Shown: positions 1 to 57,013 of the stretch, one piece after another
Layout of the letters: each line of letters begins with the position of its first letter
Numbering within the stretch: the stretch's first letter is position 1
DNA from: a virus
Lineage: Duplodnaviria > Caudoviricetes
Virus record (IMG/VR): IMGVR_UViG_3300043756_000110
Location: 1-57,013 of that record
Strand: one strand, 5' to 3'
Length of the DNA: 57,013 bases
The notes under the pieces: model-generated
What the model was told of the DNA's origin: nothing
The model's database searches: none
Seen by the model: only the letters and a program-made list of their open reading frames with translations
Translations under genes and position numbers: made by a program

Positions 1-159
1 GGTGCCGGACCCCGGGTCGTCCACACCGCAAGAGCTGATCCAGATGAAGGTTTCGTTCGACATCAATGACGGGTCGTTCACCAAAGACACTTACTATTAC
101 CCGGTTTCCACATCCATTCTCGGAGCGGCTGCGGATACGGGCAAGCCTCCCGCCTCCGA
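1..159 (+). repeat. Terminal direct repeat, left copy (circular assembly overlap)
   Basis: 1-159 matches 56855-57013. The first 126 bp are identical, then there are 3 substitutions (127, 133, 142). Confidence 0.95.
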
Positions 160-2605
160 CCAGTCGCAGTTTACGACGAGCCAACTTCTAGCCAACAACA
201 AGCAAACCTATCAGGCGATTTACGATGCCCTCATCCAGCATGGCTACAATGCGGCTAGTGTCCTCAATCCCAAGAACGCCATCAGCATCAATCCGGATAC
301 GGGCGAAGTCCAGATCTTCGGCTCTGATGGCCGAATCATCACGCTCAATGTGCCCTTGGCCGCTGGATTTGCCGGAGTCTATACGGAATTGATTGTGCCG
401 ATCCAGTCCCTGAAGCGGACCGGCGGCAGCCATTCCATCACTCTGGCCGATTTCAAGGCCATCCAGATTGCGCTTATCACCACGGGTACCTTTACGGTTG
501 GCTTTGCCGGGATTTGGGTTGGGGGCGGGGGCCAGCCGGATGTGGGAGCCTCGGGAAGCCCTTACTATTACCGCATCGTCGGACGCTCATCACTGACTGG
601 AACTGAATCGAATCCGAGTCCAGCAACCCGTTATGGGGTCACGCCAAGGGTTCAGCCCGTCTGGGTACAAATGCCCGCAATATACGATCCCCAGATCGAT
701 ACGTGGAATATCTACAGGTATGGCGGATCCGTAACGAGTTGGAGATGGATCGGATCGGCTCACGCTTCCGATGCTTGGTTCCGGGATAACAGCTTTGACG
801 CTGCCGCCTTCGCAGGCAGCGAACTCGAATTCGATAATTTTGAACCGTGGCCGACGGTGGATGTGCCCTGGCATCCGACCGATCTTAGCATCACCGTCAT
901 TGGCACCATCATCAACTTCGTGGGGACCGACTTTCCCCCATCGATCAACCGCTGGCTGGCTGGAACACTGATCACTCTGAACCTGAATCAGACCTTCACG
1001 CTCTGGCGGCGTCCGGTCCTGATTACGGGAGGCTGGCAAATCGAGATTCTCGAGTGCGCCGGCGCAATAACAAATCCCGACACGTTTGTCGCCGAACCCA
1101 TCGTCGCCAATCAACCACTGCCCTACGTTTTTGGACCGGATGCGAACGGTGTGGTCTGGGCCTGCGGGGACACGTTCCGGCCAGGAACCTTTCAGGGATC
1201 AAAGCCCAATGCTCCCGATGCGACACCAAATAATGCCTACGATCTTACGCCTCCTTCGGAACCTCTTCTGGGTGGACAAGTCGTGGACGGATTTCCTCTC
1301 ATCGCTTCCTCCAAGCGATGGTGGCAATGTCAGCCATCGGGAAATCCCGTTAGTCCGAATCCCGTGGAGATGCCGACCGGGAGAGGCTTGGCGGCTCCTT
1401 ATGCCCACACCACCGACGGGAAGATGGTCTACTTCTGGGCTAAAGACGGCATCATGGCGATGGTCCCGAATCAGGTGGCGCAGTTTCTGACGAACGATAT
1501 CGCCAACCTGTTTCCGCAGGGTGAAACGGGGATCACGCACGGTTTCGATATTGAGTATGCGGAGTACACGATCTGGGCGCCGGAATACAAATATGCGTCG
1601 TCCTTCCGGCTGTCGGTGATGAACAACATTCTGCGTGCGCATTATCGCGACTGCTCGAACACCGCGCGGACGCTGGTTTGCGATATGACGCCCGATGATC
1701 AGGGTCAGTTGATCGCGCGGTGGTCGGTGGATGACTACAACGATCCGATCACTACCTCTTTTCAGCCGGTACAGCCGCCGGCCACCCTGTTGACGGCGCA
1801 GAGTCGTTACGAGGAACTCTATTACGCCGATCACAACGGCGGCGTCTGGCGCGAGGTCGATCTCCACAATGACGGCGTCACACCTATCAAGGTTTTGCTT
1901 TCGACAGCGGAGTTTGATGGTGGTGACTCGCGCGTGCGGAAAGACTGGATGGATTCGATGGTGGACATGCGATCGCCTTCCGGCGGAACGCTTTCACCTG
2001 TAGCGAACGGTCAGATCCTCGGTGCGGCGCAAGCGATCGATGAAGAAGACACACGCACGCAGCAACTCATTCCCGTCGGCGAAGAAGGACCAGTTGAACC
2101 GCCGCATAAGAAGATGGACGCGACGGCACTCGGAATTCTGTTCACATGGACCGATGATTTCACGAAGCTGAACCCGAATCCTGGTTCCTGTCCGACGTCG
2201 GGGCTGGTGACCACGCTCTACGAATACACGATGGAGTTCGTACCGCAGCCGGTTGAAATCAAGAGTTGGGAATCGATTTGGACGAATTGCGGGCTAGACG
2301 GCTACTGGTTTATTTATCGGATGCGGATAGCCTATCAGACCGACGGCGACGATCCGATTACACTCAAGATCGATGCCTATGATAAGACGCCACCCGAAAT
2401 CATTGAATTGCCGGGGACCAATGGCAAGTACGTGAAAACAGAGTTCGTGCCGACGTTCAACAAATTCCTTCTCGCGAAGTTCCATCTCACATCTCCTTCT
2501 CCGTTTGCGCTGATCGAGGAAGATACCGAGATCGTAGCATGTCAATGGGGCCGCACGGGCTTCTGTACAAAATGTAACGGTTTCGGAGGGAATGCGAATC
2601 CATGA
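2..2605 (+). CDS. C-terminal part of a large tail protein (nozzle/stabilisation-protein-like) that starts at 55434 and crosses the circular junction
   Basis: In frame with the open frame 55434-57013, giving ~1341 aa in total. Beta-rich, and lies between adaptor-like and ejection-protein-like genes. Confidence 0.65.
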   Translation: MPDPGSSTPQELIQMKVSFDINDGSFTKDTYYYPVSTSILGAAADTGKPPASDQSQFTTSQLLANNKQTYQAIYDALIQHGYNAASVLNPKNAISINPDTGEVQIFGSDGRIITLNVPLAAGFAGVYTELIVPIQSLKRTGGSHSITLADFKAIQIALITTGTFTVGFAGIWVGGGGQPDVGASGSPYYYRIVGRSSLTGTESNPSPATRYGVTPRVQPVWVQMPAIYDPQIDTWNIYRYGGSVTSWRWIGSAHASDAWFRDNSFDAAAFAGSELEFDNFEPWPTVDVPWHPTDLSITVIGTIINFVGTDFPPSINRWLAGTLITLNLNQTFTLWRRPVLITGGWQIEILECAGAITNPDTFVAEPIVANQPLPYVFGPDANGVVWACGDTFRPGTFQGSKPNAPDATPNNAYDLTPPSEPLLGGQVVDGFPLIASSKRWWQCQPSGNPVSPNPVEMPTGRGLAAPYAHTTDGKMVYFWAKDGIMAMVPNQVAQFLTNDIANLFPQGETGITHGFDIEYAEYTIWAPEYKYASSFRLSVMNNILRAHYRDCSNTARTLVCDMTPDDQGQLIARWSVDDYNDPITTSFQPVQPPATLLTAQSRYEELYYADHNGGVWREVDLHNDGVTPIKVLLSTAEFDGGDSRVRKDWMDSMVDMRSPSGGTLSPVANGQILGAAQAIDEEDTRTQQLIPVGEEGPVEPPHKKMDATALGILFTWTDDFTKLNPNPGSCPTSGLVTTLYEYTMEFVPQPVEIKSWESIWTNCGLDGYWFIYRMRIAYQTDGDDPITLKIDAYDKTPPEIIELPGTNGKYVKTEFVPTFNKFLLAKFHLTSPSPFALIEEDTEIVACQWGRTGFCTKCNGFGGNANP

Positions 2606-2685
2606 TTGACTGGCAATACTTGCTCGGCATTTTCATCATCTTGGTTTTGGCGTACTTCATCTGGAAAATTATCAGGAAGGTATGA
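2602..2685 (+). CDS. 27-aa single-TM membrane peptide
   Basis: MIDWQYLLGIFIILVLAYFIWKIIRKV; ATGA overlaps with both neighbours. Not in the ORF track. Confidence 0.6.
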   Translation: MIDWQYLLGIFIILVLAYFIWKIIRKV

Positions 2686-3335
2686 GCAAGACTCCAGGTC
2701 CGATTGACTACCCAAACCGCATCCAGGATCACCATACCGTGGTGAAGCTCCGGGAGATTATTGACGGCCACAACGCCTTGCAGGCAATTACCGACCAGAA
2801 CGTCAAGATGCTCGGTGTGCATGCATCCGTCATTGACGGGCTACCCCAGACCTACACGACGCCTCAAGGCGTGGTTAATCAGATCGGGATGTACGTCTCG
2901 ACGCCGACGTTTTTAACCGGTTTGAATTCGGCCCTAGTGAAGCTGGGCTTCACGGTTCCGAAACCGCCTCAGCAAGTTTCGGGCATTGTTCCGGTTCAAC
3001 GTACAGCAGACACGCAGTCGGAAGCGCGCTGGATTACGTTTGGAACGCGAGACGAGGCGCCGACTGAGTTGGGCAAGGTGGATTCCGGATTTCTTTATTT
3101 TGTAAGCGACTACAATCACACGGCGATCTGGGATGGCACGAATTGGCAGCTGATCGATGGCCAAGGTGGCTATTTCGTGGATATGGTCGCGGATCCTGGC
3201 TCCGGTTGGCAGATTTGCGATGGATCGGTAACGCGGATCTTATTGACGGGGACGCCGAATCTGGCCTACATGGAGTACACGACTCCGAAATATCATTCTC
3301 TGCGGCATCGAACCCGAAGGTACATTAGGCGATGA
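2682..3335 (+). CDS. Tail-associated protein with a tail-collar-like C-terminus
   Basis: WDGTNWQ and GWQICDGS motifs typical of tail fibre/collar domains; position in the tail module. Confidence 0.5.
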   Translation: MSKTPGPIDYPNRIQDHHTVVKLREIIDGHNALQAITDQNVKMLGVHASVIDGLPQTYTTPQGVVNQIGMYVSTPTFLTGLNSALVKLGFTVPKPPQQVSGIVPVQRTADTQSEARWITFGTRDEAPTELGKVDSGFLYFVSDYNHTAIWDGTNWQLIDGQGGYFVDMVADPGSGWQICDGSVTRILLTGTPNLAYMEYTTPKYHSLRHRTRRYIRR

Positions 3336-3346
3336 GGCGCGTGTAA

Positions 3347-3988
3347 ATGCCGTTCGAAAACCCATTCCTCAACACCTTGCGCGGAACCACCGTTCCGACG
3401 TTCACGGCGTCCGGAACGCAGGACATCGGACAAGCGGGTAACTTCTTCCGAACGCTTCTCGGAGGCAATCGGCAGGCGATCATGCAACAGGCCTCGCCGG
3501 CGGCAAATGCAGCAAGAGAAGCTGCGGATGCGGCGAGGCGGGAGGCCGCCGCTCGAGGGACAGCGAGGACCGGTGGAGCAGCGGCGCAGAGTGCACAAAG
3601 CGAAGATGAAATCCGGAAGCAGATCGATACATTGATTGGTCAGCAGCAAGCTGGAGCTGCACAGTCATTGGCTGGAATCGGTTCAGAGGAACTCAATACG
3701 ATGATGAATGCACTGAATATTGGAACTCAGGCCGCACAGTCGGATATCAACTCGCGGCGCGCGGCGACAGCATCCATGCTCAGCTCACTGATTGGTGGTG
3801 CAGCGAATGTCGCCACAGGAGGCGTTTACGGAGCGCTGAGCGGTGCGGCGAAAGCATTGAGTCCAACACCCTCGATCAGTATGCCGCCCATCAGTACTCC
3901 GACCTATTCCCAGCCGCTCGGACAAATTGGTGCCGCGGGAGGAGGTCTTTTCCCACCGACGACCGATATCGCTCCACCTTTATTCTAG
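3347..3988 (+). CDS. Putative ejection/internal virion protein
   Basis: Ala/Gln/Gly-rich helical protein with a GxxxG-type C-terminal segment; first of three helical genes after the nozzle, as in P22/T7-like ejectosomes. Confidence 0.45.
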   Translation: MPFENPFLNTLRGTTVPTFTASGTQDIGQAGNFFRTLLGGNRQAIMQQASPAANAAREAADAARREAAARGTARTGGAAAQSAQSEDEIRKQIDTLIGQQQAGAAQSLAGIGSEELNTMMNALNIGTQAAQSDINSRRAATASMLSSLIGGAANVATGGVYGALSGAAKALSPTPSISMPPISTPTYSQPLGQIGAAGGGLFPPTTDIAPPLF

Positions 3989-3997
3989 GAGTTTACG

Positions 3998-5332
3998 ATG
4001 GCAGATGGCGTTGGTCTTGGAGTTGGCGAAGGAATTGGTCAGGGTTTAAATCGCATTGGCGACCTGCTGATTGCCAGTGCCGATCGCCGGCGTCAAGACC
4101 GCGACTTGCAGGCGGATAAATACGAAAAGCAGGCACAGGACATTAGCGCCAATCTCGCGCAAGCGCTTCAAGGTCGGCCGCTTGGTCAGGCCTTGACCAC
4201 TCCCGGTCCCAATCAGGATCAGGTTCGCGATCTTTACAATCAGCTGAACCGTACAGTGCAGATGCATAACGGACTTTACGGAGCGCACGAAACTCCACAG
4301 CTGATTCAGCGCATTCAGCGATTCGTTGGCAGGCAACCCGGCCGGCCGATGATGGATGTGCGTGCCACGATGACGCCGGAATCAATGGTGGCGGCAGCAC
4401 ACCCGACGGAGAAATCGCAGACACTCAGCCAGCAGTTTGATGAGTTCGTCGGTGTTCTGACACGGCTTCACCCCGACTGGACGAAAGAACAGATCGCCAA
4501 GAGAGCTGAAGAGTTAGCGTTTCCAGCAAAGACAACTCGGTACCGAGAGGAAAAGTACATCGACAGCCAAGGTGTCCTCCATCCTGTGAATGTCGCCGAT
4601 CCGCAGGAGGTACAGGACGCCGAAGACCAAGGATGGAAACTGGTCGGCGGGGGAGCAGGGGCAAAGGGCCTTGCCTACACTCGTGACCGCGGCACCTTAG
4701 TTTCAATCACGGACAAAGCAACTGGAAAGTTGTATAACGACGTCAACATTAACGAACCAGATACCCCTTCATTTATTCGCGAGAGTTTCCTTGAGGATCG
4801 AAAACGTACGGCGCAAGTCACGGCGGATGCACTAACTGAAAGGAAGCGACGAGAAGCAGTCCAGGAAGATCGTCAGGTCCGAACTTTCTGGTTCAACCAG
4901 TACAACCGTGATCGTGAAAAAGCAGCAACCGCGATGGAACAAACCAATACGAAACTTAAAGAAGCCGCGGTCTTAAGGAATCTTGCAACTCAAGCACAGC
5001 AACTGAAGAATCCTACCTTCGATCGACAGTTACTGGAAGCGATTCAAAAAAGCCATACGCAACAAGCGATCGATGTGGAGCTGAACGCTGGTGGATGGGT
5101 TCAGAACACCGTAGACGCCATTCAGAGATTAATTTCAGGACAGGTCATGCCAGATAATGTTCGCGATGGTCTAGCAAAATGGCTCGATGCGAATTTTAAT
5201 GAATGGAATGACGAATACCAGCGGGAGGCTAAGGCAATTGCGGATATCCCGTTACCGCAAGGGGTCCAAGGTGGCACTCCTAATGATGATCTTCAAAACC
5301 GACTAAACGACGCGCTCACTCCCGGTAAATAA
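3998..5332 (+). CDS. Putative ejection/internal virion protein
   Basis: N-terminal GVGLGVGEGIGQG followed by a charged helical body; RBS AGGAG; synteny. Confidence 0.45.
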   Translation: MADGVGLGVGEGIGQGLNRIGDLLIASADRRRQDRDLQADKYEKQAQDISANLAQALQGRPLGQALTTPGPNQDQVRDLYNQLNRTVQMHNGLYGAHETPQLIQRIQRFVGRQPGRPMMDVRATMTPESMVAAAHPTEKSQTLSQQFDEFVGVLTRLHPDWTKEQIAKRAEELAFPAKTTRYREEKYIDSQGVLHPVNVADPQEVQDAEDQGWKLVGGGAGAKGLAYTRDRGTLVSITDKATGKLYNDVNINEPDTPSFIRESFLEDRKRTAQVTADALTERKRREAVQEDRQVRTFWFNQYNRDREKAATAMEQTNTKLKEAAVLRNLATQAQQLKNPTFDRQLLEAIQKSHTQQAIDVELNAGGWVQNTVDAIQRLISGQVMPDNVRDGLAKWLDANFNEWNDEYQREAKAIADIPLPQGVQGGTPNDDLQNRLNDALTPGK

Positions 5333-5333
5333 A

Positions 5334-7805
5334 ATGCCGCAAAAAGACGCTATCGATGAATTCATCGCATTGCCGAACGACGAGCAGATGCGGCGGCTCG
5401 GAGCGCTGACCCGCGATAAGCAGGATCTTTTACTTCAGAAAGTTAAAGAGCGTCGATCCAAACAGCCATCCGCTATAGGACAGACCACTGCACCCGTGGC
5501 AACTTCGACTACGAAAGTCCCTGTCGCAACACCAACCGCACAGCCAAAAGGGAGACCGTTCCCGACTGTGCAATATCCAAGTACGGCGGCGACAAAACAA
5601 AAGCAAGATCAACTGGCAGACCGCCGCGCAATTGCGCATGCGCAATACTTATCGAACCTCCCCAGCTTCAGCCGACCCGAAAATTACCCCGCATGGCAAG
5701 CCCCCCTCGATCTTGCGATCGGTGCTGAGCAGATGTTGGGTATCGATCCCATGCGTCCCATCGCGACAACGCCAGGAGCCATTAAAAACCTGTGGCAGAA
5801 CCTCATGCAGTTTGGAAATATTCAAACCGATCCAGGGGGAACCAAATCGATACCTGCGATGTGGGAGGCGATTAAGAGAACTGCCACAGCGGCGAATCGA
5901 GCACGTCAAGAACAGAATCTTCCAGAGATGTATCAATCCCTTGGGCAATTCGGTGTAGCGGCGCAACCTGTGGCGGGTGCTGTTGAAGCGGGTCTCGGTG
6001 TTGTTCGAGCAGGTGCTGGTTCTCTTGCCGATGTCGCGGGTTTGCGTGAGCGAGCACGTAATGTTCTGCGACAGTCGCTCAAATCAACACCTGAAGAGAT
6101 TGAAAAACCTAAGCTTGAAGAAGCCTCGGCAAAGATCGCGGAAACGCAGCAGAAGCAAGCGGAGGCAAATCTGGCTGCGGCGGAGAAGACACAAGCATCA
6201 AAGGAGAAAGTGGCTCAGGAGGTGGAAGAACGTCGCACTGCAGCTCATAACGCAGCTCGAGGAGAAGCTCTTGATCGTAGTGTTCAAGAAGGTAGCACGC
6301 GTCTGGGTGAACGTGTATCCGACTTGGATGGGAAACTTCGCCAAGAAGGAAACGAGAAATATACCGCCGTCCGTAATGCCGTAAAAAACGATCCGGGAGT
6401 ACCACTGGCCGGCTTGGCACAGGCCGCGAAGCATGCTGAAGACAACATCCTGAAGGGTTCGCCCGAAAATATTAAGCAGTTCCGTGATCTTGCGCGCAAA
6501 GCGCCAGAAGAAGCGGGAGTGCAAACGAGTATAGGTGAACTGCAACCTGGCGATCCGCTATACGAACGTCTCAAATCGGAGGGCGCGCTAGATCTCGGCG
6601 GCAACATTACGTTCGATCAACTTCAAGGATATTCGTCGGAGATCGGCGAAAGATTGGCGCGGGGCGGTTTACAGGGTGATGTCTATCAGGCGTTGAAATA
6701 CCTGAAAGACGAAATCGATAAGGCCAAGACAACGATTGCGGAGCGTAATAACGCCGGCGGTCTCCTTCGCAATGCGGACTCCTTCTGGCGGTCGTACATG
6801 GATCTCTTCTACGACTCCGATAGCGCACTCGCCAAAGTTCGAGAAGGTGTCGGTACTAAAAACCCCTCCGAAGCCTTTAATGAATTTATGCGTGGAAGAG
6901 GGGATGAAATTGCGATTGGACGCTTAAAGCGACTTCGCACTCGACATGCCGATGATGCCAGTGCAATTGCGGATCTGAGTCAGAATCTCAAATCAGCCAC
7001 GAGAGAAGCGGATACATTAAAAGGAACCAGGGTTCCAGGGCGTCCAGAACCACCGACCCGCGCCGTTCCTAAACAGATCCCCCAGGAGCAATTGCCGACC
7101 GTCGAGAGTTTCGCTAAGGTGCGACGGGAAAAACTTCTGAACACATTTCGTAACTGGCGCGCGACCTCCATCTTCGAACTCCATCGTTTGGGTTACGCGG
7201 TGAACGCGGCCACTATCGGTTTTGTGGCAGGGCATAGTTTCGCCACTGCTGGCCTCGGAGCCGTCATTGCGTTTGCAACTCCTAAGATTGTCGCCGCTAT
7301 CATGAGTAATCCCGAGATACTGGACTTTCTGACCGCTCCGACCGAAGACATCATGGACGCAGCGGAGAATCTGCCACCGGACCAAAAATTAAATTTTCAG
7401 AACAACGTTCGTGATGCTATTAACCAGAGTCAGGCTGCTGGCCGACCGGTGAACGTATCACCGAGAATGTCCCGTTTCCTGGGGCTCACTGCCGTTGGTG
7501 CAGTGACAGCACCCGTACAGAATCGGAAGGACGCGATGGAACGCCTCGGCCGTAATCCCACTAATCCGACTCAACCGTCAGCTTCTGCTCGGATCACACC
7601 ACCTGCTGCCAGACCCGCTACAGCTGCAGCTTCGATGACGCTGGACGACTTTAATGCTCGACTCGATCGGCTGCTGCCTCCAGGTGATGCACGGTTTACT
7701 GATGCGAACCGGAGATTCAGCGTCATGGCTGGGGACGCGCCGGCCAGCCAGTTGGGCGACATCTTAGCCAGAGCGCAGGCGGAGGCGGTCAGAATAGGCC
7801 GATGA
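5334..7805 (+). CDS. Putative large ejection/DNA-transfer protein
   Basis: 823 aa, coiled-coil rich, with a late hydrophobic segment (IGFVAGHSFATAGLGAVIAF); last gene of the late operon. Confidence 0.45.
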   Translation: MPQKDAIDEFIALPNDEQMRRLGALTRDKQDLLLQKVKERRSKQPSAIGQTTAPVATSTTKVPVATPTAQPKGRPFPTVQYPSTAATKQKQDQLADRRAIAHAQYLSNLPSFSRPENYPAWQAPLDLAIGAEQMLGIDPMRPIATTPGAIKNLWQNLMQFGNIQTDPGGTKSIPAMWEAIKRTATAANRARQEQNLPEMYQSLGQFGVAAQPVAGAVEAGLGVVRAGAGSLADVAGLRERARNVLRQSLKSTPEEIEKPKLEEASAKIAETQQKQAEANLAAAEKTQASKEKVAQEVEERRTAAHNAARGEALDRSVQEGSTRLGERVSDLDGKLRQEGNEKYTAVRNAVKNDPGVPLAGLAQAAKHAEDNILKGSPENIKQFRDLARKAPEEAGVQTSIGELQPGDPLYERLKSEGALDLGGNITFDQLQGYSSEIGERLARGGLQGDVYQALKYLKDEIDKAKTTIAERNNAGGLLRNADSFWRSYMDLFYDSDSALAKVREGVGTKNPSEAFNEFMRGRGDEIAIGRLKRLRTRHADDASAIADLSQNLKSATREADTLKGTRVPGRPEPPTRAVPKQIPQEQLPTVESFAKVRREKLLNTFRNWRATSIFELHRLGYAVNAATIGFVAGHSFATAGLGAVIAFATPKIVAAIMSNPEILDFLTAPTEDIMDAAENLPPDQKLNFQNNVRDAINQSQAAGRPVNVSPRMSRFLGLTAVGAVTAPVQNRKDAMERLGRNPTNPTQPSASARITPPAARPATAAASMTLDDFNARLDRLLPPGDARFTDANRRFSVMAGDAPASQLGDILARAQAEAVRIGR

Positions 7806-7817
7806 CTTTTAATAGCC

Positions 7818-7856
7818 GGATGATTATGAAAATAAGGATCAAGCTGATAATCATCC
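7818..7856. terminator. Inverted repeat at the end of the late operon, possibly a bidirectional terminator
   Basis: GGATGATTAT(7818-27) / ATAATCATCC(7847-56), located between convergent transcription units; no strong U-tract. Confidence 0.3.
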
Positions 7857-7930
7857 AAGAGGCTGGAAATGGAACGGGTTCATCATTCATCACGGTTCAT
7901 GATTGTTTGTAACACACTAATGATTCAAAC

Positions 7931-8030
7931 GGCCATAAGCCCCACGCCTTGCCCAGCCGGGCCCCACCGTACCCTGCCTAGCCTTGCCGCGCTAGGCCTT
8001 ACCTTGCCTAGACCAGCCAAGTCTCGCCGT
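7931..8030 (-). ncRNA. Orphan GGY-NN pentamer-repeat guide-like RNA unit H
   Basis: 18 dinucleotides in strict 5-nt register (plus: ac tt ca gg cc gt ct ta tt gc ag tt tt ta ca aa tc gt), ending in the hairpin GGG-GCU-UAU-GGC-C (one G.U pair). Confidence 0.75.
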
Positions 8031-8037
8031 ACAGTTG

Positions 8038-8067
8038 TTGTTAACACAGATTCATTTGTATTACAAT
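8038..8067. promoter_or_regulatory. Overlapping divergent sigma70-like promoters
   Basis: Minus strand: TTGTAA(8066-61)-17 bp-TGnTAACAA(8043-38), aimed at unit H. Plus strand: TACAAT(8062-67), 7 nt before ATG 8075 (possible leaderless mRNA). Confidence 0.4.
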
Positions 8068-8074
8068 TGGATTA

Positions 8075-8302
8075 ATGACATTTGATGAATTACAACTACT
8101 GACAGAGAAGAACACGAAGGCGATTGCTGAATTAATTGTAGTTTCACGAACTGTACTAGATCACGCCAAAATTGTGAGCGCAGATCTGGAGAAGTCCACA
8201 AAAGAGATGAACGATCGGATGAATGCGCTCATCCACATCGTCGATGACTTGGTCCGTGACCGCTGGCGCCGGAAGAATGAGAACGGCGAAAAGAACCAAT
8301 GA
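8075..8302 (+). CDS. Small coiled-coil protein
   Basis: Heptad pattern; ATGA overlap with the next gene. Confidence 0.55.
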   Translation: MTFDELQLLTEKNTKAIAELIVVSRTVLDHAKIVSADLEKSTKEMNDRMNALIHIVDDLVRDRWRRKNENGEKNQ

Positions 8303-8502
8303 ACCGGCAAGTGCGACTGAATCGGCGTGTGGAGAAGATTCGCCGGGAAGCGTGCGAACGGTTCACTAAAGATGCGGTTATCCAGTGCCGAGTTGAAGTG
8401 CGACAAATGGATCAACTCAAAGAATTAGCTCAAACCCAAGGACTCTCCGTCAGCGCACTGACACGCATGTGGCTTCTCGAACGCCTTCGCGAAGAAAAAT
8501 GA
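8299..8502 (+). CDS. Ribbon-helix-helix (CopG-like) DNA-binding protein
   Basis: IQCRVE..QMDQLKELAQTQGLSVSALTRMWL fits the RHH pattern. Confidence 0.6.
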   Translation: MNRQVRLNRRVEKIRREACERFTKDAVIQCRVEVRQMDQLKELAQTQGLSVSALTRMWLLERLREEK

Positions 8503-9419
8503 TCTCGTCCGCCGAACTCCTTTCCAATTTCGAACACTGCCAGCGCTGGGGCTATTACTCCCAACACTGGCGCAAGCACCGCATGTCGTCCTTAGAAATG
8601 TTCAACACTGCGGTGCGGCAGGCGCTCATTGAAGATCGACCCGATCCTGGGGAGAACGCCGGCGAGATCATGATGACCATGGCGCGCGATCGCGGCCTCG
8701 AGCTCACCGACAGCATCAACACCTATCGCTGCGCTATCAACCATGCTGCCGCGGCGGATCTCGTCGTCACCGCGATCCGGGAGAAAAATCAAGAGGTCTG
8801 GCGGTCGCTACCGAATAAGGTGAACGGTTGGTGGGCCTCCGGGATGATGGATCCCAGTGGAAACTTTTTGAGGCGCTTCATCGCCGTATCCTCGTGGAAT
8901 GAAGATCGTGAATTCTACGAGAAGCATTCCTGGTACGTGCTCGGGGATGTCGCGCATTACATGATGCCGATGCAGTTAGTCGTTGCGGTGATGGGATCCA
9001 TGCAGAGCGGTCGGCGCCACGGCTACTGGTCGAAGGGCTTGTTACATCCGCACTGGAATCAAGTGCGGTTTAAGCTTCGCCGGCGCAGCCGAGTTGAGGG
9101 ATTCGTGGATTCATGGCAAACCTGCTTCCGGGAAGATCACGATGAGATCAGCCGGGAGAAGTGGTTGCAGGGGATGATTGAGGATGAGGTGCTGCAGCAA
9201 TCTTTATTCGTGATTAAAATTCCTGTGCCGGAGGAGACCGCCCTCGACAAGATTAGGAGCCTCGCCACACGACAGCTTGAACGTCTGCGCGCACTGAGCG
9301 ATCTTCCGGAAAAACAATTGACGACCTGCCACAATCCCCTTGCGCCATGTCCATTCAGGGCTTGCTGCTGGTCGGAACCGGAGTCGAAGCCGGAGGATAG
9401 CGGCTACGACCCCGTATGA
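8499..9419 (+). CDS. Cas4/RecB-like PD-(D/E)XK-fold protein with an Fe-S-type Cys signature
   Basis: N-terminal SS..LL..FEHCQR and C-terminal TCHNPLAPCPFRACC. Start reassigned to ATG 8499 (ATGA overlap). Catalytic (D/E)xK is not obvious. Confidence 0.55.
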   Translation: MISSAELLSNFEHCQRWGYYSQHWRKHRMSSLEMFNTAVRQALIEDRPDPGENAGEIMMTMARDRGLELTDSINTYRCAINHAAAADLVVTAIREKNQEVWRSLPNKVNGWWASGMMDPSGNFLRRFIAVSSWNEDREFYEKHSWYVLGDVAHYMMPMQLVVAVMGSMQSGRRHGYWSKGLLHPHWNQVRFKLRRRSRVEGFVDSWQTCFREDHDEISREKWLQGMIEDEVLQQSLFVIKIPVPEETALDKIRSLATRQLERLRALSDLPEKQLTTCHNPLAPCPFRACCWSEPESKPEDSGYDPV

Positions 9420-9422
9420 AGA

Positions 9423-9824
9423 TTACGCTCTCTTCTTCATGAACCCTGGCATGATGCCGGCGTCCATGCGCTCTTGGGCGACACGCTTCGCCTGCTTCTT
9501 GCGGTTCGTCTTCCCGACCTGATCGTGTTGTCTGGCGATAATCTCAGCAACCTTGGGCGGTATGACCAGTCGGATCGTACCGCTGGAAGATGAATGCATC
9601 AGAAAGATCGTGTCACCGACCTCCCGTTGCCGGAACGTTTGCACTGTGAACATTTCCACGCCACCGATACCAAACTGTGGAATGTGCTGGTGCGGCGTCG
9701 GTCGGGTCTGAATGACATCGGGTAATCCATCCAGACTTCCCATCAGGCGGGAATAGTTGTCCACGGTTGGCACGTGATCACGCACGTGCGTAATTACATC
9801 ATTGTCTTCATCATGTGATCTCAT
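9423..9824 (-). CDS. Hypothetical protein
   Basis: RBS AAAGGAG upstream of ATG 9824 (MRSHDED...). Confidence 0.6.
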   Translation of the reverse strand: MRSHDEDNDVITHVRDHVPTVDNYSRLMGSLDGLPDVIQTRPTPHQHIPQFGIGGVEMFTVQTFRQREVGDTIFLMHSSSSGTIRLVIPPKVAEIIARQHDQVGKTNRKKQAKRVAQERMDAGIMPGFMKKRA

Positions 9825-9861
9825 TCTGTCTCCTTTAATGAAAGCTAAAGTCTCAACCTTC

Positions 9862-9888
9862 ACTATATAGTATACCACACAATGTCAA
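9862..9888 (-). promoter_or_regulatory. Sigma70-like promoter
   Basis: Minus strand TTGACAttgtgTGgTATACTatatagtg: perfect -35 box and extended -10-like boxes, but spacing is non-canonical. Confidence 0.35.
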
Positions 9889-9901
9889 CAGCCCGTTAGG
9901 T

Positions 9902-10312
9902 TTATCCAACCGGCTCATCGCTCAAGAATTCATCCGGATCCGCCGAGTTGCCCGACGGCTCTACTCGCACCGGCGGCGTCGATGTCGTAAGCCGTCCCGC
10001 TGACGGCATATATTTCTGCAGCCAATCCTCCTGGCTCGTCGGAGTGGGTATCGGAACCGGCGCGACCCGCGCCTCGTCACTGCTTGGCCCAACTTCTCGA
10101 TCCCTCGATGAAGCCGCTGGCGGTTCCGATAGCGCGGACACGAGATTCTCGAGATACGGAATCCGTACAGAGAGGTACTCCAGTTTCCGGAGCGTTTCCG
10201 TGCGTTGTGCCACTCTCCGCTCCAGCTCGGCCTCGGCTTTACTCAAAGCGGATTCGTAGATGGTGCGGCGTGGTTCGCGCCGGCGCCGCGGCCGCGTCTT
10301 CTTCCTTATCAT
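9902..10312 (-). CDS. Hypothetical protein (basic N-terminus, coiled coil)
   Basis: ATGA overlap with the upstream gene; part of the leftward operon. Confidence 0.5.
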   Translation of the reverse strand: MIRKKTRPRRRREPRRTIYESALSKAEAELERRVAQRTETLRKLEYLSVRIPYLENLVSALSEPPAASSRDREVGPSSDEARVAPVPIPTPTSQEDWLQKYMPSAGRLTTSTPPVRVEPSGNSADPDEFLSDEPVG

Positions 10313-10656
10313 CTGACATGCTCCTTTTTCTTCTGATCCTTCACACGCGCCGCCTGCGTTTTGAATTTAAATAATGCCAGCTGCATTGCGGTGTCCTCTT
10401 TGTGCTCCTCTGCATACTCGAGTTTCTGCTTCTCTTCTTCCGACAGATCGGTCCAGACATAAGGCCAGCGGTTTTCCGGATGCGCCACTTCCCATACTTC
10501 GACGAGATCGGTTTCCACCTGATGCTGACATTTGAAACAGACGCCGGCGTGACGATAATCGATCAACTGACAGAGCCGACATGTGAGAAGCTTTGGCGGA
10601 AACCATGCGCGCTTCTCGCGATCCAATTCCCTGGCGAAGGCTTCTCTCAGCGTCAT
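10309..10656 (-). CDS. Zinc-finger-like hypothetical protein
   Basis: CRLC...CFKC; starts just after the unit G hairpin. Confidence 0.55.
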   Translation of the reverse strand: MTLREAFARELDREKRAWFPPKLLTCRLCQLIDYRHAGVCFKCQHQVETDLVEVWEVAHPENRWPYVWTDLSEEEKQKLEYAEEHKEDTAMQLALFKFKTQAARVKDQKKKEHVR

Positions 10657-10668
10657 TCATTTCAATCT

Positions 10669-10753
10669 GTGCATAGCACCCATGCCTAGCCCTGCCTTAC
10701 CTTGCCTCGCCGAGCCCAGCCATACCGGGCCCTGCCCCGGCCTCACCTGGGCC
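10669..10753 (-). ncRNA. GGY-NN guide-like RNA unit G
   Basis: About 14 units (plus: at ta ct tt tt tc ga ca at gg ct ccg tc tgg; two 3-nt irregularities at the 5' end), then hairpin GGG-UGC-UAU-GCA-C. Confidence 0.75.
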
Positions 10754-11000
10754 TGTCTGACTTATTCCGTGTTGTCTCCGAACAAACTGGACTGCAATCG
10801 TGTTGATGTCTTGGATTCAAGCCTCGTGGCTGCCGTGCTTCGATTGGTAGAAGACAAATCCCGCAGCGGCCGGTTCTCATGTACTCTCCAGGCTGGTATT
10901 GCGGTTCGGATATCGGCGTCGGCGTGGGGAACGAATCCCAGTCGATCTGCAAGTCCGGAAGCAACGGGTCTTGCGGTTTGTTGGGTTTTTGCTTTGCCAT
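10743..11000 (-). CDS. Small Cys-containing hypothetical protein
   Basis: CGIC...CSPVC. An alternative frame (10762-11010) also exists. Confidence 0.4.
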   Translation of the reverse strand: MAKQKPNKPQDPLLPDLQIDWDSFPTPTPISEPQYQPGEYMRTGRCGICLLPIEARQPRGLNPRHQHDCSPVCSETTRNKSDRPR

Positions 11001-11010
11001 TCCACACCAT

Positions 11011-11322
11011 TCAAGGACACCTCATGAAAACGCGCATGCGTGAACCGTTCTGGCCCAGGCGTGAGGCGTGCGTGCATTCAATCCGATGAATTCTCGCTAA
11101 TGCGTGGGCTATGCGGCGTAGTCGCTTCTGTATCGCCGGATCTTCAGCATCAAATTCCAACTCCTTACAAACATCCTCAACGGTGAACCACTTTCCTTTC
11201 GCATCGAAAAGGACGAAGAATATATCCAAGCTGTCGTTCAGCGCCTGGAACCGTCGGTAGCGGTAATTCTGGCGCGCTCCCCTTATATGAACGCGACCAC
11301 GGGTTGTCATTTCCTTCGTCAT
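11011..11322 (-). CDS. Putative winged-helix DNA-binding protein
   Basis: WFTVEDVCKEL...KRLRRIAHALARIHRIEC resembles a wHTH. Confidence 0.45.
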   Translation of the reverse strand: MTKEMTTRGRVHIRGARQNYRYRRFQALNDSLDIFFVLFDAKGKWFTVEDVCKELEFDAEDPAIQKRLRRIAHALARIHRIECTHASRLGQNGSRMRVFMRCP

Positions 11323-11342
11323 GACTCACTTTTTAAATTGCT

Positions 11343-11427
11343 GTGCATCGCACCCATGCCAAGCCAAGCCGTACCGTGCCATCCCCGGCCTCACCAGGCC
11401 TTGCCGAACCGCACCGTGCCCTGCCGC
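11343..11427 (-). ncRNA. GGY-NN guide-like RNA unit F
   Basis: 15 dinucleotides (plus: at aa aa gt gt at cg tc ag tt ga gc gt ct gc), then hairpin GGG-UGC-GAU-GCA-C. Confidence 0.8.
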
Positions 11428-11438
11428 CTTGATTTTCC

Positions 11439-11538
11439 GGTCATAGACCCCATGCCAAGCCGTGCCGCACCGCACCGTGCCTTGCCGCACCAGGCCTAGC
11501 CCAGCCAGACCGCGCCAAGCCTCACCGCGCTGGGCCGA
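11439..11538 (-). ncRNA. GGY-NN guide-like RNA unit E
   Basis: 18 dinucleotides (plus: at aa gt gc gc gt tt gc ag ta ca ag gc aa tc gc gg ga), then hairpin GGG-GUC-UAU-GAC-C. Confidence 0.8.
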
Positions 11539-11546
11539 ATTTCTTT

Positions 11547-11621
11547 GTGCATTGCACCCACGCCCCGCCGTGCCCAACCAAGCCAAACCAAACCACGCCT
11601 CACCAAGCCTCGCCCCGCCTC
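11547..11621 (-). ncRNA. GGY-NN guide-like RNA unit D
   Basis: 13 dinucleotides (plus: ac cc gt ca aa aa aa ac tc aa tc cc tc), then hairpin GGG-UGC-AAU-GCA-C. Confidence 0.8.
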
Positions 11622-11623
11622 AC

Positions 11624-12136
11624 TTATTTCTTGTCCTTCGCCATGACCTTCGGCGTCATTTCGGGTGGTCCTGGAGCTAATGACCGGAATTGACGCGACT
11701 CGATCATTGCTGAATAGACGTGTTTTGCGGCCAAAATACGATGATCTTTGATCTTGCGTTCTTGTTCGGTCAGATCGGAGTCGGCGATATTTGCGACGGC
11801 GCGATGCGAATGGCGAACCTTCCGACCTGCATGCTGATCGAGATCTCCGGAATACTCCAATTGCTCAGATGCCGACAACACGCGAATTCCAACACCAATG
11901 TCTCCCCTAAGATCGCCCCGTATTTCGATTCCGGTTTCGCGGGCGACTTTTTTACGCCACCGCACAACCACGGTTTTATAACGACTCGTGTCGCGCTTTA
12001 ATCCGGTGACACGCTCGAGCTCTTCATGTTTGATTGTCGAACCGCGCAGACTTTGAATGTCCGTGAAATGTTCAGTCAATTTCCGGATTTCAAAATCTGT
12101 TGGCAAACCTTTCGTAAAAATATTCGCTTCGGTCAT
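11624..12136 (-). CDS. Hypothetical protein embedded in the repeat locus (candidate accessory protein)
   Basis: Likely true start is MTEANIF at 12136. The longer N-terminus in the ORF track is translated repeat. The ATG lies inside the unit C hairpin. Confidence 0.7.
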   Translation of the reverse strand: MTEANIFTKGLPTDFEIRKLTEHFTDIQSLRGSTIKHEELERVTGLKRDTSRYKTVVVRWRKKVARETGIEIRGDLRGDIGVGIRVLSASEQLEYSGDLDQHAGRKVRHSHRAVANIADSDLTEQERKIKDHRILAAKHVYSAMIESRQFRSLAPGPPEMTPKVMAKDKK

Positions 12137-12275
12137 AGACCCCCTGCCTTGCCTCACCTTGCCCTGCCTTGCCTGACCGCGCCGCGCCGTGCCAGACCCA
12201 ACCACGCCCTGCCGTGCCGCGCCCAACCGCGCCATGGCCGGCCTTGCCTCACCACGCCGAGCCCCGCCCCGCCAT
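12131..12275 (-). ncRNA. GGY-NN guide-like RNA unit C
   Basis: 27 dinucleotides in register, then hairpin GGG-GUC-UAU-GAC-C. Confidence 0.8.
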
Positions 12276-12284
12276 TTCGTTTCT

Positions 12285-12419
12285 GGTCATCGACCCCATG
12301 CCCTGCCCCGCCTTACCGCGCCGTGCCGCGCCGAACCACGCCAGACTCTGCCATGCCCCGCCTCGCCCTGCCGCGCCCTGCCATGCCAAACCGAGCGGAG
12401 CCATGCTCTGCCGCGCCCG
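12285..12419 (-). ncRNA. GGY-NN guide-like RNA unit B
   Basis: 25 dinucleotides in register, then hairpin GGG-GUC-GAU-GAC-C. Confidence 0.8.
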
Positions 12420-12438
12420 AAATCCATAATTTCGATGT

Positions 12439-12508
12439 GTGCATTGCACCCTCGCCACGCCTTGCCGAACCGAACCGCGCCGGACCCTGCCGTGCCGAGG
12501 CCGGCCAC
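12439..12508 (-). ncRNA. GGY-NN guide-like RNA unit A
   Basis: 12 dinucleotides (plus: tc ac tt ga ga gc gg ct gt ga cg ac), then hairpin GGG-UGC-AAU-GCA-C. Begins 4 nt after the stop of the RAMP-like gene. Confidence 0.8.
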
Positions 12509-12512
12509 GAAC

Positions 12513-13184
12513 TTAAAGCTCAGTGAGCGCCGCCAGCTTAAACATCCCATATGGTCCGGGCTTTTGCGAACCGGGACGCCAATCGCAAAGACCTCTGTAA
12601 TTTCCAGCGTGTTCCAGGATGTTTCTAATGACCGATTCCGTAATGCCATCATCCCAAACTGTAATCGTAAACTCTAGACTCCATGAATCAAATCGCGGCC
12701 GTACTCGGATATGTTTCGTTTTTCCATTGATTTTGGCGCGCTTGGTGAATAGACGGAATCCTAATTTCTTTGTGGCTTCCAAATGATCCGTAAATTTGTT
12801 CTTTCCCATTAGCGTCTCAATCGGAGCCCATGGAATACTCTTTCCGTCCACAATTAGTGGAATAAACATATCGTCCACTTTCATTCCACTCTGCGTTTGT
12901 GCTTTAAATGTTTTTGCGCCTCGAGTGCTTCCCGTCGGCACGAGCATGCCGCCCTCCATCATGCAGGTCGATAAGTTATCGCTCGCTATACAGATCTGTT
13001 TACCATCGTGATAGACAGATCCGATCCATCTATACGCTGGACTCCGATCATCGCCAGCTTTAGAGTTGGCTTTGTTCTTGGGATCCTTTTTCCACTCCTC
13101 CATTTGATCCGCCCACTCAATGTTGTCCCAATGCATCAGAAGCGGTGTCAGTCCTTCCAATATCACGGCGTAAGTTCGAATCAT
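12513..13184 (-). CDS. Stand-alone Cas7/RAMP-like RNA-binding protein (Vipr-like effector)
   Basis: N-terminal strand with LEGLTPLLMH, HIRVRPRFDSWSLEFTI, and C-terminal glycine-rich loop AGNYRGLCDWRP..GPYGMF, matching the RAMP signature layout. No other cas effector genes. Confidence 0.75.
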   Translation of the reverse strand: MIRTYAVILEGLTPLLMHWDNIEWADQMEEWKKDPKNKANSKAGDDRSPAYRWIGSVYHDGKQICIASDNLSTCMMEGGMLVPTGSTRGAKTFKAQTQSGMKVDDMFIPLIVDGKSIPWAPIETLMGKNKFTDHLEATKKLGFRLFTKRAKINGKTKHIRVRPRFDSWSLEFTITVWDDGITESVIRNILEHAGNYRGLCDWRPGSQKPGPYGMFKLAALTEL

Positions 13185-13897
13185 GTTGAATGCTGGTCTC
13201 CTTTCAATTGAATCAACGATGCCTTTAACAGCTCCGTGAGCCGGCGCTCCTCGAAGTTGTCCGAACGTCTGCGGACGCTGTCGCCCCGGAAATAGCCGCG
13301 CTTCACGGCAAGATCCGCCAGAACCTCCAGACGATCGGAGAACGCGCTCACTTCCACTGAGAGCCTCTTGATGAATGTTTCATCGCGCTCAATGGCGTAC
13401 AGGGCATATGGCAAGTCCGGGTGATAGCTCAGAAGCCATGTGCGTTCGCGTTCTCCGATCCAGAGCTGACCTTGCGTCTGAATCCAGTACTCCTTCTTGG
13501 CCGCTTCAGGAGCCATGAGATTCATCATGTGCCGCGGGATCTGTGGACACTTCACTTCCAGAAAGCCGTCATCGACGGAGCGGTCTGGAGACGTTCCCCA
13601 ACGTTCGTCGTCGTCGGTGATGAAGCCCACCTCCTCGGTCTCCCGATCGGTCACCAGTGTGAAGTACTGAACGGCCTTATGTTCAAGCTCCGATCCCCGC
13701 TCCATCGCGAAGGATATGTATTCGTCGAGCGGATGGCCCAGGATGCGTTCAGCGAGTAGATCGAACAGAAAAGGATCGGCTTGGCTCGAGGGCTTACCGG
13801 TTAGCGTAATGACGCGATGGAATGCCGAACTGCAGGGGATGCCAGCACGCTTCTGGGACCATTCGAAAGAGCCCTGTTTACACCGGTGGATTTTCAT
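13181..13897 (-). CDS. YqaJ / lambda-exonuclease family recombination nuclease
   Basis: QGSFEWSQKRAG, MERGSELE, GTSPD, LEVKCP, YWIQTQGQLW. Confidence 0.9.
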   Translation of the reverse strand: MKIHRCKQGSFEWSQKRAGIPCSSAFHRVITLTGKPSSQADPFLFDLLAERILGHPLDEYISFAMERGSELEHKAVQYFTLVTDRETEEVGFITDDDERWGTSPDRSVDDGFLEVKCPQIPRHMMNLMAPEAAKKEYWIQTQGQLWIGERERTWLLSYHPDLPYALYAIERDETFIKRLSVEVSAFSDRLEVLADLAVKRGYFRGDSVRRRSDNFEERRLTELLKASLIQLKGDQHST

Positions 13898-14597
13898 TCG
13901 CCTTTCTCCGTTTTTCCAATAGATCTATGGCGCGTCTTAGGTCGGCTTTTTTCAGATCCGCAACTTTCTCGATGCGAAAATATTCCAAGAACAGTTTCTT
14001 ATTCGCCCCTACGTCGGCGATGACCGTCTCGAGATCCTTGACCTGTTCGGCATCGATGGTCTCAACGTTCTCCGGCGATTCACCACGTTCGCGCTCCACA
14101 ATGTTGAAATGCAGCTTGTAGAGCTGGCGTCTGGCATAACTGATCGTCGAACCCTCCGACTGAACACCGGAACGAAAGTCGGATTTATCTAGGGGGAGAT
14201 TGACGCATTTTGTTTCCTCGTGACCTTGCAAATGCTTCAGGGTTCCACCGAATTCACGCATGCCATCCTTGATGCCCAGTTCCGTCATATCAAATGCGAA
14301 CCCGTGTTCATCCATTAAGGGCCGAAGCACGATATCCAGCTGCTCTAGAGTTGCGTAGCGGCTACGCACTTCGTTCTTCACGACGATGGAGCCGTCTTTG
14401 GTTACGGCAATCTTCGCTTGGGCATCGTGTAACGCCTTGAAATACGCTCGGCGCGCCTCGCGGTCTTCCTCTGCACGTTTCATGGCCAGCAGCTCTTTCA
14501 TGACCTCGACTTGATCCCGCGCATTCGGAGAACCCACGATCTGCTGGACGATTTCCATAATTGTCGGTTCATGCTTGATGAGATCGTTCTTACTCAT
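13878..14597 (-). CDS. ERF-family ssDNA-annealing protein
   Basis: RYATLEQL...PLMDEHGF and QSEGSTISYARR, the ERF GS.ITYARRY-like motif. Confidence 0.85.
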   Translation of the reverse strand: MSKNDLIKHEPTIMEIVQQIVGSPNARDQVEVMKELLAMKRAEEDREARRAYFKALHDAQAKIAVTKDGSIVVKNEVRSRYATLEQLDIVLRPLMDEHGFAFDMTELGIKDGMREFGGTLKHLQGHEETKCVNLPLDKSDFRSGVQSEGSTISYARRQLYKLHFNIVERERGESPENVETIDAEQVKDLETVIADVGANKKLFLEYFRIEKVADLKKADLRRAIDLLEKRRKANENPPV

Positions 14598-14890
14598 TGA
14601 TCCTCCGCTTTGCGCTTGCGCTCCCGTAATTTGTTCTTCACATGACGGTCATGCGCCCCTTGATAGCCGTGACAATCCCAAGGCGTATGGTTATGGAGAT
14701 AGCCCACGATGGCCGGCAAGGCTTCAAGGCTACGCTCATCCGCCCGCCCGATGGCACCATCCAGATTGTTGTCAATGCAGGCCTGCAGGAAATGTCCGGT
14801 GGGGATTCCAAAGCGGACATAGTTATCGATCGTTTCCTTGATGTCTTCGGGTAGAACCGTCTCTCTGAAAATGTAGGTGCCGTTGGTCAT
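14594..14890 (-). CDS. Phage hypothetical protein
   Basis: YVRFGIPTGHFLQACIDNNLDGAIGRAD...CHG. Start reassigned to ATG 14890 (ATGA overlap). Confidence 0.65.
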   Translation of the reverse strand: MTNGTYIFRETVLPEDIKETIDNYVRFGIPTGHFLQACIDNNLDGAIGRADERSLEALPAIVGYLHNHTPWDCHGYQGAHDRHVKNKLRERKRKAEDQ

Positions 14891-15102
14891 ACGAACTCCA
14901 GACTGCCGGGATCGGTCGCTTCTGGTGTCTCTCCGGTTCTCGGAATCGGCGGGCCTCCGTCGTACTGGCGGAAGTAGTAGCGGACAAAAATGAAGCGATC
15001 GTTCCAGCGCACGATCTTCCCCCATTCGGTTAAACCTTGGACGCTGTATCGCACCTCGCGATTAACGTCGCCGGAATTCAGCTTACGGATATCGATAGAC
15101 AT
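14887..15102 (-). CDS. Small beta-rich hypothetical protein
   Basis: VRY...EWGKIVRWNDRFIFVRY, SH3-like pattern; coupled to the next gene. Confidence 0.55.
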   Translation of the reverse strand: MSIDIRKLNSGDVNREVRYSVQGLTEWGKIVRWNDRFIFVRYYFRQYDGGPPIPRTGETPEATDPGSLEFV

Positions 15103-15161
15103 AAGCGTTTAACCTGCCAGAGTCGTTCGCTCGCCAATCATCGATGGGACTCCACGTGGCT

Positions 15162-15176
15162 GACCTACCAAGTCGC
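15162..15176 (+). repeat. 15-bp direct repeat, copy 1 (GACCTACCAAGTCGC)
   Basis: Identical copy at 16555-16569. Confidence 0.7.
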
Positions 15177-15182
15177 CCCGCT

Positions 15183-15458
15183 TCACCAGATTGTTCGAAA
15201 TCTCGCCGCTCTCAACTTATCGAGCGGAATCTGTAAACGTCTGGCAATTTTTGTGGCATTCAGTAAACTGACAACGGCATTGTCCGCCTCACACTTTCGA
15301 TACGTCATGGTGGCGATACCAATTTCTTTAGCGGCGGCCACCTGCGAGAGTCCCTGATCCAGGCGCCATTCGAGGATCTGATCGGGATCGAGTTGGACAC
15401 CTCGCACAAGAGGATTAGGCTTGGGGCCGCGCCGTCGTGCTCGTCTCTTATTCGCCAT
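15183..15458 (-). CDS. Cro-like XRE HTH regulator
   Basis: WRLDQGLSQVAAAKEIGIATMTYRKCE; start MANKRR with RBS GAGGG. Confidence 0.75.
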   Translation of the reverse strand: MANKRRARRRGPKPNPLVRGVQLDPDQILEWRLDQGLSQVAAAKEIGIATMTYRKCEADNAVVSLLNATKIARRLQIPLDKLRAARFRTIW

Positions 15459-15523
15459 ATTGCCCTCAAATAAATGGCGATTATTTAATGCCCAATCCCC
15501 TCCAAAGATCAATATTAATCGGC

Positions 15524-15610
15524 TGGTATAATCAATCCAACAATTTAGCCATCATGCCTCATCTAACTACAATCCATAAATATCTAACCATCAGCTAACT
15601 AGATCAGTTA
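15524..15610 (+). promoter_or_regulatory. Immunity switch region: extended -10 promoter and operator-like repeats
   Basis: TGgTATAAT at 15524-32; repeated CTAAC(T/C)A; inverted repeat TAACT-agatc-AGTTA at 15596-15610; AT-rich gap between divergent HTH genes. Confidence 0.5.
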
Positions 15611-15656
15611 CTCTTGTGGACTGCGAGGCAGGCTGCAGGGAGGCATCCCTGGAAGG

Positions 15657-16079
15657 ATGGTGTTTAAAAAAATGACGTATGGGCAGATCTTACGATATTT
15701 CAGGGAGAAGGCCGGCAATGAGTCCAAGACCGCGTTTGCCCGCCGACTAGGAATGATGGCGTCGAATCACTATATCGGTGCCGAGAATGACCGTGAGGAG
15801 AAGAAACCGTCACTCGATTTGCTGGAGCGGGCGGCGAAGCTCGCAGGGCTGGAATTCCAAGACTTCATCAACCCGCCTCACGAGAATCGATCCGAGAAGC
15901 AGTTCCGTGTTGAGAACAGAGAACTCCATCGACAACTTGAAGCTGTCCTGAACCGGGATGATGATGTCTCGGACTGGCTCGCTTCCAACATTAGTGTCTT
16001 CTATCACCGTTTCTTCGGTGGGGCTGAGGGCATCGAGATTGAAACACATCAAAGACGTCAGGCAAGGCGTCTAAAATAA
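15657..16079 (+). CDS. CI-like XRE HTH repressor (no S24 peptidase domain)
   Basis: YGQILRYFREKAGNESKTAFARRLGM...ENDREEKKPSLDLLERAA; divergent from the cro-like gene. Confidence 0.75.
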   Translation: MVFKKMTYGQILRYFREKAGNESKTAFARRLGMMASNHYIGAENDREEKKPSLDLLERAAKLAGLEFQDFINPPHENRSEKQFRVENRELHRQLEAVLNRDDDVSDWLASNISVFYHRFFGGAEGIEIETHQRRQARRLK

Positions 16080-16380
16080 TATCGGGTACCTCGATCTCAC
16101 CTAGAACATGTTCCGGCAGCCGTAAATGATTGGTGATCACGAATATCTTAATCCGCGGCCGGAAACGGCCGACGACCAGATTGTGCAGGCCGTGGCGCTT
16201 GCGTAGTCGAGATCGAAATTCATTGAAGACCTCCGGCAAGACATCGAAGATCTCCGGCAGAATGTTGCCCTCACCGGCAACGCACTGCTCAAGCCGATGG
16301 TGATTGGTGACGATGAACACTTTGTTCGTGGGAGTATGGTACGGGCCGCTAGCTACACTGTGACCGCTCAGAACTGACAT
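15991..16380 (-). CDS. Hypothetical protein with an internal tandem duplication
   Basis: RBS AGGGG; two ~40-aa repeats (KVFIVTNHHRL..LPEVFNEFRSR / KIFVITNHLRL..LPDVFDVFQSR). Confidence 0.55.
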   Translation of the reverse strand: MSVLSGHSVASGPYHTPTNKVFIVTNHHRLEQCVAGEGNILPEIFDVLPEVFNEFRSRLRKRHGLHNLVVGRFRPRIKIFVITNHLRLPEHVLGEIEVPDIILDALPDVFDVFQSRCPQPHRRNGDRRH

Positions 16381-16483
16381 ATTGTTCCCCTAGACGCTGC
16401 GATTCCCCGGAGTGTAGCGGACAGTGTATAGAGTTAGACTACTGAGGTATAGTCCGTATTTCTACGGAGTTTGGCCCTGTTGC

Positions 16484-16547
16484 TTTTACAAATCGACGAC
16501 ATTTTACAAATGCGTGATTGACCCGGCGAGGGCGTTCGTTATAGGAT
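16484..16547 (+). promoter_or_regulatory. Rightward promoter with upstream direct repeats
   Basis: TTTTACAAAT x2 (16484, 16502); TTGACC(16518-23)-18 bp-TAGGAT(16542-47). Confidence 0.45.
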
Positions 16548-16554
16548 CTCGCGC

Positions 16555-16569
16555 GACCTACCAAGTCGC
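16555..16569 (+). repeat. 15-bp direct repeat, copy 2
   Basis: Identical to 15162-15176. Confidence 0.7.
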
Positions 16570-16726
16570 TTCGCTCACCACGGAAGGAGAGCGAAATGTT
16601 CGTCAAGCTGCTGATTCTGACATTCGCTCCCTGCATCGTTCTAGCGGTGTGGGGAGTTTCGTCTTATCTTTCAACCCACCGCCGATTCCGACGCTTCCTT
16701 CGTCGTTCGATAAGGAGGGTGTCGTG

Positions 16727-17032
16727 ATGGGTAAAAAAATCATTCCTTTTAACCACGAAAACGAACCATTCAACGAGATTCAACTATGCAAGGAAATGCA
16801 GGAGTTCCTCAAACATCCAACGTTTGAGGACACCGAGCAGGAATATTTCGCACAGAGTACCGCGGCCCGATATTCGGGCATTTCGGCACGTAAATTAGTC
16901 GATCTCAGTAATAAAGGCCTGATCCCCTGCTATAACGTTTTGGACCGACGGACCTATAAACGCGAAGACCTCGACCGATTCATGCAATCGGTAAAGTGGA
17001 CGCCACATCGCATGAAAGGCCAGAAGGATTAG
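16727..17032 (+). CDS. Excisionase-like (MerR/HTH_17-type) DNA-binding protein
   Basis: AARYSGISARKLVDLSNKGLIPC...RRTYKREDLDRF; RBS TAAGGAGG; directly upstream of the integrase. Confidence 0.75.
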   Translation: MGKKIIPFNHENEPFNEIQLCKEMQEFLKHPTFEDTEQEYFAQSTAARYSGISARKLVDLSNKGLIPCYNVLDRRTYKREDLDRFMQSVKWTPHRMKGQKD

Positions 17033-17096
17033 GCGTAGAATGCCTCCTGCAAAACCGTGATTTATCCACAACAACAAGGAGACAAGGAGATCCATT

Positions 17097-18287
17097 GTGA
17101 AGAAACCCAAACGAACGAAAAACATTATTCACCTGAAAAACGGCAAGCTCGAAGCTTCATTTCACTGGCCAGACGGTAAGCGCTTCCGTAAGCGCATACC
17201 GGATGAGAAAACGGGCGACGACCTTATCGTCAAAGCCGACCACGAAATCAAATTTGGCGACTGGCGGGCGCTCCGAGAGAAGTGGAATGACAGGGGAAAG
17301 AAGGCTGTCGTCATTTCCGAGAAGGACATCTCCATCCCGCAATGCGTCCCGCTGTTTTTGCAGAATTGGTGTCGCAGTCGGCACGACAGCGACTTTTACG
17401 AAAGGGAACTAAAGAACGTCGAGCGGATTCTCCACGACAAGCGGCTGCAATCCTTTACCCGTCAGGATGGGAACTATTTTTACGACACGCGATTGCTGGA
17501 GGTCGCGACGACTGGGCCACGGAAGGGCCAGCAGATCACCACCGAGACGGCGAATCACGGACTCACGGCGTTGAGCGCGATGCTGCGCTGGGCGCATGAG
17601 GAAATGGGATGGATTCCGGCGCATCCAATGAAGGATTTCCAGTGGAAAGAACCGAAAAAGAAAGTGCGGTTCCCAGTGGACGGATTGCAGGTTCGTAATC
17701 TGGTCGAGGAGGCGATTGCAAGGGATGAGGTCGTCGGGAAATGTTTCGGCATTGTGTCCCAGACGGCATTGCGCATTGGCCAGGGAATCGAATTAAAGCG
17801 GCCTCTTTTCGATGTACGCCGGGGGCTGGTCATCGTCGAGCCGTTCAAAGCCAATAAGGACGGCTACAGCATCCCCATTTCTCCGGAGGCGATGGAATAC
17901 GCCAAGGGATTACCCCGCGCACCTGTTGGGTCGGGTCTTGAGCAGTATCTGTTTGTGCGGCAGGATGCGCGGGTCCATTCGGGGCGCAAGTGGGGAATGC
18001 TGGAGCGCACCTATGTCTGCAAGATCTTCGAAGAGGCACGGATCGCGGCGGGCATCGAGGCCAAGATCACGCCGCATGACTTGCGGCACTTTCGTGCAAT
18101 CGAATGGTTGGAAATCGGCTGGGACATCGACAAAGTACGCGAGTGGATGGGCCACACGAGCCTTCTGACCACGAAGCGGTATTTGAAATATTGCCAGGAC
18201 CGCGTCATGGCTGCAGCTGGTGAGATGTACCAACGCGAACAGCAACGGCTGGAGAGGCTGAAGTCGGCGGCAGAGAAGGAGGCGTGA
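17097..18287 (+). CDS. int: Tyrosine integrase
   Basis: Catalytic set TALR, K, HDLRH, MGH and TKRY; N-terminal arm-binding-like domain. Confidence 0.92.
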   Translation: MKKPKRTKNIIHLKNGKLEASFHWPDGKRFRKRIPDEKTGDDLIVKADHEIKFGDWRALREKWNDRGKKAVVISEKDISIPQCVPLFLQNWCRSRHDSDFYERELKNVERILHDKRLQSFTRQDGNYFYDTRLLEVATTGPRKGQQITTETANHGLTALSAMLRWAHEEMGWIPAHPMKDFQWKEPKKKVRFPVDGLQVRNLVEEAIARDEVVGKCFGIVSQTALRIGQGIELKRPLFDVRRGLVIVEPFKANKDGYSIPISPEAMEYAKGLPRAPVGSGLEQYLFVRQDARVHSGRKWGMLERTYVCKIFEEARIAAGIEAKITPHDLRHFRAIEWLEIGWDIDKVREWMGHTSLLTTKRYLKYCQDRVMAAAGEMYQREQQRLERLKSAAEKEA

Positions 18288-18463
18288 TGACAAATTATCA
18301 TTGCCCGGTTTGCGGAACACTCTCCACGATGATCATGGGGCCGGAGCAGGCATTCTGCACCAATGAAACTGACTGTGACGTTATCACGTTCAATCCGAGT
18401 CTGCCTGATGGGGGGATGAGCAATCTCAACTTCATCGATCTTTCCAAGCTGGAGGAGGGATGA
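18287..18463 (+). CDS. 58-aa zinc-ribbon-like protein
   Basis: MTNYHCPVCG...FCTNETDC; overlaps the int stop codon. Not in the ORF track. Confidence 0.55.
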   Translation: MTNYHCPVCGTLSTMIMGPEQAFCTNETDCDVITFNPSLPDGGMSNLNFIDLSKLEEG

Positions 18464-18654
18464 GCGTGAAAAGTCGAATGAAACCGAAACCCAAGGCGAA
18501 AGAGCGTCCCCTCGAACTGGGGAGCACGGCTTGCGGAAAGGCCGATGTCAACGGCGATTTTAGAAACCAAGATAAACCGAGACCCAGCTTGCATGCCATC
18601 ATCGCCAAAGGGAACAGCCGGGGCCGCCACCGCGGTAAGTGGTGGCCCAAATAA
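18460..18654 (+). CDS. Small basic hypothetical protein
   Basis: ATGA overlap; RBS GGAGGAGG. Confidence 0.4.
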   Translation: MSVKSRMKPKPKAKERPLELGSTACGKADVNGDFRNQDKPRPSLHAIIAKGNSRGRHRGKWWPK

Positions 18655-18712
18655 AAGCGGTCTGGATCTGTGAGAGGTGTCAAAAGTTGTACGCAGAGGA
18701 ACGGGAGTTCGT

Positions 18713-18922
18713 ATGAAAGACGCATCGACTGAAGCGATGTTGAGGTCTTGGCTCGACGACAACGGTTGCCGCAGCATCGACACCGCAGTCGCCGCAGATA
18801 TCATGGCGCACCTACTGAAGGTTCGGCAGAACCCTGGACCCGGATATACCTTCGACTCGTTCAAGCATGAATTCTTGCGTGAGTTGGAACGTTACCAGCA
18901 GCAGCGGAAGGAGACGTGGTGA
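18713..18922 (+). CDS. Hypothetical protein
   Basis: RBS GGGAG before MKDASTE; overlaps the next gene. Confidence 0.5.
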   Translation: MKDASTEAMLRSWLDDNGCRSIDTAVAADIMAHLLKVRQNPGPGYTFDSFKHEFLRELERYQQQRKETW

Positions 18923-19137
18923 AGTGTTCATTATGCGGCGACGAACTGCGGGATTGTCTTGCGATAGCGAATCTTGTCACTTACGTCAAGAGGAAGACCG
19001 GCGAATTCCATGATCGTGAGGTCTCCGCTTTGATTAGTGCCGTGCGACAACCCCTTACTGAAGCCGCCCTTCGCCGTTGGCGATCCCAACACAAAGAGCT
19101 TATGCAGTTTGAAGGAGAGATTCGGGAGACCCCATGA
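18916..19137 (+). CDS. Hypothetical protein
   Basis: RBS AAGGAG; CSLC motif. Confidence 0.5.
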   Translation: MVKCSLCGDELRDCLAIANLVTYVKRKTGEFHDREVSALISAVRQPLTEAALRRWRSQHKELMQFEGEIRETP

Positions 19138-19467
19138 GATCATATTTTGTTAACGTATTGATTCTTAAGGCAGTTATGGCACAAACTCGTAGCTGTGGTC
19201 GCTATATAGACTCCAGAGTACGTTTTCCTGCATTCTCCTGCAAATTCCGGCACAAGTACCCTGAACAAAACCTGTTGCGGGGTTTTGTTCACCTCCGTTT
19301 TCCTGCACCGTCCGGCAGGCCATTCGGGAGAGATTCGGGAGATTTGGGTAACCAAAATGGAGAGAAATGGGAGAGATTTCCGCGACGTAGCTAAAGCAAT
19401 AACTGATATGGCAGCTAACCGGAAATTCAGAAGATTTTGAGACCCAAAATGGAGAGATTTAGGAGAG
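19114..19467. repeat. GGAGAGA repeat cluster with an IHF site (attP or origin candidate)
   Basis: GGAGAGATTCGGGAGA at 19114 and 19327; CCAAAATGGAGAGA at 19352 and 19444; AATCAAtacgTTA (IHF consensus WATCAANNNNTTR) on minus at 19151-63. Confidence 0.55.
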
Positions 19468-19476
19468 GTTTTTGAC

Positions 19477-19722
19477 ATGGAAAACACGACGGAATATCAC
19501 AAGTGCGAATGTGGGAATACCTACATAGCGGGACCGAAGCGATTGGTCGATCCGCTGCCACAGATCCAAGTCATCCGAGACTCCCAAAGGGAGCGCCGGC
19601 GCTGCGCGCTGCTGCAGGCGGCAGCGATTATTAGATCCAGTGAATGGAGTGCAACAACTCAGTCGGGTGCGGTGGACGAGGCCGAGGGACTCCTCGCCGA
19701 GATCGAGCGAAGGGAGAAATAA
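19477..19722 (+). CDS. Hypothetical protein
   Basis: RBS GAGG; C-terminus similar to 26820-26957. Confidence 0.55.
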   Translation: MENTTEYHKCECGNTYIAGPKRLVDPLPQIQVIRDSQRERRRCALLQAAAIIRSSEWSATTQSGAVDEAEGLLAEIERREK

Positions 19723-19751
19723 CGTGCCGAACACAACCGGGAGCGTGACTG

Positions 19752-21407
19752 ATGAACGGCACGAATCTGACGGATGCCGATGTTGCTAGTTTCCAAAGAC
19801 TCAGCATTCCGTTGGAGCTTCTTGAAGAAGCCGGCGTCCGTCGAATCACCGATCAGGAGGCGCGCGAGCTAGGTTATCGACGAGAGACCTCAGCGCACCT
19901 CGAAGGCATCCTGTTTCCGTATCTTGGCTTTACTGGCGAGAACGGTACAGGGCGCCTGCGCCGGGATCATCCGGAGAAAGACTCTTCCGGGAAGATTCTG
20001 GCCAAATACCTCACCACATTCGGGGATAAGCGGCACTTCTATGTGCTGCCCTCCGATCGTCTATTCCTGACCGATATCACCGTCCCTGTGGCGATGGTCG
20101 AAGCCGAGAAATCGAAGCTTTCGCTGACATCGATATCACGCGCTTCGAACCGGCCATTATTTGCGATCGGTCTCGGCGGCTGCTACGGCTGGCGCGGAAA
20201 AATCGGAGTTGCCCCCGATCCCGACGGAACGCGTGTGGATGTCAAAGGACCGCTATCGGATTTCGATCACATCACCTGGATCGATCGCCATGTCTATGTG
20301 ATCCTGGATTCGAACGTCGCTTCGAATCCTAATGTGCAAGCCGCGGAGCGCCAGCTCGAGCGGGAATTGCGCCGGCGAGGCGCCATCGTTCATTTGGTTC
20401 ACATACCGGAAGAACGCGGCGTCAATGGTCCCGACGATTACGTCGGGAAATACGGAGCCGAAGCATTCTATGCATTGTTCGATCATTCGGAGCAAAAGCG
20501 CCGCTTCAAGATTGTCGATATCGTCACTTTTGTTACGAAGGATATCCCCCCGCGGGAAGACATCCTGGGACCGATCATCCAGACGCAGAGTACCAACATG
20601 CTCTACAGCAAGCGCGGTGTCGGAAAGACGTTCATGACGCTCGCTATGGGTTGCGCCGTTGCCACCGGCGGAATCTTTCTGGGGCGATGGAAGGCACCGA
20701 AACCTCGAAAGGTCCTTTATATCGACGGGGAAATGCCAAGGGTCACCATGCAGAGACGGCTGAGGTGGATTCTTGCCGGCATGCAGTCCCATATTCGCTA
20801 TGGATCCGATTTCGATCTGATCACGCCGGATGAGCAGGATGAACCGATGCCGTCGTTATCGGGAAGCCTCGGGCAGGAAATGGCGGAAGACGCAATTGCG
20901 CTCCAGGGCGCCGAACTCCTGATTCTAGACAACATCTCGACATTAACGAGCGGTGGAAAGGAAAACGAGGCCGAGTCGTGGCTGCCGATCCAACAATGGG
21001 TGCTGTCGCTGCGTCGTCAAGGGATTAGCGTCTTACTGATTCATCATGCCGGCCGGAATGGCGAACAGCGCGGAACCAGTCGCCGGGAAGACATTCTCGA
21101 TACGATGATCACCCTCCGCCATCCCGAAGATTACGATCCGAGCGATGCCGCCCGGTTCGAAGTCCACTACACGAAATTCCGCAACAGCGATGGCTCCGAC
21201 GCGAACCCCTTCGAGGTCGAAATGCGTATCGAAAATGACGCTGCCATTTGGACGACGAAGAACGTTGTCGATCCGATCCGAGCCACCGCTCTGGAGATGT
21301 TCGATAGCGGCAAAAGCCTACGCGAAATCGAGAAAGCGCTCGGGATTAGCAAGAGCAAAGCTGGACGCATTATTCAGAGATTCAAGGACCGTCAGGATGA
21401 GCAATAA
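19752..21407 (+). CDS. Primase-helicase (DUF3854-like Toprim + RecA-family AAA_25/RepA helicase + C-terminal HTH)
   Basis: VEAEK, ILDSN, GPDD; Walker A SKRGVGKT; LYIDGEM; LLILDN; IHHAGR..QRGTS. Confidence 0.85.
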   Translation: MNGTNLTDADVASFQRLSIPLELLEEAGVRRITDQEARELGYRRETSAHLEGILFPYLGFTGENGTGRLRRDHPEKDSSGKILAKYLTTFGDKRHFYVLPSDRLFLTDITVPVAMVEAEKSKLSLTSISRASNRPLFAIGLGGCYGWRGKIGVAPDPDGTRVDVKGPLSDFDHITWIDRHVYVILDSNVASNPNVQAAERQLERELRRRGAIVHLVHIPEERGVNGPDDYVGKYGAEAFYALFDHSEQKRRFKIVDIVTFVTKDIPPREDILGPIIQTQSTNMLYSKRGVGKTFMTLAMGCAVATGGIFLGRWKAPKPRKVLYIDGEMPRVTMQRRLRWILAGMQSHIRYGSDFDLITPDEQDEPMPSLSGSLGQEMAEDAIALQGAELLILDNISTLTSGGKENEAESWLPIQQWVLSLRRQGISVLLIHHAGRNGEQRGTSRREDILDTMITLRHPEDYDPSDAARFEVHYTKFRNSDGSDANPFEVEMRIENDAAIWTTKNVVDPIRATALEMFDSGKSLREIEKALGISKSKAGRIIQRFKDRQDEQ

Positions 21408-21410
21408 AAA

Positions 21411-21674
21411 GTGGGACACCCCGTGGGACAGCAAAATATGAACGACCCCAAATACCCGCAAATACCCGTGGGACAGTCCCCTTCAGTGGGACAGGAGCGT
21501 GAACTCGCCCCTGGTGAGCTTATCGATCTCATAAGAAAGAAGATGCTCCCGCAAAATGAAATAACCCAACGTGCTGTCCCACTGTCCCACCCCCCTAGAG
21601 CGTGGGACAGTGGGACAGTTGAGAAAACGGCACTGTCCCAAACTGAAAAATTCGGTGGGACAGTCGTGGGACAC
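21411..21674. repeat. Iteron-like TGGGACA cluster (candidate replication origin)
   Basis: 11 copies in both orientations, centred on the inverted repeat CTGTCCCACTGTCCCAC-11 nt-GTGGGACAGTGGGACAG (21574-21618). Confidence 0.7.
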
Positions 21675-21908
21675 TTGGTGATTTTCCCCCTTCCTCCGGG
21701 ACCGGATCGTGTGCTTCGGGCGCTCGGTGCGGAATGGTTGAATACACACCAGATTGCCGTCACGGCCAACCAGGATCCTGGAGACACTTTTCATTGGTTG
21801 GGCGAGTTTGAAGATCTCGGACTCGTCGAACGAACAAACCGCGGAGACGTCGCGCTGCTGACCCGCCGTGACGAGCGGTCACCGATCTGGAGCTGGAGGG
21901 CAAAATGA
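21411..21908 (+). CDS. Protein with a C-terminal winged-helix domain
   Basis: VLRALGAEWLNTHQIA...LGEFEDLGLVERT. Start is uncertain (21438 or later). Confidence 0.55.
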   Translation: MGHPVGQQNMNDPKYPQIPVGQSPSVGQERELAPGELIDLIRKKMLPQNEITQRAVPLSHPPRAWDSGTVEKTALSQTEKFGGTVVGHLVIFPLPPGPDRVLRALGAEWLNTHQIAVTANQDPGDTFHWLGEFEDLGLVERTNRGDVALLTRRDERSPIWSWRAK

Positions 21909-22102
21909 ATCAAAGCATCAAGAAACTTGCGCAAGACATCTTGGAAGGTAAGGTTCCGCTACGCAGCCGAGAAGAAATCAAACAGGAACGCCGGCTTCGC
22001 GGGGAAAAAGAATGGCCGCCCGGTGTAATGATTCTGAACATAGACGAATTTTTACTGCTCGACACCTCAACACTAAAAAAGAAGAAGGCAAAAAATGAGT
22101 GA
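21905..22102 (+). CDS. Small hypothetical protein
   Basis: ATGA overlap; RBS GGAGG. Confidence 0.5.
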   Translation: MNQSIKKLAQDILEGKVPLRSREEIKQERRLRGEKEWPPGVMILNIDEFLLLDTSTLKKKKAKNE

Positions 22103-22595
22103 CTATGGACCCCTTTTCTGCGGCATCGATCCCGGTATGTCGGGAGGCATCGGACTTCTCGACAGCGACGGCCAGTTTCAGGCGGCTTACCCCTGGGCGG
22201 ATACAGAACGCGACACACTTGAGTTGATCTCCGAGTATGCCCCGAAAATCCAAATGGCGTGCCTCGAGGTGGCCTCTTCCCGACCCGGTCAAGGCATTTC
22301 GTCCAATTTCAAGTTCGCGGCGTCCTGGGGGCTTTTACGCGGTTTTGTGATCGCTTTAAGAATTCCCTTTCAGGACGTCACTCCCGTGAAGTGGACCCAA
22401 GCGCTCGGGCTCCGCGGCGGGAAAGGTACCAGCTACACCCAGCGCAAGCGCCTGCATAAAAGCTGGGCGCAACAGTGGTTTCCGCGACTGAAGCTCAATC
22501 ATCAGACAGCAGACGCGATCCTGATTGCGGAATACTGCCGGCGAATGGCGACGACACCACCGTTGATTGCGCAGATGGAGGAACTGGTCAAGTGA
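22095..22595 (+). CDS. RuvC-like Holliday junction resolvase
   Basis: GIDPG, CLE, VTPVKW, ADAILIAEY. Confidence 0.85.
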   Translation: MSDYGPLFCGIDPGMSGGIGLLDSDGQFQAAYPWADTERDTLELISEYAPKIQMACLEVASSRPGQGISSNFKFAASWGLLRGFVIALRIPFQDVTPVKWTQALGLRGGKGTSYTQRKRLHKSWAQQWFPRLKLNHQTADAILIAEYCRRMATTPPLIAQMEELVK

Positions 22596-22607
22596 ACGGA
22601 GTACATT

Positions 22608-22796
22608 ATGAAAAACACCCGTCGCAAGAATCGGCACATCGAATACAGGGGACGCTGTTACACGGCAGCGGAACTCGATGCTCTTTTTGGTTTTCCGCGT
22701 GGAACTATCACAGGCCGGTTAAGTCTGGGTTGGTCACTTGAACGAGCAACAAGTTTGCCGGTTGGTTTCCGTTCAGCAGAGTGTAAAAAACACTGA
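22608..22796 (+). CDS. Small HTH-like protein of the type usually appended to HNH endonucleases
   Basis: IEYRGRCYTAAEL...TITGRLSLGWSLERA; RBS GGAG. Confidence 0.55.
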   Translation: MKNTRRKNRHIEYRGRCYTAAELDALFGFPRGTITGRLSLGWSLERATSLPVGFRSAECKKH

Positions 22797-22850
22797 CATC
22801 GAATTGCAGAATGCATCTGTGCTCTATTTCCTACGGAGGTTACACCGTTT

Positions 22851-23522
22851 ATGAAACTGCTTCGTTTGAGCATGCTCCTAGTGAGCACGCTTGTTCTGTT
22901 TAGCTGGCCGATTTACGCCGACACCATCTCGATTGGTCTCCAAGAAGGCGGCGCTTCGCCAACGACGGTCGCGACGGGGGTCGGTGACGCCAGTGTGACT
23001 CAGGCTTTCGGAACTTTCTCCAGTGTCAGTGTGACGGGCCACGGCCAGTCGACCCTCACCCCGCCCGATGTGCTCTTTTCCAACGCGATCAACACCGCAA
23101 CAGCGATGGGGGGCACGTTGGATATTTTCATCACGGACCAAGGGTTGATCGCGCCCAATGGCACCATTCCGTTTGGTAGCTCCTTCACGGTCAATACGCT
23201 CCCGAGCGGATGGACCGTTGAGGAACTCACCTTCGTCGATGCCAACAACGGCTTATACGGCGGTGCTCCGCTATCCGCGTTCACCTTTTCGAGCATCGGC
23301 ACCAATGCCCAAGCGACAGCGGCCGCGACGGGGATCACGCCGTATTCGGTAACTGAAGAATTTATCGTGCATGCGACGGGCGCCGGCGACAGCAACGACA
23401 CGATTGATTTGACCGCAACGCCCGTTGTGGGTGCGCCCGAGCCCTCCGTGGTATTCTTGCTGGGCATCGGTCTGATGGGCGTAGGGCTACTCAAGCGATG
23501 CAATGTTGTGCGTTGGTTCTAG
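22851..23522 (+). CDS. Secreted PEP-CTERM (exosortase substrate) protein
   Basis: Signal peptide ending IYA-D; Thr/Gly/Ser-rich body; APEPSVVFLLGIGLMGVGLLKR tail. Confidence 0.88.
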   Translation: MKLLRLSMLLVSTLVLFSWPIYADTISIGLQEGGASPTTVATGVGDASVTQAFGTFSSVSVTGHGQSTLTPPDVLFSNAINTATAMGGTLDIFITDQGLIAPNGTIPFGSSFTVNTLPSGWTVEELTFVDANNGLYGGAPLSAFTFSSIGTNAQATAAATGITPYSVTEEFIVHATGAGDSNDTIDLTATPVVGAPEPSVVFLLGIGLMGVGLLKRCNVVRWF

Positions 23523-23827
23523 TGTTGCTGCTTCAAGGGGTCTCGGGTGTCCCGGACCCCATTTTTGCACCGCGTCCGATTCCGTACCCCACCTTTCCGC
23601 CACCGCAGCCGCTACCCCATGCCTTACAAGTCCTCGAACGGAAATCCAATGCAGAACTCCTCGCCGGTTCGGTAGCTTTGGCGAGTGGCATTTTGGTTTT
23701 TGCGTTGATGGATTACTGGCACGAACGACGCGCGGAGAAAAAGAAACGGCGCTCTCCGCTCGAATCGGATGCGGAGCGGAATCGCCGGCAGAGTCCGAAT
23801 CGAAAGAGGAGCGCCAAGCATTACTAG
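23498..23827 (+). CDS. Putative membrane protein
   Basis: Hydrophobic N-terminus, Pro-rich linker, TM segment, basic tail. Confidence 0.4.
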   Translation: MQCCALVLVLLLQGVSGVPDPIFAPRPIPYPTFPPPQPLPHALQVLERKSNAELLAGSVALASGILVFALMDYWHERRAEKKKRRSPLESDAERNRRQSPNRKRSAKHY

Positions 23828-23929
23828 ACAAATCCTGTAGAATGAAAAACAACCTTCCAAAGGATTTGTCTCCTTGTGTGGGTTTACAGAGGCGTCCAGG
23901 AATCACGGCCTAGGACGCCTCACTCGCGT

Positions 23930-24205
23930 TTAATGGCCGTTCGGCCGATTGCCTTTCAGATAGCGAATGATCTCGTCCTTGAATGTACGCATTTCCTCCC
24001 AGAATCGAGTGCTGTCCGCTTTCATGTCCTGAATTTGCTTTCCGGTCTCGATGACCGCAAGGGCCAGCTTCTTGTGCATCTCACGCAACTCCGCCATTTC
24101 CTTGTCGTGCGTTTCAATCGCCAATTGATGCTGCACTTGATGCTCACTGAGAAAGGCCAGCGCGTTATCGATGCGCTTCCAAATTTCGTCAAATTCGTGA
24201 GGCAT
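23930..24205 (-). CDS. Coiled-coil hypothetical protein
   Basis: RBS AGGAG; heptad pattern; similar in style to 8075-8302. Confidence 0.6.
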   Translation of the reverse strand: MPHEFDEIWKRIDNALAFLSEHQVQHQLAIETHDKEMAELREMHKKLALAVIETGKQIQDMKADSTRFWEEMRTFKDEIIRYLKGNRPNGH

Positions 24206-24390
24206 TAGGCTGTCTCCTGTCGTTCAGTCTTGTCACGTTTCGGGAAAATTCTCGATTTATTCCAATACGGACTTTTGCAGTGCGGACAAACCTTCGGCGG
24301 TTTCGGTGTCCGCGGATACCACCGGTGAGTACAGCGATTGCAAACGTAGCTCTTCATACGCATAAGTATATACCCACCGGTAGGACACCA

Positions 24391-24672
24391 TCAAGACGCT
24401 TCGTAAACTTTGCTATTGCGCGGATTGATCACGATCAAATTCATTAATAACAATTCTTCCAAACCATAAACGCGCGATTCTCCGCAGGACTCACATTCAT
24501 AACGGCGCGCATCGGGCTCAACTCCACCAACCTGGCTGCCGCACGAAAGGCAGAAACCTTCCATTTCTCGCTCGACTAAGGCTTGATACTCCTCATCAAA
24601 TACAGGCACGCAAGCGGTCAGCACTTTTCCAGGGGTCTTTGTCGATTCTTTCGATACTTTAATGTATTTCAC
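24391..24672 (-). CDS. Zinc-ribbon protein
   Basis: GFCLSCG...VEPDARRYECESCG...VYGLEELL; RBS AGGAG. Confidence 0.7.
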   Translation of the reverse strand: MKYIKVSKESTKTPGKVLTACVPVFDEEYQALVEREMEGFCLSCGSQVGGVEPDARRYECESCGESRVYGLEELLLMNLIVINPRNSKVYEAS

Positions 24673-24695
24673 GGTTTTATCTCCTGAGTTTCAAT

Positions 24696-25367
24696 TTAGT
24701 GTTGAGGAAAAACGATAGTGATATCTAGCTGCACCAAGCGTTCACTGTCGAAGCACAGCCGACAATCCACGCACTGAGGTTTTTTAGGCGAGCATTCAAA
24801 CGGACATCCGACAAGCTTCTGTCCATCCACCACTAGGGCGCGGCCTCCATTCGATTTGAACGTTTCGTAAAGCTCGGTTCCTTTGAGCGCAACAAAAGCA
24901 GTTGCATAACCGCGCGCCTTAGCCGCGGCAATTTCGGAAAAGTCATCACAGGATGCAATGACGTTTGCGCCCATCCACGATTCCTTTTCGACATCGGCCG
25001 AAGCATGCGTATAGGTGTAGGCTTTCTTCCCGTGTTTGGACTCATGACGGACCATCGCACTACCGACGACAGCAGCATCCTGGTTTGTCGAACAATCGCC
25101 GACGACATGCACTCGCAAATCCAGCTTTCCGCTTAATCGATCGATAGCTGCAGCCTCCTGAATTGCCGTTTCGCTAGCGTCGGCATTCGATCGATTCACG
25201 CGATTGGTCTGAAACTTCACTAAACCTTTCTGGGCATAACATCCGTTGTCATATAACTGGCAGGACTTCGGGCAGCTGACTTGACTGGCATACGTGGCAC
25301 TGACCAGACCGGTCTTTCGGTTCTGGCTGTTTTCCACAGCAAACGCTGATACACTCTTCTCTGACAT
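24696..25367 (-). CDS. Cys-rich Gp88-like (Fe-S / radical-SAM-like) phage protein
   Basis: NRKTG, SCPKSC.....GCYA, LRVHVVGD, AYTYTH, CVDCRLC. Confidence 0.6.
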   Translation of the reverse strand: MSEKSVSAFAVENSQNRKTGLVSATYASQVSCPKSCQLYDNGCYAQKGLVKFQTNRVNRSNADASETAIQEAAAIDRLSGKLDLRVHVVGDCSTNQDAAVVGSAMVRHESKHGKKAYTYTHASADVEKESWMGANVIASCDDFSEIAAAKARGYATAFVALKGTELYETFKSNGGRALVVDGQKLVGCPFECSPKKPQCVDCRLCFDSERLVQLDITIVFPQH

Positions 25368-25441
25368 TCTCGTTTCCTCGCAAGGGTTTCGGGTTTGTTA
25401 CCGGGCTCGCCAAGGTTGGCGCCAAGGCGAGCCCAAACTAT

Positions 25442-25663
25442 TTAAAGCATTAACTGATAACGTTCTTCACACTCGCGAAGGAACGCTTGATAACCTTTCG
25501 CATACTCGCCAGCTGCCGGCGCGAACGCGACTTTCTCCTCGACATTCATGTAGTAAAACCAATGGTCCGCAAACGGCCGACCTTGCGATAGCGCAGCGTT
25601 TACTGCATCCAATACACACTGATAAGCTTGCTCTTTTGTGTACATACTCACTTTGTCGTTCAT
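25442..25663 (-). CDS. Hypothetical early protein
   Basis: RBS TAAGGAG directly after a strong promoter. Confidence 0.65.
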   Translation of the reverse strand: MNDKVSMYTKEQAYQCVLDAVNAALSQGRPFADHWFYYMNVEEKVAFAPAAGEYAKGYQAFLRECEERYQLML

Positions 25664-25685
25664 CGTGTCTCCTTATGTACCTATA

Positions 25686-25714
25686 AGAATATTCCTGTAG
25701 GTATACTCTGTCAA
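25686..25714 (-). promoter_or_regulatory. Strong sigma70 promoter of the leftward early operon
   Basis: TTGACA-17 bp-TATTCT. Confidence 0.7.
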
Positions 25715-26455
25715 GCCTTATTTCGCGCCCCTTCTCTTTTTTTTCTTTCCCCCGTCTTTGACGTTTGGTACCATGCGTGCATGTATGCAGAATGCATGCA
25801 ATGCCCGAGGTCTGTTCATTTCATTGAACGCGTTCCAAGCCTTTTCGCGCGCGCGACCCTTTCCCTCTTTTTTTTTTCTTTCCCCCTCCCCTAATGAGGC
25901 TTTCCCACCTGTGCCCCCATTCGAGCCTCGGTTCAAGCACTGCCCCGCCCGCATTCCTCACTATGGTGCATCTCACTATAGTGATTACTACTACAGCGCT
26001 CTCCCCGTGCCAGACACTCCGTGCAGCCTCGAGCCCGCGAGAGAGTCTCTAACCCTGTCACAGCGCGGCTTGCAGCGCGTTCGCATGCCTGCTCAGTACC
26101 TTGGAGTTGTCCTCGATAGTTCGCATATAGCTCGCTTAGCTACGCTGTATCCACGCTAAGTCCTTGCTCTGTCAGTCTTTACCGCGCGCGCTCCCGATTC
26201 GCATCTCCCGTTCCTCTCCTCCGCGGTTGGCCGATCGAGTTTCGAGTTGTCCGTCCACCCCGGTCCGCTCGTCGCCGTCTACGCTTTTCCCGTGTCCGCA
26301 CGCGCAAAAAATAAAAAAGGGGAGTAGGATGGGAGGGCAAGTGAGATAGAACGCTGAAGGCGGGGAGCCGCGTGAGGAGACCGACCTCTTCAGAGCGGGC
26401 GAGGATCCGCGAGTTTTCAGAAGTACGGTGTGTATTGCAACATGCGTTTCCTTTC

Positions 26456-26497
26456 GTCCCGGCGGGGGGTAGACAAGCCTGACTGCCGGGATTTTTT
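26456..26497 (+). terminator. Possible intrinsic terminator
   Basis: TCCCGGC...GCCGGGA followed by T6. Confidence 0.4.
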
Positions 26498-26563
26498 ATG
26501 GTAGGGTAGAGGGAACACTCCAAATAGGAAACAGTCGGCAGACTGATAGATAGGACCAAGTCC

Positions 26564-26593
26564 GCCCCGGTATCGGTTCCGGGGCTTTTTTTT
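26564..26593 (+). terminator. Intrinsic terminator
   Basis: GCCCCGG-8 nt-CCGGGGC followed by T8. Confidence 0.7.
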
Positions 26594-26607
26594 ATTCATT
26601 TGACAGG

Positions 26608-26823
26608 GTGAAAGGCGGGGTCGTAGAAAGTGAGGCAGTGTTGGAGGACGGGTGTATGGAGAAGGAGTGTGGGTATTGTGGGAAGACGAAGGGGTGGCAT
26701 GACTGGGGGTGTCCGGAGTTGGGGTTTGAGTTGGAGGACTGGGTGATGCGGACGTTGCCGGGGCCGGAGGAGTTGACGGAGGACGAGGTGGTGAGGATTC
26801 GGAAGTTGATGGAGGTGGAATGA
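26608..26823 (+). CDS. Small hypothetical protein (CxxC...HxxxC)
   Basis: CGYCG...HDWGC. Start uncertain. Confidence 0.45.
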   Translation: MKGGVVESEAVLEDGCMEKECGYCGKTKGWHDWGCPELGFELEDWVMRTLPGPEELTEDEVVRIRKLMEVE

Positions 26824-26957
26824 GCGCGCTACCGGATGATCGGAAGTATGCGTTGTTGTTGGCGGCGGCGACGTTGATCGGGCCGGCGGTGACGGAGGAG
26901 GAGCGGGCGGTGAAGATTGCGAAGAAGCTGTTGGAGCTGATTGAGGAGCAGGGGTGA
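26820..26957 (+). CDS. 45-aa hypothetical protein
   Basis: RBS GGAGGT; MSALPDDRKYALLLAAATLI...; similar to 19477-19722. Not in the ORF track. Confidence 0.55.
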   Translation: MSALPDDRKYALLLAAATLIGPAVTEEERAVKIAKKLLELIEEQG

Positions 26958-27173
26958 TCAATCGGGAATGGTTGATGGATGCGCTGGTGACGCTGGTGGC
27001 GACGATCTGTGTGATGTCGATCGTGGTGTGGGTGATCCGGATGGTGACGAAGTGATTATTTTTCTGAAGTGGTTTGCGTTTCCGCCACACATTGTGAAGC
27101 ACGCGGTGGAGGGGTTGGAGACGTTGGCGGGGTGGATTGTGGTGGCGTTGGAATGGTTGACGCGGGAGTTTTT

Positions 27174-27710
27174 ATGAGCGAAGTGACGGTGCCGGAAGCG
27201 TTGAGTGCGGACGAGATCATAGAAGATATTGCGATGCGGCATGCGGATGCGGTGCGCGAGGAGTTGCGGAAGGAGTGTCATTTGAATGCGTATCTGGCGT
27301 ATCCGAAGTATCGATCGCGAAGCTATTTTGAGATTGATTTGGATAACAACGGTGAGGGGATCCATATCGAGCGCGGCGTACAGGTGACGGAGCGTTCGAT
27401 CGCGTCGTTGGCGCCGGCGACGGTTCAGCAGAAAGAGGAATGGTTGTCATTATATGTATATACGCCGGAGCGTCCTCCGAACGAGGTGAGGCAGGCGGCG
27501 GGATTGCCGATTCCGACATTAACCGAGACCGCCAGCGGTAGAAAGGAGATACGCGCCGTGAAATACGCCCGACGGACCGAGCACGAAGGACCGGAGCACG
27601 AGAAGAAAGAGCCCGAGCACGACCCGAAGAAACCCGGCCAAGGACAACCTGGGCAACCAGGACAACCCGGCCCGCAGCCGCATCCTGGACAGCAGGAGCC
27701 GAAGCGGTGA
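27174..27710 (+). CDS. Hypothetical protein with a GQP low-complexity tail
   Basis: RBS GGGAG before MSEVTVPE. Confidence 0.6.
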   Translation: MSEVTVPEALSADEIIEDIAMRHADAVREELRKECHLNAYLAYPKYRSRSYFEIDLDNNGEGIHIERGVQVTERSIASLAPATVQQKEEWLSLYVYTPERPPNEVRQAAGLPIPTLTETASGRKEIRAVKYARRTEHEGPEHEKKEPEHDPKKPGQGQPGQPGQPGPQPHPGQQEPKR

Positions 27711-28165
27711 CAACGAGACAGCAACTCGCGGTTTTGGGCGGCATTCTGGTGGCCGCCCTGGCCGCAACGGACTTATATGTGTATCGAACGCCGACATCGT
27801 CATCGCAATCGACGACGGCCGATACTCCCTGCTACATCAATAATGGTGTGGGTTCGACGGCGGCGGTGACATCCGGCAGTTGCCGGAACCGTTCTGGACG
27901 ATTTCTCGGTGGACGGATCGTGAATACTTCAGCGACCCCGGCCTTTCTGCGCTTATACAATCTCGCGACGGTGCCGATCTGTTCCTCCAGTGAAGGCTTT
28001 CAGGAATCGATTCCCATCCCGCCCAATTATTCGGGGATTGTCGATACCAACAGCAATTATTTCTACAACACGGGCGTTGGCTACTGCTTGACGGGAGGCG
28101 GGACGAATAACAACAACACGCCGGCGCCGGCCGGCGTTTTCGGATCGATCCGCACGGGGAACTAG
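27707..28165 (+). CDS. Putative secreted or structural beta-protein
   Basis: N-terminal hydrophobic helix; AFLRLYNLAT..GVGYCLTGG. Confidence 0.6.
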   Translation: MTTRQQLAVLGGILVAALAATDLYVYRTPTSSSQSTTADTPCYINNGVGSTAAVTSGSCRNRSGRFLGGRIVNTSATPAFLRLYNLATVPICSSSEGFQESIPIPPNYSGIVDTNSNYFYNTGVGYCLTGGGTNNNNTPAPAGVFGSIRTGN

Positions 28166-28166
28166 G

Positions 28167-28934
28167 ATGCGGTGGTGGTGGGTTGCTGTGGCGTTGTGGA
28201 TGCCGCTTCGCCTCGAAGCGCAAGCGCCCTGCAACCATACCGATCTTGGGGAAGGGGTGACCTGCATCCGCAGCGCGAATGCGTCATCGGCGAACGGGAC
28301 CGTGGTGACGCTATCGAATTTTGATGCCATCGGTGCCAACTTGGTGGTGATCACGATTCAGACGACTGCGGCTTTTCCGTGTACCAGCCCTTCGTCCACA
28401 CCGATCAATCCCTGGACTCCGCTGACACGACAAACGGCCTCGGGGAGTAGTGGCAATCAGTTGTTCTACGCCTTTAATCCTGTGGTTTCGTCAACGATGT
28501 CGTTTACCTGTTCGACGCTGGACTTTAGCGCACCGGCGATACAGGTTGCGGCGTTTAGCGGCATCGATACCACGACGAATCCATTGGATCAGACGGTTGG
28601 AACTTCGGGCATGAGTGTCAGCCTGACGCTGCCTGCCGTCACGCCGACATCGGCCCATCAGTTGATGGTGGTCGGCGTCGCGACCGGTGGAGACCCGATG
28701 ATGCTCACCATCAATAGCGGTTTTACGATCCGGGAGGAGAGTCCGGGAGTGCCGGGATCGGCATGGAGCGGGGCATTGGCGATGCGGACGATCGGCGCAC
28801 CGGTAGCGACAACGGTGAGCTGGATGCAAACGATCAGCTGGAGCGGTGCGGCCACGATAGCGACATTTCGCGCCGTCAATGTCATACCGCCGCCATCGGG
28901 CCACGCGGTCATTATCGGCGGAGGCATTCTATGA
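28167..28934 (+). CDS. Signal-peptide Thr/Ser-rich beta-sandwich protein
   Basis: MRWWWVAVALWMPLRLEA-Q; domain shared with the giant ORF (PCNHTDLGEG / PCANTDLGHG). Confidence 0.7.
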   Translation: MRWWWVAVALWMPLRLEAQAPCNHTDLGEGVTCIRSANASSANGTVVTLSNFDAIGANLVVITIQTTAAFPCTSPSSTPINPWTPLTRQTASGSSGNQLFYAFNPVVSSTMSFTCSTLDFSAPAIQVAAFSGIDTTTNPLDQTVGTSGMSVSLTLPAVTPTSAHQLMVVGVATGGDPMMLTINSGFTIREESPGVPGSAWSGALAMRTIGAPVATTVSWMQTISWSGAATIATFRAVNVIPPPSGHAVIIGGGIL

Positions 28935-29147
28935 GTCGTTTTGGTGGAGATAGGACTGAAGGAATTGGCACAACTTGTGATCGAGATCGTAATCCGAATC
29001 CGCGAGGCGGGCGATGAGGGTATGGGGATCATCAGACTGGCGCCAATAATCAAGAAAGCGAACAAAGGCGTCCCAGGGCCAATGATCGGCCGCCATGGCC
29101 ATGACGATATCGGCGGCAACGCCAGGAACGATCTTGTGGAATGTCAT
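28929..29147 (-). CDS. Small protein paralogous to 39938-40165
   Basis: Shared KI...A..IVM.M........RFL..W...A.L...D.D...L.S.L pattern. Confidence 0.6.
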   Translation of the reverse strand: MTFHKIVPGVAADIVMAMAADHWPWDAFVRFLDYWRQSDDPHTLIARLADSDYDLDHKLCQFLQSYLHQNDS

Positions 29148-29193
29148 GAGGTTCGGGAGTAACAGAAAGATGTCCTTCCGTCAATTCGCAATC

Positions 29194-29409
29194 TTACAAC
29201 GCTTTCAAGTCACTCAGAATCGTCTGAATGTCGGCGAGCAGATGGCCGATTCCCGCCTGCAGTTTCGGTTGAAGCGTGACTTCATTCAAGTGTGTTTCGA
29301 TGAGGTAGACCTCGAGATCAAAACGGAAGTCCACGAGTGTTTCGATCAATTGCCGCGTTTCGTCGTTGGGAGGTTCGATCATGGCTCGAAGTGAATCACG
29401 TTGGATCAA
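29194..29409 (-). CDS. Small helical hypothetical protein
   Basis: Co-oriented with 28929-29147; amphipathic. Confidence 0.4.
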   Translation of the reverse strand: MIQRDSLRAMIEPPNDETRQLIETLVDFRFDLEVYLIETHLNEVTLQPKLQAGIGHLLADIQTILSDLKAL

Positions 29410-32400
29410 GCGACTGCCATCCGTAATTCTTACAGGATTCGCCGGCGTTGTCTTCGTGCTCCTTTTACCGACAACGCTTGTCGCGCAATGCAGCGGAGCC
29501 TCTCCGAATTGGGTGGCGGCGACTTTTGATTCGATTGCGGCCTGTCACACGCTAGCCCAGAACGGGGACACGATCACGGTGGCGCACGGGACCTACCACG
29601 CCGTCGCGGAGATGGAGATCACCAAATATGTGCATATTCGTGCAGAAGGCTTACCGCATACTCCAAACGAAGTGTTCATTATCGACGACATCTGTGATGG
29701 CGCAGGTGAGAATTGTCTGAGGTCCAATCTTCGTATTGTGGAGTCCACTCTAGGATCGACGTCGGTCGATGGTTTCCGCTACCAGAACGGTATAGGGATT
29801 CATCGAACACCGGGTGGGTTCATCTACGTTCTGGATAGCGCTGGCGGTAAGCCCGTCCTCATTCGGCATCTGGATATCACGGATACCACGTCGCTGGCGA
29901 ACTACATCTATTTTCGGAGCAACAAGGGCGTCGTCTACCAGAACACCTACAGCCAAATACCACAGGGGGTGGGTTGCATCGCTCAGTCGCAATTCGTGCA
30001 GTCGGGTCCGCTTCAAAACTCCGCTCAATGGGCGACCCCAGCCTATGCAGGCATGGAGGATGTGAACGGCGATCAGAATCTGTACGTCGAAGGCAACACG
30101 CTGTTCAACGGCATCACCGACCTGATGTCGAATGGACGTGTGGTCGCCCGATATAACAGCATCACGAATGCGGCGTCACTTTCAATCCATGGCGTGACGT
30201 TCATTAACGGTCGTCTGATGGACAACTATAACAATGAGCATATCCGTGATCAGCGCACTTGGCCTGGACCTCCCCAGACCGACTGTGCGAGTCCTCAGAA
30301 TATGAACGGATATATTCGGATTGGTGGTGGCGTGTCTTATATCCACAACACTCTCATTGCCGACCCGAATGACTTCTTGGCGAGTTGGGGCAATAAGAAC
30401 GCCATTCAGCTTACCAACGACATGATGACTCAAGACTACGGTCTGTGGCCGTGCTGGGATGCCAGAACTGGGCGAGGTGAAGGATATCCTTCCCCTCAGC
30501 AGCCGGGATGGGGGTTTCGCATGGGGCAACCGGTTCTGAGACGAAACACACTGCCCGAAATTCGTGAAGAGCAGGATCAGACGCTGGACCCGATCTACCT
30601 CTGGCATAACGGAGGAACGGGTAATTATGGCGGTCGAGTGGGCTTGCCCCCGGGGGTGAATGGTGGTCCGCTCGGGACTCCCCTATCCTGTGACATGCGG
30701 GGTATTCCGGGTCCTTTCCCGGAAGTTGCCGACTACATTCAAGAAGGTCGGGAATACTATACCAACATTTCTGCTCCAAACGGTAAACCGGACTACGTTC
30801 CTTACACGTGTCCGCATCCGGCTACAGGATTGACGGGAACCTGCGATCCCGCCAGCTATGGCGCGAAGGGTTATAACGTTTCCACTTTGGGCGTCTTCTT
30901 TTATCACCGTCAGCTAACCATCCAGCCGTCGGCGGTCGGCAATACGGCCCAGCATGATTTTACGGTGCTTGTTTGCGCGAATGGACCACCACCATGCAAC
31001 CAGACGGTTGCAGGATTGAATCAGAATGGTGGAGGGGCGCATGTGACCTCAGCGGCTGGTTATGATATTCGGCCCTACCTCGATCCCGCCTGTGAGAAAG
31101 ATCCCCTGTTTTACAAGTTGGAGCACTATACGCCAGCGACAGGGGAGTTTTCGATGCGGGTGAAACTGTTTGAGGTCAGTGGCAGTGCCCCCACGAATAT
31201 CTATTTGTGCTATGGAAACACCGCGCGAACAACGGATGGTTCGACAGCGGGGGTATGGGATTCGGTGACACAGCTGGCTTATGAGTTTGAGGATTTACCT
31301 AATGTGACCGACAGCTCTGGCTATACCCAGCTGGTGCGAAATGCGGACCGGAATGGAACAAATCACGGCTCGGTGACCTCGGTGGCTGGCCGCTTTGGTC
31401 GAGCAGCGCATTTTGACGGGACGCCGGACTCCTACATCACAAGCGGTTTGCAGGATCTTTCCTTTACGACACGTCCACCGGCAATCCTGCATGAAATGGG
31501 GACTATCTCCTGGTGGATGAAGCCTACCGAAGGATCGACGTCGATGCAGAGGGATATGTTTTGGGGCTATTACTCGGAGATCGGTCTGTCCCGAACGTTT
31601 GCCTGTCAGAAATACTTGGACCAGTTGATTCTCTGTGGTTTCGTGCGTGGTTCGGGAGGTAGTGAGGTTGACGGTCGCGTTATTGTCAATCTTACACCCG
31701 AGATCTACCCTCAAGGCCAGTGGGTGAAATACGACTTTACGTGGAAGAGTGGAGCGGACTCCAAACTTTATGTCAATGGACAGCTTCGGGGCTCGGCTCC
31801 CACTCCCGTCGTGGATTGGGGTTTCCGCTTTCTGGCTATTGGTACGATGACCGACGATACACGCTTTATGTATAAGGGCGACATGGATCAATTCATTGTC
31901 TCGAACGATGAGCGTTCGGCCTCGGAGATTGCGGCCAGCTATGCCAATGAGTCGGCCCCTGGAACCTTTATGACGATTGGCAATGAGGTGAATGTCTCCA
32001 CAGCGATGGTCTTTACGCAGCAGCCCACCAACACCGTGCCCTTCAGCGCTTTTCATCCTGCGGTTGCGGTGCGTGTTCCCGGTTTGCGTCAGGGTGATTC
32101 CCTCACGTTAAGTATCAATAACGGTCCATGCACACTCCCCTCAGGAAGCTTGACGGTAACAACAGATGCGATGGGGACTGCGGTATTTAACGGAGTGACG
32201 GTTGGGGGAACCGAGAATTCGACATGCGGATTGAGAGCGGTGAACAACACCGAAACGTCGCTCACACCCGCGATCTCCAACACCTTCAATCTGATTCCCC
32301 AAACCGTCGTCAACCCATGTGCCAACACCGACCTCGGTCACGGCTGGACCTGTGTGGCGGCGGCGGGTGATCACTTGGGGGCGAACGGCGGCACATCCAC

Positions 32401-34651
32401 TGCTATCGATACGACCAACGCGGGTCCGGATAATTTGCTGGTGATTGGCCTTGCCGCGCACGAGTTGGTCAATCCGATGTGTGGTGGTCAACCACCGACC
32501 GACAACAAGGGCAATGTCTACACGCCGCTCGGAAAGACGGTCAGCCAAGGCAGTGCTGTGAATGTGCAGATGTTCTACAAAGCGAATGGGGTTGTTGGCA
32601 CTGGTCACACGATCAGCTGCGCGGGTGTCGATACCTACCCCGTCAGCATCTTTGCGGCATATAAACCCGCGGACCCTTCGCAGACGGTCGTCGAGGCGGG
32701 GAACTCATCCGCCAACCCCGCAACTTCGATCCAGCCGGGATCGGTCACGCCCAATCAAGCGAATGCGCTCGTCCTCACAACGCTAGGCACCTCCGTCCTT
32801 GCCGGTGTGAACCATAGTATTGGGTCGAACTTTCATATCGTTAACGATGTTCCCGGTCAGCACATCGGAGCGTTCGGCGGCAATATCGGCGGGTCCATGG
32901 CGGCATTAACGATAGGTACGCCGGCGGCAGTCAACCCCACCTGGACGTGGTCATCCCAGACCGAGATTCCAGCTACGCGCATTGCGGTGTTCAATACAGT
33001 CAGCAATGTCCCAATGTATACGCTGTCATTTGTGACGCAGCCGATGACAACAGTGAGTGGCGTGATGATGACGCCGTTTATCGTTTCGACCAGTCCCGCA
33101 GCTCCGAATGGATTGACAGTGACGCTCACCCCAAACAATTGTCCGGCGGTGGACTTCACCAACCTGACCGGACAGACCTTTGGGGGCAATGTCCCCTTCG
33201 CCCTGATCGTTCCGACGGGAACCGGTAGCGGTTGTACTTTCAGCGCTTCGATGCTTGGCGGGACAACGGTCATGTCCTCGGCATTTAACGTGACGCCGAA
33301 TGTGCCGCCTGCCGGGATTATGTCGGTCGTCAATAACAGCAATGCTTACGGTTGTGCGGTAAGAACGGCAACGAGTGTGCTCGATATGACCACACAGCAC
33401 GATGGCATGCCGTTTAACACCACCGGTGCCGATTTGATCATTGCCGTCATGACCAGTGGCATTCCCGATCCGGGAACGTTTAGCGACCAGCTGAGCGGCG
33501 TTCCCACATCGAATCAGTGGAACTTGGTTTTCGATCCGCCGCTTTCGTCCGATGCCGCGAACGCCGTTCATCGGATCTGGTGGACGCACCCGACCCAAAC
33601 CGGAGCGAACGCCAGCTTTCATATGAACGCCTCATTGAACAATGCTGCCGGATTGTGCGTGATTGCTCTACAGGGGGGCGATGGAATGGGACCGGTGGCG
33701 ATGGGCGAGCATCCTTCGACGTCCAACGAATTTAATATCGTCTTCGATCACCAAGCGGGTAACTATCTGGTGATGTCCACGCTGGCCTTGATTCCAGGTC
33801 AAGCGACCTTTAGTCAGGGTCCAGCGGGATTTGAGTCGGCATGGGCGGAAGGAGGGACGACACATGGGAACGGCATGGCGTGGAAGTTTATGACGGATGG
33901 GATGGAAAATCCCCACTGGGTTGTCAGCCTCGGTGTTCCCGGTATCATCACGTTTTTTATGTTTGCGCCGAACAATGTTGCGCCGGTGCTGTCGTTCCAG
34001 ACCCAGCCTTCGACGACGCAGTCGGCGCAGACGATGTCGACATTCATCGTATCGCATACGGGAACGCTTTTGGGCAACGTGACGCTCATACCCGATTGTC
34101 CTGGAGTTAATTTTACAGGACTGGAGGCGATGATATCCGGTTCGACGGCCACATTCAGCATGGTCGTTCCGACGGGCATGGCGACGAACTGCAGCTTCAC
34201 CGCAACAGCTCCGGGGGCCACGAGCAGTGCTCCGTCCAATCTGTTCAACGTGACCCCCGCGCCCGTGCCGACACTGGTCTTTACCTCCCAGCCCTCCACG
34301 ACGCAATCGGGGGCAACGATGACGCCATTTATCGTGACGGCACCATCGGGTGTGACCGGTAACGTCACGCTTCAGGCAAACGGCTGTGCGGGTGTGGCCT
34401 TCGCGGGACTTCAGGCGACGATCTCCGGGACGACCGCAACATTCAACGCCGTCGTACCTACGGGGATTGCGGCGGGATGCAGTTTTACCGCATCTGTGGC
34501 ATCAGGTGCCAACCCGGCATCATCGATGCCGTTCGATGTGACCGGCATCCCGCTGGGTTTATCGTTTACCCAACATCCGACCGATACCGTGAATGGAGGG
34601 GCCTTCAATCCTCCGATTGCCGGGAGGAAGACCGTTGCGACAACCAAGTAA
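29381..34651 (+). CDS. Giant signal-peptide multidomain protein (beta-helix, DUF2341-like, LamG/ConA-like, Ig-like repeats)
   Basis: RBS GGAGG before ATG 29381; signal peptide ending TLVA-Q; GDTITVAHGTY; IYLCYGN; GRAAHFDG..TISWWMKP..LYVNG..KGDMDQF; repeated F(V/T/Q)(T/S)QP..T modules. Confidence 0.75.
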   Translation: MARSESRWIKRLPSVILTGFAGVVFVLLLPTTLVAQCSGASPNWVAATFDSIAACHTLAQNGDTITVAHGTYHAVAEMEITKYVHIRAEGLPHTPNEVFIIDDICDGAGENCLRSNLRIVESTLGSTSVDGFRYQNGIGIHRTPGGFIYVLDSAGGKPVLIRHLDITDTTSLANYIYFRSNKGVVYQNTYSQIPQGVGCIAQSQFVQSGPLQNSAQWATPAYAGMEDVNGDQNLYVEGNTLFNGITDLMSNGRVVARYNSITNAASLSIHGVTFINGRLMDNYNNEHIRDQRTWPGPPQTDCASPQNMNGYIRIGGGVSYIHNTLIADPNDFLASWGNKNAIQLTNDMMTQDYGLWPCWDARTGRGEGYPSPQQPGWGFRMGQPVLRRNTLPEIREEQDQTLDPIYLWHNGGTGNYGGRVGLPPGVNGGPLGTPLSCDMRGIPGPFPEVADYIQEGREYYTNISAPNGKPDYVPYTCPHPATGLTGTCDPASYGAKGYNVSTLGVFFYHRQLTIQPSAVGNTAQHDFTVLVCANGPPPCNQTVAGLNQNGGGAHVTSAAGYDIRPYLDPACEKDPLFYKLEHYTPATGEFSMRVKLFEVSGSAPTNIYLCYGNTARTTDGSTAGVWDSVTQLAYEFEDLPNVTDSSGYTQLVRNADRNGTNHGSVTSVAGRFGRAAHFDGTPDSYITSGLQDLSFTTRPPAILHEMGTISWWMKPTEGSTSMQRDMFWGYYSEIGLSRTFACQKYLDQLILCGFVRGSGGSEVDGRVIVNLTPEIYPQGQWVKYDFTWKSGADSKLYVNGQLRGSAPTPVVDWGFRFLAIGTMTDDTRFMYKGDMDQFIVSNDERSASEIAASYANESAPGTFMTIGNEVNVSTAMVFTQQPTNTVPFSAFHPAVAVRVPGLRQGDSLTLSINNGPCTLPSGSLTVTTDAMGTAVFNGVTVGGTENSTCGLRAVNNTETSLTPAISNTFNLIPQTVVNPCANTDLGHGWTCVAAAGDHLGANGGTSTAIDTTNAGPDNLLVIGLAAHELVNPMCGGQPPTDNKGNVYTPLGKTVSQGSAVNVQMFYKANGVVGTGHTISCAGVDTYPVSIFAAYKPADPSQTVVEAGNSSANPATSIQPGSVTPNQANALVLTTLGTSVLAGVNHSIGSNFHIVNDVPGQHIGAFGGNIGGSMAALTIGTPAAVNPTWTWSSQTEIPATRIAVFNTVSNVPMYTLSFVTQPMTTVSGVMMTPFIVSTSPAAPNGLTVTLTPNNCPAVDFTNLTGQTFGGNVPFALIVPTGTGSGCTFSASMLGGTTVMSSAFNVTPNVPPAGIMSVVNNSNAYGCAVRTATSVLDMTTQHDGMPFNTTGADLIIAVMTSGIPDPGTFSDQLSGVPTSNQWNLVFDPPLSSDAANAVHRIWWTHPTQTGANASFHMNASLNNAAGLCVIALQGGDGMGPVAMGEHPSTSNEFNIVFDHQAGNYLVMSTLALIPGQATFSQGPAGFESAWAEGGTTHGNGMAWKFMTDGMENPHWVVSLGVPGIITFFMFAPNNVAPVLSFQTQPSTTQSAQTMSTFIVSHTGTLLGNVTLIPDCPGVNFTGLEAMISGSTATFSMVVPTGMATNCSFTATAPGATSSAPSNLFNVTPAPVPTLVFTSQPSTTQSGATMTPFIVTAPSGVTGNVTLQANGCAGVAFAGLQATISGTTATFNAVVPTGIAAGCSFTASVASGANPASSMPFDVTGIPLGLSFTQHPTDTVNGGAFNPPIAGRKTVATTK

Positions 34652-36956
34652 AGAATGGGACTGGGGTCTCGAAGACTGGCTTCTGGTGTTCATCGTGATT
34701 GTCGTTGTGATGTTCTTCCTTGGCTTTGCCAGCGCAACCCTATTCGGTCAAACGGCACCCACGACCTACATGGCGGATACGAGTACGACCAACAAGCCGC
34801 AGCCTGCAGCCACCAATCCAGGACCGGCGAATACCGTCTTCACGGACCCGACCTTCAACACCCAGATCCTGCGGGTGACCGATGCGAACACGGCTTCAGG
34901 AAGAAGCTTCGTGTCCACCGATGCCGGAAATCACCGGACGTTCAATTCGAACAACACCCGAATCAAGTTGAGCGGGCCGAACGGTGATGGATGGTGGCTG
35001 GAGTTCAATCCGTCCACTTTCCAAGTCGGCACGGTCCCGCATTCGATCCCATCCCAGTACGCGCAGAATTGGGAGTGGTCCACGGTCAATCCGGACATCA
35101 TTTACGTGCTGCATGGCAGTAAGATCGCGACCTTCAATGTGACCAATGGCGTGACCACCGACCTCGGTGGGCCGTCGGATAACTCGGCAGTTGCTTACTT
35201 TGCCAATGTGGTCGGGCGCGATAACTGGGTCTGTGCGGCGGCGGGTCCCGGTCAGCAGGATACGTGGACCCGGTTCTACTGCTTGAATGTGGCCACTCCC
35301 GCGAACTCGAAGTACATCGACATTGCTGCCAAGACGGTGAATGGTGTGGCCCAGACGGACACAAATTGGCCGACCGGCTCTGGTCCGAATGGGATTCACG
35401 GCATGATGGGCAGTACCGGTGACCGATGGATTCAGTTGACGTTGCGCAATCCGAGCTGGTGTGGCAATGGCGATACGATCTTCAATCTGCAGACGAACAC
35501 GTGGCAGCCGATCCGAGGCACAAACGGATGTGGTACGGCGGGAGGGGGCGATATTTATTGGGGTGGTCACACCTCCGTCGGCCAGGGCATCAATGTGAAT
35601 GGTGCCGGGAATATGGCGGGCAACGACTCGCGCGGCGTGCTCTTGAGAAGTGCGGATAACACGACCAGTGCGACGTATCAGTTTAAGGGCCAACCGACGT
35701 CACCATTCAACGGCTGGTGTGATGCGGAGCACACGTCCTGGCTGAACTCCATGACGAATCCGAACGCGCCCATCATTCAGTCGCGCTACATCTCCGGCTG
35801 CAACTACACGTGGTCGAATGAAATCATCGGCATTGCCACGGATAATTCCAACACCGTCTACCGCTTTGCGCACAACTACAACGGTTGTCCCGGCAGTTAT
35901 TACTCGCAGGCTTTCGCTCAAGTCTCCAATGATGGCATGTTTGTGCTGTTCAGTAGTTGGTGGGGCGGCCAGCTCGGCGGCGGTTCCGGCTTCGATTGCA
36001 ATAGTGGCCGTATCGATACCTTCATGTTGAAGCTGGTCTCAGGGGATGCGCCGCCCGTCATACCCGTTCTGGCCTTCACCCAGCAACCGACCAATACCAT
36101 TACCGGGATGGCGCTGACGCCCAATCTTGCGGGGACCTTACTACCCGCAGCCGCGCATTCCCTGACGCTTGCAGTCAATAGCGGCAACTGCTCGCTTTCA
36201 GGAACGACGACAGTCATGTCGAACGGATCGACGGGAGCATGGTCTTTTCCCGGAATTACCGTCGCGACAGCATCTCCGCCCGCTAATTGCATACTCAGCG
36301 TGACCGACACGACCAATGGTTCGGTCGCGATCCTACTGTCGAATGCATTTAACGTGACCGCTGTGCCCCCAGTGACGATCACGGTATCGGTCGCCTCGGG
36401 CAACTGCCAATTGATGGGACCCACGATGGTTCAGATCAGCGGTGGCGTGACCGGCACCTTTGCGTTTCCCGGTCTGACCGTAACGGCGACGAATCCGCCC
36501 CAGACCTGCACGCTTCAATATACGAGTTCCGATGGCGTGACACCGCCTGTTATCTCTGCCCCGTTTACGGTGCTCGCCACGGCCCCGCCGGTTCCGGTAT
36601 TGGCCTTTACCCAGCAGCCCAGTGAGACGACAACTGGCTTGACGATCCTTCCCACCATTGCGGGAACCATGACTCCGGGTTCGGTGCGGTCGCTGAGCAT
36701 CGGGATCGACGGTTCGAATTGCAGTCTGGGAGGTACGACAACAGTGAATAGCGATTCCTCGGGCAACTGGTCTTTCCCCGGCCTGACGGTCTCCGCGGTC
36801 GGACTACCGGCGACCTGTTGGGTCAATATTCGGGATAATTCGACGACGAATCCGGCAGCGACCATCATCTCGATGAACTTCACGGTGAGTGACGTGGTGC
36901 CGCCGCCTCCCATTCTCGCAAACCGGATTGTCGTGCCGCGAGGCTTGCCGCGATGA
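34635..36956 (+). CDS. Signal-peptide protein with a beta-propeller-like domain and Ig-like repeats
   Basis: RBS GGAGGA before TTG 34635; hydrophobic N-terminus; FTDPTFNTQILRVTD; VYRFAH; SNDGMFVLFSS; LAFTQQP repeats. Confidence 0.7.
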   Translation: MRQPSKEWDWGLEDWLLVFIVIVVVMFFLGFASATLFGQTAPTTYMADTSTTNKPQPAATNPGPANTVFTDPTFNTQILRVTDANTASGRSFVSTDAGNHRTFNSNNTRIKLSGPNGDGWWLEFNPSTFQVGTVPHSIPSQYAQNWEWSTVNPDIIYVLHGSKIATFNVTNGVTTDLGGPSDNSAVAYFANVVGRDNWVCAAAGPGQQDTWTRFYCLNVATPANSKYIDIAAKTVNGVAQTDTNWPTGSGPNGIHGMMGSTGDRWIQLTLRNPSWCGNGDTIFNLQTNTWQPIRGTNGCGTAGGGDIYWGGHTSVGQGINVNGAGNMAGNDSRGVLLRSADNTTSATYQFKGQPTSPFNGWCDAEHTSWLNSMTNPNAPIIQSRYISGCNYTWSNEIIGIATDNSNTVYRFAHNYNGCPGSYYSQAFAQVSNDGMFVLFSSWWGGQLGGGSGFDCNSGRIDTFMLKLVSGDAPPVIPVLAFTQQPTNTITGMALTPNLAGTLLPAAAHSLTLAVNSGNCSLSGTTTVMSNGSTGAWSFPGITVATASPPANCILSVTDTTNGSVAILLSNAFNVTAVPPVTITVSVASGNCQLMGPTMVQISGGVTGTFAFPGLTVTATNPPQTCTLQYTSSDGVTPPVISAPFTVLATAPPVPVLAFTQQPSETTTGLTILPTIAGTMTPGSVRSLSIGIDGSNCSLGGTTTVNSDSSGNWSFPGLTVSAVGLPATCWVNIRDNSTTNPAATIISMNFTVSDVVPPPPILANRIVVPRGLPR

Positions 36957-37318
36957 CCGACATGGAGTTGGCGCTACTCAAAGTCCTCAAAGAGATAGCG
37001 GACGCCTTCAAGATCATGGCCGGCGCCATATCCTCGATTTCTGGCACGATGGCGATGACTTACCAGCAGACGTTTCCGATCAAGAACCCGCCACGGGATA
37101 TCGATATCTCGCATCCGCCCACGGATGAAGACAAACTGCGATACGAACAGGGTGCGACTGGCGAACCCACACTGAAAGATTGGATGGACCTCAATGGCAA
37201 TGAAGAAGAAATCGGTCCCTTCGAACGCAAATTCAACGAAAGCGAAAAACAACGAATCCGAGAAGCTCGAACGAGCGCTCATCCGGCTGAAGATCAATCC
37301 GAACCAGCTGGCTCGTGA
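36953..37318 (+). CDS. Hypothetical protein
   Basis: ATGA overlap; overlaps the next ORF by ~125 bp. Confidence 0.55.
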   Translation: MTDMELALLKVLKEIADAFKIMAGAISSISGTMAMTYQQTFPIKNPPRDIDISHPPTDEDKLRYEQGATGEPTLKDWMDLNGNEEEIGPFERKFNESEKQRIREARTSAHPAEDQSEPAGS

Positions 37319-37820
37319 ACCCCAAATCATGGAAATCATCGAGAACGCCGCGCTCGGAGGACCGGCCCAAGTTCTCCAAGCGATGCGGATTTCTGTGGAT
37401 CCCATCGTTCAGGAATTTCTCGAGCATTACAACGCGATGCCGCCAAGCTACCAGAAGATCGTCCCATGGGAAGCTGTAGCGCTTTCCGCCGGCATCGGTG
37501 TCCGGCAACTCCTCGGTGCGATTATTCTTGCGCTGCGTGAACACTCCAACGCCGGCGTCAAGATCGCCGCGCTTTCTGCGCATACCCAAATCACGAAGGT
37601 GACCGTAGCGAATGCACTTCAACCCGGCGAGGAAGGATTCCGGGATCGCCAGATGGTCCATCAAGCCCTGGGGTTTCTGGCCCCCCCCAAAGGTCAGACG
37701 ATTAATTTCAATTTGGATCTGCCGAAGCCCGAAGGCCCGCGCGAGATCGATCCGGAAGATATCGATATGAATGAGATGTTTCCGGATTTGATGGACACCC
37801 AGAAACTGATCCCCGAGTGA
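37194..37820 (+). CDS. terS: Probable terminase small subunit
   Basis: Helical ~200-aa gene directly upstream of TerL; QTINFN-type C-terminal strand. Confidence 0.5.
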   Translation: MAMKKKSVPSNANSTKAKNNESEKLERALIRLKINPNQLAREPQIMEIIENAALGGPAQVLQAMRISVDPIVQEFLEHYNAMPPSYQKIVPWEAVALSAGIGVRQLLGAIILALREHSNAGVKIAALSAHTQITKVTVANALQPGEEGFRDRQMVHQALGFLAPPKGQTINFNLDLPKPEGPREIDPEDIDMNEMFPDLMDTQKLIPE

Positions 37821-37821
37821 C

Positions 37822-39945
37822 ATGTACGCTCCGGCCTTAATCGACGAGAAGCTGCGTAAATTTGCCGCGGCGAGTGGCTGGGAGCCGCAGTATCACTCGA
37901 TTGCGCAGGTCGATGAATTCAACGATTACATTAAGAGGATTACGAAGGTCGAAGCCACGTCTCGGCGCCAGACCTTCGACATGACGAAGCGGCTGACCCA
38001 GGAGCGCATCGATTGGGTCACGCGCTTCATCCGGAATGAGCATGTCCTATGTAGCTCCGATCAGCAATACTGGGCGACCCGCTATGGCTGGATCTGCAAT
38101 GAAGCCGGCGAGATCCAGCGATTTTCTCCACGGAAGTCTCAGGAAGTCTTTCATTCGGTAGTCGCCCGCTTCGAGTCGCTTCTCGTCGCGATCGAGCTGC
38201 TGGTCCTAAAAGGGCGGCAGGTCGGAATCACAACGGAAGCGGCGCTTAAATTTCTCCATCGGATGTTGTTTATTCCGCACACGCAGGCGGTCATGGCCAG
38301 CGCGAAGGCGGAAAAGTCGGAATTAATCGGAAGGATCCTTAAAATATGTTTCGAGCACCAGCCGTGGTGGCTCGTTCCCGCACAGACGTCTGAACGGGTC
38401 GGCCGACTCATGGAGTTTGCTAACGGCTCGGTGCTCTCGATCCAGTCCGGCATGCAAGCCACCGGTATTGCGCAAGGGTGGACACCAACCTGTATTCATA
38501 TTTCGGAGCTCGCGGACATTCCCAATCCGAAAAAGACGATTGAAGAGGGCCTGTTGCCGGCCACCCACCCGACACGGAAACTCTTGCAGATCCATGAAGG
38601 TACCGGCGGCGGATCAACCGGATGGCTTGCCGATACGTGGCGCGCCTCGAAAGAGGATTTTCCTCGAGGTCTCGCCCGTTTCTGTCCAACCTTCATCAGC
38701 TGGCCCCTGGCAACCGACCTCTATCCGGAAGCCGATTGGCTGAAGAAGTTTCCGATACCGGACGGTTGGACGCCGCTGCCCGAAACCCGGAAACACGTTC
38801 GACGCTGCGAACTCTATATAAGGTCCACGGACTATCTGGCTGCGATCTGCGGACCGGATTGGGAGATGCCGCGCGAACAGCAATGGTTCTATGACTTTAA
38901 CTATCGTGCTCATGCCAAGAAGCACACGCTGAAGATTTGGCTCAGCCAGATGCCGGCCGACGATTATGAAGCCTTAACGGGGAAAAATGATCTGGTCTTC
39001 GATAATGAAGTGATCGAAGTGCGCGATGTCGAACGTGAGCGCGGATACGATATTTACGCGATCGCTGGTAATGCGATTGATGACGGCTTCGATGTTGATA
39101 CGCATCTCATCGATTACGAACGCGAACGGATCATCGTGGAATGGGATTCCTACCGCGGCAATCGCTACCACTGGACGCTGATCCCGTTGCTCCCTTTTGA
39201 TGAGCGTGATGAGCGTTATGCCTTTGACAAACTCCTTGTTTATGACCCCCCGAAAGACGGACGCGATTACTCTTGCGGCATTGATACGGCCGATGGTCTC
39301 GGCCATGAGGATGAAGACCGATGTTGCATATGTCTGACGCAGAACGCGACGGGCAATCACCCCGATATCCAGGTTGCCGAGTTTACCTCCAACCGCATCA
39401 ATCCGCCGCAGACCGTCGGCTTCGCCGCAGCTATTGCGGCGTGGTATGGCCCGTCCTGCCGGGATCCCCGTGGTGTCAAGTTTTGCATCGAACAGAGGGA
39501 GCGACCGGGAGACGACTGTCAGCTTCAATTGAAGTTGATGGGATTCAGTTACCAGCATTTGATGACCCGCTACGATTCAAAGAAGGTGGGGGAAAAATAT
39601 GGGGTCAAAGAAGGCTGGTACTCGAATGCGTGGTCGGTGCCCTTTCTGATGAACAGATTCGTCGATGCGGTGAATGGGGGTTGGTACAAACCGAATTCCA
39701 AGTATCTGATCGCGGAACTCAAAGATCTGGAACGGAAGATCTCCGCCGCTGGTAGGACGAAACTTGAACATCAGTCTGGCAAACACGACGATCGCATCCG
39801 TGCTGCTGCGCACAGTTATATCACTCGACATCATTTAGATGTGCTTCAGGAACGAAGTACGAAGACCTATAACCCGAAAAGCCGCTGGATGCCGGAAATC
39901 AACAGGGCTTATCCCCAACTGAATCAGATGGCCGTCGATGATTGA
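37822..39945 (+). CDS. terL: Terminase large subunit
   Basis: LKGRQVGITT (Walker A), HISEL (Walker B), EGTGGG, GIDTADG, KHDDRIRA. Confidence 0.92.
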   Translation: MYAPALIDEKLRKFAAASGWEPQYHSIAQVDEFNDYIKRITKVEATSRRQTFDMTKRLTQERIDWVTRFIRNEHVLCSSDQQYWATRYGWICNEAGEIQRFSPRKSQEVFHSVVARFESLLVAIELLVLKGRQVGITTEAALKFLHRMLFIPHTQAVMASAKAEKSELIGRILKICFEHQPWWLVPAQTSERVGRLMEFANGSVLSIQSGMQATGIAQGWTPTCIHISELADIPNPKKTIEEGLLPATHPTRKLLQIHEGTGGGSTGWLADTWRASKEDFPRGLARFCPTFISWPLATDLYPEADWLKKFPIPDGWTPLPETRKHVRRCELYIRSTDYLAAICGPDWEMPREQQWFYDFNYRAHAKKHTLKIWLSQMPADDYEALTGKNDLVFDNEVIEVRDVERERGYDIYAIAGNAIDDGFDVDTHLIDYERERIIVEWDSYRGNRYHWTLIPLLPFDERDERYAFDKLLVYDPPKDGRDYSCGIDTADGLGHEDEDRCCICLTQNATGNHPDIQVAEFTSNRINPPQTVGFAAAIAAWYGPSCRDPRGVKFCIEQRERPGDDCQLQLKLMGFSYQHLMTRYDSKKVGEKYGVKEGWYSNAWSVPFLMNRFVDAVNGGWYKPNSKYLIAELKDLERKISAAGRTKLEHQSGKHDDRIRAAAHSYITRHHLDVLQERSTKTYNPKSRWMPEINRAYPQLNQMAVDD

Positions 39946-40165
39946 CCGATTCAAAGTTAAAAAGATCGATGCAAGTCTCGCTCGTCAGATTGTGATGAGG
40001 ATGAATGACGAGGGTTATTCCGATGCGGAGATCGATCGATTCCTGCACATGTGGCACGAGACGAATCGGGCGACGAGCATCATGGCTTGGCTGTCGAGGC
40101 CGGCAGATGATATCGACCGCCGAATCGAAAAAGTGCTCCGATCCTTTCTGTTGGTTGACCACTGA
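39938..40165 (+). CDS. Small protein paralogous to 28929-29147
   Basis: Overlaps the TerL stop; internal paralogy. Confidence 0.6.
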   Translation: MIDRFKVKKIDASLARQIVMRMNDEGYSDAEIDRFLHMWHETNRATSIMAWLSRPADDIDRRIEKVLRSFLLVDH

Positions 40166-40215
40166 GTGCATAATGTTCGAAATCTGCCGTGATGCCGTGA
40201 TAGAAAGCGTTTCGG

Positions 40216-40644
40216 ATGTCGGTCTGGCTCGAGAAGTATCGCAAGCCGATCAAGACGTGCTTCTATTATTCCCCGCGTACTGGGCGTATCGAAGTAGGGT
40301 TTCCTGAAGAATTCGATATTCCCGAACCATTGAAGTCCGAAGGTTTTCAGAAACTCATCGCTAGGGATGCGCATACCTTAGGAATCATTTCTCAGAAAAT
40401 GCGCGATCAGGATCGCCGCGATATGGAGAAAGCGGAAGCGGAGCGCGAAGTGGTCGAAGGCCCGATGCGCCAACTGATGCGCTCGAATCTCCATTATCTT
40501 CATGCGTATGCCCGTAACGCCTTTCAGCGTGACGCCATTCAGCGTTTGCTCGACAAACTGGATCTGCTCGATCAGCGGCGCCGGGACGCTCTGTACAATC
40601 GCACGTCGTACATGCACTGCGAAGCGAAGGAGGACGGACATTGA
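40216..40644 (+). CDS. Hypothetical protein
   Basis: Between terL and portal; coupled to portal. Confidence 0.6.
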   Translation: MSVWLEKYRKPIKTCFYYSPRTGRIEVGFPEEFDIPEPLKSEGFQKLIARDAHTLGIISQKMRDQDRRDMEKAEAEREVVEGPMRQLMRSNLHYLHAYARNAFQRDAIQRLLDKLDLLDQRRRDALYNRTSYMHCEAKEDGH

Positions 40645-42731
40645 GCTCCGTCATTTTCTTCAGAGGCGATATCCCGGATAAACAATCGTGGCAGCCCCCA
40701 CCTTTTGAAGCGGATCCAGACAAACGTTTCGGCTACATCGAAGAACAAATTGAAGAGGGTGAAGGCTTTCTCAGCGGGCAACGCGTTTATAAAAACTTCG
40801 GCCGTTCCCTCACGCTTTTCAATGGTATCTTCGAAGACCGCACGAACTCTACCCTCTGTTCCAATTTCCTCAAATTCAATATTCGGAAATTTGTTGAAGT
40901 CCTGAGTGAGATCCGCGAAATCGGGACCTTCGCCTCGGATGCGAAACAATTCAAGTCGTATGCCGAAATGACGAACAAACTCTTGAAGGCGATCTACACC
41001 GAGTCGCAGTATCCACGTGCGCTACGGCAAGCCTTACAGTGGGCGAGCGTCGGAGGGATCGGCTATATCTGGCCCAAATGTAAGGCAACCGACTATGGCT
41101 GGGGTGAACGCCGAATCATCTTTGAGCCGCTTGGACTGTTTGACGTGCTTCCCGTCCAGATGCCGAAAACCAACGACGTGCAGGACGCCTACTTGATCAC
41201 GATCTACGAATATATGCCGATCGCGGAGGCGCATGGCCGCTTTCCGGCCTATCAGGACGAGCTTCAGCCGATTGATGCGGTGCATGTTCCGTCGCGGCTT
41301 ATGGCACGCCGACTCGATTGGAATTCGCGTTTTCGGTACGGGGAGATGAATCGGAACTGGGGCAACCTCTATTGCGAGATCCGGTATCAATTTATCCGGG
41401 ATCTGCGCATCAATGACACCGGTCACGAGATGCCAATGGGGGAACCAGGAACGAGTTGGTTCTATAAAGTTCCGTATGTAGGCCAAGACATTTTCGGCGG
41501 CATTCGCAATAGCGTTCCCTTTATGCGTCCCGCCAAGCGTGAAGACTGCCGCGTCTATCCACAATTGCGACTGATGATCTCCTCTCCATCGGTGAAATAC
41601 CCCATGTATGACGGTCCCGCCTTTGACTGGGATGGGCAGATGCCGCCGATCCAGTATACGGTCGATGACTGGCCGTGGGAATCGATTGGGGGATCGCTGA
41701 TCGATGCCGTTGGCTCGATTGAACGCACCAAACGGAAGCACGAACGGCAGATGGATCAGGTGATCTCGACGAAGTTGAATCCACCTCTCGGTTACGACCG
41801 CACTCAGTCCGGTGGTCCAAAAATCGAGCATTTCAACATTTTCGAACAGGATGTGCGCGCCGGCATGGACGGCAAACCAAAGGACGTGCTGCAGTCGGTG
41901 TTACCCGAAGAAGTGCGTGTCGAGGGGACCGATTTTCAATGGAACGAGCTGATGAAGAACATGGAAGAGCAGCAGCTCGGCATGAATGACCTCACCGCGC
42001 TTGTGAACATGAAGCTCAACATCTCGACCGACAGCTTCGATAAGGCGCTCGAGTCGGTCGGGCCGATTGCGAAAGGGATTGCTGCCACGATGGAAGCGGG
42101 CAATGCGAAGGTTGCCTATCGGATGAAGTTTCTCATCATGCAGTATCTGCCAACCGCTCGAGTCATCGAATACATCGGCCCTGATAACGTCACGCCCGAA
42201 CAGTTTGATTTCGATCCCGAGCATATTGTGCCGTCGCACATGGCCGATGAAATGCTCCCTGGAGGCCACCTCCCGTTTGACACTATCGAGGGTGTGTTCA
42301 TTCCTCGTCCGTCGATGTATGACCGGCTGGAACGCGCGAAAATCTTTGCCCGAGGCCTGCGGCTGATCTCGGTCCCATCGACGCTGCTCAAGATCACTCA
42401 ACTGCAGGAGCAAACGAAAATTCTCGCGCTATTTGGCCGCGGCTTCCCGATTCCGCCGGACTATGTTGCCGAGAAGTTAGGGATAGAGAAATGGGGCGAG
42501 ATCCCTGGCGACACGTTATTACAGAAGTGGGTCAATTGGAGAAAGATCGAGATTGGCTTGCTGGCGCAATCCAAAGCATTGGCCGCGCAGCTAGGACTTG
42601 GCGATACCGGACAGCCGGCGGGAAAGCAGCACGCCGGTGGCAGACCACCAAGCGATCAGAGCGCGCCGAAAGCCAAGATGAAGGATAAACAGTCGGGTGC
42701 CCCCCGGCCCGTCGTGAGTACTTCCGGATGA
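40641..42731 (+). CDS. Portal protein
   Basis: 696 aa after TerL; RBS GGAGGA with TTG start; GGIGYIW; C-terminal GGRPP. Confidence 0.75.
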   Translation: MSSVIFFRGDIPDKQSWQPPPFEADPDKRFGYIEEQIEEGEGFLSGQRVYKNFGRSLTLFNGIFEDRTNSTLCSNFLKFNIRKFVEVLSEIREIGTFASDAKQFKSYAEMTNKLLKAIYTESQYPRALRQALQWASVGGIGYIWPKCKATDYGWGERRIIFEPLGLFDVLPVQMPKTNDVQDAYLITIYEYMPIAEAHGRFPAYQDELQPIDAVHVPSRLMARRLDWNSRFRYGEMNRNWGNLYCEIRYQFIRDLRINDTGHEMPMGEPGTSWFYKVPYVGQDIFGGIRNSVPFMRPAKREDCRVYPQLRLMISSPSVKYPMYDGPAFDWDGQMPPIQYTVDDWPWESIGGSLIDAVGSIERTKRKHERQMDQVISTKLNPPLGYDRTQSGGPKIEHFNIFEQDVRAGMDGKPKDVLQSVLPEEVRVEGTDFQWNELMKNMEEQQLGMNDLTALVNMKLNISTDSFDKALESVGPIAKGIAATMEAGNAKVAYRMKFLIMQYLPTARVIEYIGPDNVTPEQFDFDPEHIVPSHMADEMLPGGHLPFDTIEGVFIPRPSMYDRLERAKIFARGLRLISVPSTLLKITQLQEQTKILALFGRGFPIPPDYVAEKLGIEKWGEIPGDTLLQKWVNWRKIEIGLLAQSKALAAQLGLGDTGQPAGKQHAGGRPPSDQSAPKAKMKDKQSGAPRPVVSTSG

Positions 42732-42985
42732 CGACAAATCATAATGGTGATGGACTTTTTCAGAAGAACACTTACTGGCTTCTTAATGAAGTCCTTGTTC
42801 AAGAACGGGTCACGATGGAGCGACTGCTGGAAGTGTTGCGGAAAATGAAGTGGACCGGGGATGTCTGTGCCCATATCGGCGAGGGTGGCGTCCGTCGTAT
42901 CGAACTCCACGAACGGTTATCCGTAAGCAAGAAAGACTCAAGTAAGATTCGGGAGATTCTCGACATCATCGAGAAAACTTGTTGA
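42728..42985 (+). CDS. Hypothetical protein
   Basis: ATGA overlap with portal. Confidence 0.55.
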   Translation: MTTNHNGDGLFQKNTYWLLNEVLVQERVTMERLLEVLRKMKWTGDVCAHIGEGGVRRIELHERLSVSKKDSSKIREILDIIEKTC

Positions 42986-43062
42986 CAGTATGCGTTCTCC
43001 GGCGTTAGTTCTCTTGTACAAAGAGATTCCGCCTAACCGTCTTTAGTCATACTGGACGATCC

Positions 43063-43102
43063 AAAGCGGCCTCAAGCAAAAGCTTGGGGCCGTTTCTTTT
43101 TT
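43063..43102 (+). terminator. Intrinsic terminator or attenuator before the capsid operon
   Basis: AAAGCGGCCTCAAGC-AAAA-GCTTGGGGCCGTTT followed by a T-run. Confidence 0.65.
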
Positions 43103-43139
43103 CCGCCCCAATCTTTCCAAATTTCAAAAGGAGGTTGCT

Positions 43140-43238
43140 ATGGCCAGACGAAGACACAGCAAGCGCGTCTCGATCGTTTCGTCCTCCCACCGAGGCGGGC
43201 GAAAGCGAGGTCGTAAACGTGGCCGTCGTAAACGCTAA
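43140..43238 (+). CDS. 32-aa protamine-like basic peptide
   Basis: RBS AAGGAGGT; MARRRHSKRVSIVSSSHRGGRKRGRKRGRRKR. Not in the ORF track. Confidence 0.7.
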   Translation: MARRRHSKRVSIVSSSHRGGRKRGRKRGRRKR

Positions 43239-43269
43239 TCGGGTAACGCACGTAGAAAGGTTGGGCACT

Positions 43270-43437
43270 GTGGCTGGACGCAGACGCAGCAAAATTGTGA
43301 CCTCATTCGTGAGACACGGACACGACCGTCGGCATCCGGGTTTTGCGATCAATACATTCCCGGCGCGCGGGGCCAAGATGGCGCACGTTCGTAGCGCGCG
43401 GGGTTCCAAACGCGTCCGCCGCTCGAAGAGGTACTAA
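43270..43437 (+). CDS. 55-aa basic peptide
   Basis: RBS GAAAGG; MAGRRRSK...RGSKRVRRSKRY. Confidence 0.55.
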   Translation: MAGRRRSKIVTSFVRHGHDRRHPGFAINTFPARGAKMAHVRSARGSKRVRRSKRY

Positions 43438-43440
43438 CGG

Positions 43441-43746
43441 ATGAGCCGGCCGATGCCTACCGGTGATGATCAGGCCCCTCCTCCACCAGGGTCCCCTCCA
43501 CCGGGTGAACCTCCGGCCGGCGCGCCGCCAGCAGCTCCCGGACCTCAGGGTGGGTCTTTGCAATCCCCGCTCAGTCCGGTGCAGACGCAACTCACCATCA
43601 TCATGAAGGCCTGCCAAAACCTTCAGCAAGATCCCGTAATCGCCTCACAGATGGCTGAAGCGTGTCGCGCGGTACAAAACGCGATGACCGCGACGGTCAT
43701 GAACCGTCAACAGACCACTCCACCCGAACAAAATCCTCCGTTATGA
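43441..43746 (+). CDS. Pro/Gln-rich head-associated protein
   Basis: Directly before the scaffold gene; ATGA overlap. Confidence 0.55.
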   Translation: MSRPMPTGDDQAPPPPGSPPPGEPPAGAPPAAPGPQGGSLQSPLSPVQTQLTIIMKACQNLQQDPVIASQMAEACRAVQNAMTATVMNRQQTTPPEQNPPL

Positions 43747-44612
43747 CAGTAGAAGAAATGCTCCGACAGGCCGGCTTGAACGATGAGGAAATCAAAGCGC
43801 TCGATCAACGCGCGATGACAGGCTTCAATGCGGCACTGACAAAGTCGGCAGAAGATCTTGCCACGGCGCAGGAAGCCGAACGCCGCTATCAGCATCTCTA
43901 CCAGAACGAGATGGTTCCGGCGCTGAACAAATGGGGTACGGATGCGGCTCAGAAAGATGCGGAAATTGCATTCTACCGGACACAGCTCGAGGGTGCACGG
44001 ACAGCCGGCTTCATTCCGAAAGAGGCTCCCGGTTATACGCCTCCGGCTCCTCAACCCCACGAACAGCCCACGCGTGGTCCCGATGGACGCTATTTGCCGG
44101 GAGGCAATCCGGTTCCCGGTTCTCCCGGACCCGGTGCTGGAGGTGGTGGTGGCAACTCGAATTTCAACCCAGACCAACTGCTGGAAGGTGTATCGAACGC
44201 GCAATGGTACAGCAATGAATACATGCGTCTTCACGGATCTCCGCCGCCAGATGATTTCTGGCCGCTGATGCAGGAAGCCAGAGCCAAGTTGCAGGATTTC
44301 CGTCCGTATGTCGAGGCCAAATACAAGTTTCCCGAAAAGCGAAAAGAAATGGCGGAAACGAAGGCCCGCGAGCACGACGAGTCCATCCGTAAAGACGAGC
44401 GCTTGAAAATCGAAAAAGAGATTGCCGAACGCGGCGGTTCGAACCCGATGCTGCGTGCGGCCACTTCCTCCAACTTCGCCACTGTGCGGAAAGCGATGGA
44501 ATCCGGCAGAGCGAAAGACCCGCTGACGCTGAATGCGGAACAGCGCCGGGTGCAAACCCGCGACATGATCTCCACCGATCGCGCGGCACACGATTCACAA
44601 GGCACTGCATAA
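43743..44612 (+). CDS. Probable capsid scaffolding protein
   Basis: Charged helical protein directly upstream of the MCP; start MTVEEML. Confidence 0.65.
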   Translation: MTVEEMLRQAGLNDEEIKALDQRAMTGFNAALTKSAEDLATAQEAERRYQHLYQNEMVPALNKWGTDAAQKDAEIAFYRTQLEGARTAGFIPKEAPGYTPPAPQPHEQPTRGPDGRYLPGGNPVPGSPGPGAGGGGGNSNFNPDQLLEGVSNAQWYSNEYMRLHGSPPPDDFWPLMQEARAKLQDFRPYVEAKYKFPEKRKEMAETKAREHDESIRKDERLKIEKEIAERGGSNPMLRAATSSNFATVRKAMESGRAKDPLTLNAEQRRVQTRDMISTDRAAHDSQGTA

Positions 44613-44625
44613 GGAAGGTTGAGGT

Positions 44626-45840
44626 ATGCCAGTTACGCTTCCGGATCCCCTTTATTCCGAAATAGACGCTTCAACGTTAGAAGATGTGAGGCGTAACGTC
44701 GTCTACAACAATCTTTTTGTAGGGACACCGTTCCAAGCCAAGCTCCGTAGGGCGGGGGTCTTTGACCCCTTCCTCGGCGGATCCGCCATGATGGAACCCT
44801 ACATCTTCGGCCGGCCTCAAGGTGCGGCTGTGGCTCCAGGATCCACGGTGACGGTTACCCGCCAACAAATCCTCACGGCTTTAAACTTTAAACCTAAAGC
44901 CTACGTCTCGTGGATGCCGTTGGATGACTGGGAAATCGATGACGGATCCGGCACCGGAGGCGTCATCAATTCCGGTCCCGCGCGCATCGTAGACCTGTAT
45001 CAGATCCTCATGGAAGTCATGACGGAAATGATCAACACGATGCTCGAGATGGACTCCTTCCGTCACGGGCAGCCGGCGGGTCCCGGCGTTCCGGACAACC
45101 GTATTCTGAACTCGAACGGCTTGGCCGAAGCGCTGAACAACGGCATCGATCCGAGTTGGGACGGCGGCATCTATAGCACATACGGCGGCAACGTGCGCAA
45201 CGGCGTCATCGGTCGCGCGTTGAACAGTGTGCCGCAATGGCTTGGCGGACCGACGGGCGGCGTCGGCCAGATCAGCTTCAATGCGCTGATGCGACTGTGG
45301 GGCGCCTGCATCATCACCGGCGGTAAACCAAACCTTGGCATTACGAATGTGATGGGTTTTGTAGCGATTGCGAATGCCCTCGATGCCCAGCGCCGCGACA
45401 TCTCCAACACCAAACATGACATCAACTGGGAAGGCTTGAATTTTAATGGCGTGGATATTTACGCGGACCCGCTGGCGCCTTCGTCAGAATCCTCCCAGTT
45501 TCTTTCTCTTGGTGGCGGTGGTGGTCGTGCTGGCAATAACAATCTTGTGGATGGTGCTGGGGCGAATACGGTGACCGGTTCCTTCCTGTCCCCATCGAAT
45601 CCGTCACCAGCTTCGATGCTGCCGGCCAATCAGAGTTGTACGGTCGGTGAGGTGCTCTTCTTCCTGACTGCGGAAACCTTCAAGGTTCGGCCAACCAACA
45701 AGGCGGGATGGAACTTTGGAGTTCGCCGAGCGCCGATGCCGAACAATGTATCGATGGATGCCATGTTCCTGCGGTTGGGAACGAACCTTTACAACTGTCA
45801 GCCGCGGCAGAATGCCCAAGCTTATGGGTTCACGAGCTAA
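44626..45840 (+). CDS. Major capsid protein (HK97-like fold)
   Basis: 404 aa; RBS AAGG..GAGGT; GLAEALN, FNGVDIYAD, C-terminal PRQNA; synteny. Confidence 0.8.
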   Translation: MPVTLPDPLYSEIDASTLEDVRRNVVYNNLFVGTPFQAKLRRAGVFDPFLGGSAMMEPYIFGRPQGAAVAPGSTVTVTRQQILTALNFKPKAYVSWMPLDDWEIDDGSGTGGVINSGPARIVDLYQILMEVMTEMINTMLEMDSFRHGQPAGPGVPDNRILNSNGLAEALNNGIDPSWDGGIYSTYGGNVRNGVIGRALNSVPQWLGGPTGGVGQISFNALMRLWGACIITGGKPNLGITNVMGFVAIANALDAQRRDISNTKHDINWEGLNFNGVDIYADPLAPSSESSQFLSLGGGGGRAGNNNLVDGAGANTVTGSFLSPSNPSPASMLPANQSCTVGEVLFFLTAETFKVRPTNKAGWNFGVRRAPMPNNVSMDAMFLRLGTNLYNCQPRQNAQAYGFTS

Positions 45841-45849
45841 GGAGGAGCG

Positions 45850-46422
45850 ATGCCTTTACAGCAAATCATCCCGACTTGGTTCGCGATTAACGGTTGCAAT
45901 GACATCTCGCCTTCCGGTCTGAATGACAACCGCACGAAAGCGCCGGTTTTTGCGGGCGGGTTGAATCAGGGTGACTATTTTGATTTGACCGAACAGGAAG
46001 CGGCCGAGCATTCCTACACACAAACAGGACTTCTTCATGCTGGTCGATATCGTCGAGTGAAGATCGATGAAAACGCCACACCAGCACAGATTACTCGTGG
46101 CCGTCTGGCATTCATGCCGACACTTCTCGCTCCCAACCTGAACGTCGTCACCAGTTACGATCACGGCATCCATCAGGGTCGCATCGTGGTCATGTTGAAT
46201 GTCATCGACCCTGGAAACTACGGCTTCGTTCAGGAACTGGGCGTCGCGAGCGTCTACACCAGCGGCACGATCGCCATTGCGGGAAGAGTCGGTGTGGGCA
46301 CGAATGGAGCTGGACAAGCGGGAGGCGAGTCTGCGGGCGGCACCATCGGATACGCCCTGCAGGCGCATAGTGGTGCGGGGATCGGTCTGGTGATTCTGGA
46401 ACTGCCCACACTTCAGGGATAG
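45850..46422 (+). CDS. Capsid accessory/decoration protein, paralog 1
   Basis: GGLNQGDYFDLTE..LHAGRYRRV..PGNYGFVQELGVA..LQG. Confidence 0.55.
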   Translation: MPLQQIIPTWFAINGCNDISPSGLNDNRTKAPVFAGGLNQGDYFDLTEQEAAEHSYTQTGLLHAGRYRRVKIDENATPAQITRGRLAFMPTLLAPNLNVVTSYDHGIHQGRIVVMLNVIDPGNYGFVQELGVASVYTSGTIAIAGRVGVGTNGAGQAGGESAGGTIGYALQAHSGAGIGLVILELPTLQG

Positions 46423-46425
46423 CCG

Positions 46426-46992
46426 ATGCCGCTTCAGCCGATCATCCCAACTTGGCTGGCTCTCAATGCCTGCGACGACACCTCGCCGAGTGGGCTGACG
46501 AGTTTGCCGACCGGAGACCCCATTTTTGCTGGCGGCTTGAATGTCGGCGATTACTTCGATCTAACGGAGAAAGAAGCCCAGAGCTTATCGTTCACCGACA
46601 CCGGCATCTTGCATTCGGGACGCTACCGCCGCATCCAGGTTGATCCGAACGCGAACGCGGGGCTTGTCAGAGTAGGAACCCTCGGCTACATGGTGACGGC
46701 GCTAGTGCCTGATGTGAACATCGTGACCAGTATGGGCATGACCAACGTTGGTGGCCGATTTGCCATCTTCCTCAATTCCATTACCCCGGGAAATTATGGC
46801 TTCATTCAGGAGCTAGGCGTGGCAACGGCAGCCATCGGTGGTGGTACGGCAACGGCTGGGTCTCCGCTTTATTTGAATGGCCCCTATCTGGGAACAACGG
46901 CAACTGGCGCTCCATTGGCCTTTGCGCTTCAGGCGATCACTGGCGCGGGACAGTTTTTGGTCATGCTGAATTTCCCGGTGGTTCAGGGGTAG
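46426..46992 (+). CDS. Capsid accessory/decoration protein, paralog 2
   Basis: Same motifs as paralog 1; ends LNFPVVQG. Confidence 0.55.
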   Translation: MPLQPIIPTWLALNACDDTSPSGLTSLPTGDPIFAGGLNVGDYFDLTEKEAQSLSFTDTGILHSGRYRRIQVDPNANAGLVRVGTLGYMVTALVPDVNIVTSMGMTNVGGRFAIFLNSITPGNYGFIQELGVATAAIGGGTATAGSPLYLNGPYLGTTATGAPLAFALQAITGAGQFLVMLNFPVVQG

Positions 46993-46994
46993 GG

Positions 46995-47570
46995 ATGCCG
47001 TTGATCACGACACTGCCGACGTGGGTCGCGGTCAATGCTGCGGATGACCGTTCGCCGACCGGGTTTGTCGATAAGCGGACGAAGTTGCCGACCTATGGCG
47101 GCGGATTGGATGTCGGCGACTATTTTGATCTGACCGAGCGTGAAGCCAATGATTTGTCGGATGTCAATGTGGGGATCCTGCATTCCGGTCGTTACCGGCG
47201 TGTGCAACTCAATGCGGATGCCGATCCGGGATTTACGGAGATCGGGATGATCGGCTATATGCCTCTCCTGCTGACGCCAAACGTCAATATTGTGACGAGT
47301 GCGGATCAAGGTGTTGCGGGCCGATTCGTTGTGTTTCTGAATCCGATCACGCCGGGAAACTACGGCTTTATCCAAGAAATGGGGGTGGCCATGGTTGCGT
47401 GGAGTGGCAATCCCGCCAATCCTGGCGCAGCCGCTTACATTCAGGGAAACCGTATGGGATCGGTACCACCACCGAATGCTGCGCCTGTTGGCTTTTTGCA
47501 GCAGACCACGTCGGCGGGCGAAATGGGTCTGGTTGCCGTTCTTTTAAATTTCCCGGTCGTTCAGGGGTGA
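46995..47570 (+). CDS. Capsid accessory/decoration protein, paralog 3
   Basis: Same motifs as paralog 1; ends LNFPVVQG. Confidence 0.55.
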   Translation: MPLITTLPTWVAVNAADDRSPTGFVDKRTKLPTYGGGLDVGDYFDLTEREANDLSDVNVGILHSGRYRRVQLNADADPGFTEIGMIGYMPLLLTPNVNIVTSADQGVAGRFVVFLNPITPGNYGFIQEMGVAMVAWSGNPANPGAAAYIQGNRMGSVPPPNAAPVGFLQQTTSAGEMGLVAVLLNFPVVQG

Positions 47571-47573
47571 TCG

Positions 47574-47681
47574 ATGGCACGACACAAGATCGATAAAGGG
47601 CACAAACTGCGGACGATGCGCGACGCCCAGACGAGACGTCATGTTAAGCGAGCTCGAAAGCACCACCGAAGAAAGTACTGA
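47574..47681 (+). CDS. 35-aa basic peptide
   Basis: MARHKIDKGHKLRTMRDAQTRRHVKRARKHHRRKY. Not in the ORF track. Confidence 0.55.
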   Translation: MARHKIDKGHKLRTMRDAQTRRHVKRARKHHRRKY

Positions 47682-47682
47682 T

Positions 47683-47904
47683 ATGGCGAGACGACGTTCA
47701 AAACGCAGAAGTCGAGGCGGTTCCTCACTCGCGGAAGCGCGCGAGCGGATGGAAGAAAAAGGAACGGTCGGCGCATTTGGCAAAGCGACTGAGAAGAAGA
47801 TTGCCAAGGGCAGGCGGTCGAAGAGCGTCAAACAACGACGCCGCGCGACCTTTGCAATGATGGCGAAACGACATTTTAAGCCGCTGCCAGGACGGAGAAA
47901 GTAA
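47683..47904 (+). CDS. 73-aa basic protein
   Basis: MARRRSKRRSRGG..KGTVGAF..QRRRATFA. Confidence 0.6.
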   Translation: MARRRSKRRSRGGSSLAEARERMEEKGTVGAFGKATEKKIAKGRRSKSVKQRRRATFAMMAKRHFKPLPGRRK

Positions 47905-48227
47905 TGCAACTCGAATTTCTAATAGGTTATCCCGACAATGTTGGTCGTCGGCATATCTGGGCTGGACACGGCACGGGGCCGGCCAACTATCAGCAGGCCG
48001 CGAAAGATCCGATTTCGATCCCGAAGTTCCAGTTTTATATCGATGTATTGTTCCCTGCAACAACCGTCAGTGGGACCTACGTTGTCTATGGGATGCCTTC
48101 CGGTGTTGGTCCGCGTCAGGACTGGAAGCTGAAATGGGTTGTCGCCGCAACCGGGGCCGAAGTTGCCAATGGAACCAATCTGTCCGCACAGCAAGTTCAA
48201 CTCGGGGGATTCGGCGGACAATTTTAA
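47904..48227 (+). CDS. Small virion structural protein
   Basis: GPANY..TGAEVANGTNLS, a pattern seen in head-associated proteins. Confidence 0.55.
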   Translation: MQLEFLIGYPDNVGRRHIWAGHGTGPANYQQAAKDPISIPKFQFYIDVLFPATTVSGTYVVYGMPSGVGPRQDWKLKWVVAATGAEVANGTNLSAQQVQLGGFGGQF

Positions 48228-48246
48228 AAGTGGTCAGTAAGCGCTG

Positions 48247-48280
48247 GGCCGCTAGCCGTGAGGCCTGCGGCCTTTTTTTT
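48247..48280 (+). terminator. Intrinsic terminator at the end of the capsid operon
   Basis: GGCCGC..GCC-GTGA-GGC..GCGGCC followed by T8. Confidence 0.75.
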
Positions 48281-48286
48281 AGGTGA

Positions 48287-49510
48287 TTGTGTATGACTTG
48301 GACGACATTTGCTCCCGCTGTGGTCTATGCCCACAATTTTCCAGGTAGAGATGCGGGTGAACAGATCGTTCATGCCATCGGTACGTTGTCACCGACGAGG
48401 GGCGGGATTGTGGATTGTACCGGCCTTGGTGGTGAGCAAACGATCTCGCGCGATATCTTTGCAGGGATCACTGGGCCGGGTGAGCTGCTGCTGGGTGTCA
48501 CCACTTATAAGTTGACCGTACCTCAATTGGTTCCGTCCAACTGGACGATTCGCGGTGTCGGATCGGCGAGCCAGTTTACCTGCGATCGGGATCTTCCATC
48601 GATCTCAGGAATAACACCCGCAGTATCCGCTTTGATCTATGTGAAGAGCAAGTGCTCCGGCGTCACGATCCGCGATCTGACGCTACGGGGGCCTTACACT
48701 TCTGGCGCGGCGGGCACCACCTGCGGCATTTTTCTGAGTGCCGAGACGACTCACTGTGAGGTATTGCGCTGCAAAATCCATAACATGACGAGGAGCGGCA
48801 TCCGCTTGTGGCCGAATTACGGCCAAGTGCTCGAGAGTTTCAAGAGTGCGGGTCATTTGATCGATGGTAATTACACCGAAGGCAATGCCATCAATGGCAT
48901 TGACGTATGGGGGATCAACTGCAGGATCGTCAACAACTATAGCTTTAACGATGCCGTCGCTGCGGACGGCACTGCGAGTATCGAACTGCATAACGGTTCT
49001 AGCGGTTGCTTGCTTCAAGGCAATACGTCGTGGAAATCGAAGAAATCGGGGATCGAACTGACAATTGGTCCGACGGCGAATGTTCAAATTCTCAACAATC
49101 AGATTTTCGATGCTGCCGTAGCCGGGATCGTTGGCGCCCAAGCGTGGTCGCAATTTGCGATCACTGGCAACATGATCGATACGACACGCGGTGGTGACGG
49201 TATTCATGTTGCGGATTGTCTGTGGTTCCGGATCACGGACAATCAAGTGCTTGGTGCAGCCGGTGTCGGCATTGCGCTGAGTGGAACAACGAACAACGCT
49301 ATCCTCTCGCACAATTTCGTCGGCAACTGTTACATGGGCATTGGGATTTGGGAACAAGCCGGGAGGGTTGGAGCGATCTTGGTCACCAATAACCGCACTC
49401 GGCTGGTTAAAGACCACGTCGATTTTGAGAACGCGGCGGAGGGCGACAAGATTTATGTCTATTTGAATGCCTTCGGGGATGAATTCCACGTGGACATTCC
49501 GGGGATCTAA
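48287..49510 (+). CDS. Right-handed beta-helix (pectin-lyase-like) protein, tailspike/depolymerase-like
   Basis: Repeated I.gN...GI ladders. Confidence 0.7.
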   Translation: MCMTWTTFAPAVVYAHNFPGRDAGEQIVHAIGTLSPTRGGIVDCTGLGGEQTISRDIFAGITGPGELLLGVTTYKLTVPQLVPSNWTIRGVGSASQFTCDRDLPSISGITPAVSALIYVKSKCSGVTIRDLTLRGPYTSGAAGTTCGIFLSAETTHCEVLRCKIHNMTRSGIRLWPNYGQVLESFKSAGHLIDGNYTEGNAINGIDVWGINCRIVNNYSFNDAVAADGTASIELHNGSSGCLLQGNTSWKSKKSGIELTIGPTANVQILNNQIFDAAVAGIVGAQAWSQFAITGNMIDTTRGGDGIHVADCLWFRITDNQVLGAAGVGIALSGTTNNAILSHNFVGNCYMGIGIWEQAGRVGAILVTNNRTRLVKDHVDFENAAEGDKIYVYLNAFGDEFHVDIPGI

Positions 49511-49512
49511 CT

Positions 49513-49719
49513 ATGACGGAAGATGAATACAGTGAAGACGACTACTCCGAAGACGACGCGCACGAAGACAATGATAGCGGCGAAGACATCGACGATGACG
49601 GGACGGTGCGGAAAAGGCGTGGACGCCGAATCATTCGCATTAATCAGTACTGGTTACATCGCCCCAAGCTGGCTCGGAAAGGTCGTTCGAAGAATTCGAA
49701 GGTTTTCATCAAAGGGTAA
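49513..49719 (+). CDS. Small bipolar (acidic N-, basic C-terminus) protein
   Basis: Amino-acid composition; position in the operon. Confidence 0.5.
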   Translation: MTEDEYSEDDYSEDDAHEDNDSGEDIDDDGTVRKRRGRRIIRINQYWLHRPKLARKGRSKNSKVFIKG

Positions 49720-49722
49720 GTA

Positions 49723-50811
49723 ATGGCATTTGAAGATCTCTGGTTCGAAATCTCGGGAGAAATGGATGTTCCGGCGCCGTTCGCGCAGACGAAGCTGAAC
49801 GAGGCGCTCGGCCAGATCTACGATGATGAAGAACAGCAGATGTGGAGTTTCCAGCTGAAGGAAGACGGCTGGCTCACGCCGGGATTGATGTTTGCGAGTG
49901 GCTGGCCAGGAGGTTGGAGACGGGAATCGCCATCTTGGATGGTAAGTGACGGCATGATCCACGTCCGACCGTATTCGAACGAAGTGCATGGCGACGAGCG
50001 CGCAGCGAAAGCGTGGCGCGACAAACCGTTTGGCCGACCGTTCCTGACGGAGCTGCAGATCCGGTCACCGTTTTTTAGCTTATACGACATCATTCATTTC
50101 GACGGTGATGATACGTTGATCCTCGATCGCCCATGGATGGAACCGGAACCCTGGGGGCCATTCTGGCGTCCCGGCGAACACTGGCACGATCGACCGCAGC
50201 CCTACATGATTTATCAAGCGTACTTCCCGACGCCGGTTGCGGACTTCAAGAGATTCTTTGAGATTCGCGACACGATGAACGCGGGCCAGATCGATTACTG
50301 GAGTTATTCCCAAAGGGATCTGACCCGTATTGATCCGCAGCGCACGATTTTCGACATGCCGGCCTTTGCCGTGTTTTTCGACTGGGATGAACGTGGCAAA
50401 GGCACGGAATTCGAAAGTGCAACGATCGACCACCCACGTTATGAGCTGTGGCCGAATCCACTCTCCACGATGCCGTACACATTCAGCTATCTACGGCGCG
50501 GTCCGATGCTGGTGTATCCACACGATACGATTCCCGCACCGCTCACGGAGGACATGCTGAAGTGGCGAACGCGCGAAGCGATGTATCTCTACAAAGAATC
50601 GCAGAGGGGTGAGACGCTTCAACGAGGTTCCGGCGCCGATTGGAAGTTTCTCGCACAATCAGCCGCGGCCGAGTATAAAGCGGCACGCAACAGGATCGGC
50701 AAACGGGATGTCGCACTCGTTGATCTCTTCTTCACGCGATTCCGCCGATACCCGAGATCCTGCGAACCTTTCGCAAACATTTTGGGCCAATTGAACGTTG
50801 GAGGTTGGTGA
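49723..50811 (+). CDS. Putative head-tail adaptor / tail tubular-like protein
   Basis: KLNEAL..IY...WSFQ; YELWPNP..YTFSYLR; AAEY. Confidence 0.55.
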   Translation: MAFEDLWFEISGEMDVPAPFAQTKLNEALGQIYDDEEQQMWSFQLKEDGWLTPGLMFASGWPGGWRRESPSWMVSDGMIHVRPYSNEVHGDERAAKAWRDKPFGRPFLTELQIRSPFFSLYDIIHFDGDDTLILDRPWMEPEPWGPFWRPGEHWHDRPQPYMIYQAYFPTPVADFKRFFEIRDTMNAGQIDYWSYSQRDLTRIDPQRTIFDMPAFAVFFDWDERGKGTEFESATIDHPRYELWPNPLSTMPYTFSYLRRGPMLVYPHDTIPAPLTEDMLKWRTREAMYLYKESQRGETLQRGSGADWKFLAQSAAAEYKAARNRIGKRDVALVDLFFTRFRRYPRSCEPFANILGQLNVGGW

Positions 50812-51044
50812 TGAACTGGCTGGAGACCGTTCTACCGAATCATCCCGTTTGGGACACGATCATTCTGTTCTGGATCTTCAGTGCGGCCGTCAATGCGCTG
50901 CCGGTACCAACAGATGAGAGTAGCGGCGCATACAAATGGATCTACACATTCCTGACGACATTGTTGGGTCATGTCAGTGACGCGATGAATCAAAAACATC
51001 AAGCGGAAGCCGAGAAGGCACTGCAAAAGTCTGCATCTAGCTAG
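50805..51044 (+). CDS. Small membrane protein (holin-like)
   Basis: Hydrophobic segments IILFWIFSAAVNALP and YKWIYTFLTTLLG. Confidence 0.45.
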   Translation: MVMNWLETVLPNHPVWDTIILFWIFSAAVNALPVPTDESSGAYKWIYTFLTTLLGHVSDAMNQKHQAEAEKALQKSASS

Positions 51045-51056
51045 TTAAGGAGAACC

Positions 51057-51368
51057 ATGTCAAATCCGTCGCAACAAGCGCAGCAATTAATGTCCACGCT
51101 TTCGGGTCTACTGAAAGAAGCCCAGAACGACCCGGATTCTGTGCAAATCGATATCGGCGAAGCCCGCAAAATGAAGGACCTGCTAACCAACATCATCAGC
51201 GCGCACGACCAGCAAGAGCAAGGCGGCAAAGAGGAGAAAGGCGGAAAACAGTCGAAGTCATTGTCGAAAGAAGAAGATGAGGGCGAAGAGGACAAGGAGT
51301 CCGACGACGAAAAAGAAAATGACGAGGAGAAGGAATCCACTCAAAAAAAAAGTCCTCTTGGCCAGTAA
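51057..51368 (+). CDS. Acidic hypothetical protein
   Basis: RBS TAAGGAG; Glu/Asp-rich tail. Confidence 0.6.
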   Translation: MSNPSQQAQQLMSTLSGLLKEAQNDPDSVQIDIGEARKMKDLLTNIISAHDQQEQGGKEEKGGKQSKSLSKEEDEGEEDKESDDEKENDEEKESTQKKSPLGQ

Positions 51369-51427
51369 AAAAGCCGCCGCAACCACCGGTCAAGCCGCCG
51401 GCGAGGCATAAACGGAAGTGAGGCCAC

Positions 51428-51562
51428 ATGCCCGCAAAATTGGAGAGATGCGTTCGCGATGTGAAAGCCAAGGGTGGTCGCGTCAATCCGTATGCGGTCT
51501 GTGTGGCCTCCACCGGCCTGAAGTTTACCAAGCACGGTAAGAAGAAAAGGAGCCGTAAGTGA
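51428..51562 (+). CDS. 44-aa basic protein
   Basis: RBS GAGG; MPAKLERCVRDVK..NPYAVC..KKKRSRK. Not in the ORF track. Confidence 0.6.
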   Translation: MPAKLERCVRDVKAKGGRVNPYAVCVASTGLKFTKHGKKKRSRK

Positions 51563-54054
51563 CATGGCTGCTCTCCATCATGGCTTTTCTTTTTCTCCAG
51601 ACGCCGCCGCAGCCGGATGTGGAGAAGTATCAAGATTGGTGTATGCAGGGCGGCCAGCAAGTTGTCACGCAGGGACAGAATTCGACGACCCGCGTGCAGC
51701 GGTCCTTTCCGCAATGTCGGATCACCGTTTTTGACCACGGCACCACCAACCGCTCCACGATCTTCTCCAGCGATACGCATACGCCGCTGGGGAATCCCTT
51801 CGACAATCAAGATCGGACCACTGGCCAGTATTACTTCTACGCGGCGCACGGTCGCTACGATGTTCAGATTGCAGCGACAGGTCTGACGACCTTCACACTT
51901 ACCGACATCACTTTAGGCGGCATCAATACGGGTAATGTCACACCACCACCACCTGCAATCAACTGTGGACTAACGACGGTCCCCCCGAACCAGATTGCGA
52001 CTTGCATCCAAATGACGGGAGGGTTGGCTTACCCGCAGTGGTGGGGCGCGAAGGCCGATGGAGTCATCCTGGGCGGTGCAGGCGGCGGTACGGGGTGTAC
52101 CGGAACCGTGGGGTCGGCCACGATTAGCTGCACGGGGGCGAGTTTTGCGGCGGGGGACGTCGGCAAGCGTTTTGACCTCGCTCATGCGGGCACGCCTTCG
52201 TGCGGACCAACCACGTGGGGCCGGAGCGATCTGGTCATGAATTGCGGTCTTGTTGGGACGATTACGGCGGTGACGAATGCGACCACATTAACGTTATCGA
52301 CCCAGGTGTTGAGTGCAGTCGTCAATGAACAGTTCGCCTACGCCTCTTCCGATGACAACGCCGTGCAGCAGGCTATCAACAGTACCGCTCACACCATTGC
52401 GCTCTCGGGCATCTACGGGATTACGGGGCCGGTCAGCGGACAGACCGCCGGAAACGGTATTGTCGCAGGTGTGTTTAAGAATCGTTCCATCGTCGGCTAC
52501 GGTCTAGGCCGCTTGCTCCGGATTGGGCCTATCGCGTGGTCCGGGACAAGTGGTGCCACCCTCTACATCGGGGACGGCAGTGAGAACTTCACCATGCAGA
52601 ACGTGAGCATATGGGGAACCAATGCGCTGGGGGAGCTGAGTCAGTTTGGTGCTGGACACGATTCGGTGGTGATTGGGTTCGGCAATGCGGCGGCGATCCG
52701 CAACATCAGTTTCCTGGACTGTGACTTCTCGCATAACTGGGGCATCGGTCTGCATGCAGGGGGAGGCAATACGGCCGCGAATCTGGGCGTTCGCGGCATG
52801 ATGATTCGGGGCGGTTTCTATAACGGCAACAGCTATGACGGCTTGAATCCCAACATTACCGATGGACTCGTGATCAGTGCTGTCAACGCTAACTACAACG
52901 GGACGGGTGGACTGGAAGCGAACTCGTGGGGATCGATGACCGTAACGGGGAGTGTCTTCGACCATAACAAAGACGGAGGCATGAGTATTGGGGGTGTGGG
53001 TGATCCGACACACGGCAGCGATTGTACTGTGACTGGAAACACATTCGCTGAGAACGGGAATGGCGTGAATAATCCATCTCAAGGATCAACCGTCGGCCAT
53101 GGCGCGATTTTTGGGGAGGGGGTGTGGAATTGCTCGATTACCGGCAACACGTTCCGACACAATCATCTTATCGGACTGCAACTCACCGGCAATCCGAACG
53201 ATCAAAACTTCACCGTTACCGGTAACACGATTAGCTCCAATGGCATTCGTAATGCGACCACGGGCACCATTGGCTTGTACGGCAATTTCTGGCGGGCGCT
53301 GGTTTCCGGCAACACCATTACCGATGAGAACATCGTGGTCATCGAGACCAGCCAACGTACGAGTGGCGTGGTAACGGTCAAGACGTTCTTTCCACACAAC
53401 TTTAATGTGGGAGATGGCGTGAATGTGGATGGCACGCCAAGCGGTATCTTTAATAACCCGACCGCAACGGTGACAAGTGTTCCCTCGGGCAATGTCTTCA
53501 CCTTCGCTCAAGCTGGAGCAGACACGGGAATCGAGAGTGGTGGCTACGCTTCTGGCACCAATCCGGAGTTTTTGCAGTACTACGGCTTGGCCATTCAGCA
53601 CTCCGTTTACAGTCAGTTTGTGAATAATCACATCTACCTGAATTGGGTTGCGAATGTGGCGATGCAGTCGATTTTCACCTATAACAACAGTCTCTTTTCC
53701 AGTGAAACCAACACGCTTGCGAGCAATGACATTCGGATGAATGGTCTCGTTCCGTCAAGTACGGGAATGATGCTGGCGATCCCGGACATCCAAACAACGG
53801 ACATGGCATGTATGACGACGGGTTCGGCCAACTCGACCTGCACCGTGACCATTCACGATAATTTCGGCTCCATGAACCGTGCCGCGCGCTGTACGTTTCG
53901 GGATACGCCTCAGCCGAACGCAGGTTTTCCGATTGTCCTGAAGGTGGTTCCGGCAAACGTGAATGACTTGACGGTCACCATTGGGCACATTGATGGAGGC
54001 GCCGCCGGTGGTGGAACCATCGTCTGCGCGTCGAACTTTTTGTACACCGACTGA
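51559..54054 (+). CDS. Tailspike / receptor-binding beta-helix protein with a hydrophobic N-terminus
   Basis: TPLGNPF..GQYYFYA..GRYDV (virion-binding-type N-domain); WWGAKADG; DDNAVQQAI; VTGNT ladders. Confidence 0.75.
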   Translation: MTWLLSIMAFLFLQTPPQPDVEKYQDWCMQGGQQVVTQGQNSTTRVQRSFPQCRITVFDHGTTNRSTIFSSDTHTPLGNPFDNQDRTTGQYYFYAAHGRYDVQIAATGLTTFTLTDITLGGINTGNVTPPPPAINCGLTTVPPNQIATCIQMTGGLAYPQWWGAKADGVILGGAGGGTGCTGTVGSATISCTGASFAAGDVGKRFDLAHAGTPSCGPTTWGRSDLVMNCGLVGTITAVTNATTLTLSTQVLSAVVNEQFAYASSDDNAVQQAINSTAHTIALSGIYGITGPVSGQTAGNGIVAGVFKNRSIVGYGLGRLLRIGPIAWSGTSGATLYIGDGSENFTMQNVSIWGTNALGELSQFGAGHDSVVIGFGNAAAIRNISFLDCDFSHNWGIGLHAGGGNTAANLGVRGMMIRGGFYNGNSYDGLNPNITDGLVISAVNANYNGTGGLEANSWGSMTVTGSVFDHNKDGGMSIGGVGDPTHGSDCTVTGNTFAENGNGVNNPSQGSTVGHGAIFGEGVWNCSITGNTFRHNHLIGLQLTGNPNDQNFTVTGNTISSNGIRNATTGTIGLYGNFWRALVSGNTITDENIVVIETSQRTSGVVTVKTFFPHNFNVGDGVNVDGTPSGIFNNPTATVTSVPSGNVFTFAQAGADTGIESGGYASGTNPEFLQYYGLAIQHSVYSQFVNNHIYLNWVANVAMQSIFTYNNSLFSSETNTLASNDIRMNGLVPSSTGMMLAIPDIQTTDMACMTTGSANSTCTVTIHDNFGSMNRAARCTFRDTPQPNAGFPIVLKVVPANVNDLTVTIGHIDGGAAGGGTIVCASNFLYTD

Positions 54055-54055
54055 T

Positions 54056-55441
54056 ATGCCGTACTCGTTCATCAAATTGGCCGAGGCCCGCATGGCGTTG
54101 GCGGAGCGTCTCTATGAGGGACGAAAGTCGATGCCCGCGCCGATGCAGTTCCAGAATCCGCTGGAGCTCGATGTCTACATCCGGGAAGCGCTGCAGACCT
54201 TCAACGCCGTTGCCAATTTCTATCGTGAAGAATTCGTCTTTCAAACCGAACCGGATCGAGCGTGGTACGACATCACAACCGAATTTGGAACGCTGCGGCC
54301 ACTGACGACTGGCGACTTTGAGATTCTGCAACAGATCGAATATCACCTTCTCGAACCGTTGTCGGTGGCATACCCGCTCGAATGGGAAGGTTCGCTGCAA
54401 TTCAATTTGGAAAACATTCTGAATGCGATCCAAACGGGCCGCGATAAGACGCTGTCGGAGACCGGCTGTACGGTTAATCAGAGCCTCGTGCCGGCACCAC
54501 CGCAGCGTATCTTTCTCGACGACTCGGTCATGGATATCCGGCGCTTATCCTGGCTTCCGAATAAATTTCAAAAAACTTATACACCGAATGTTGTCTTGCC
54601 GTCGGACTTGTGGGCCACGCAAAGCTTTCAAGCCGGATTTCCGCAGCGCGAGTTCGGAACGCCGCTGATTTATCGCCGCACGTCTGAACCGCCGGTTTCG
54701 ATTGATGTGGACATCACGCCCGCGGTGAATGGTGAATACGATTTGCTCACGACAAACAACGCCGGCGCGTTAGGCCTCGAGCAGACCACGATTCTTCCGA
54801 TTCCGAACGACTGGACATGGGTCGCGAAATACGCAGCGTTGTCGCAGTTGTTCGGCCGGGAGTCGCTCGCGAAAGATCAATTGCGAGAGGACTACTGCGA
54901 CAAGCGGTGGAAGCAAGGCACGGCGATGATGCAGACGGCGCCTGCGGTGCTCGCCGGCCGGATCAACAACGTGCCGGTGATTGTGGACTCGATGTCGAAT
55001 GGCGACTTCTATTTTGCGAATTGGCAGGGAAAGAAACACGGACATCCGCGCTACATCTTCTATTCCGGATTGAATATGCTGGCGCTAGCGCCGATCCCCG
55101 ACAGGGTCTATTCCGTAACCGTTCCCGTCGTTAGGAACATGCCGTTGCCTTTTGATGACAATGACTACCTGCAGATCGGGCGCGACGATTACTTTCCGGT
55201 TCTCGATCTCGCGCAACATCTAGGCATGATCAAAGTCGGAGGCGCGGAACTGACGATCACCTATCCGCTCATGGCGAACTTCCTGAGACATTGTGCGCTG
55301 TACAACTCGAAGCTGAACGCGATGTCGCTCTGGCGAGAGTGGTTGGACAACCGTCCACAAGAAGAAATGCTTAAAGTGAATCCGGTGTTCTCGCCCTCGG
55401 CGGATCCGGTAAAGGCGCAGGGAGGTTCTCAAGGTGGCTGA
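54056..55441 (+). CDS. Putative tail adaptor/tubular protein
   Basis: Start MPYSF; ELDVYIREAL..LALAPIPDRVYSVTV; position before the nozzle-like gene. Confidence 0.5.
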   Translation: MPYSFIKLAEARMALAERLYEGRKSMPAPMQFQNPLELDVYIREALQTFNAVANFYREEFVFQTEPDRAWYDITTEFGTLRPLTTGDFEILQQIEYHLLEPLSVAYPLEWEGSLQFNLENILNAIQTGRDKTLSETGCTVNQSLVPAPPQRIFLDDSVMDIRRLSWLPNKFQKTYTPNVVLPSDLWATQSFQAGFPQREFGTPLIYRRTSEPPVSIDVDITPAVNGEYDLLTTNNAGALGLEQTTILPIPNDWTWVAKYAALSQLFGRESLAKDQLREDYCDKRWKQGTAMMQTAPAVLAGRINNVPVIVDSMSNGDFYFANWQGKKHGHPRYIFYSGLNMLALAPIPDRVYSVTVPVVRNMPLPFDDNDYLQIGRDDYFPVLDLAQHLGMIKVGGAELTITYPLMANFLRHCALYNSKLNAMSLWREWLDNRPQEEMLKVNPVFSPSADPVKAQGGSQGG

Positions 55442-57013
55442 TCGGCAACGCCAAACCTTCAAAGCGAGTTTTCGCGGGATGAACACCCACGAACCACCGG
55501 ATGCGGAACCCGCAGGAAAGTGGCCACTCGCGGTTAACATCCGTGCGGATGGCGACAACAAAATCCGAACCCGCCCCGGTTATGACAAAGGTTGGGACAC
55601 CGGAACCGGCGGGCCAATTACCGATATCGGTAGTTACGCTGCACTCAATACGGATAGCCAGCCGCGGATTCTCATCCATGATGAAGCCGGTCATGTGTAC
55701 TTGGATCCGCCGGTCGGAACTCCTGGCGCTTTCGAGAATAAGGGAACAGTCGGTAGCGGGGGCGTGGGGGCGAGCATCATTCCGTTCCGACCATCGGCGT
55801 CGCCTCAGAGTTGGGCTTACATTGCCAACCCGACGGGATATGAAAAGTTCTCTGCGCCGGATTCCAACAATGATGTCGTGGCTCAGAAGGTGGGGATTGC
55901 CGAACCCCAGCCGCAACCGGAAATGGTTCCGGACGGATTCTACTTCCATGAATTCGGGGGTGGGGCGGGCAATTACATTCCAAGCGGGCATGCGACCAAT
56001 CTTCACGATGTGATCCGGTTGCAGGATACGGTAGGCGTTGTCATTGCCGACCCCGTTCAGCCGCCAGATATCAATCAGCGCTACTACATTCAGGTCGGTG
56101 GTATCAGTACCTACAACAACCCTGCCGATGCCGCTTCGGGCCTCATCACGCTTCCGAATGGAACCACTCAATCCGCACAGTATCAGTTGCCCATTGCTTA
56201 CCAGATTGGAATGTTGCTGCTCTTCGGCGGCACGGTGACTCCGGGTGCTCTTGGCTTTGTCATCTCGAACCCGGTTGCGCGCACGGTGGTGGAAGATGTG
56301 ATGTATCCGCTCCAGGATGAGGGCGGCATTGTTATTCAAGAGATTTACTACTTTGAAGGCCAGATGACGGGCACTCGGCACCGCTGTGTGATTGTGCCGA
56401 ACCAGATTGGCCTCTTGAAGCATTCGATTGTGGCCGGGGAAGGTCAGCCTGCCGGGGCCATTCAGCCGCCCTTTATCAATCCGGTTGCGGGCCTGCGCCG
56501 GGGTTCGATGATTCAATTGAATGGGGGCGAAGTGATCCTGGTGGAAGCGATGATCCTAGGACCCACCGGACAAGTGGCCATCTACACCGCGACGACGGGA
56601 TTCCATGCCGTGGGAGAAACGATTACAGGCGTGACATCGCTGGCGGTAGCGAACATTGACCCATCGATTTCAGGCATGACCGTCCGCTCGCCTCAGATCA
56701 ACTTTCAGGTGACTTCTGGATTGTCGGCGGTCACCTTCGGGGGTTCCGGACTTGGCGGCTTGCCTCCGCCCATCACGCCCAATCCATTTACCTTGCCGCT
56801 TGGGGATATGGGCATCCCGCAAGAAAACGATTTGGTGCACATCTCGCTTTCGGTGGTGCCGGACCCCGGGTCGTCCACACCGCAAGAGCTGATCCAGATG
56901 AAGGTTTCGTTCGACATCAATGACGGGTCGTTCACCAAAGACACTTACTATTACCCGGTTTCCACATCCATTCTCGGAGCCGCTGCCGATACGGGAAAGC
57001 CTCCCGCCTCCGA
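55434..57013 (+). CDS. N-terminal part of the large tail (nozzle-like) protein, continuing at 2-2605
   Basis: RBS GGAGG, GTG 55434, MADRQRQTFKASFRGMNT...; open to the window end and in frame with ORF 2-2605. Missing from the ORF track. Confidence 0.8.
   Translation, partial: MADRQRQTFKASFRGMNTHEPPDAEPAGKWPLAVNIRADGDNKIRTRPGYDKGWDTGTGGPITDIGSYAALNTDSQPRILIHDEAGHVYLDPPVGTPGAFENKGTVGSGGVGASIIPFRPSASPQSWAYIANPTGYEKFSAPDSNNDVVAQKVGIAEPQPQPEMVPDGFYFHEFGGGAGNYIPSGHATNLHDVIRLQDTVGVVIADPVQPPDINQRYYIQVGGISTYNNPADAASGLITLPNGTTQSAQYQLPIAYQIGMLLLFGGTVTPGALGFVISNPVARTVVEDVMYPLQDEGGIVIQEIYYFEGQMTGTRHRCVIVPNQIGLLKHSIVAGEGQPAGAIQPPFINPVAGLRRGSMIQLNGGEVILVEAMILGPTGQVAIYTATTGFHAVGETITGVTSLAVANIDPSISGMTVRSPQINFQVTSGLSAVTFGGSGLGGLPPPITPNPFTLPLGDMGIPQENDLVHISLSVVPDPGSSTPQELIQMKVSFDINDGSFTKDTYYYPVSTSILGAAADTGKPPAS
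56855..57013 (+). repeat. Terminal direct repeat, right copy
   Basis: Matches 1-159. Confidence 0.95.

Follow-up and report, generated by a model that had tools for sequence, protein, structure and literature searches.

A vrRNA-like repeat unit 4.5 kb from the vipr gene in a soil phage genome

Introduction

Does a guide-like repeat unit that stands several kilobases away from its presumed effector gene belong to a known type of guide system, and could it still act as a guide? The question is raised by unit H, at positions 7931–8067 of the window, by which we mean the whole 57,013-nt stretch of phage DNA from the IMG/VR record IMGVR_UViG_3300043756_000110. The two ends of the window (1–159 and 56855–57013) repeat each other with 98% identity, and the sequence probably represents a whole phage genome that has a terminal repeat or was assembled with an overlap. 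A first-pass annotation of this sequence had described H as an independently expressed guide acting in trans with a RAMP-like protein, and had implied a new kind of system. The latter does not hold, as the VIPR system has already been described in three 2026 bioRxiv preprints, which are the source of the account given here.

In VIPR (Viral Interference Programmable Repeat) the phage RAMP protein Vipr polymerises on vrRNAs, which are made up of 9–16 GGY/NN (YNNGG) repeats and a conserved 3' tail (bioRxiv 10.64898/2026.04.26.720920). The minimum is at least four repeats, in which GGY is conserved and NN variable. A vrRNA is expected as a small RNA of ∼100 nt that co-purifies with Vipr. The NN dinucleotides read dsDNA with one base skipped between them, and binding silences transcription; the published sets contain no self-targeting match of ≥80% (bioRxiv 10.64898/2026.04.26.720920). 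Seven VIPR types have been published in the 2026 preprints. Solo vrRNAs are also known already, from elements without vipr: those of F5 satellites and VIPR-null phages redirect the Vipr of another element (bioRxiv 10.64898/2026.10.15.759431).

Results

Repeat anatomy of unit H

CC recurs strictly every 5 nt on the plus strand between 7942 and 8028, with 15 CC and three misses at 18 register positions. Read on the minus strand, the unit has two parts:

7944..8028, minus strand: guide region of H, 17 GGYNN pentamers
7931..7943, minus strand: start of the 3' tail of H, GG and then the hairpin GGCU-UAU-GGCC (4-bp stem, 3-nt loop)

GGY is canonical in 14 of the 17 pentamers. The three pentamers that have lost GG, numbers 2 (GACTT), 4 (GTCTA), and 8 (AGCGC), all lie in the 5' half, and even these keep the pyrimidine at position 3, which is thus present in 17/17. 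The final nine pentamers are canonical throughout. All four bases occur at positions 4 and 5 (NN). The hairpin at 7931–7941 (minus strand), GGCUUAUGGCC, follows directly after the repeats and GG, and its stem contains a U·G wobble for which pairing is possible solely in minus-strand RNA.

The repeat pattern is real and well outside what chance gives: across 100 block-shuffles the longest period-5 run reached 10 hits at most (mean 6.5), compared with 15 for H. In thermodynamic folding H alone was no more stable than its shuffles (z = 0.11), which is expected of an unstructured guide and lends no support to it either. Searches across the whole window gave no Rfam match at the gathering threshold and no tRNA with ARAGORN.

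The Vipr protein and the main locus

The window contains eight period-5 runs, each with 11–26 CC in register and always with CC on the plus strand; no comparable run was found on the opposite strand of the window, save a 6-hit chance run at 1133. Of the 132 pentamers in the eight units, 131 have C or T at position 3. Seven of the units have the same build as H and lie at 10669–12506 (minus strand) beside a gene with a predicted RAMP fold. The locus reads as follows, in the direction of transcription:

12513..13184, minus strand: vipr gene, 223-aa RAMP protein, ending 7 nt ahead of U1
12439..12506, minus strand: vrRNA unit U1, 11 pentamers and hairpin GUGCAAUGCAC
12285..12417, minus strand: vrRNA unit U2, 24 pentamers and hairpin GGUCGAUGACC
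12131..12273, minus strand: vrRNA unit U3, 26 pentamers and hairpin GGUCUAUGACC, with an AUG from which the 170-aa gene starts
11624..12136, minus strand: candidate vipr-accessory (vap) gene, 170 aa, phrog_5926 (function unknown)
11547..11619, minus strand: vrRNA unit U4, 12 pentamers and hairpin
11439..11536, minus strand: vrRNA unit U5, 17 pentamers and hairpin
11343..11425, minus strand: vrRNA unit U6, 14 pentamers and hairpin
10669..10736, minus strand: vrRNA unit U7, 11 pentamers and hairpin

The hairpins that end these seven resident units are either GTGCNATGCAC or GGTCNATGACC. U2 lacks GG in three of its 24 pentamers and is about as degenerate as H. Both U2 and U3 are well above the 9–16 repeats of the SUSP1 and Pseudomonas fulva clades, and one internal degenerate pentamer in each might mark the junction of two guides.

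The 223-aa protein matched the PDB chain 36pp_D, annotated as "SUSP1 Vipr protein", with E 2.1e-7 in phmmer, and a profile of 36 homologues matched the same chain with E 1.3e-13. It has no match in Pfam and belongs with phrog_4652 (function unknown; E 2e-20). An AlphaFold model (pLDDT 84, pTM 0.81) gave 71 Foldseek matches in the PDB at E ≤ 1e-3, led by Csm3 and type VII Cas7 chains. The first-pass annotation had called the effector RAMP-like, and both the predicted fold and the profile match to SUSP1 Vipr bear this out. A TRAP-like ring protein binding 5-nt-spaced triplets, an early candidate, was dropped after the Vipr match appeared.

In the cryo-EM structure of SUSP1 Vipr, G1 and G2 are bound by H17, R138, D177, and W178, and the adjacent G-loop residue R179 contacts Y3 (bioRxiv 10.64898/2026.04.26.720927). 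The residues H18, R162, D201, W202, and R203 of the 223-aa protein align with these five positions (H17, R138, D177, W178, and R179, respectively) and are invariant in the alignment of 36 homologues. Because of the Vipr profile match and the conserved GG-binding residues, we conclude with high confidence that the locus is a VIPR system and that H is a vrRNA-type element of this known system. The guide-like character claimed for H fits with this, its anatomy being that of a vrRNA (GGYNN repeats and a 3' tail).

Homologs of the 170-aa gene were identified with tblastn in 102 of 190 Vipr loci, and its protein has no match among PDB sequences. It is probably the vap gene of this Vipr clade.

Tail hairpins in related Vipr loci

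The Vipr family is large (2024 proteins at E ≤ 1e-3). We fetched 190 loci around Vipr homologs, 183 of them unique, from IMG/VR, GTDB genomes, and metagenomes, and GGYNN units were found in 173 of the 183. All units in these loci (519/519) lie on the vipr strand, as seen for H.

GG followed by a 4-bp/3-nt hairpin with AUG is common to H and the seven other units of the window, and a 4-bp-stem hairpin with a NAU loop and a following G ends 70 of 502 distinct units from 38 sources (the window counting as one source). Among loop-junction triplets AUG is the most frequent by a wide margin (70 of 157 hairpins); it is not among the five commonest types of shuffled tails. Compensatory stem changes are many across 68 tails; as the rows were chosen for pairing, this is a descriptive observation only.

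H ends, 3' of its 17 pentamers and GG, in GGCTTATGGCC (7931–7941, minus-strand reading), and its stem GGCU/GGCC does not occur among the seven resident units, which have GUGC or GGUC. The first-pass annotation had called it a variant hairpin. It does differ from those of the residents, but it is not degenerate, and it represents a recurrent tail type among relatives: the exact stem (GGCT/GGCC) follows 10 of the 502 distinct units of related Vipr loci. The closest relative, L111 (85% Vipr identity, 4.1-kb contig), carries seven units whose tails belong to the same family, stems GGCT/GGCC and GGCC/GGCC among them. As six stem types are mixed in this one array, the specificity of Vipr is probably not governed by the type of stem. 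A more distant relative (L112, 68%) carries GGCC/GGCC, a close variant of the H stem; its units lie beside vipr only, with none in the 10 kb downstream.

A scan of IMG/VR for the tail motif of H gave 27 loci, three of which are real units (≥9 repeats), all ≤141 nt from vipr. One IMG/VR contig (L286) carries a 4-repeat GGYNN stub with the exact tail hairpin of H at about 1980–2018 and has no Vipr homolog within 2 kb of it; this stub could be a short solo or relic vrRNA. When the NN series of H was compared with 641 other units no copy was found, the best overlap (69% over 8 repeats) being at the level of shuffled controls.

Placement of H and its neighbors

The distance of about 4.5 kb from the effector proved accurate: the first pentamer of H lies 4485 nt from the stop codon of the RAMP gene (12513 − 8028), and the nearest other unit is 2640 nt away. 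The divergent three-gene cassette reported beside H is also present. It occupies 8075–9419 on the plus strand, between H and the main locus, and is convergent with three minus-strand genes at 9423–10656. The genes around H are:

5334–7805, plus strand: 823-aa ORF, on the upstream side of H
8075–8302, plus strand: 75-aa cassette gene, divergent from H
8299–8502, plus strand: 67-aa cassette gene, divergent from H
8469–9419, plus strand: 316-aa cassette gene, divergent from H

The upstream plus-strand genes had been labeled a tail operon, a label that we could not uphold, since none of them, including the 823-aa ORF, matches a Pfam or PHROG family. A 33-codon ORF for a hydrophobic peptide lies at 7789–7890 (minus strand), ∼40 nt downstream of the H hairpin; it overlaps the end of the 823-aa plus-strand gene by 17 nt and is without a clear ribosome-binding site.

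Published vrRNAs are intergenic, flank vipr, and lie on its strand. H shares the strand and is not a neighbor of vipr. Among the 183 unique loci, 513 of 519 units lie ≤1.5 kb from vipr, and only two of 183 other loci have units beyond this distance: in L177 three units and a vap homolog are found 2.5 kb downstream of vipr (3433–3650), and in L105 three units lie 5.1 kb downstream (15729–16082), where there is no second vipr. A dispersed vrRNA within a VIPR-positive genome is accordingly a rare case (arrays >1.5 kb away in 2/183 other loci). Adjacency to vipr is typical of vrRNAs and not a strict requirement, since solo vrRNAs have been published.

Related phages were identified through the 316-aa protein, which belongs to a small family of 32 proteins. 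A total of 13 IMG/VR phage loci carry its gene, on contigs of 34–136 kb (most 57–64 kb), and it is a core gene of these related phages without VIPR. An 823-aa homolog lies upstream of the 316-aa gene in 10 of the 13, and in nine of those 10 the match ends within ∼280 nt. None of the 13 loci has a Vipr, a 75-aa gene, a 67-aa gene, or a GGYNN run of ≥7 within 7 kb, and a whole-record search of five of the 13 records found no Vipr. H and the genes for the 75-aa and 67-aa proteins thus fill a slot which in the relatives is either short or has other contents. The presence/absence comparison, with H missing from 13/13 VIPR-less relatives that share the 316-aa gene, shows that H moves together with VIPR, not with the phage backbone. 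This comparison is one with VIPR-less relatives; the L111 contig ends inside the 316-aa gene, short of the position of H. A blastn search of 7000–9500 against 50,697 phage records gave nothing, as did the 316-aa protein as a single-protein query against IMG/VR.

In two of the relatives (L239 and L243, both at 6925–6996) a tRNA-Asn gene is found between the 823-aa homolog and the 316-aa gene, and the slot looks variable for small-RNA genes. The model of the 316-aa protein (pLDDT 81.5) has weak Foldseek matches (E 0.05–0.5), of which the top ten are nearly all PD-(D/E)XK nucleases of the Cas4, AddB/AdnAB, or lambda-exonuclease type. In 26 homologs of this protein, three C-terminal cysteines are present without exception.

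Promoter-like sites

Two promoter-like sites were considered in the region between H and the cassette:

8038..8066, minus strand: proposed H promoter, TTGTAA (8066–8061), 17 nt, TGT-TAACAA (8046–8038)
8038..8067, plus strand: better promoter-like site, TTGTTA-18-TACAAT, 9/12, called by the scan

H had been given its own promoter in the first-pass annotation. The hexamers and spacer are present as described, but the site is weak. It has 7/12 consensus positions plus TGn and a −10 without the final T, a score to be read with the reservation that the sigma-70 consensus may not apply to this DNA, for which the single run listed is a DNA run from a soil metagenome. The consensus promoter scan did not call this minus-strand site and called the plus-strand one instead. 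A start ∼7 nt past the −10 would fall 2–5 nt ahead of the first pentamer of H, which is a neat fit. The plus-strand site ends 7 nt ahead of the ATG at 8075. Four promoter-like sites were found in the whole region, compared with 3.4 expected in shuffles.

The two sites lie face to face on the same bases (8038–8067), so that the −35 of one roughly coincides with the −10 of the other. Transcripts of the 75-aa/67-aa/316-aa cassette that start from the plus-strand site would be near-leaderless.

Target searches

Targets were searched for by replacing each GGY with one wildcard and requiring an NN match of ≥80% on either strand, following the published rule (bioRxiv 10.64898/2026.04.26.720920). No self-target of H was found in the window (best 20/34, 59%), in agreement with the published absence of self-targeting, and the best match in the window with 1-nt skips for any of the eight units was 52–73%.

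The 190 Vipr loci (1.9 Mb) contained no H target of ≥80%; the best match, 21/34 (62%), was at shuffled-guide level, and neither the vipr genes nor the vrRNAs of these loci were matched. The best match in five whole and seven partial VIPR-less relatives (0.4 Mb) was likewise 21/34 (62%). With only the nine intact 3' repeats of H, nothing above shuffles was found in the related phages. Finally, three exact 8-dinucleotide seeds gave 1, 22, and 23 loci in IMG/VR (46 loci), where the best full-length match was 25/34 (74%). All target scores of H (59–74%) are at shuffle or chance level.

Discussion

H has the repeat anatomy, tail type, and strand of a vrRNA, and the same genome encodes a Vipr with the conserved GG-binding residues. 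The reading that we prefer, with a probability of roughly 0.55, is that H is a functional solo vrRNA which loads the phage's own Vipr. Since H is not adjacent to vipr, it would have to act in trans, as the first-pass annotation had proposed. Minus-strand transcription of H would yield an RNA of ∼100–120 nt, on which Vipr protomers from the gene 4.5 kb away would polymerise, one per GGYNN. Each GGY would be flipped into protein pockets and the NN dinucleotides would face outward. The resulting filament would then bind dsDNA that matches the NN code with one base skipped between dinucleotides, and would silence transcription there, the likeliest site being a competing phage, prophage, or satellite. 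That H is loaded, that the filament binds DNA, and that this silences transcription we infer from the SUSP1 work. The suggestion that units can be relocated as modules is consistent with the absence of H from 13/13 VIPR-less relatives, with the distant arrays in 2/183 loci, and with the lack of a copy among 641 units. The loss of GG in three of the first eight pentamers, the weak and uncalled promoter, and the lack of a ≥80% target among the sets searched (best 59–74%) speak against a functional guide.

The same three observations speak for H as a decaying relic: a vrRNA copy that recombination or a gene insertion has cut off from the array and whose expression or loading has ceased. The degenerate pentamers (3/17) are all found in the 5' half, the scan called no promoter for H, the searches gave no match of ≥80%, and units nearly always adjoin vipr (513/519 within 1.5 kb). 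However, the pyrimidine at position 3 has been kept in all 17 pentamers including those without GG, and there is no degeneracy in the nine 3' repeats or in the tail hairpin. U2 in the main locus is degenerate to about the same extent (3/24 without GG), and internal degeneracy is described as frequent in vrRNAs (bioRxiv 10.64898/2026.04.26.720920). Decay is the next most likely reading, though we regard it as rather unlikely. It is less probable still that H is a solo vrRNA in a special role, redirecting or titrating the Vipr of a rival phage, or controlling the divergent promoter or the small downstream ORF in cis through a Vipr filament on this RNA or DNA. The solo vrRNAs of F5 satellites and VIPR-null phages are precedents for redirection (bioRxiv 10.64898/2026.10.15.759431), the stem GGCU/GGCC is foreign to the seven resident units and in use in L111 and other relatives, and 8038–8067 is shared by the two opposed promoter-like sites. 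Yet L111 mixes six stem types, so the stem likely does not decide Vipr specificity, and H matched neither the vipr genes and vrRNAs of the 190 Vipr loci nor any self-target in the window. A protein-coding role can be rejected. The plus-strand ORF 7869–8075 (68 aa) has an open frame and ends in a TAA that shares a base with the next start codon, the ATG at 8075 (TAATG). But coding sequence does not have a strict period of 5 nt, this repeat is found eight times at non-coding positions of the window, the ORF has no Pfam match, and a Pro/Ala/Leu-rich peptide is what any translation of NNRCC repeats gives.

The AUG of each tail hairpin is so placed that it could serve as a start codon. In U3 (12131–12141, minus strand) the 170-aa gene starts at the hairpin AUG. 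The tail AUG of U6 (11322–11353, minus strand) opens a 9-codon mini-ORF with a TGA overlapping the ATG of the next gene (ATGA), and that of U7 (10654–10679, minus strand) a 5-codon mini-ORF with its TGA directly ahead of the next ATG. L111 (2603–2660 and 3535–3570) again has such an overlap at one unit, and at another the AUG is in frame. The vrRNA tails may be coupled to the translation of the interleaved genes. A bolder version, which we consider very doubtful, is that the tail does double duty in this Vipr clade: the AUG, present in every hairpin, would serve as start codon or open a mini-ORF with a stop next to or overlapping the following start codon, Vipr loading or vrRNA processing would gate translation, and H would be a mobile regulatory module. 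If this were true, H would be a self-contained module consisting of the promoter pair and the hydrophobic ORF, and more than a spare guide.

What is added here to the known VIPR systems is a distal vrRNA unit in a VIPR-positive phage, along with a Vipr clade with a hairpin-type tail, of which the window is a soil-phage example distant from SUSP1. If H is expressed and loaded, vrRNA genes could function as free-standing modules anywhere in a genome. This would bear on the annotation of VIPR guide repertoires and on how solo vrRNAs arise.

Comparison with known systems

The closest characterized systems are the type II VIPR of Escherichia phage SUSP1 and of a Pseudomonas fulva prophage (bioRxiv 10.64898/2026.04.26.720920; bioRxiv 10.64898/2026.04.26.720927). 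The window shares with them the GGY/NN pentamers with a conserved 3' tail, the location of the units on the vipr strand, a Vipr RAMP partner with the same GG-binding residues, and the lack of a self-target. It differs in the tail, which in the window is a 4-bp hairpin with a NAU loop and a following G, whereas SUSP1 has a pseudoknot tail. The Vipr itself is distant from that of SUSP1, and the single-sequence match spans residues 128–205 only. The units are interleaved with protein genes, and two of the window units have 24 and 26 repeats compared with the published range of 9–16. H lies 4.5 kb from vipr, whereas in SUSP1 the vrRNAs sit on either side of the two protein-coding genes of the locus.

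The solo vrRNAs of F5 satellites and VIPR-null SUSP1-like phages (bioRxiv 10.64898/2026.10.15.759431) resemble H in being single vrRNAs without an adjacent vipr that would act in trans with a Vipr encoded elsewhere. Their elements are without any vipr, so that they use the protein of another element or mark the site of a vipr-vap1 deletion. H, by contrast, belongs to a VIPR-positive phage and has six unrelated genes between it and its own locus. We found no description of a distal unit inside a VIPR-positive phage in the available portions of the 2026 VIPR preprints.

The crRNA/Cas7 backbone of class 1 CRISPR systems is similar in having a RAMP filament on a guide RNA with periodic base flipping, and orphan CRISPR arrays show that guide genes can stand away from effector genes. 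VIPR has a 5-nt period in which three bases are sequestered, class 1 CRISPR a 6-nt period in which one base is flipped, and target pairing in VIPR is noncontiguous, unlike that of class 1 CRISPR. The window also differs from CRISPR systems in being without CRISPR repeats, adaptation genes, or an Rfam match.

Follow-up and report, generated by a model that had tools for sequence, protein, structure and literature searches.

INTRODUCTION

The systems called VIPR, for Viral Interference Programmable Repeat, are relatives of CRISPR that were described in 2026 (10.64898/2026.04.26.720920; 10.64898/2026.04.26.720927; 10.64898/2026.10.15.759431). In the passages of these preprints considered here, the experiments were carried out with SUSP1, with P. 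fulva, and with a small number of expressed loci of types III and V. According to these passages, Vipr is a single-RRM homolog of RAMP proteins with a size of about 20 kDa, Vipr protomers coat GGY/NN repeats, and the NN dinucleotides read the target DNA with a 1-nt skip. The GGY/NN repeat RNAs are guides in which a structured 3′ tail comes after the variable tract; this tail was likened to the repeat handle of a crRNA (10.64898/2026.04.26.720920), and the 3′ structure of the vrRNA was observed by cryo-EM to cap the filament (10.64898/2026.04.26.720927). A fixed GGY together with a hypervariable NN is the published vrRNA signature, and the VIPR clades studied have 9 to 16 repeat units (10.64898/2026.04.26.720920). 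In SUSP1 Vipr, H17, R138, D177, W178, and R179 contact G1, G2, and Y3 of each repeat (10.64898/2026.04.26.720927). In the same preprint passages, vipr-accessory (vap) genes are predicted to encode DNA-binding proteins in VIPR types II, VI, and VII, and no passage on vrRNA maturation was found.

RESULTS

Eight GGY/NN arrays on one strand of a viral genome segment

The window, i.e., the whole stretch of viral DNA that was analyzed (IMGVR_UViG_3300043756_000110:1-57013; 57,013 nt), contains genes for terminase, portal, major head protein, Erf, YqaJ exonuclease, and integrase. Its minus strand has eight arrays of 5-nt GGY/NN repeats with 11 to 26 units each, and every array ends at its 3′ end in GGG, a 4-bp stem, and an NAU triloop (8/8) (Table 1). 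Of the 123 units beginning with GG, 122 have a pyrimidine at position 3 (92 C and 30 T) and one has G, and all 16 dinucleotides occur at positions 4 and 5. The pattern (GGYNN)x5-GGGKNNNATG has eight matches in the window, all on the minus strand, vs none in 100 dinucleotide shuffles. GGNNN runs of at least five units are absent from the plus strand and are confined on the minus strand to the eight blocks. The array of vrRNA H is separated from the other seven by a cluster of plus-strand genes.

TABLE 1 Predicted vrRNAs and neighboring genes in the window (hairpin coordinates comprise stem, loop, and stem)
Feature	Coordinates	Strand	Description
vipr	12513..13184	-	223 aa, directly upstream of arrays; phrog_4652
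vrRNA A	12439..12506	-	11 units, one degenerate; hairpin 12439-12449, GUGC-AAU-GCAC
vrRNA B	12285..12417	-	24 units, 3 degenerate; hairpin 12285-12295, GGUC-GAU-GACC
vrRNA C	12131..12273	-	26 units, 1 degenerate; hairpin 12131-12141, GGUC-UAU-GACC
Candidate vap	11624..12136	-	170 aa; phrog_5926
vrRNA D	11547..11619	-	12 units; hairpin 11547-11557, GUGC-AAU-GCAC
vrRNA E	11439..11536	-	17 units, 1 degenerate; hairpin 11439-11449, GGUC-UAU-GACC
vrRNA F	11343..11425	-	14 units; hairpin 11343-11353, GUGC-GAU-GCAC
Four small genes among vrRNAs F and G	11011-11322, 10743-11000, 10309-10656, 9902-10312	-	ORFs, span 9902..11322
vrRNA G	10669..10736	-	11 units; hairpin 10669-10679, GUGC-UAU-GCAC
vrRNA H	7931..8028	-	17 units, 4 degenerate; hairpin 7931-7941, GGCU-UAU-GGCC, one U.G pair

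A CRISPR array, in which direct repeats of about 25 to 40 nt are identical, the spacers between them are unique, and cas1 and cas2 are nearby, was also considered and rejected; the families returned by the repeat finders were all periodic at 5 nt, and none had a repeat-spacer structure. No Cas1 or Cas2 domain was detected using Pfam in the 29 ORFs of window positions 1 to 25400, and the remaining ORFs were scanned with PHROGs.

The arrays are linked to a gene for a Vipr homolog

The product of the gene that precedes the arrays matches PDB entry 36pp_D, annotated as "SUSP1 Vipr protein," with an E value of 2.2e-16 in a profile search and of 2.1e-7 using the single sequence. Searching the PDB with an AF2 model of this product (pLDDT, 82.6), Foldseek returned 36 matches at E ≤ 0.001 with Csm3, type VII Cas7, and Cmr chains first, and the top matches were Csm3/Cas7 chains with a probability of 1.00. 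The protein is predicted from the model to have a Cas7/Csm3-like RAMP fold. Residues H18, R162, D201, W202, and R203 align with the five GGY-contacting residues of SUSP1 Vipr listed above, in the same order, and H18, R162, D201, and R203 are invariant in a nine-sequence alignment. By analogy with SUSP1, this 223-aa RAMP-fold protein should coat the GGY/NN repeats.

Relatives of this Vipr are encoded by 106 viral stretches. In the best 80 of these 106, which we analyzed further, arrays occur on the vipr strand in 78 loci, with 298 arrays on this strand vs 4 on the opposite one. The window protein is about 23 to 27% identical to the Vipr proteins of cultured phages; among 119 cultured-phage matches, none reached 60% identity and the best had 27%. 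Based on the eight arrays with hairpins and the adjacent Vipr homolog, the locus is, therefore, very probably a VIPR system, of which the region considered here would be the guide-RNA part.

Two other explanations of the repeats bear on these data. Because a TRAP-like period consists of a triplet and a 2-nt spacer and the quadruplex motif is G2N3, a GG every 5 nt is compatible with either, and the repeats could be a cis-regulatory leader for a TRAP-like ring protein or fold, as RNA or as DNA, into two-tier G-quadruplexes. We give this explanation a very slim chance, since the adjoining gene encodes a RAMP-fold Vipr homolog rather than a TRAP-like protein, and the pyrimidine at position 3 is required by the Vipr pocket as described in the preprint passages but not by a quadruplex. 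Alternatively, the arrays could be a functionless, slippage-prone DNA microsatellite. Perfect (GGTCG)n runs do occur, as a separate class that makes up 7 of the 32 distinct contexts found with the same search pattern. The arrays themselves have nonidentical units in which NN takes 16 forms around a fixed GGY, they share the strand of vipr in 78 of the 80 related loci, and Tandem Repeats Finder detected only three short fragments in the window, leaving the microsatellite explanation with next to no probability, as the initial annotation had argued.

The array tails contain a hairpin with a covarying stem

The claim, made from the sequence, that all eight units end in a covarying GGG-stem/NAU hairpin was confirmed. 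The stems of the window form standard pairs in 32/32 cells and fall into the three classes originally proposed, i.e., GGG-UGC-(A/A/G/U)AU-GCA-C in vrRNAs A, D, F, and G; GGG-GUC-(G/U/U)AU-GAC-C in B, C, and E; and GGG-GCU-UAU-GGC-C in H. For two of the four stem pairs, both partners vary (GC/UA and GC/UA/CG), and the observed covariation score was reached by 0/500 shuffles. Sliding the partner columns by 1 to 3 positions reduced pairing in the window tails to 16 to 41% of the cells. The U.G pair of vrRNA H, which on the plus strand would be a mismatch of C and A, can, as had been noted, form only in the minus-strand RNA. The linkers 3′ of the hairpins are A/U-rich, also as annotated, and extend about 10 to 20 nt to the next array; they contain exact GAAAT in four of eight cases (A, B, D, and G), GAAT in C and H, and GAAAAT in E.

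Free-energy folding did not single out the hairpin (Z-scores of the window tails vs shuffles, −0.65 to +0.49). The minimum-energy fold is the exact hairpin in vrRNA C only, and in E, F, and G, the last GGCAU unit pairs with the AUG in the minimum-energy alternative. Support for the hairpin is, accordingly, comparative and not thermodynamic. By eye, no conserved partner for the hairpin loop that would suggest a pseudoknot was seen in the window tails and linkers. In Rfam searches, nothing across the entire window reached a gathering score, and positions 7500 to 13000 gave three weak matches, all far under the gathering scores of their families.

The hairpins are intercistronic, in the sense strand of a single operon, which would suit a function as mRNA stabilizers or terminators (REP-like or intrinsic) with the G-rich repeats as a spacer or anti-Rho tract. 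An intrinsic terminator, however, has a GC-rich stem of at least 5 bp and then a U tract, whereas the stems here have a length of only 4 bp and A-rich sequence with no U tract comes after them; at the eight hairpin sites, a terminator scan placed nothing on the minus strand. Such a function would also not explain why the GGY/NN period is strict, why NN is hypervariable, and why the linkage to vipr is near-obligate, and we consider it extremely improbable.

The tail hairpin is conserved in related viral loci

We built a covariance model from the eight window tails and, with a cutoff of E ≤ 0.01, obtained 375 matches from 87 loci. In the best 150 of these matches (134 distinct), which were aligned by fitting to the structure of the covariance model, 99.4% of the cells pair and both partners vary in all four pairs (GC, CG, UA, and AU). 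In a census that did not use the model, a 4-bp hairpin was present at a fixed place in 106 of 117 distinct tails following (GGYNN)≥5+GGG, vs 12% when the 3′ part was shuffled and 27.5% when the 3′ parts were swapped among tails. The hairpin-bearing tails of the relatives in this census have 23 stem types, and compensatory changes in the stems are numerous among the related loci.

The NAU loop was proposed to be kept, and this is the case in all eight window hairpins; among the relatives, UUCG, GUAA, GUAU, UUUA, and other loops also occur. As judged from these sequences, NAU is a subclade trait rather than a family-wide one. The UUCG and GUAA loops in relatives together with the U.G pairing on the G-rich strand alone point to a structure that acts as RNA. 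The Vipr neighbor, the tails of studied VIPR systems, and the conservation of the hairpin in relatives, which the initial annotation had demanded of homologous arrays, support the proposal that it is the 3′ handle of individual guides.

An AUG in the hairpins and the genes between the arrays

In all eight window hairpins, an AUG spans the junction between loop and stem. Of the possible starts for the gene that follows vrRNA C, the AUG of its hairpin (12134-12136) fits best, and, as judged from the alignment with relatives, it is likely the start codon of the candidate vap. For vrRNAs F and G, the AUG opens a short frame, the stop of which overlaps the ATG of the next gene in an ATGA, and an AUG is also present in about half of the hairpin tails of relatives (57/106). 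GGG...AUG might, thus, be a ribosome-binding site and start codon, with the arrays as untranslated leaders or standby sites of the small genes downstream and the hairpin as incidental. However, the AUGs of vrRNAs A, B, D, E, and H have no in-frame gene after them; in most relatives, a distinct GGAG-type site with its ATG is located 15 to 35 nt downstream; and many tails with UUCG, GUAA, UAA, or UUUA loops have no AUG. Moreover, a start site does not need the pairing that is conserved via compensatory changes. We, therefore, regard translation initiation as the function of these elements as highly unlikely.

A combination of the two functions seems to us somewhat less improbable but still doubtful. 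In this scenario, the AUG in a tail shrunken to 4 bp would double as a translation start in a VIPR guide, Vipr loading would gate the accessory genes, and the arrays of 24 to 26 units would be long or compound guides. If so, guide biogenesis and effector expression would be connected by an autoregulatory link; the VIPR preprint passages considered here describe no link between guide loading and translation of accessory genes.

Genes of the candidate vap family, encoding proteins of about 170 aa, follow vipr in at least three related loci (L008, L010, and L016), and blastp also connects the candidate vap with genes in L089 and L007; in an alignment, it is 19 to 25% identical to its relatives. 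The candidate Vap has no sequence match in PDB. The fold matches of its AF2 model (pLDDT, 79) are weak, with E = 0.02 for the best, and include many winged-helix DNA-binding proteins. The four small genes among vrRNAs F and G are without Pfam or PHROG matches, and a comparison with the ORFs located downstream of arrays in the window and in 21 loci, 22 sources altogether, gave no relative.

DISCUSSION

The sequence anatomy of the locus, the homology and fold of its Vipr, the retention of the GGY-binding residues, and the conservation and covariation of the tails across the clade were observed here. The following model extends RNP assembly, the 1-nt-skip code, silencing, and tail capping to this locus by analogy with SUSP1 and P. 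fulva VIPR. Judging by gene layout, a leftward early operon would be transcribed from the Erf gene through the exonuclease gene and vipr into the arrays and small genes. Each array would yield a vrRNA on which one Vipr protomer occupies each GGY/NN unit, and an adjacent pair of protomers would grip G1, G2, and Y3, leaving N4 and N5 exposed. The small GC-rich hairpin, which takes the last of the three terminal Gs as its first base, would cap the guide and set the boundary to the next guide. The exposed NN dinucleotides would pair with the target DNA strand, with every third target base skipped, and the bound filament would silence transcription of a competing mobile element.

In searches for 1-nt-skip targets at ≥80%, none was found in the window or in 173 loci (0.92 Mb). 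Exact 10-unit target patterns for vrRNAs D, F, and C had no IMG/VR matches. In exact-pattern scans of the large collections, vrRNA E had one metagenome match, which did not extend (23/30), and an 8-unit pattern of vrRNA G had nine matches, which is about the number estimated to occur by chance. As none of these 1-nt-skip searches yielded a target, the function we propose in the phage is based on homology. The one sequencing run listed for this sequence is DNA of the source soil metagenome, and no RNA run is among the listed entries.

The locus adds another case to a kind of system that is already known and leaves knowledge of the mechanism unchanged; together with about 100 related viral loci, it represents a divergent VIPR clade that is uncultured and soil-associated. 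The VIPR system of the Escherichia phage SUSP1 (type II in the preprint) likewise has a phage-borne vipr, and the small accessory gene that follows it may correspond to the candidate vap. Both systems have guides of GGY/NN pentamers on the vipr strand and retain the GGY-holding residues, and their Vipr proteins are about 24% identical over 96% of the length. In SUSP2, a sister phage of SUSP1, the first stem of the tail starts inside the terminal GGG, as in the window. The tails differ in that those of the window appear to consist of a single 4-bp triloop hairpin, whereas the SUSP1 tail is an approximately 40-nt hairpin plus pseudoknot, which is a trait of the SUSP1 clade and is not required in the family. 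This evidence suggests that, across clades, the conserved trait is a short hairpin starting from the terminal GGG rather than the pseudoknot of SUSP1. The 134 distinct natural tails, and the 23 stem types from the separate census, could inform the design of minimal engineered vrRNAs. The guide layout is also unlike that of SUSP1. No guides are located upstream of vipr; three are in the interval from vipr to the candidate vap, and the remaining five are farther along, with other genes among them. With 24 and 26 units, respectively, arrays B and C exceed the reported 9 to 16 units and may hold more than one guide or unused units.

The best match in a cultured phage is Pseudomonas phage vB_Pae_LESphi2 (OQ594955.1), the Vipr of which has 27% identity over 98% of the query. 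LESphi2 has three arrays, and at least the second ends in GGG and a GC-rich hairpin, GCUG-UUUA-CAGC, with a stem that starts inside the GGG. This type of tail is also found in the clade of the window (L094, L095, and L102). In contrast to the window tails, those of LESphi2 continue into a second, longer hairpin, and the LESphi2 arrays are upstream of vipr, near cI/cro, whereas the window arrays are downstream.

In class 1 CRISPR systems of types I-E and I-F, a Cas7 backbone forms on a crRNA with a repeat-derived 3′ hairpin handle. The locus described here resembles these systems in that a protein with a Csm3/Cas7 fold match would polymerize along a guide that has a small hairpin at its 3′ end, and this logic of guide plus handle was recoverable by reading the DNA alone. 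Unlike in CRISPR, the guide information would be noncontiguous, comprising 2 of every 5 nt, and while the repeat is uniform throughout a CRISPR array, the stems in the window vary among the guides of one locus.

Eight minus-strand arrays end in a covarying hairpin

We identified eight blocks on the minus strand (A to H) in which GG repeats with a period of 5 nt, with 11 to 26 units per block. Minus-strand runs of at least five such units were confined to these blocks, and the plus strand of the window contained no run of that length. Among the 123 units starting with GG, position 3 was C in 92, T in 30, and G in 1, and all 16 dinucleotides were represented at positions 4-5. All eight blocks terminate in GGG with a 4-bp stem and an NAU triloop, and the stem exists in three versions (see the table). 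The array-plus-tail pattern had eight matches in the window and none in 100 dinucleotide shuffles. In an alignment of the eight tails, 32 of 32 cells were paired, with changes on both sides at two of the four pairs, and the covariation score was reached by none of 500 shuffles; in a control with slid partners, pairing fell to 16-41% of cells. Based on these pattern counts and pairing data, the description and coordinates of eight hairpin-ended units in the initial annotation are correct. The G.U pair that it placed in the stem of H is present, as are the AU-rich linkers said to follow the hairpins, with GAAAT 3' of four of the eight tails and a near variant 3' of three more. These linkers could be nuclease sites separating individual guides.

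Folding energy was not informative on the hairpin, since the z-scores of the eight tails against shuffles only ranged from -0.65 to +0.49; in the minimum-energy folds of E, F, and G, the last GGCAU unit pairs with AUG and the hairpin is not formed. Tandem Repeats Finder detected just three fragments, from arrays B and C. Searches of the window yielded no Rfam match at the gathering score (three weak ones lay far below it) and no tRNA, and a promoter and terminator scan placed no site at the hairpins and did not exceed the number of sites obtained in shuffles.

Features of the array locus and of the record ends
Feature	Coordinates	Strand	Position or detail
Erf gene	13878-14597		leftward operon, ahead of blocks A-G
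Exonuclease gene	13181-13897		leftward operon
223-aa gene (Vipr homologue)	12513-13184	minus	leftward operon; blocks A-G directly after Erf, exonuclease, and this gene
Blocks A-H, full extent	12506-7931	minus
Blocks A, B, C		minus	between the 223-aa and 170-aa genes
Hairpin C	12131-12141	minus
170-aa gene (candidate vap)	11624-12136	minus
Blocks D, E, F		minus	after the 170-aa gene
Hairpin F, AUG	11343-11322	minus	frame of 9 codons
Block G		minus	after two further small genes
Hairpin G, AUG	10669-10654	minus	frame of 5 codons
Three-gene cluster	8075-9419	plus	75 aa, 67 aa, 316 aa; parts guide H from A-G
Block H		minus	2.6 kb beyond G, past three plus-strand genes
Tail stem GUGC/GCAC		minus	blocks A, D, F, G
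Tail stem GGUC/GACC		minus	blocks B, C, E
Tail stem GGCU/GGCC, with U.G pair		minus	block H
Right-end open frame	55434-57013		in frame with left-end ORF
Left-end ORF	1-2605		1394 codons before stop, counted with the right-end frame

The arrays adjoin a homologue of the SUSP1 Vipr protein

VIPR (Viral Interference Programmable Repeat) has been reported in three bioRxiv preprints from one laboratory (10.64898/2026.04.26.720920, 10.64898/2026.04.26.720927, 10.64898/2026.10.15.759431). The portions drawn on here describe a phage-encoded RAMP protein, Vipr, usually one accessory gene (vap), and vrRNAs with 9-16 GGY/NN repeats and an invariable 3' tail that is likened to the crRNA handle and is a pseudoknot in the SUSP1 clade (10.64898/2026.04.26.720920). 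The NN dinucleotides recognize double-stranded DNA, and each unit skips one target base; transcription is silenced upon binding, and satellites and rival prophages serve as natural targets (10.64898/2026.04.26.720920). One Vipr protomer binds per repeat; in SUSP1, H17 and D177 hold G1, R138 and W178 hold G2, and a pocket containing R179 holds Y3, and the 3' pseudoknot is an RNA cap near which subunits are first resolved during DNA engagement (10.64898/2026.04.26.720927). Solo vrRNAs share the tail and are taken as competent for Vipr loading (10.64898/2026.10.15.759431).

In related array loci, the arrays flank a protein 45-58% identical to the 223-aa product of the window. A profile built from nine such proteins matches PDB entry 36pp_D, "SUSP1 Vipr protein," with E=2.2e-16, and the window protein alone matches it with E=2.1e-7; Pfam and NCBIfam gave no credible match. 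The AlphaFold model of the protein (pLDDT 82.6) has a fold that matches Csm3, type VII Cas7, and Cmr chains (36 matches at E<=0.001, best probability 1.00). H18, R162, D201, W202, and R203 align with the GGY-contact residues of SUSP1 Vipr, and H18, R162, D201, and R203 are invariant across the nine proteins. The protein shares about 24% identity with SUSP-family Vipr and 27% with that of the Pseudomonas phage LESphi2. Among cultured phages, 119 records match the homologue, all at <60% identity. The 170-aa candidate vap product had no sequence match in the PDB, and its fold matches were weak only. A TRAP-like leader, a G-quadruplex, a ribosome standby site, a Rho-related element, and pseudo-ToxI-type RNA repeats had been considered for the arrays and were dropped after the Vipr match.

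The window is a single contig of 57,013 bases that spans the whole record. It is of phage origin, with a large terminase, a portal, and a major head protein; it also encodes Erf, a YqaJ exonuclease, an integrase, a primase-helicase, and a RuvC-like resolvase. Among named phages, Tunturiibacter phage Tunturi_1 has the closest large terminase (28% identity); this phage has no such array, its single 5-unit GG run on the minus strand being without GGY or tail. In the plus-strand cluster next to block H, the 67-aa product has a weak NikA-like ribbon-helix-helix match (E=6.6e-4), and the 316-aa product has no match. The frame left open at the right end carries on, in phase, into the left-end ORF, and the record contains no terminal direct repeat; the genome is probably circular or circularly permuted, with the record cut within a gene. 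An ORF with a weak PEP-CTERM match (20.3 versus the Pfam cut-off of 20.7 bits) and a DUF7227 protein are also encoded (22851-23522 (+), 24696-25367 (-)). Hints to the host are limited to these ORFs, the soil source, and the distant match of the terminase to one from an Acidobacteriota phage.

The tail stem is conserved among related loci

The array-plus-tail pattern was found in 35 IMG/VR stretches representing 32 distinct contexts. The same kind of tail was present in 17 of the 32 (GGGGUCUAUGACC, GGGGCUUAUGGCC, GGGGCCUAUGGCC, GGGGUCAAUGACC) and other variants in 8, and the remaining 7 were perfect (GGTCG)n microsatellites, which matched the pattern but look unrelated to VIPR and were set aside. 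The (GGTCG)n runs (stretches L003, L004, L006, L013, L024, L026, L027, L029-L031, and L035) are followed by GGGGTTCAATG and a GC-rich palindrome, and (GGGACA)n lies near them. Among contigs of species-representative genomes, 55 stretches matched the pattern, of which only 2, from a Steroidobacteraceae MAG (L052) and a Phycisphaerales MAG (L089), are multi-array loci that have both hairpin tails and a Vipr homologue; GCGC-AAU-GCGC and UUCG tetraloops occur among these tails. The other genome-contig matches resemble either GC-rich coding sequence or simple microsatellites. A blastn search with arrays D-F gave no match in cultured phages.

A scan for Vipr relatives confirmed 106 viral stretches, of which we retained the best 80. 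Arrays of at least seven units lie on the vipr strand in 78 of these 80 loci, with 298 arrays on that strand versus 4, all in one locus, on the opposite strand. A covariance model derived from the eight window tails had 375 matches at E<=0.01 across 87 loci (486 kb in total). In the best 150 of these matches (134 distinct), 99.4% of 505 cells were paired, four of four pairs varied on both sides, the score was matched by none of 500 shuffles, and the two inner pairs occurred as GC, CG, UA, and AU. Because this alignment is fitted to the model, we also performed a fixed-position test without the model. Sequences following at least five GGYNN units and GGG were scored for a hairpin of 4 bp whose first base is the third G or the base after it. 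A hairpin was present in 106 of 117 distinct tails, compared with 12% when the 3' part was shuffled and 27.5% when 3' parts were swapped among tails. This test was used instead of a permissive hairpin census, which was uninformative (70% at array ends versus 45% at random positions). The 23 stem types detected carry loops that include GUAU, UAU, AAU, UAA, UUCG, UUUA, and GUAA. Thus, homologous arrays do carry the hairpin, and the covarying stem proposed in the initial annotation extends to relatives. As judged from these sequences, the conserved feature is the stem at that position, and the NAU loop is a subclade trait, because the loops of relatives vary.

Other layouts were also observed. 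In the IMG/VR stretches L001, L011, L020, and L032, blocks of ~8-12 GGYNN units lie ~65 nt apart with GGGTTTCAYGG-like words and no hairpin between them, and the run stops just ahead of a small gene; this style may be one of several staggered or alternative vrRNA architectures that a VIPR preprint mentions. In the vipr relatives L152, L153, and L159-L161 (IMG/VR), a GGAAC word and a register shift part the arrays instead of a hairpin tail. The relatives L121 (3662-3866), L100, L021, and L156 contain arrays that run uninterrupted for 25-40 units.

The blocks resemble VIPR guides with a minimal 3' handle

The locus has the anatomy of a VIPR system. The adjoining Vipr homologue, the strand-locked arrays, and the tail hairpin of the relatives support the proposal that blocks A-H are guides with a 3' handle. 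By analogy with the published systems, the arrays would be transcribed together with the early operon, each GGY/NN tract would be coated by Vipr protomers, the tail would cap the guide RNA, and the NN code would steer the filament to the DNA of a competing element and thereby block transcription. No RNA run is listed for the sequence, and the one run listed is probably its source DNA. Since VIPR is already in print, the locus belongs to a published kind of system and is not a discovery; the new contribution consists of the clade-level tail data and a possible coupling between tail and start codon.

As in the window, the first stem after the repeats begins inside the terminal GGG in the SUSP1 sister phage SUSP2 as well as in LESphi2. 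However, in both phages the tail stem runs on into a longer structure, whereas the window tail is a single minimal hairpin. The window has no guide ahead of vipr, unlike 19 of the 39 relatives with full flanks; in contrast to the studied systems, its guides occupy the space between vipr and the candidate vap and also sit among other small genes. Moreover, B comprises 24 units and C 26, and arrays of relatives up to 40, compared with 9-16 in the studied clades. In LESphi2 (OQ594955.1, ~4891-6400; our locus L183), a prophage-derived phage from the cystic-fibrosis isolate P. aeruginosa LESB58, the Vipr homologue is annotated "hypothetical protein," and three arrays lie upstream of vipr, after a gene annotated "sigma factor" and near cI/cro.

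We searched for targets with the NN code of the guides under the 1-nt-skip rule, using 0-nt and 2-nt skips as controls. No hit at a NN match of at least 80% was found in the window or in 173 loci (0.92 Mb), and scores equaled those of the controls. In an all-against-all comparison of 111 guides, the 1-nt skip gave no excess (12 guides at >=0.8 versus 13 and 12 for the controls). In exact-pattern scans, 10-unit patterns of D, F, and C had no match in IMG/VR, and an 8-unit pattern of G had nine matches, about the chance estimate (best, locus L179, 19/22). A 10-unit pattern of E had one metagenome match, which had no extension (23/30) and lies in an unrelated membrane-protein gene. The search is weak negative evidence, because the large collections were scanned by exact pattern only.

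Tail AUGs may be coupled to downstream genes

The loop-stem AUG of hairpin C is in frame with the candidate vap gene and is likely its start codon. A tail AUG is likewise the probable vap start in L010/L155. For the short frames opened by the AUGs of hairpins F and G, the TGA stop shares bases with the next gene's ATG (ATGA). Coupling of the tail to a start codon is a possible feature of this clade.

Follow-up and report, generated by a model that had tools for sequence, protein, structure and literature searches.

A locus of the VIPR family with eight vrRNAs in a temperate soil phage, with function assigned by homology

Genome context and layout of the locus

The window (the whole 57-kb stretch of DNA that was analyzed) represents a complete temperate phage of about 56.9 kb originating from soil. 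The one sequencing run listed as containing it was a DNA run of a soil metagenome, from which it may derive. Its phage genes include those encoding integrase, terminase, portal protein, capsid protein, Erf, and a YqaJ exonuclease. The minus strand carries a vipr locus, which consists of the vipr gene, a vap1-like gene, and eight vrRNAs. The vipr gene (12513..13184, minus strand) encodes a protein of 223 aa, which by homology would be a Cas7-like RAMP protein coating guide RNA; its start and the stop of the upstream YqaJ-type exonuclease gene overlap. The vap1-like gene (11624..12136, minus strand) encodes 170 aa from the ATG at position 12136, and the 203-aa ORF listed for this region (11624–12235) is the same gene with a spurious extension into array C. 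Three of the vrRNAs (A, B, and C) are located between vipr and vap1, none is located upstream of vipr, and the remaining ones are interspersed with small unrelated ORFs across about 4.6 kb.

In the first-pass annotation, made without database searches, the Cas7-like gene was described as stand-alone and as lacking a CRISPR array or other cas genes. The former description has to be corrected, since the vap1-like gene is a conserved accessory gene of the locus. The latter agrees with the present analysis: none of the 49 ORFs of the window matched a PADLOC family at E ≤ 1e-5, genes encoding Cas1, Cas2, Cas5, Cas6, Cas8, and Cas10 were not found in the 57-kb genome, and no CRISPR-like family of interspaced repeats was detected in it. 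Apart from the vrRNAs and the terminal repeat, the direct-repeat families consisted of chance-like matches in two or three copies. A search for promoter-like sites between positions 7500 and 16500 gave six sites versus a mean of 6.1 in shuffled sequences, i.e., not above chance, and the same was true of the terminator scan. The Rfam search showed nothing near threshold in the region 7500–13300, and no hammerhead ribozyme was found there.

The terminase of the phage is 27.8% identical to those of Tunturiibacter phages. A higher identity (42%, E 6.8e-167) was noted with the terminase of a prophage-like locus in one of 301 sampled genomes of a single phylum (genome labelled Vicinamibacterales). 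These matches give a hint of an acidobacterial host.

Vipr and the vap1-like protein

According to similarity searches, Vipr of the soil phage is a sequence homolog of the characterized Vipr proteins, which bears out the resemblance to VIPR that had been pointed out earlier. Its sequence matched the PDB entry 36pp_D ("SUSP1 Vipr protein") with an E value of 2.1e-7, and BLASTP comparison with SUSP1 Vipr gave 24% identity over 219 columns (E 2e-13). A tblastn search against phages returned 119 records, every one with an identity below 60%; among them were phiSUSP1 (E 3e-6; 23.7% identity at a query coverage of 96%) and Pseudomonas phage LESphi2 (E 5e-11; 27.4% identity). All three Vipr proteins share PHROG 4652, with E values of 2.1e-20 for the protein studied here, 1.4e-96 for SUSP1, and 8.5e-66 for LESphi2. 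The clade includes at least 2024 homologs, mostly from soil and other environmental samples.

By sequence, Vipr showed no match to Cas families (zero Pfam and zero PADLOC families). Its predicted structure matches the Cas7/Csm3 fold, in line with the proposed Cas7/RAMP-like nature of the protein, and the motifs earlier quoted for it are present in the vipr translation. In SUSP1 Vipr, residues H17, R138, D177, and W178 are reported to hold G1 and G2 of the GGY triplet, and R179 its pyrimidine (10.64898/2026.04.26.720927). These residues align with H18, R162, D201, W202, and R203 of the soil phage protein, all of which are invariant in 72 homologs. The helix-1 residues E71/M72 of SUSP1 align with D69/N70 and are therefore not identical.

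Sequence comparisons also indicate that the 170-aa gene located between the arrays is a vap1 homolog. The encoded protein matches phrog_5926 (E 8.5e-5), a family that is also matched by SUSP1 vap1 (1.1e-75) and by the neighbour protein of LESphi2 (4.1e-31). Because a word-index search with vap1 yielded only two proteins (vap1 itself and one with 78% identity), the family alignment was built from loci. Comparison of this 35-sequence alignment with SUSP1 vap1 in the hhalign program gave a probability of 95.1% and an E value of 3.2e-8. The structure of the protein was predicted with a pLDDT of 90.4, and Foldseek found no PDB match for the model at E ≤ 0.001. The weak Foldseek matches were winged-helix regulators of the MarR, PadR, and GntR types (best E 0.047; 1ku9_A with a probability of 0.90), and Vap1 is probably a DNA-binding protein.

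vrRNA arrays, their tails, and related loci

In-phase parsing revealed eight arrays of GG(C/T)NN pentamers on the minus strand and none on the plus strand, confirming the strict 5-nt GGY-NN periodicity noted before. No array with six or more strict units appeared in 100 dinucleotide-preserving shuffles of the window or in 200 shuffles of the region. vrRNA genes of VIPR systems are recognized by four or more tandem GGY-NN (YNNGG) pentamers next to vipr. The arrays found here contain 11–26 pentamers each (12–27 in the first-pass annotation), and 122 of the 132 pentamers have a strict GGY triplet (C in 92 and T in 30), the other ten being degenerate. The NN strings differ in all units, as had been stated, and their pairwise overlap identity reaches 0.64 at most. 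Folding of the repeat tracts is no stronger than that of shuffled sequences (z from +0.46 to −1.55), as would be expected of a single strand held by protein.

vrRNA A (12439..12506, minus strand; tract 12506–12452) consists of 11 pentamers, ten of them strict, and a tail GUGC-AAU-GCAC; this first strict unit starts 6 nt after the vipr stop, and not 4 nt as previously given. The next two vrRNAs on the minus strand are the longest, namely vrRNA B (12285..12417; tract 12417–12298) with 24 pentamers (21 strict) and a tail GGUC-GAU-GACC, and vrRNA C (12131..12273; tract 12273–12144) with 26 pentamers (25 strict) and a tail GGUC-UAU-GACC, whose hairpin holds the start codon of vap1. Downstream of vap1, also on the minus strand, are vrRNA D (11547..11619; tract 11619–11560; 12 pentamers, all strict; tail GUGC-AAU-GCAC), vrRNA E (11439..11536; tract 11536–11452; 17 pentamers, 16 strict; tail GGUC-UAU-GACC), and vrRNA F (11343..11425; tract 11425–11356; 14 pentamers, 13 strict; tail GUGC-GAU-GCAC). 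Two small unrelated ORFs separate vrRNA F from vrRNA G (10669..10747, minus strand; tract 10736–10682), which has 11 strict pentamers, a tail GUGC-UAU-GCAC, and, after a 1-nt phase slip, two more units upstream, from position 10747. The last one, vrRNA H (7931..8028, minus strand; tract 8028–7944; 17 pentamers, 14 strict; tail GGCU-UAU-GGCC), is a solo unit in the gap between the plus-strand genes 5334–7805 and 8075–8302, at a distance of 2.6 kb from the nearest other unit. All seven units (A–G) named in the first-pass annotation are present; it overlooked the eighth (H, 8028–7931), as well as the vap1 gene and the dsDNA targets with a 1-nt skip known from published work.

A 4-bp hairpin with a NAU loop ends all eight tracts, so that the hairpin proposed for the end of each unit stands. 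The tail motif GGKKCNATGMMC occurs seven times, once after each of the vrRNAs A–G (0.71 occurrences expected), and the tail of vrRNA H is its variant GGGCTTATGGCC. The tail helix is paired in 32 of 32 cells, and two of its four pairs change on both sides, i.e., in a compensatory manner. The covariation score of the tails is 0.688 versus 0.219 in shuffles, none of 500 of which reached 0.688, and it does not exceed 0.134 when the alignment is slid.

The same arrangement was found elsewhere. At least one array of six or more units is present in 89 of 92 vipr loci from other sources, in every case on the vipr strand and never on the other one; thus, the adjacency of pentamer arrays to homologs, offered earlier as a check, is observed. 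In these related loci, a 4-bp hairpin comes after 206 of 344 arrays versus 26 of 344 for shuffled tails, and 58 of 90 loci have a vap homolog adjoining vipr in the same orientation. The longest guide, found in one relative, has 39 repeats. Among 13 loci whose vipr genes are 96–100% identical, all 13 share one and the same proximal guide, while six or more versions of the middle guide and three of the distal one are present.

Probable function and comparison with known systems

VIPR systems were described in 2026 (10.64898/2026.04.26.720920, 10.64898/2026.04.26.720927, 10.64898/2026.10.15.759431). As reported in the first two of these works, Vipr forms a filament on GGY-NN RNA, and reading of the dsDNA targets involves a 1-nt skip. 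We consider that the temperate soil phage carries at this locus a VIPR (Viral Interference Programmable Repeat) system, with function assigned by homology (probability of about 0.93). By homology with SUSP1, the RNAs may be expressed and processed, filaments formed, and DNA silenced in the following way. One or more minus-strand early transcripts would yield the vrRNAs, and each GGY-NN repeat would be taken by one Vipr protomer, which holds both G's along with the pyrimidine and leaves NN displayed. The earlier proposal of a protein that polymerizes on RNA with one subunit per GGY and displayed NN coincides with the published SUSP1 mechanism. The filament would be capped by the 3' hairpin and would bind dsDNA, reading NN-x-NN-x according to the 1-nt skip rule and blocking transcription there, an effect that Vap1 may enhance. 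Since guides B and C, with 24 and 26 repeats, are longer than those reported for SUSP1 (9–16 repeats), the details of assembly and footprint may differ from those of SUSP1.

Exact 1-nt-skip patterns for whole guides D and G and for parts of E, C, A, F, and H gave no matches in viral contigs. In 860 kb of related loci, the best target score was 0.80 (guide A, 16/20), which is no improvement on the controls with 0- or 2-nt skips (0.75). A single metagenome match to a 10-unit seed of guide E (23/34 positions overall) was regarded as a chance one, since its flanks agree at only 3 of 14 informative positions. NN composition shows only a weak preference for the codon registers that would place the skipped base at the wobble position: the log-likelihoods versus background are +2.9 and −0.8 for the favoured registers, and from −3.3 to −17 for the other four. 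Because no target was found, we infer rather than observe that the eight different guides are most likely aimed at competing mobile elements of the same host, such as other phages, satellites, or rival VIPR loci.

The same machinery might instead carry guides that target the chromosome of the host or serve to regulate the phage itself (a decoy or regulatory role), which we regard as unlikely. The lack of targets in the viral collections scanned would suit such a role, and satellite vrRNAs are reported to redirect VIPR to repetitive elements of the host (10.64898/2026.10.15.759431). On the other hand, under the 1-nt skip rule no guide matches the 57 kb of the phage itself at 80% or more of its NN positions (maximum 0.75), and the same is reported for published VIPR systems. 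As to the host, a 15-unit part of guide E had no match with up to three mismatches in 201 sampled genomes of one order, which is a weak test, and satellites and prophages account for most of the assigned targets reported for studied systems (SUSP1, 18 of 20; P. fulva, 48 of 66; 10.64898/2026.04.26.720920, 10.64898/2026.04.26.720927).

It is much less probable still that the repeats merely persist in a decayed or silent system that no longer works in this phage. Ten degenerate pentamers of 132, the phase slip in vrRNA G, and the vap1 start codon buried in a hairpin could be read as decay; however, vipr and vap1 are intact ORFs with all family-invariant residues kept, 122 pentamers are strict, pairing is perfect in each of the eight tails, and internal degeneracy is described as frequent in working vrRNAs (10.64898/2026.04.26.720920). 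The view that the tracts encode Gly/Ala/Arg-rich repeat proteins or represent microsatellite-like DNA with no RNA role can practically be dismissed. Long ORFs do cross the arrays (11624–12235, 12287–12652, and 11326–11586), but such open frames arise by construction, as stop codons are rare in GGY-NN tracts in any frame. Moreover, a period of 5 nt is not divisible by three, and three fixed plus two free positions per unit misfit codon constraint. Neither coding nor microsatellite origin accords with the strand-specific linkage to vipr in 89 of 92 loci or with a covarying hairpin after every tract, and the SUSP1 tracts are reported as experimentally shown RNAs (10.64898/2026.04.26.720920, 10.64898/2026.04.26.720927).

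The locus read as a VIPR system shares its protein fold with Cas7/Csm3 of type III-A and type VII systems, from which it differs in having neither a CRISPR array nor partner Cas genes. Furthermore, the VIPR step is 5 nt, with three bases hidden and two read, whereas that of Cas7/Csm3 is 6 nt with one base flipped, and the published VIPR targets are dsDNA read with gaps. vrRNA H, and to a lesser extent vrRNA G, resembles the solo or orphan vrRNAs reported in SUSP1-like phages and F5 satellites (10.64898/2026.10.15.759431); unlike those, the phage studied here retains its own vipr and vap1, and vrRNA H lies between genes of the opposite strand.

By its vap1 homology and tandem tailed arrays, the system appears most like VIPR type II, known from Escherichia phage SUSP1 and a Pseudomonas fulva prophage. 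[quoted passage not shown] In addition, three vrRNAs lie between vipr and vap1 with the others dispersed and none upstream of vipr, and a tail hairpin encloses the start codon of vap1.

It is possible, although rather doubtful, that this Vipr clade represents a distinct VIPR sub-architecture with four defining features rather than a plain copy of type II. If so, a minimal NAU-loop hairpin would take the place of the pseudoknot cap; guides of 24–26 repeats (39 in one relative) would cover a target of 70–120 bp, unless cleaved into several shorter ones; guide cassettes would be swapped among near-identical vipr genes and scattered through the early operon, including a solo unit of opposite sense; and, in this phage, the 3' end of vrRNA C would include the ribosome-binding region and start codon of vap1, making guide maturation or Vipr binding mutually exclusive with vap1 translation.

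As the locus matches systems published in 2026, it is a further member of the already described VIPR family and not a wholly new system, and the general picture of VIPR stays unchanged. It demonstrates that a VIPR locus is recognisable from raw sequence. Handles on vrRNA making and filament length in the large environmental branch of the family are offered by the hairpin cap, the great length of some guides, the interleaving of guides with vap1 and unrelated genes, the solo guide, and the start codon buried in a tail. With its eight guides, the soil phage joins a family that has been studied mainly in phages of E. coli and Pseudomonas.

Pentamer arrays and hairpin tails on the minus strand

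Downstream of the vipr gene (12513-13184, minus strand), the minus strand carries runs of five-base units, in which GGC or GGT is joined to two freely variable bases (NN). According to the phase-aware parse, array A (12506-12452) contains 11 pentamers, B (12417-12298) 24, C (12273-12144) 26, D (11619-11560) 12, E (11536-11452) 17 and F (11425-11356) 14; array G (10736-10682) comprises 11 pentamers and two more beyond a one-base slip. The first-pass annotation had claimed these seven units. The observation of GGY-NN arrays was confirmed, and the count was corrected by an overlooked eighth array, H (8028-7944, 17 pentamers), which lies outside the region 10669-13184. The guide RNA (vrRNA) units are dispersed across ~4.6 kb among genes, with H as a solo unit. 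B and C are unusually long guides; in one related locus (L041) an array reaches 39 strict units.

Strict GGY was present in 122 of the 132 pentamers of A-H, the third base being C in 92 and T in 30. All eight arrays occupy the minus strand, and none was found on the plus strand of the window. Arrays of at least six strict units appeared in 0/100 dinucleotide-preserving shuffles of the window and in 0/200 shuffles of the region. The NN strings differ among all eight units (highest pairwise overlap 0.64). Because the NN positions differ, the Tandem Repeats Finder program caught only fragments of the arrays, with periods of 5, 10, 15, 20 and 25.

Each repeat tract leads into G's and then into a short hairpin. 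The tail pattern GGKKCNATGMMC was matched seven times, once behind each of A-G (0.71 matches expected), and the tail of H is the variant GGGCTTATGGCC. When the eight tails were aligned without gaps, the 4-bp helix was paired in 32/32 cells, with both-sided changes (G-C, U-A, C-G) in two of the four pairs. The covariation score was 0.688 versus 0.219 in shuffles (0/500 as high) and did not exceed 0.134 with the partner slid. The loop is N-A-U in every unit, and short A-rich linkers come next. Folding of the repeat tracts themselves was no stronger than that of shuffles (z between +0.46 and -1.55 in four units), which fits an RNA kept single-stranded by protein.

The minus-strand gene order is an HTH regulator (15183-15512), a 143-aa ORF, Erf, a YqaJ-type exonuclease, whose stop is overlapped by the vipr start, vipr, A-C, the accessory gene vap1, D-F, two small ORFs, G and three more ORFs. 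The linkers separating the units (10-21 nt) leave no room for separate promoters, and thus, judging from the layout, A-G are probably excised from the early-left transcript. H sits between two plus-strand genes and needs a promoter of its own; a scan of 7500-16500 for promoter-like sequences revealed no convincing promoter for it. By homology to the published systems, each pentamer of a tract would be occupied by one Vipr protomer and the hairpin would close the filament at its 3' end; the filament would silence DNA reading NN-x-NN-x.

The Vipr protein and the vap1 gene

The search of Pfam with the 223-aa Vipr protein gave no match. Comparison with PDB sequences in the phmmer program showed similarity to chain 36pp_D, "SUSP1 Vipr protein" (E 2.1e-7), and TBLASTN matched 119 phage genome records, including phiSUSP1 (23.7%, with 96% query coverage) and Pseudomonas phage LESphi2 (27.4%, E 5e-11). 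The protein falls into phrog_4652 (E 2.1e-20), which also holds SUSP1 Vipr (1.4e-96) and the LESphi2 protein (8.5e-66). In a large protein database, 2024 of 2099 candidates were homologs at E <= 0.001. The structure model, built from a 72-homolog alignment (pLDDT 89.4, pTM 0.85), was most similar in Foldseek to Csm3/Cas7 chains of type III-A and type VII effectors (E 2.8e-5, probability 1.00, TM ~0.5). According to the cryo-EM preprint (10.64898/2026.04.26.720927), the GGY bases are held in SUSP1 by H17, D177, R138, W178 and R179; in a pairwise alignment these correspond to H18, D201, R162, W202 and R203, which are invariant across the 72-sequence alignment. The homology to SUSP1 Vipr and the Csm3/Cas7 fold match support the initial proposal of a Cas7/RAMP-like protein with GGY-NN guide RNAs.

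As for vap1 (11624-12136, minus strand), the annotated 203-aa ORF (11624-12235) has its start within array C, and the true start is most likely the ATG at 12136, giving 170 aa. The candidate falls into phrog_5926 (E 8.5e-5), which includes the gene after vipr in SUSP1 (vap1, 1.1e-75) and in LESphi2 (4.1e-31). Comparison of a 35-sequence family alignment, drawn from related vipr loci, with SUSP1 vap1 in the hhalign program gave a probability of 95.1% (E 3.2e-8). Of 90 related loci compared by TBLASTN, 58 have a vap1 homolog on the vipr strand, adjoining vipr or its arrays; none has a homolog of the remaining small ORFs in this region (103, 85, 115, 136 and 151 aa). In the model (pLDDT 90.4), an alpha/beta domain forms the N-terminal part and a long helical hairpin the C-terminal part, and fold searches with it returned winged-helix proteins only, with weak scores; the putative DNA-binding function of Vap1 therefore leans on the published statement about vap1.

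The vap1 ATG lies within the hairpin of vrRNA C (12131-12142), covering the loop and the 3' stem, and the sole Shine-Dalgarno-like bases before it are the last repeat of C and the following G's. This arrangement is suggestive, though no proof, of a trade-off in which maturation of the guide is set against translation of vap1. For 27 relatives in which an array directly precedes vap, the start was estimated to lie 19-51 nt past the end of the tract; between the hairpin and this start, most flanks inspected contain a ribosome-binding motif of the GGAG type.

Related loci, guide variation and genome context

The comparison covered 92 vipr loci (10 bacterial genome contigs, 80 viral contigs, SUSP1 and LESphi2), of which 89 contained at least one GGY-NN array of at least six units, always on the vipr strand and never on the opposite one. 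The three others are two ~2-kb contigs and L048. In L048, degenerate repeat tracts (6627-7250) have no run of four strict GGY units, and four intact NAT-loop hairpin tails resembling those in the window are retained; this is either a decayed array or an array with a relaxed repeat consensus. A 4-bp Watson-Crick hairpin no more than 5 nt after the array was found for 206/344 arrays versus 26/344 shuffled tails, with 31 distinct stems. The order vipr, arrays, vap (~500 bp), arrays is recurrent (e.g., L005, L030, L038, L041, L043, L056 and L080). In four loci (L062, L078, L082, L090) successive arrays are 7-8 nt apart, so that a hairpin cannot fit between them; the discovery paper (10.64898/2026.04.26.720920) speaks of "staggered arrays", to which these loci may correspond.

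In 13 viral contigs with 96-100% identical vipr (L022, L024-L027, L029, L031-L034, L036, L037 and L074), the vipr-proximal guide is the same in 13/13, but there are six or more versions of the middle guide and three of the distal guide, indicating that guides are swapped as whole cassettes. The guides have no match to their own phage genome at >= 80% of NN (highest 0.75), and thus the phage is not self-targeting. No natural targets were found in viral contigs scanned with guides D and G and with parts of E, C, A, F and H, in metagenome sequence scanned with a 10-unit seed of E (one chance hit), in 860 kb of related loci or, for a 15-unit part of E, in 201 sampled genomes; competition with other mobile elements is therefore a role suggested by analogy.

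The contig originates from soil, and the best cellular match of its terminase comes from a genome in the same phylum as the Vicinamibacterales MAG of L005. A direct repeat of 159 nt at both ends (1-159 and 56855-57013, 98% identical) was detected, and the contig is probably a complete phage genome of ~56.85 kb, circularly closed or terminally redundant. The lysogeny module (15183-18287) comprises the minus-strand HTH regulator, a divergent plus-strand 140-aa ORF (15657-16079) without a PHROG match and a tyrosine-integrase homolog (17097-18287; phrog_1, E 1.4e-30). A cluster of short direct repeats (19221-19471), with GGGAGAG-containing 11-mers and 50-nt and 22-nt repeat pairs, is located just upstream of a primase/helicase-like gene (19752-21407) and may represent iterons of a replication origin. 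In addition, Tandem Repeats Finder indicated adjacent 8-nt tandem repeats of opposite sense at 21574-21619, two copies of CTGTCCCA and two of GTGGGACA, jointly forming an inverted repeat within or beside ORF 21411-21908. Two ORFs upstream of the terminase gene (29366-34651, 1761 aa; 34593-36956, 787 aa) matched no PHROG at E <= 0.001.

Comparison with published VIPR systems

VIPR is an already described family, presented in three preprints (10.64898/2026.04.26.720920, 10.64898/2026.04.26.720927 and 10.64898/2026.10.15.759431). The first describes Vipr as an early-branching RAMP that co-purifies with vrRNAs of 9-16 GGY/NN repeats and a 3' tail; the target is double-stranded DNA with one base skipped per NN, repression is programmable, targets were found in satellites and prophages, and seven types with vap1-6 are distinguished. 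The second reports a helical filament with one protomer per repeat, and the third solo vrRNAs and a contest with satellites.

The locus in the window is a VIPR system, showing every defining feature open to testing, and adds a further member to this family. Formal type aside, homology of vap1 and tandem arrays with tails agree best with type II. Differences from the published descriptions include the cap, here a simple hairpin of 4 bp, whereas the tail of the SUSP1 clade is a pseudoknot (10.64898/2026.04.26.720920), and the length of the guides, which reach 24 (B) and 26 (C) repeats, in contrast to the 9-16 given in the same paper.
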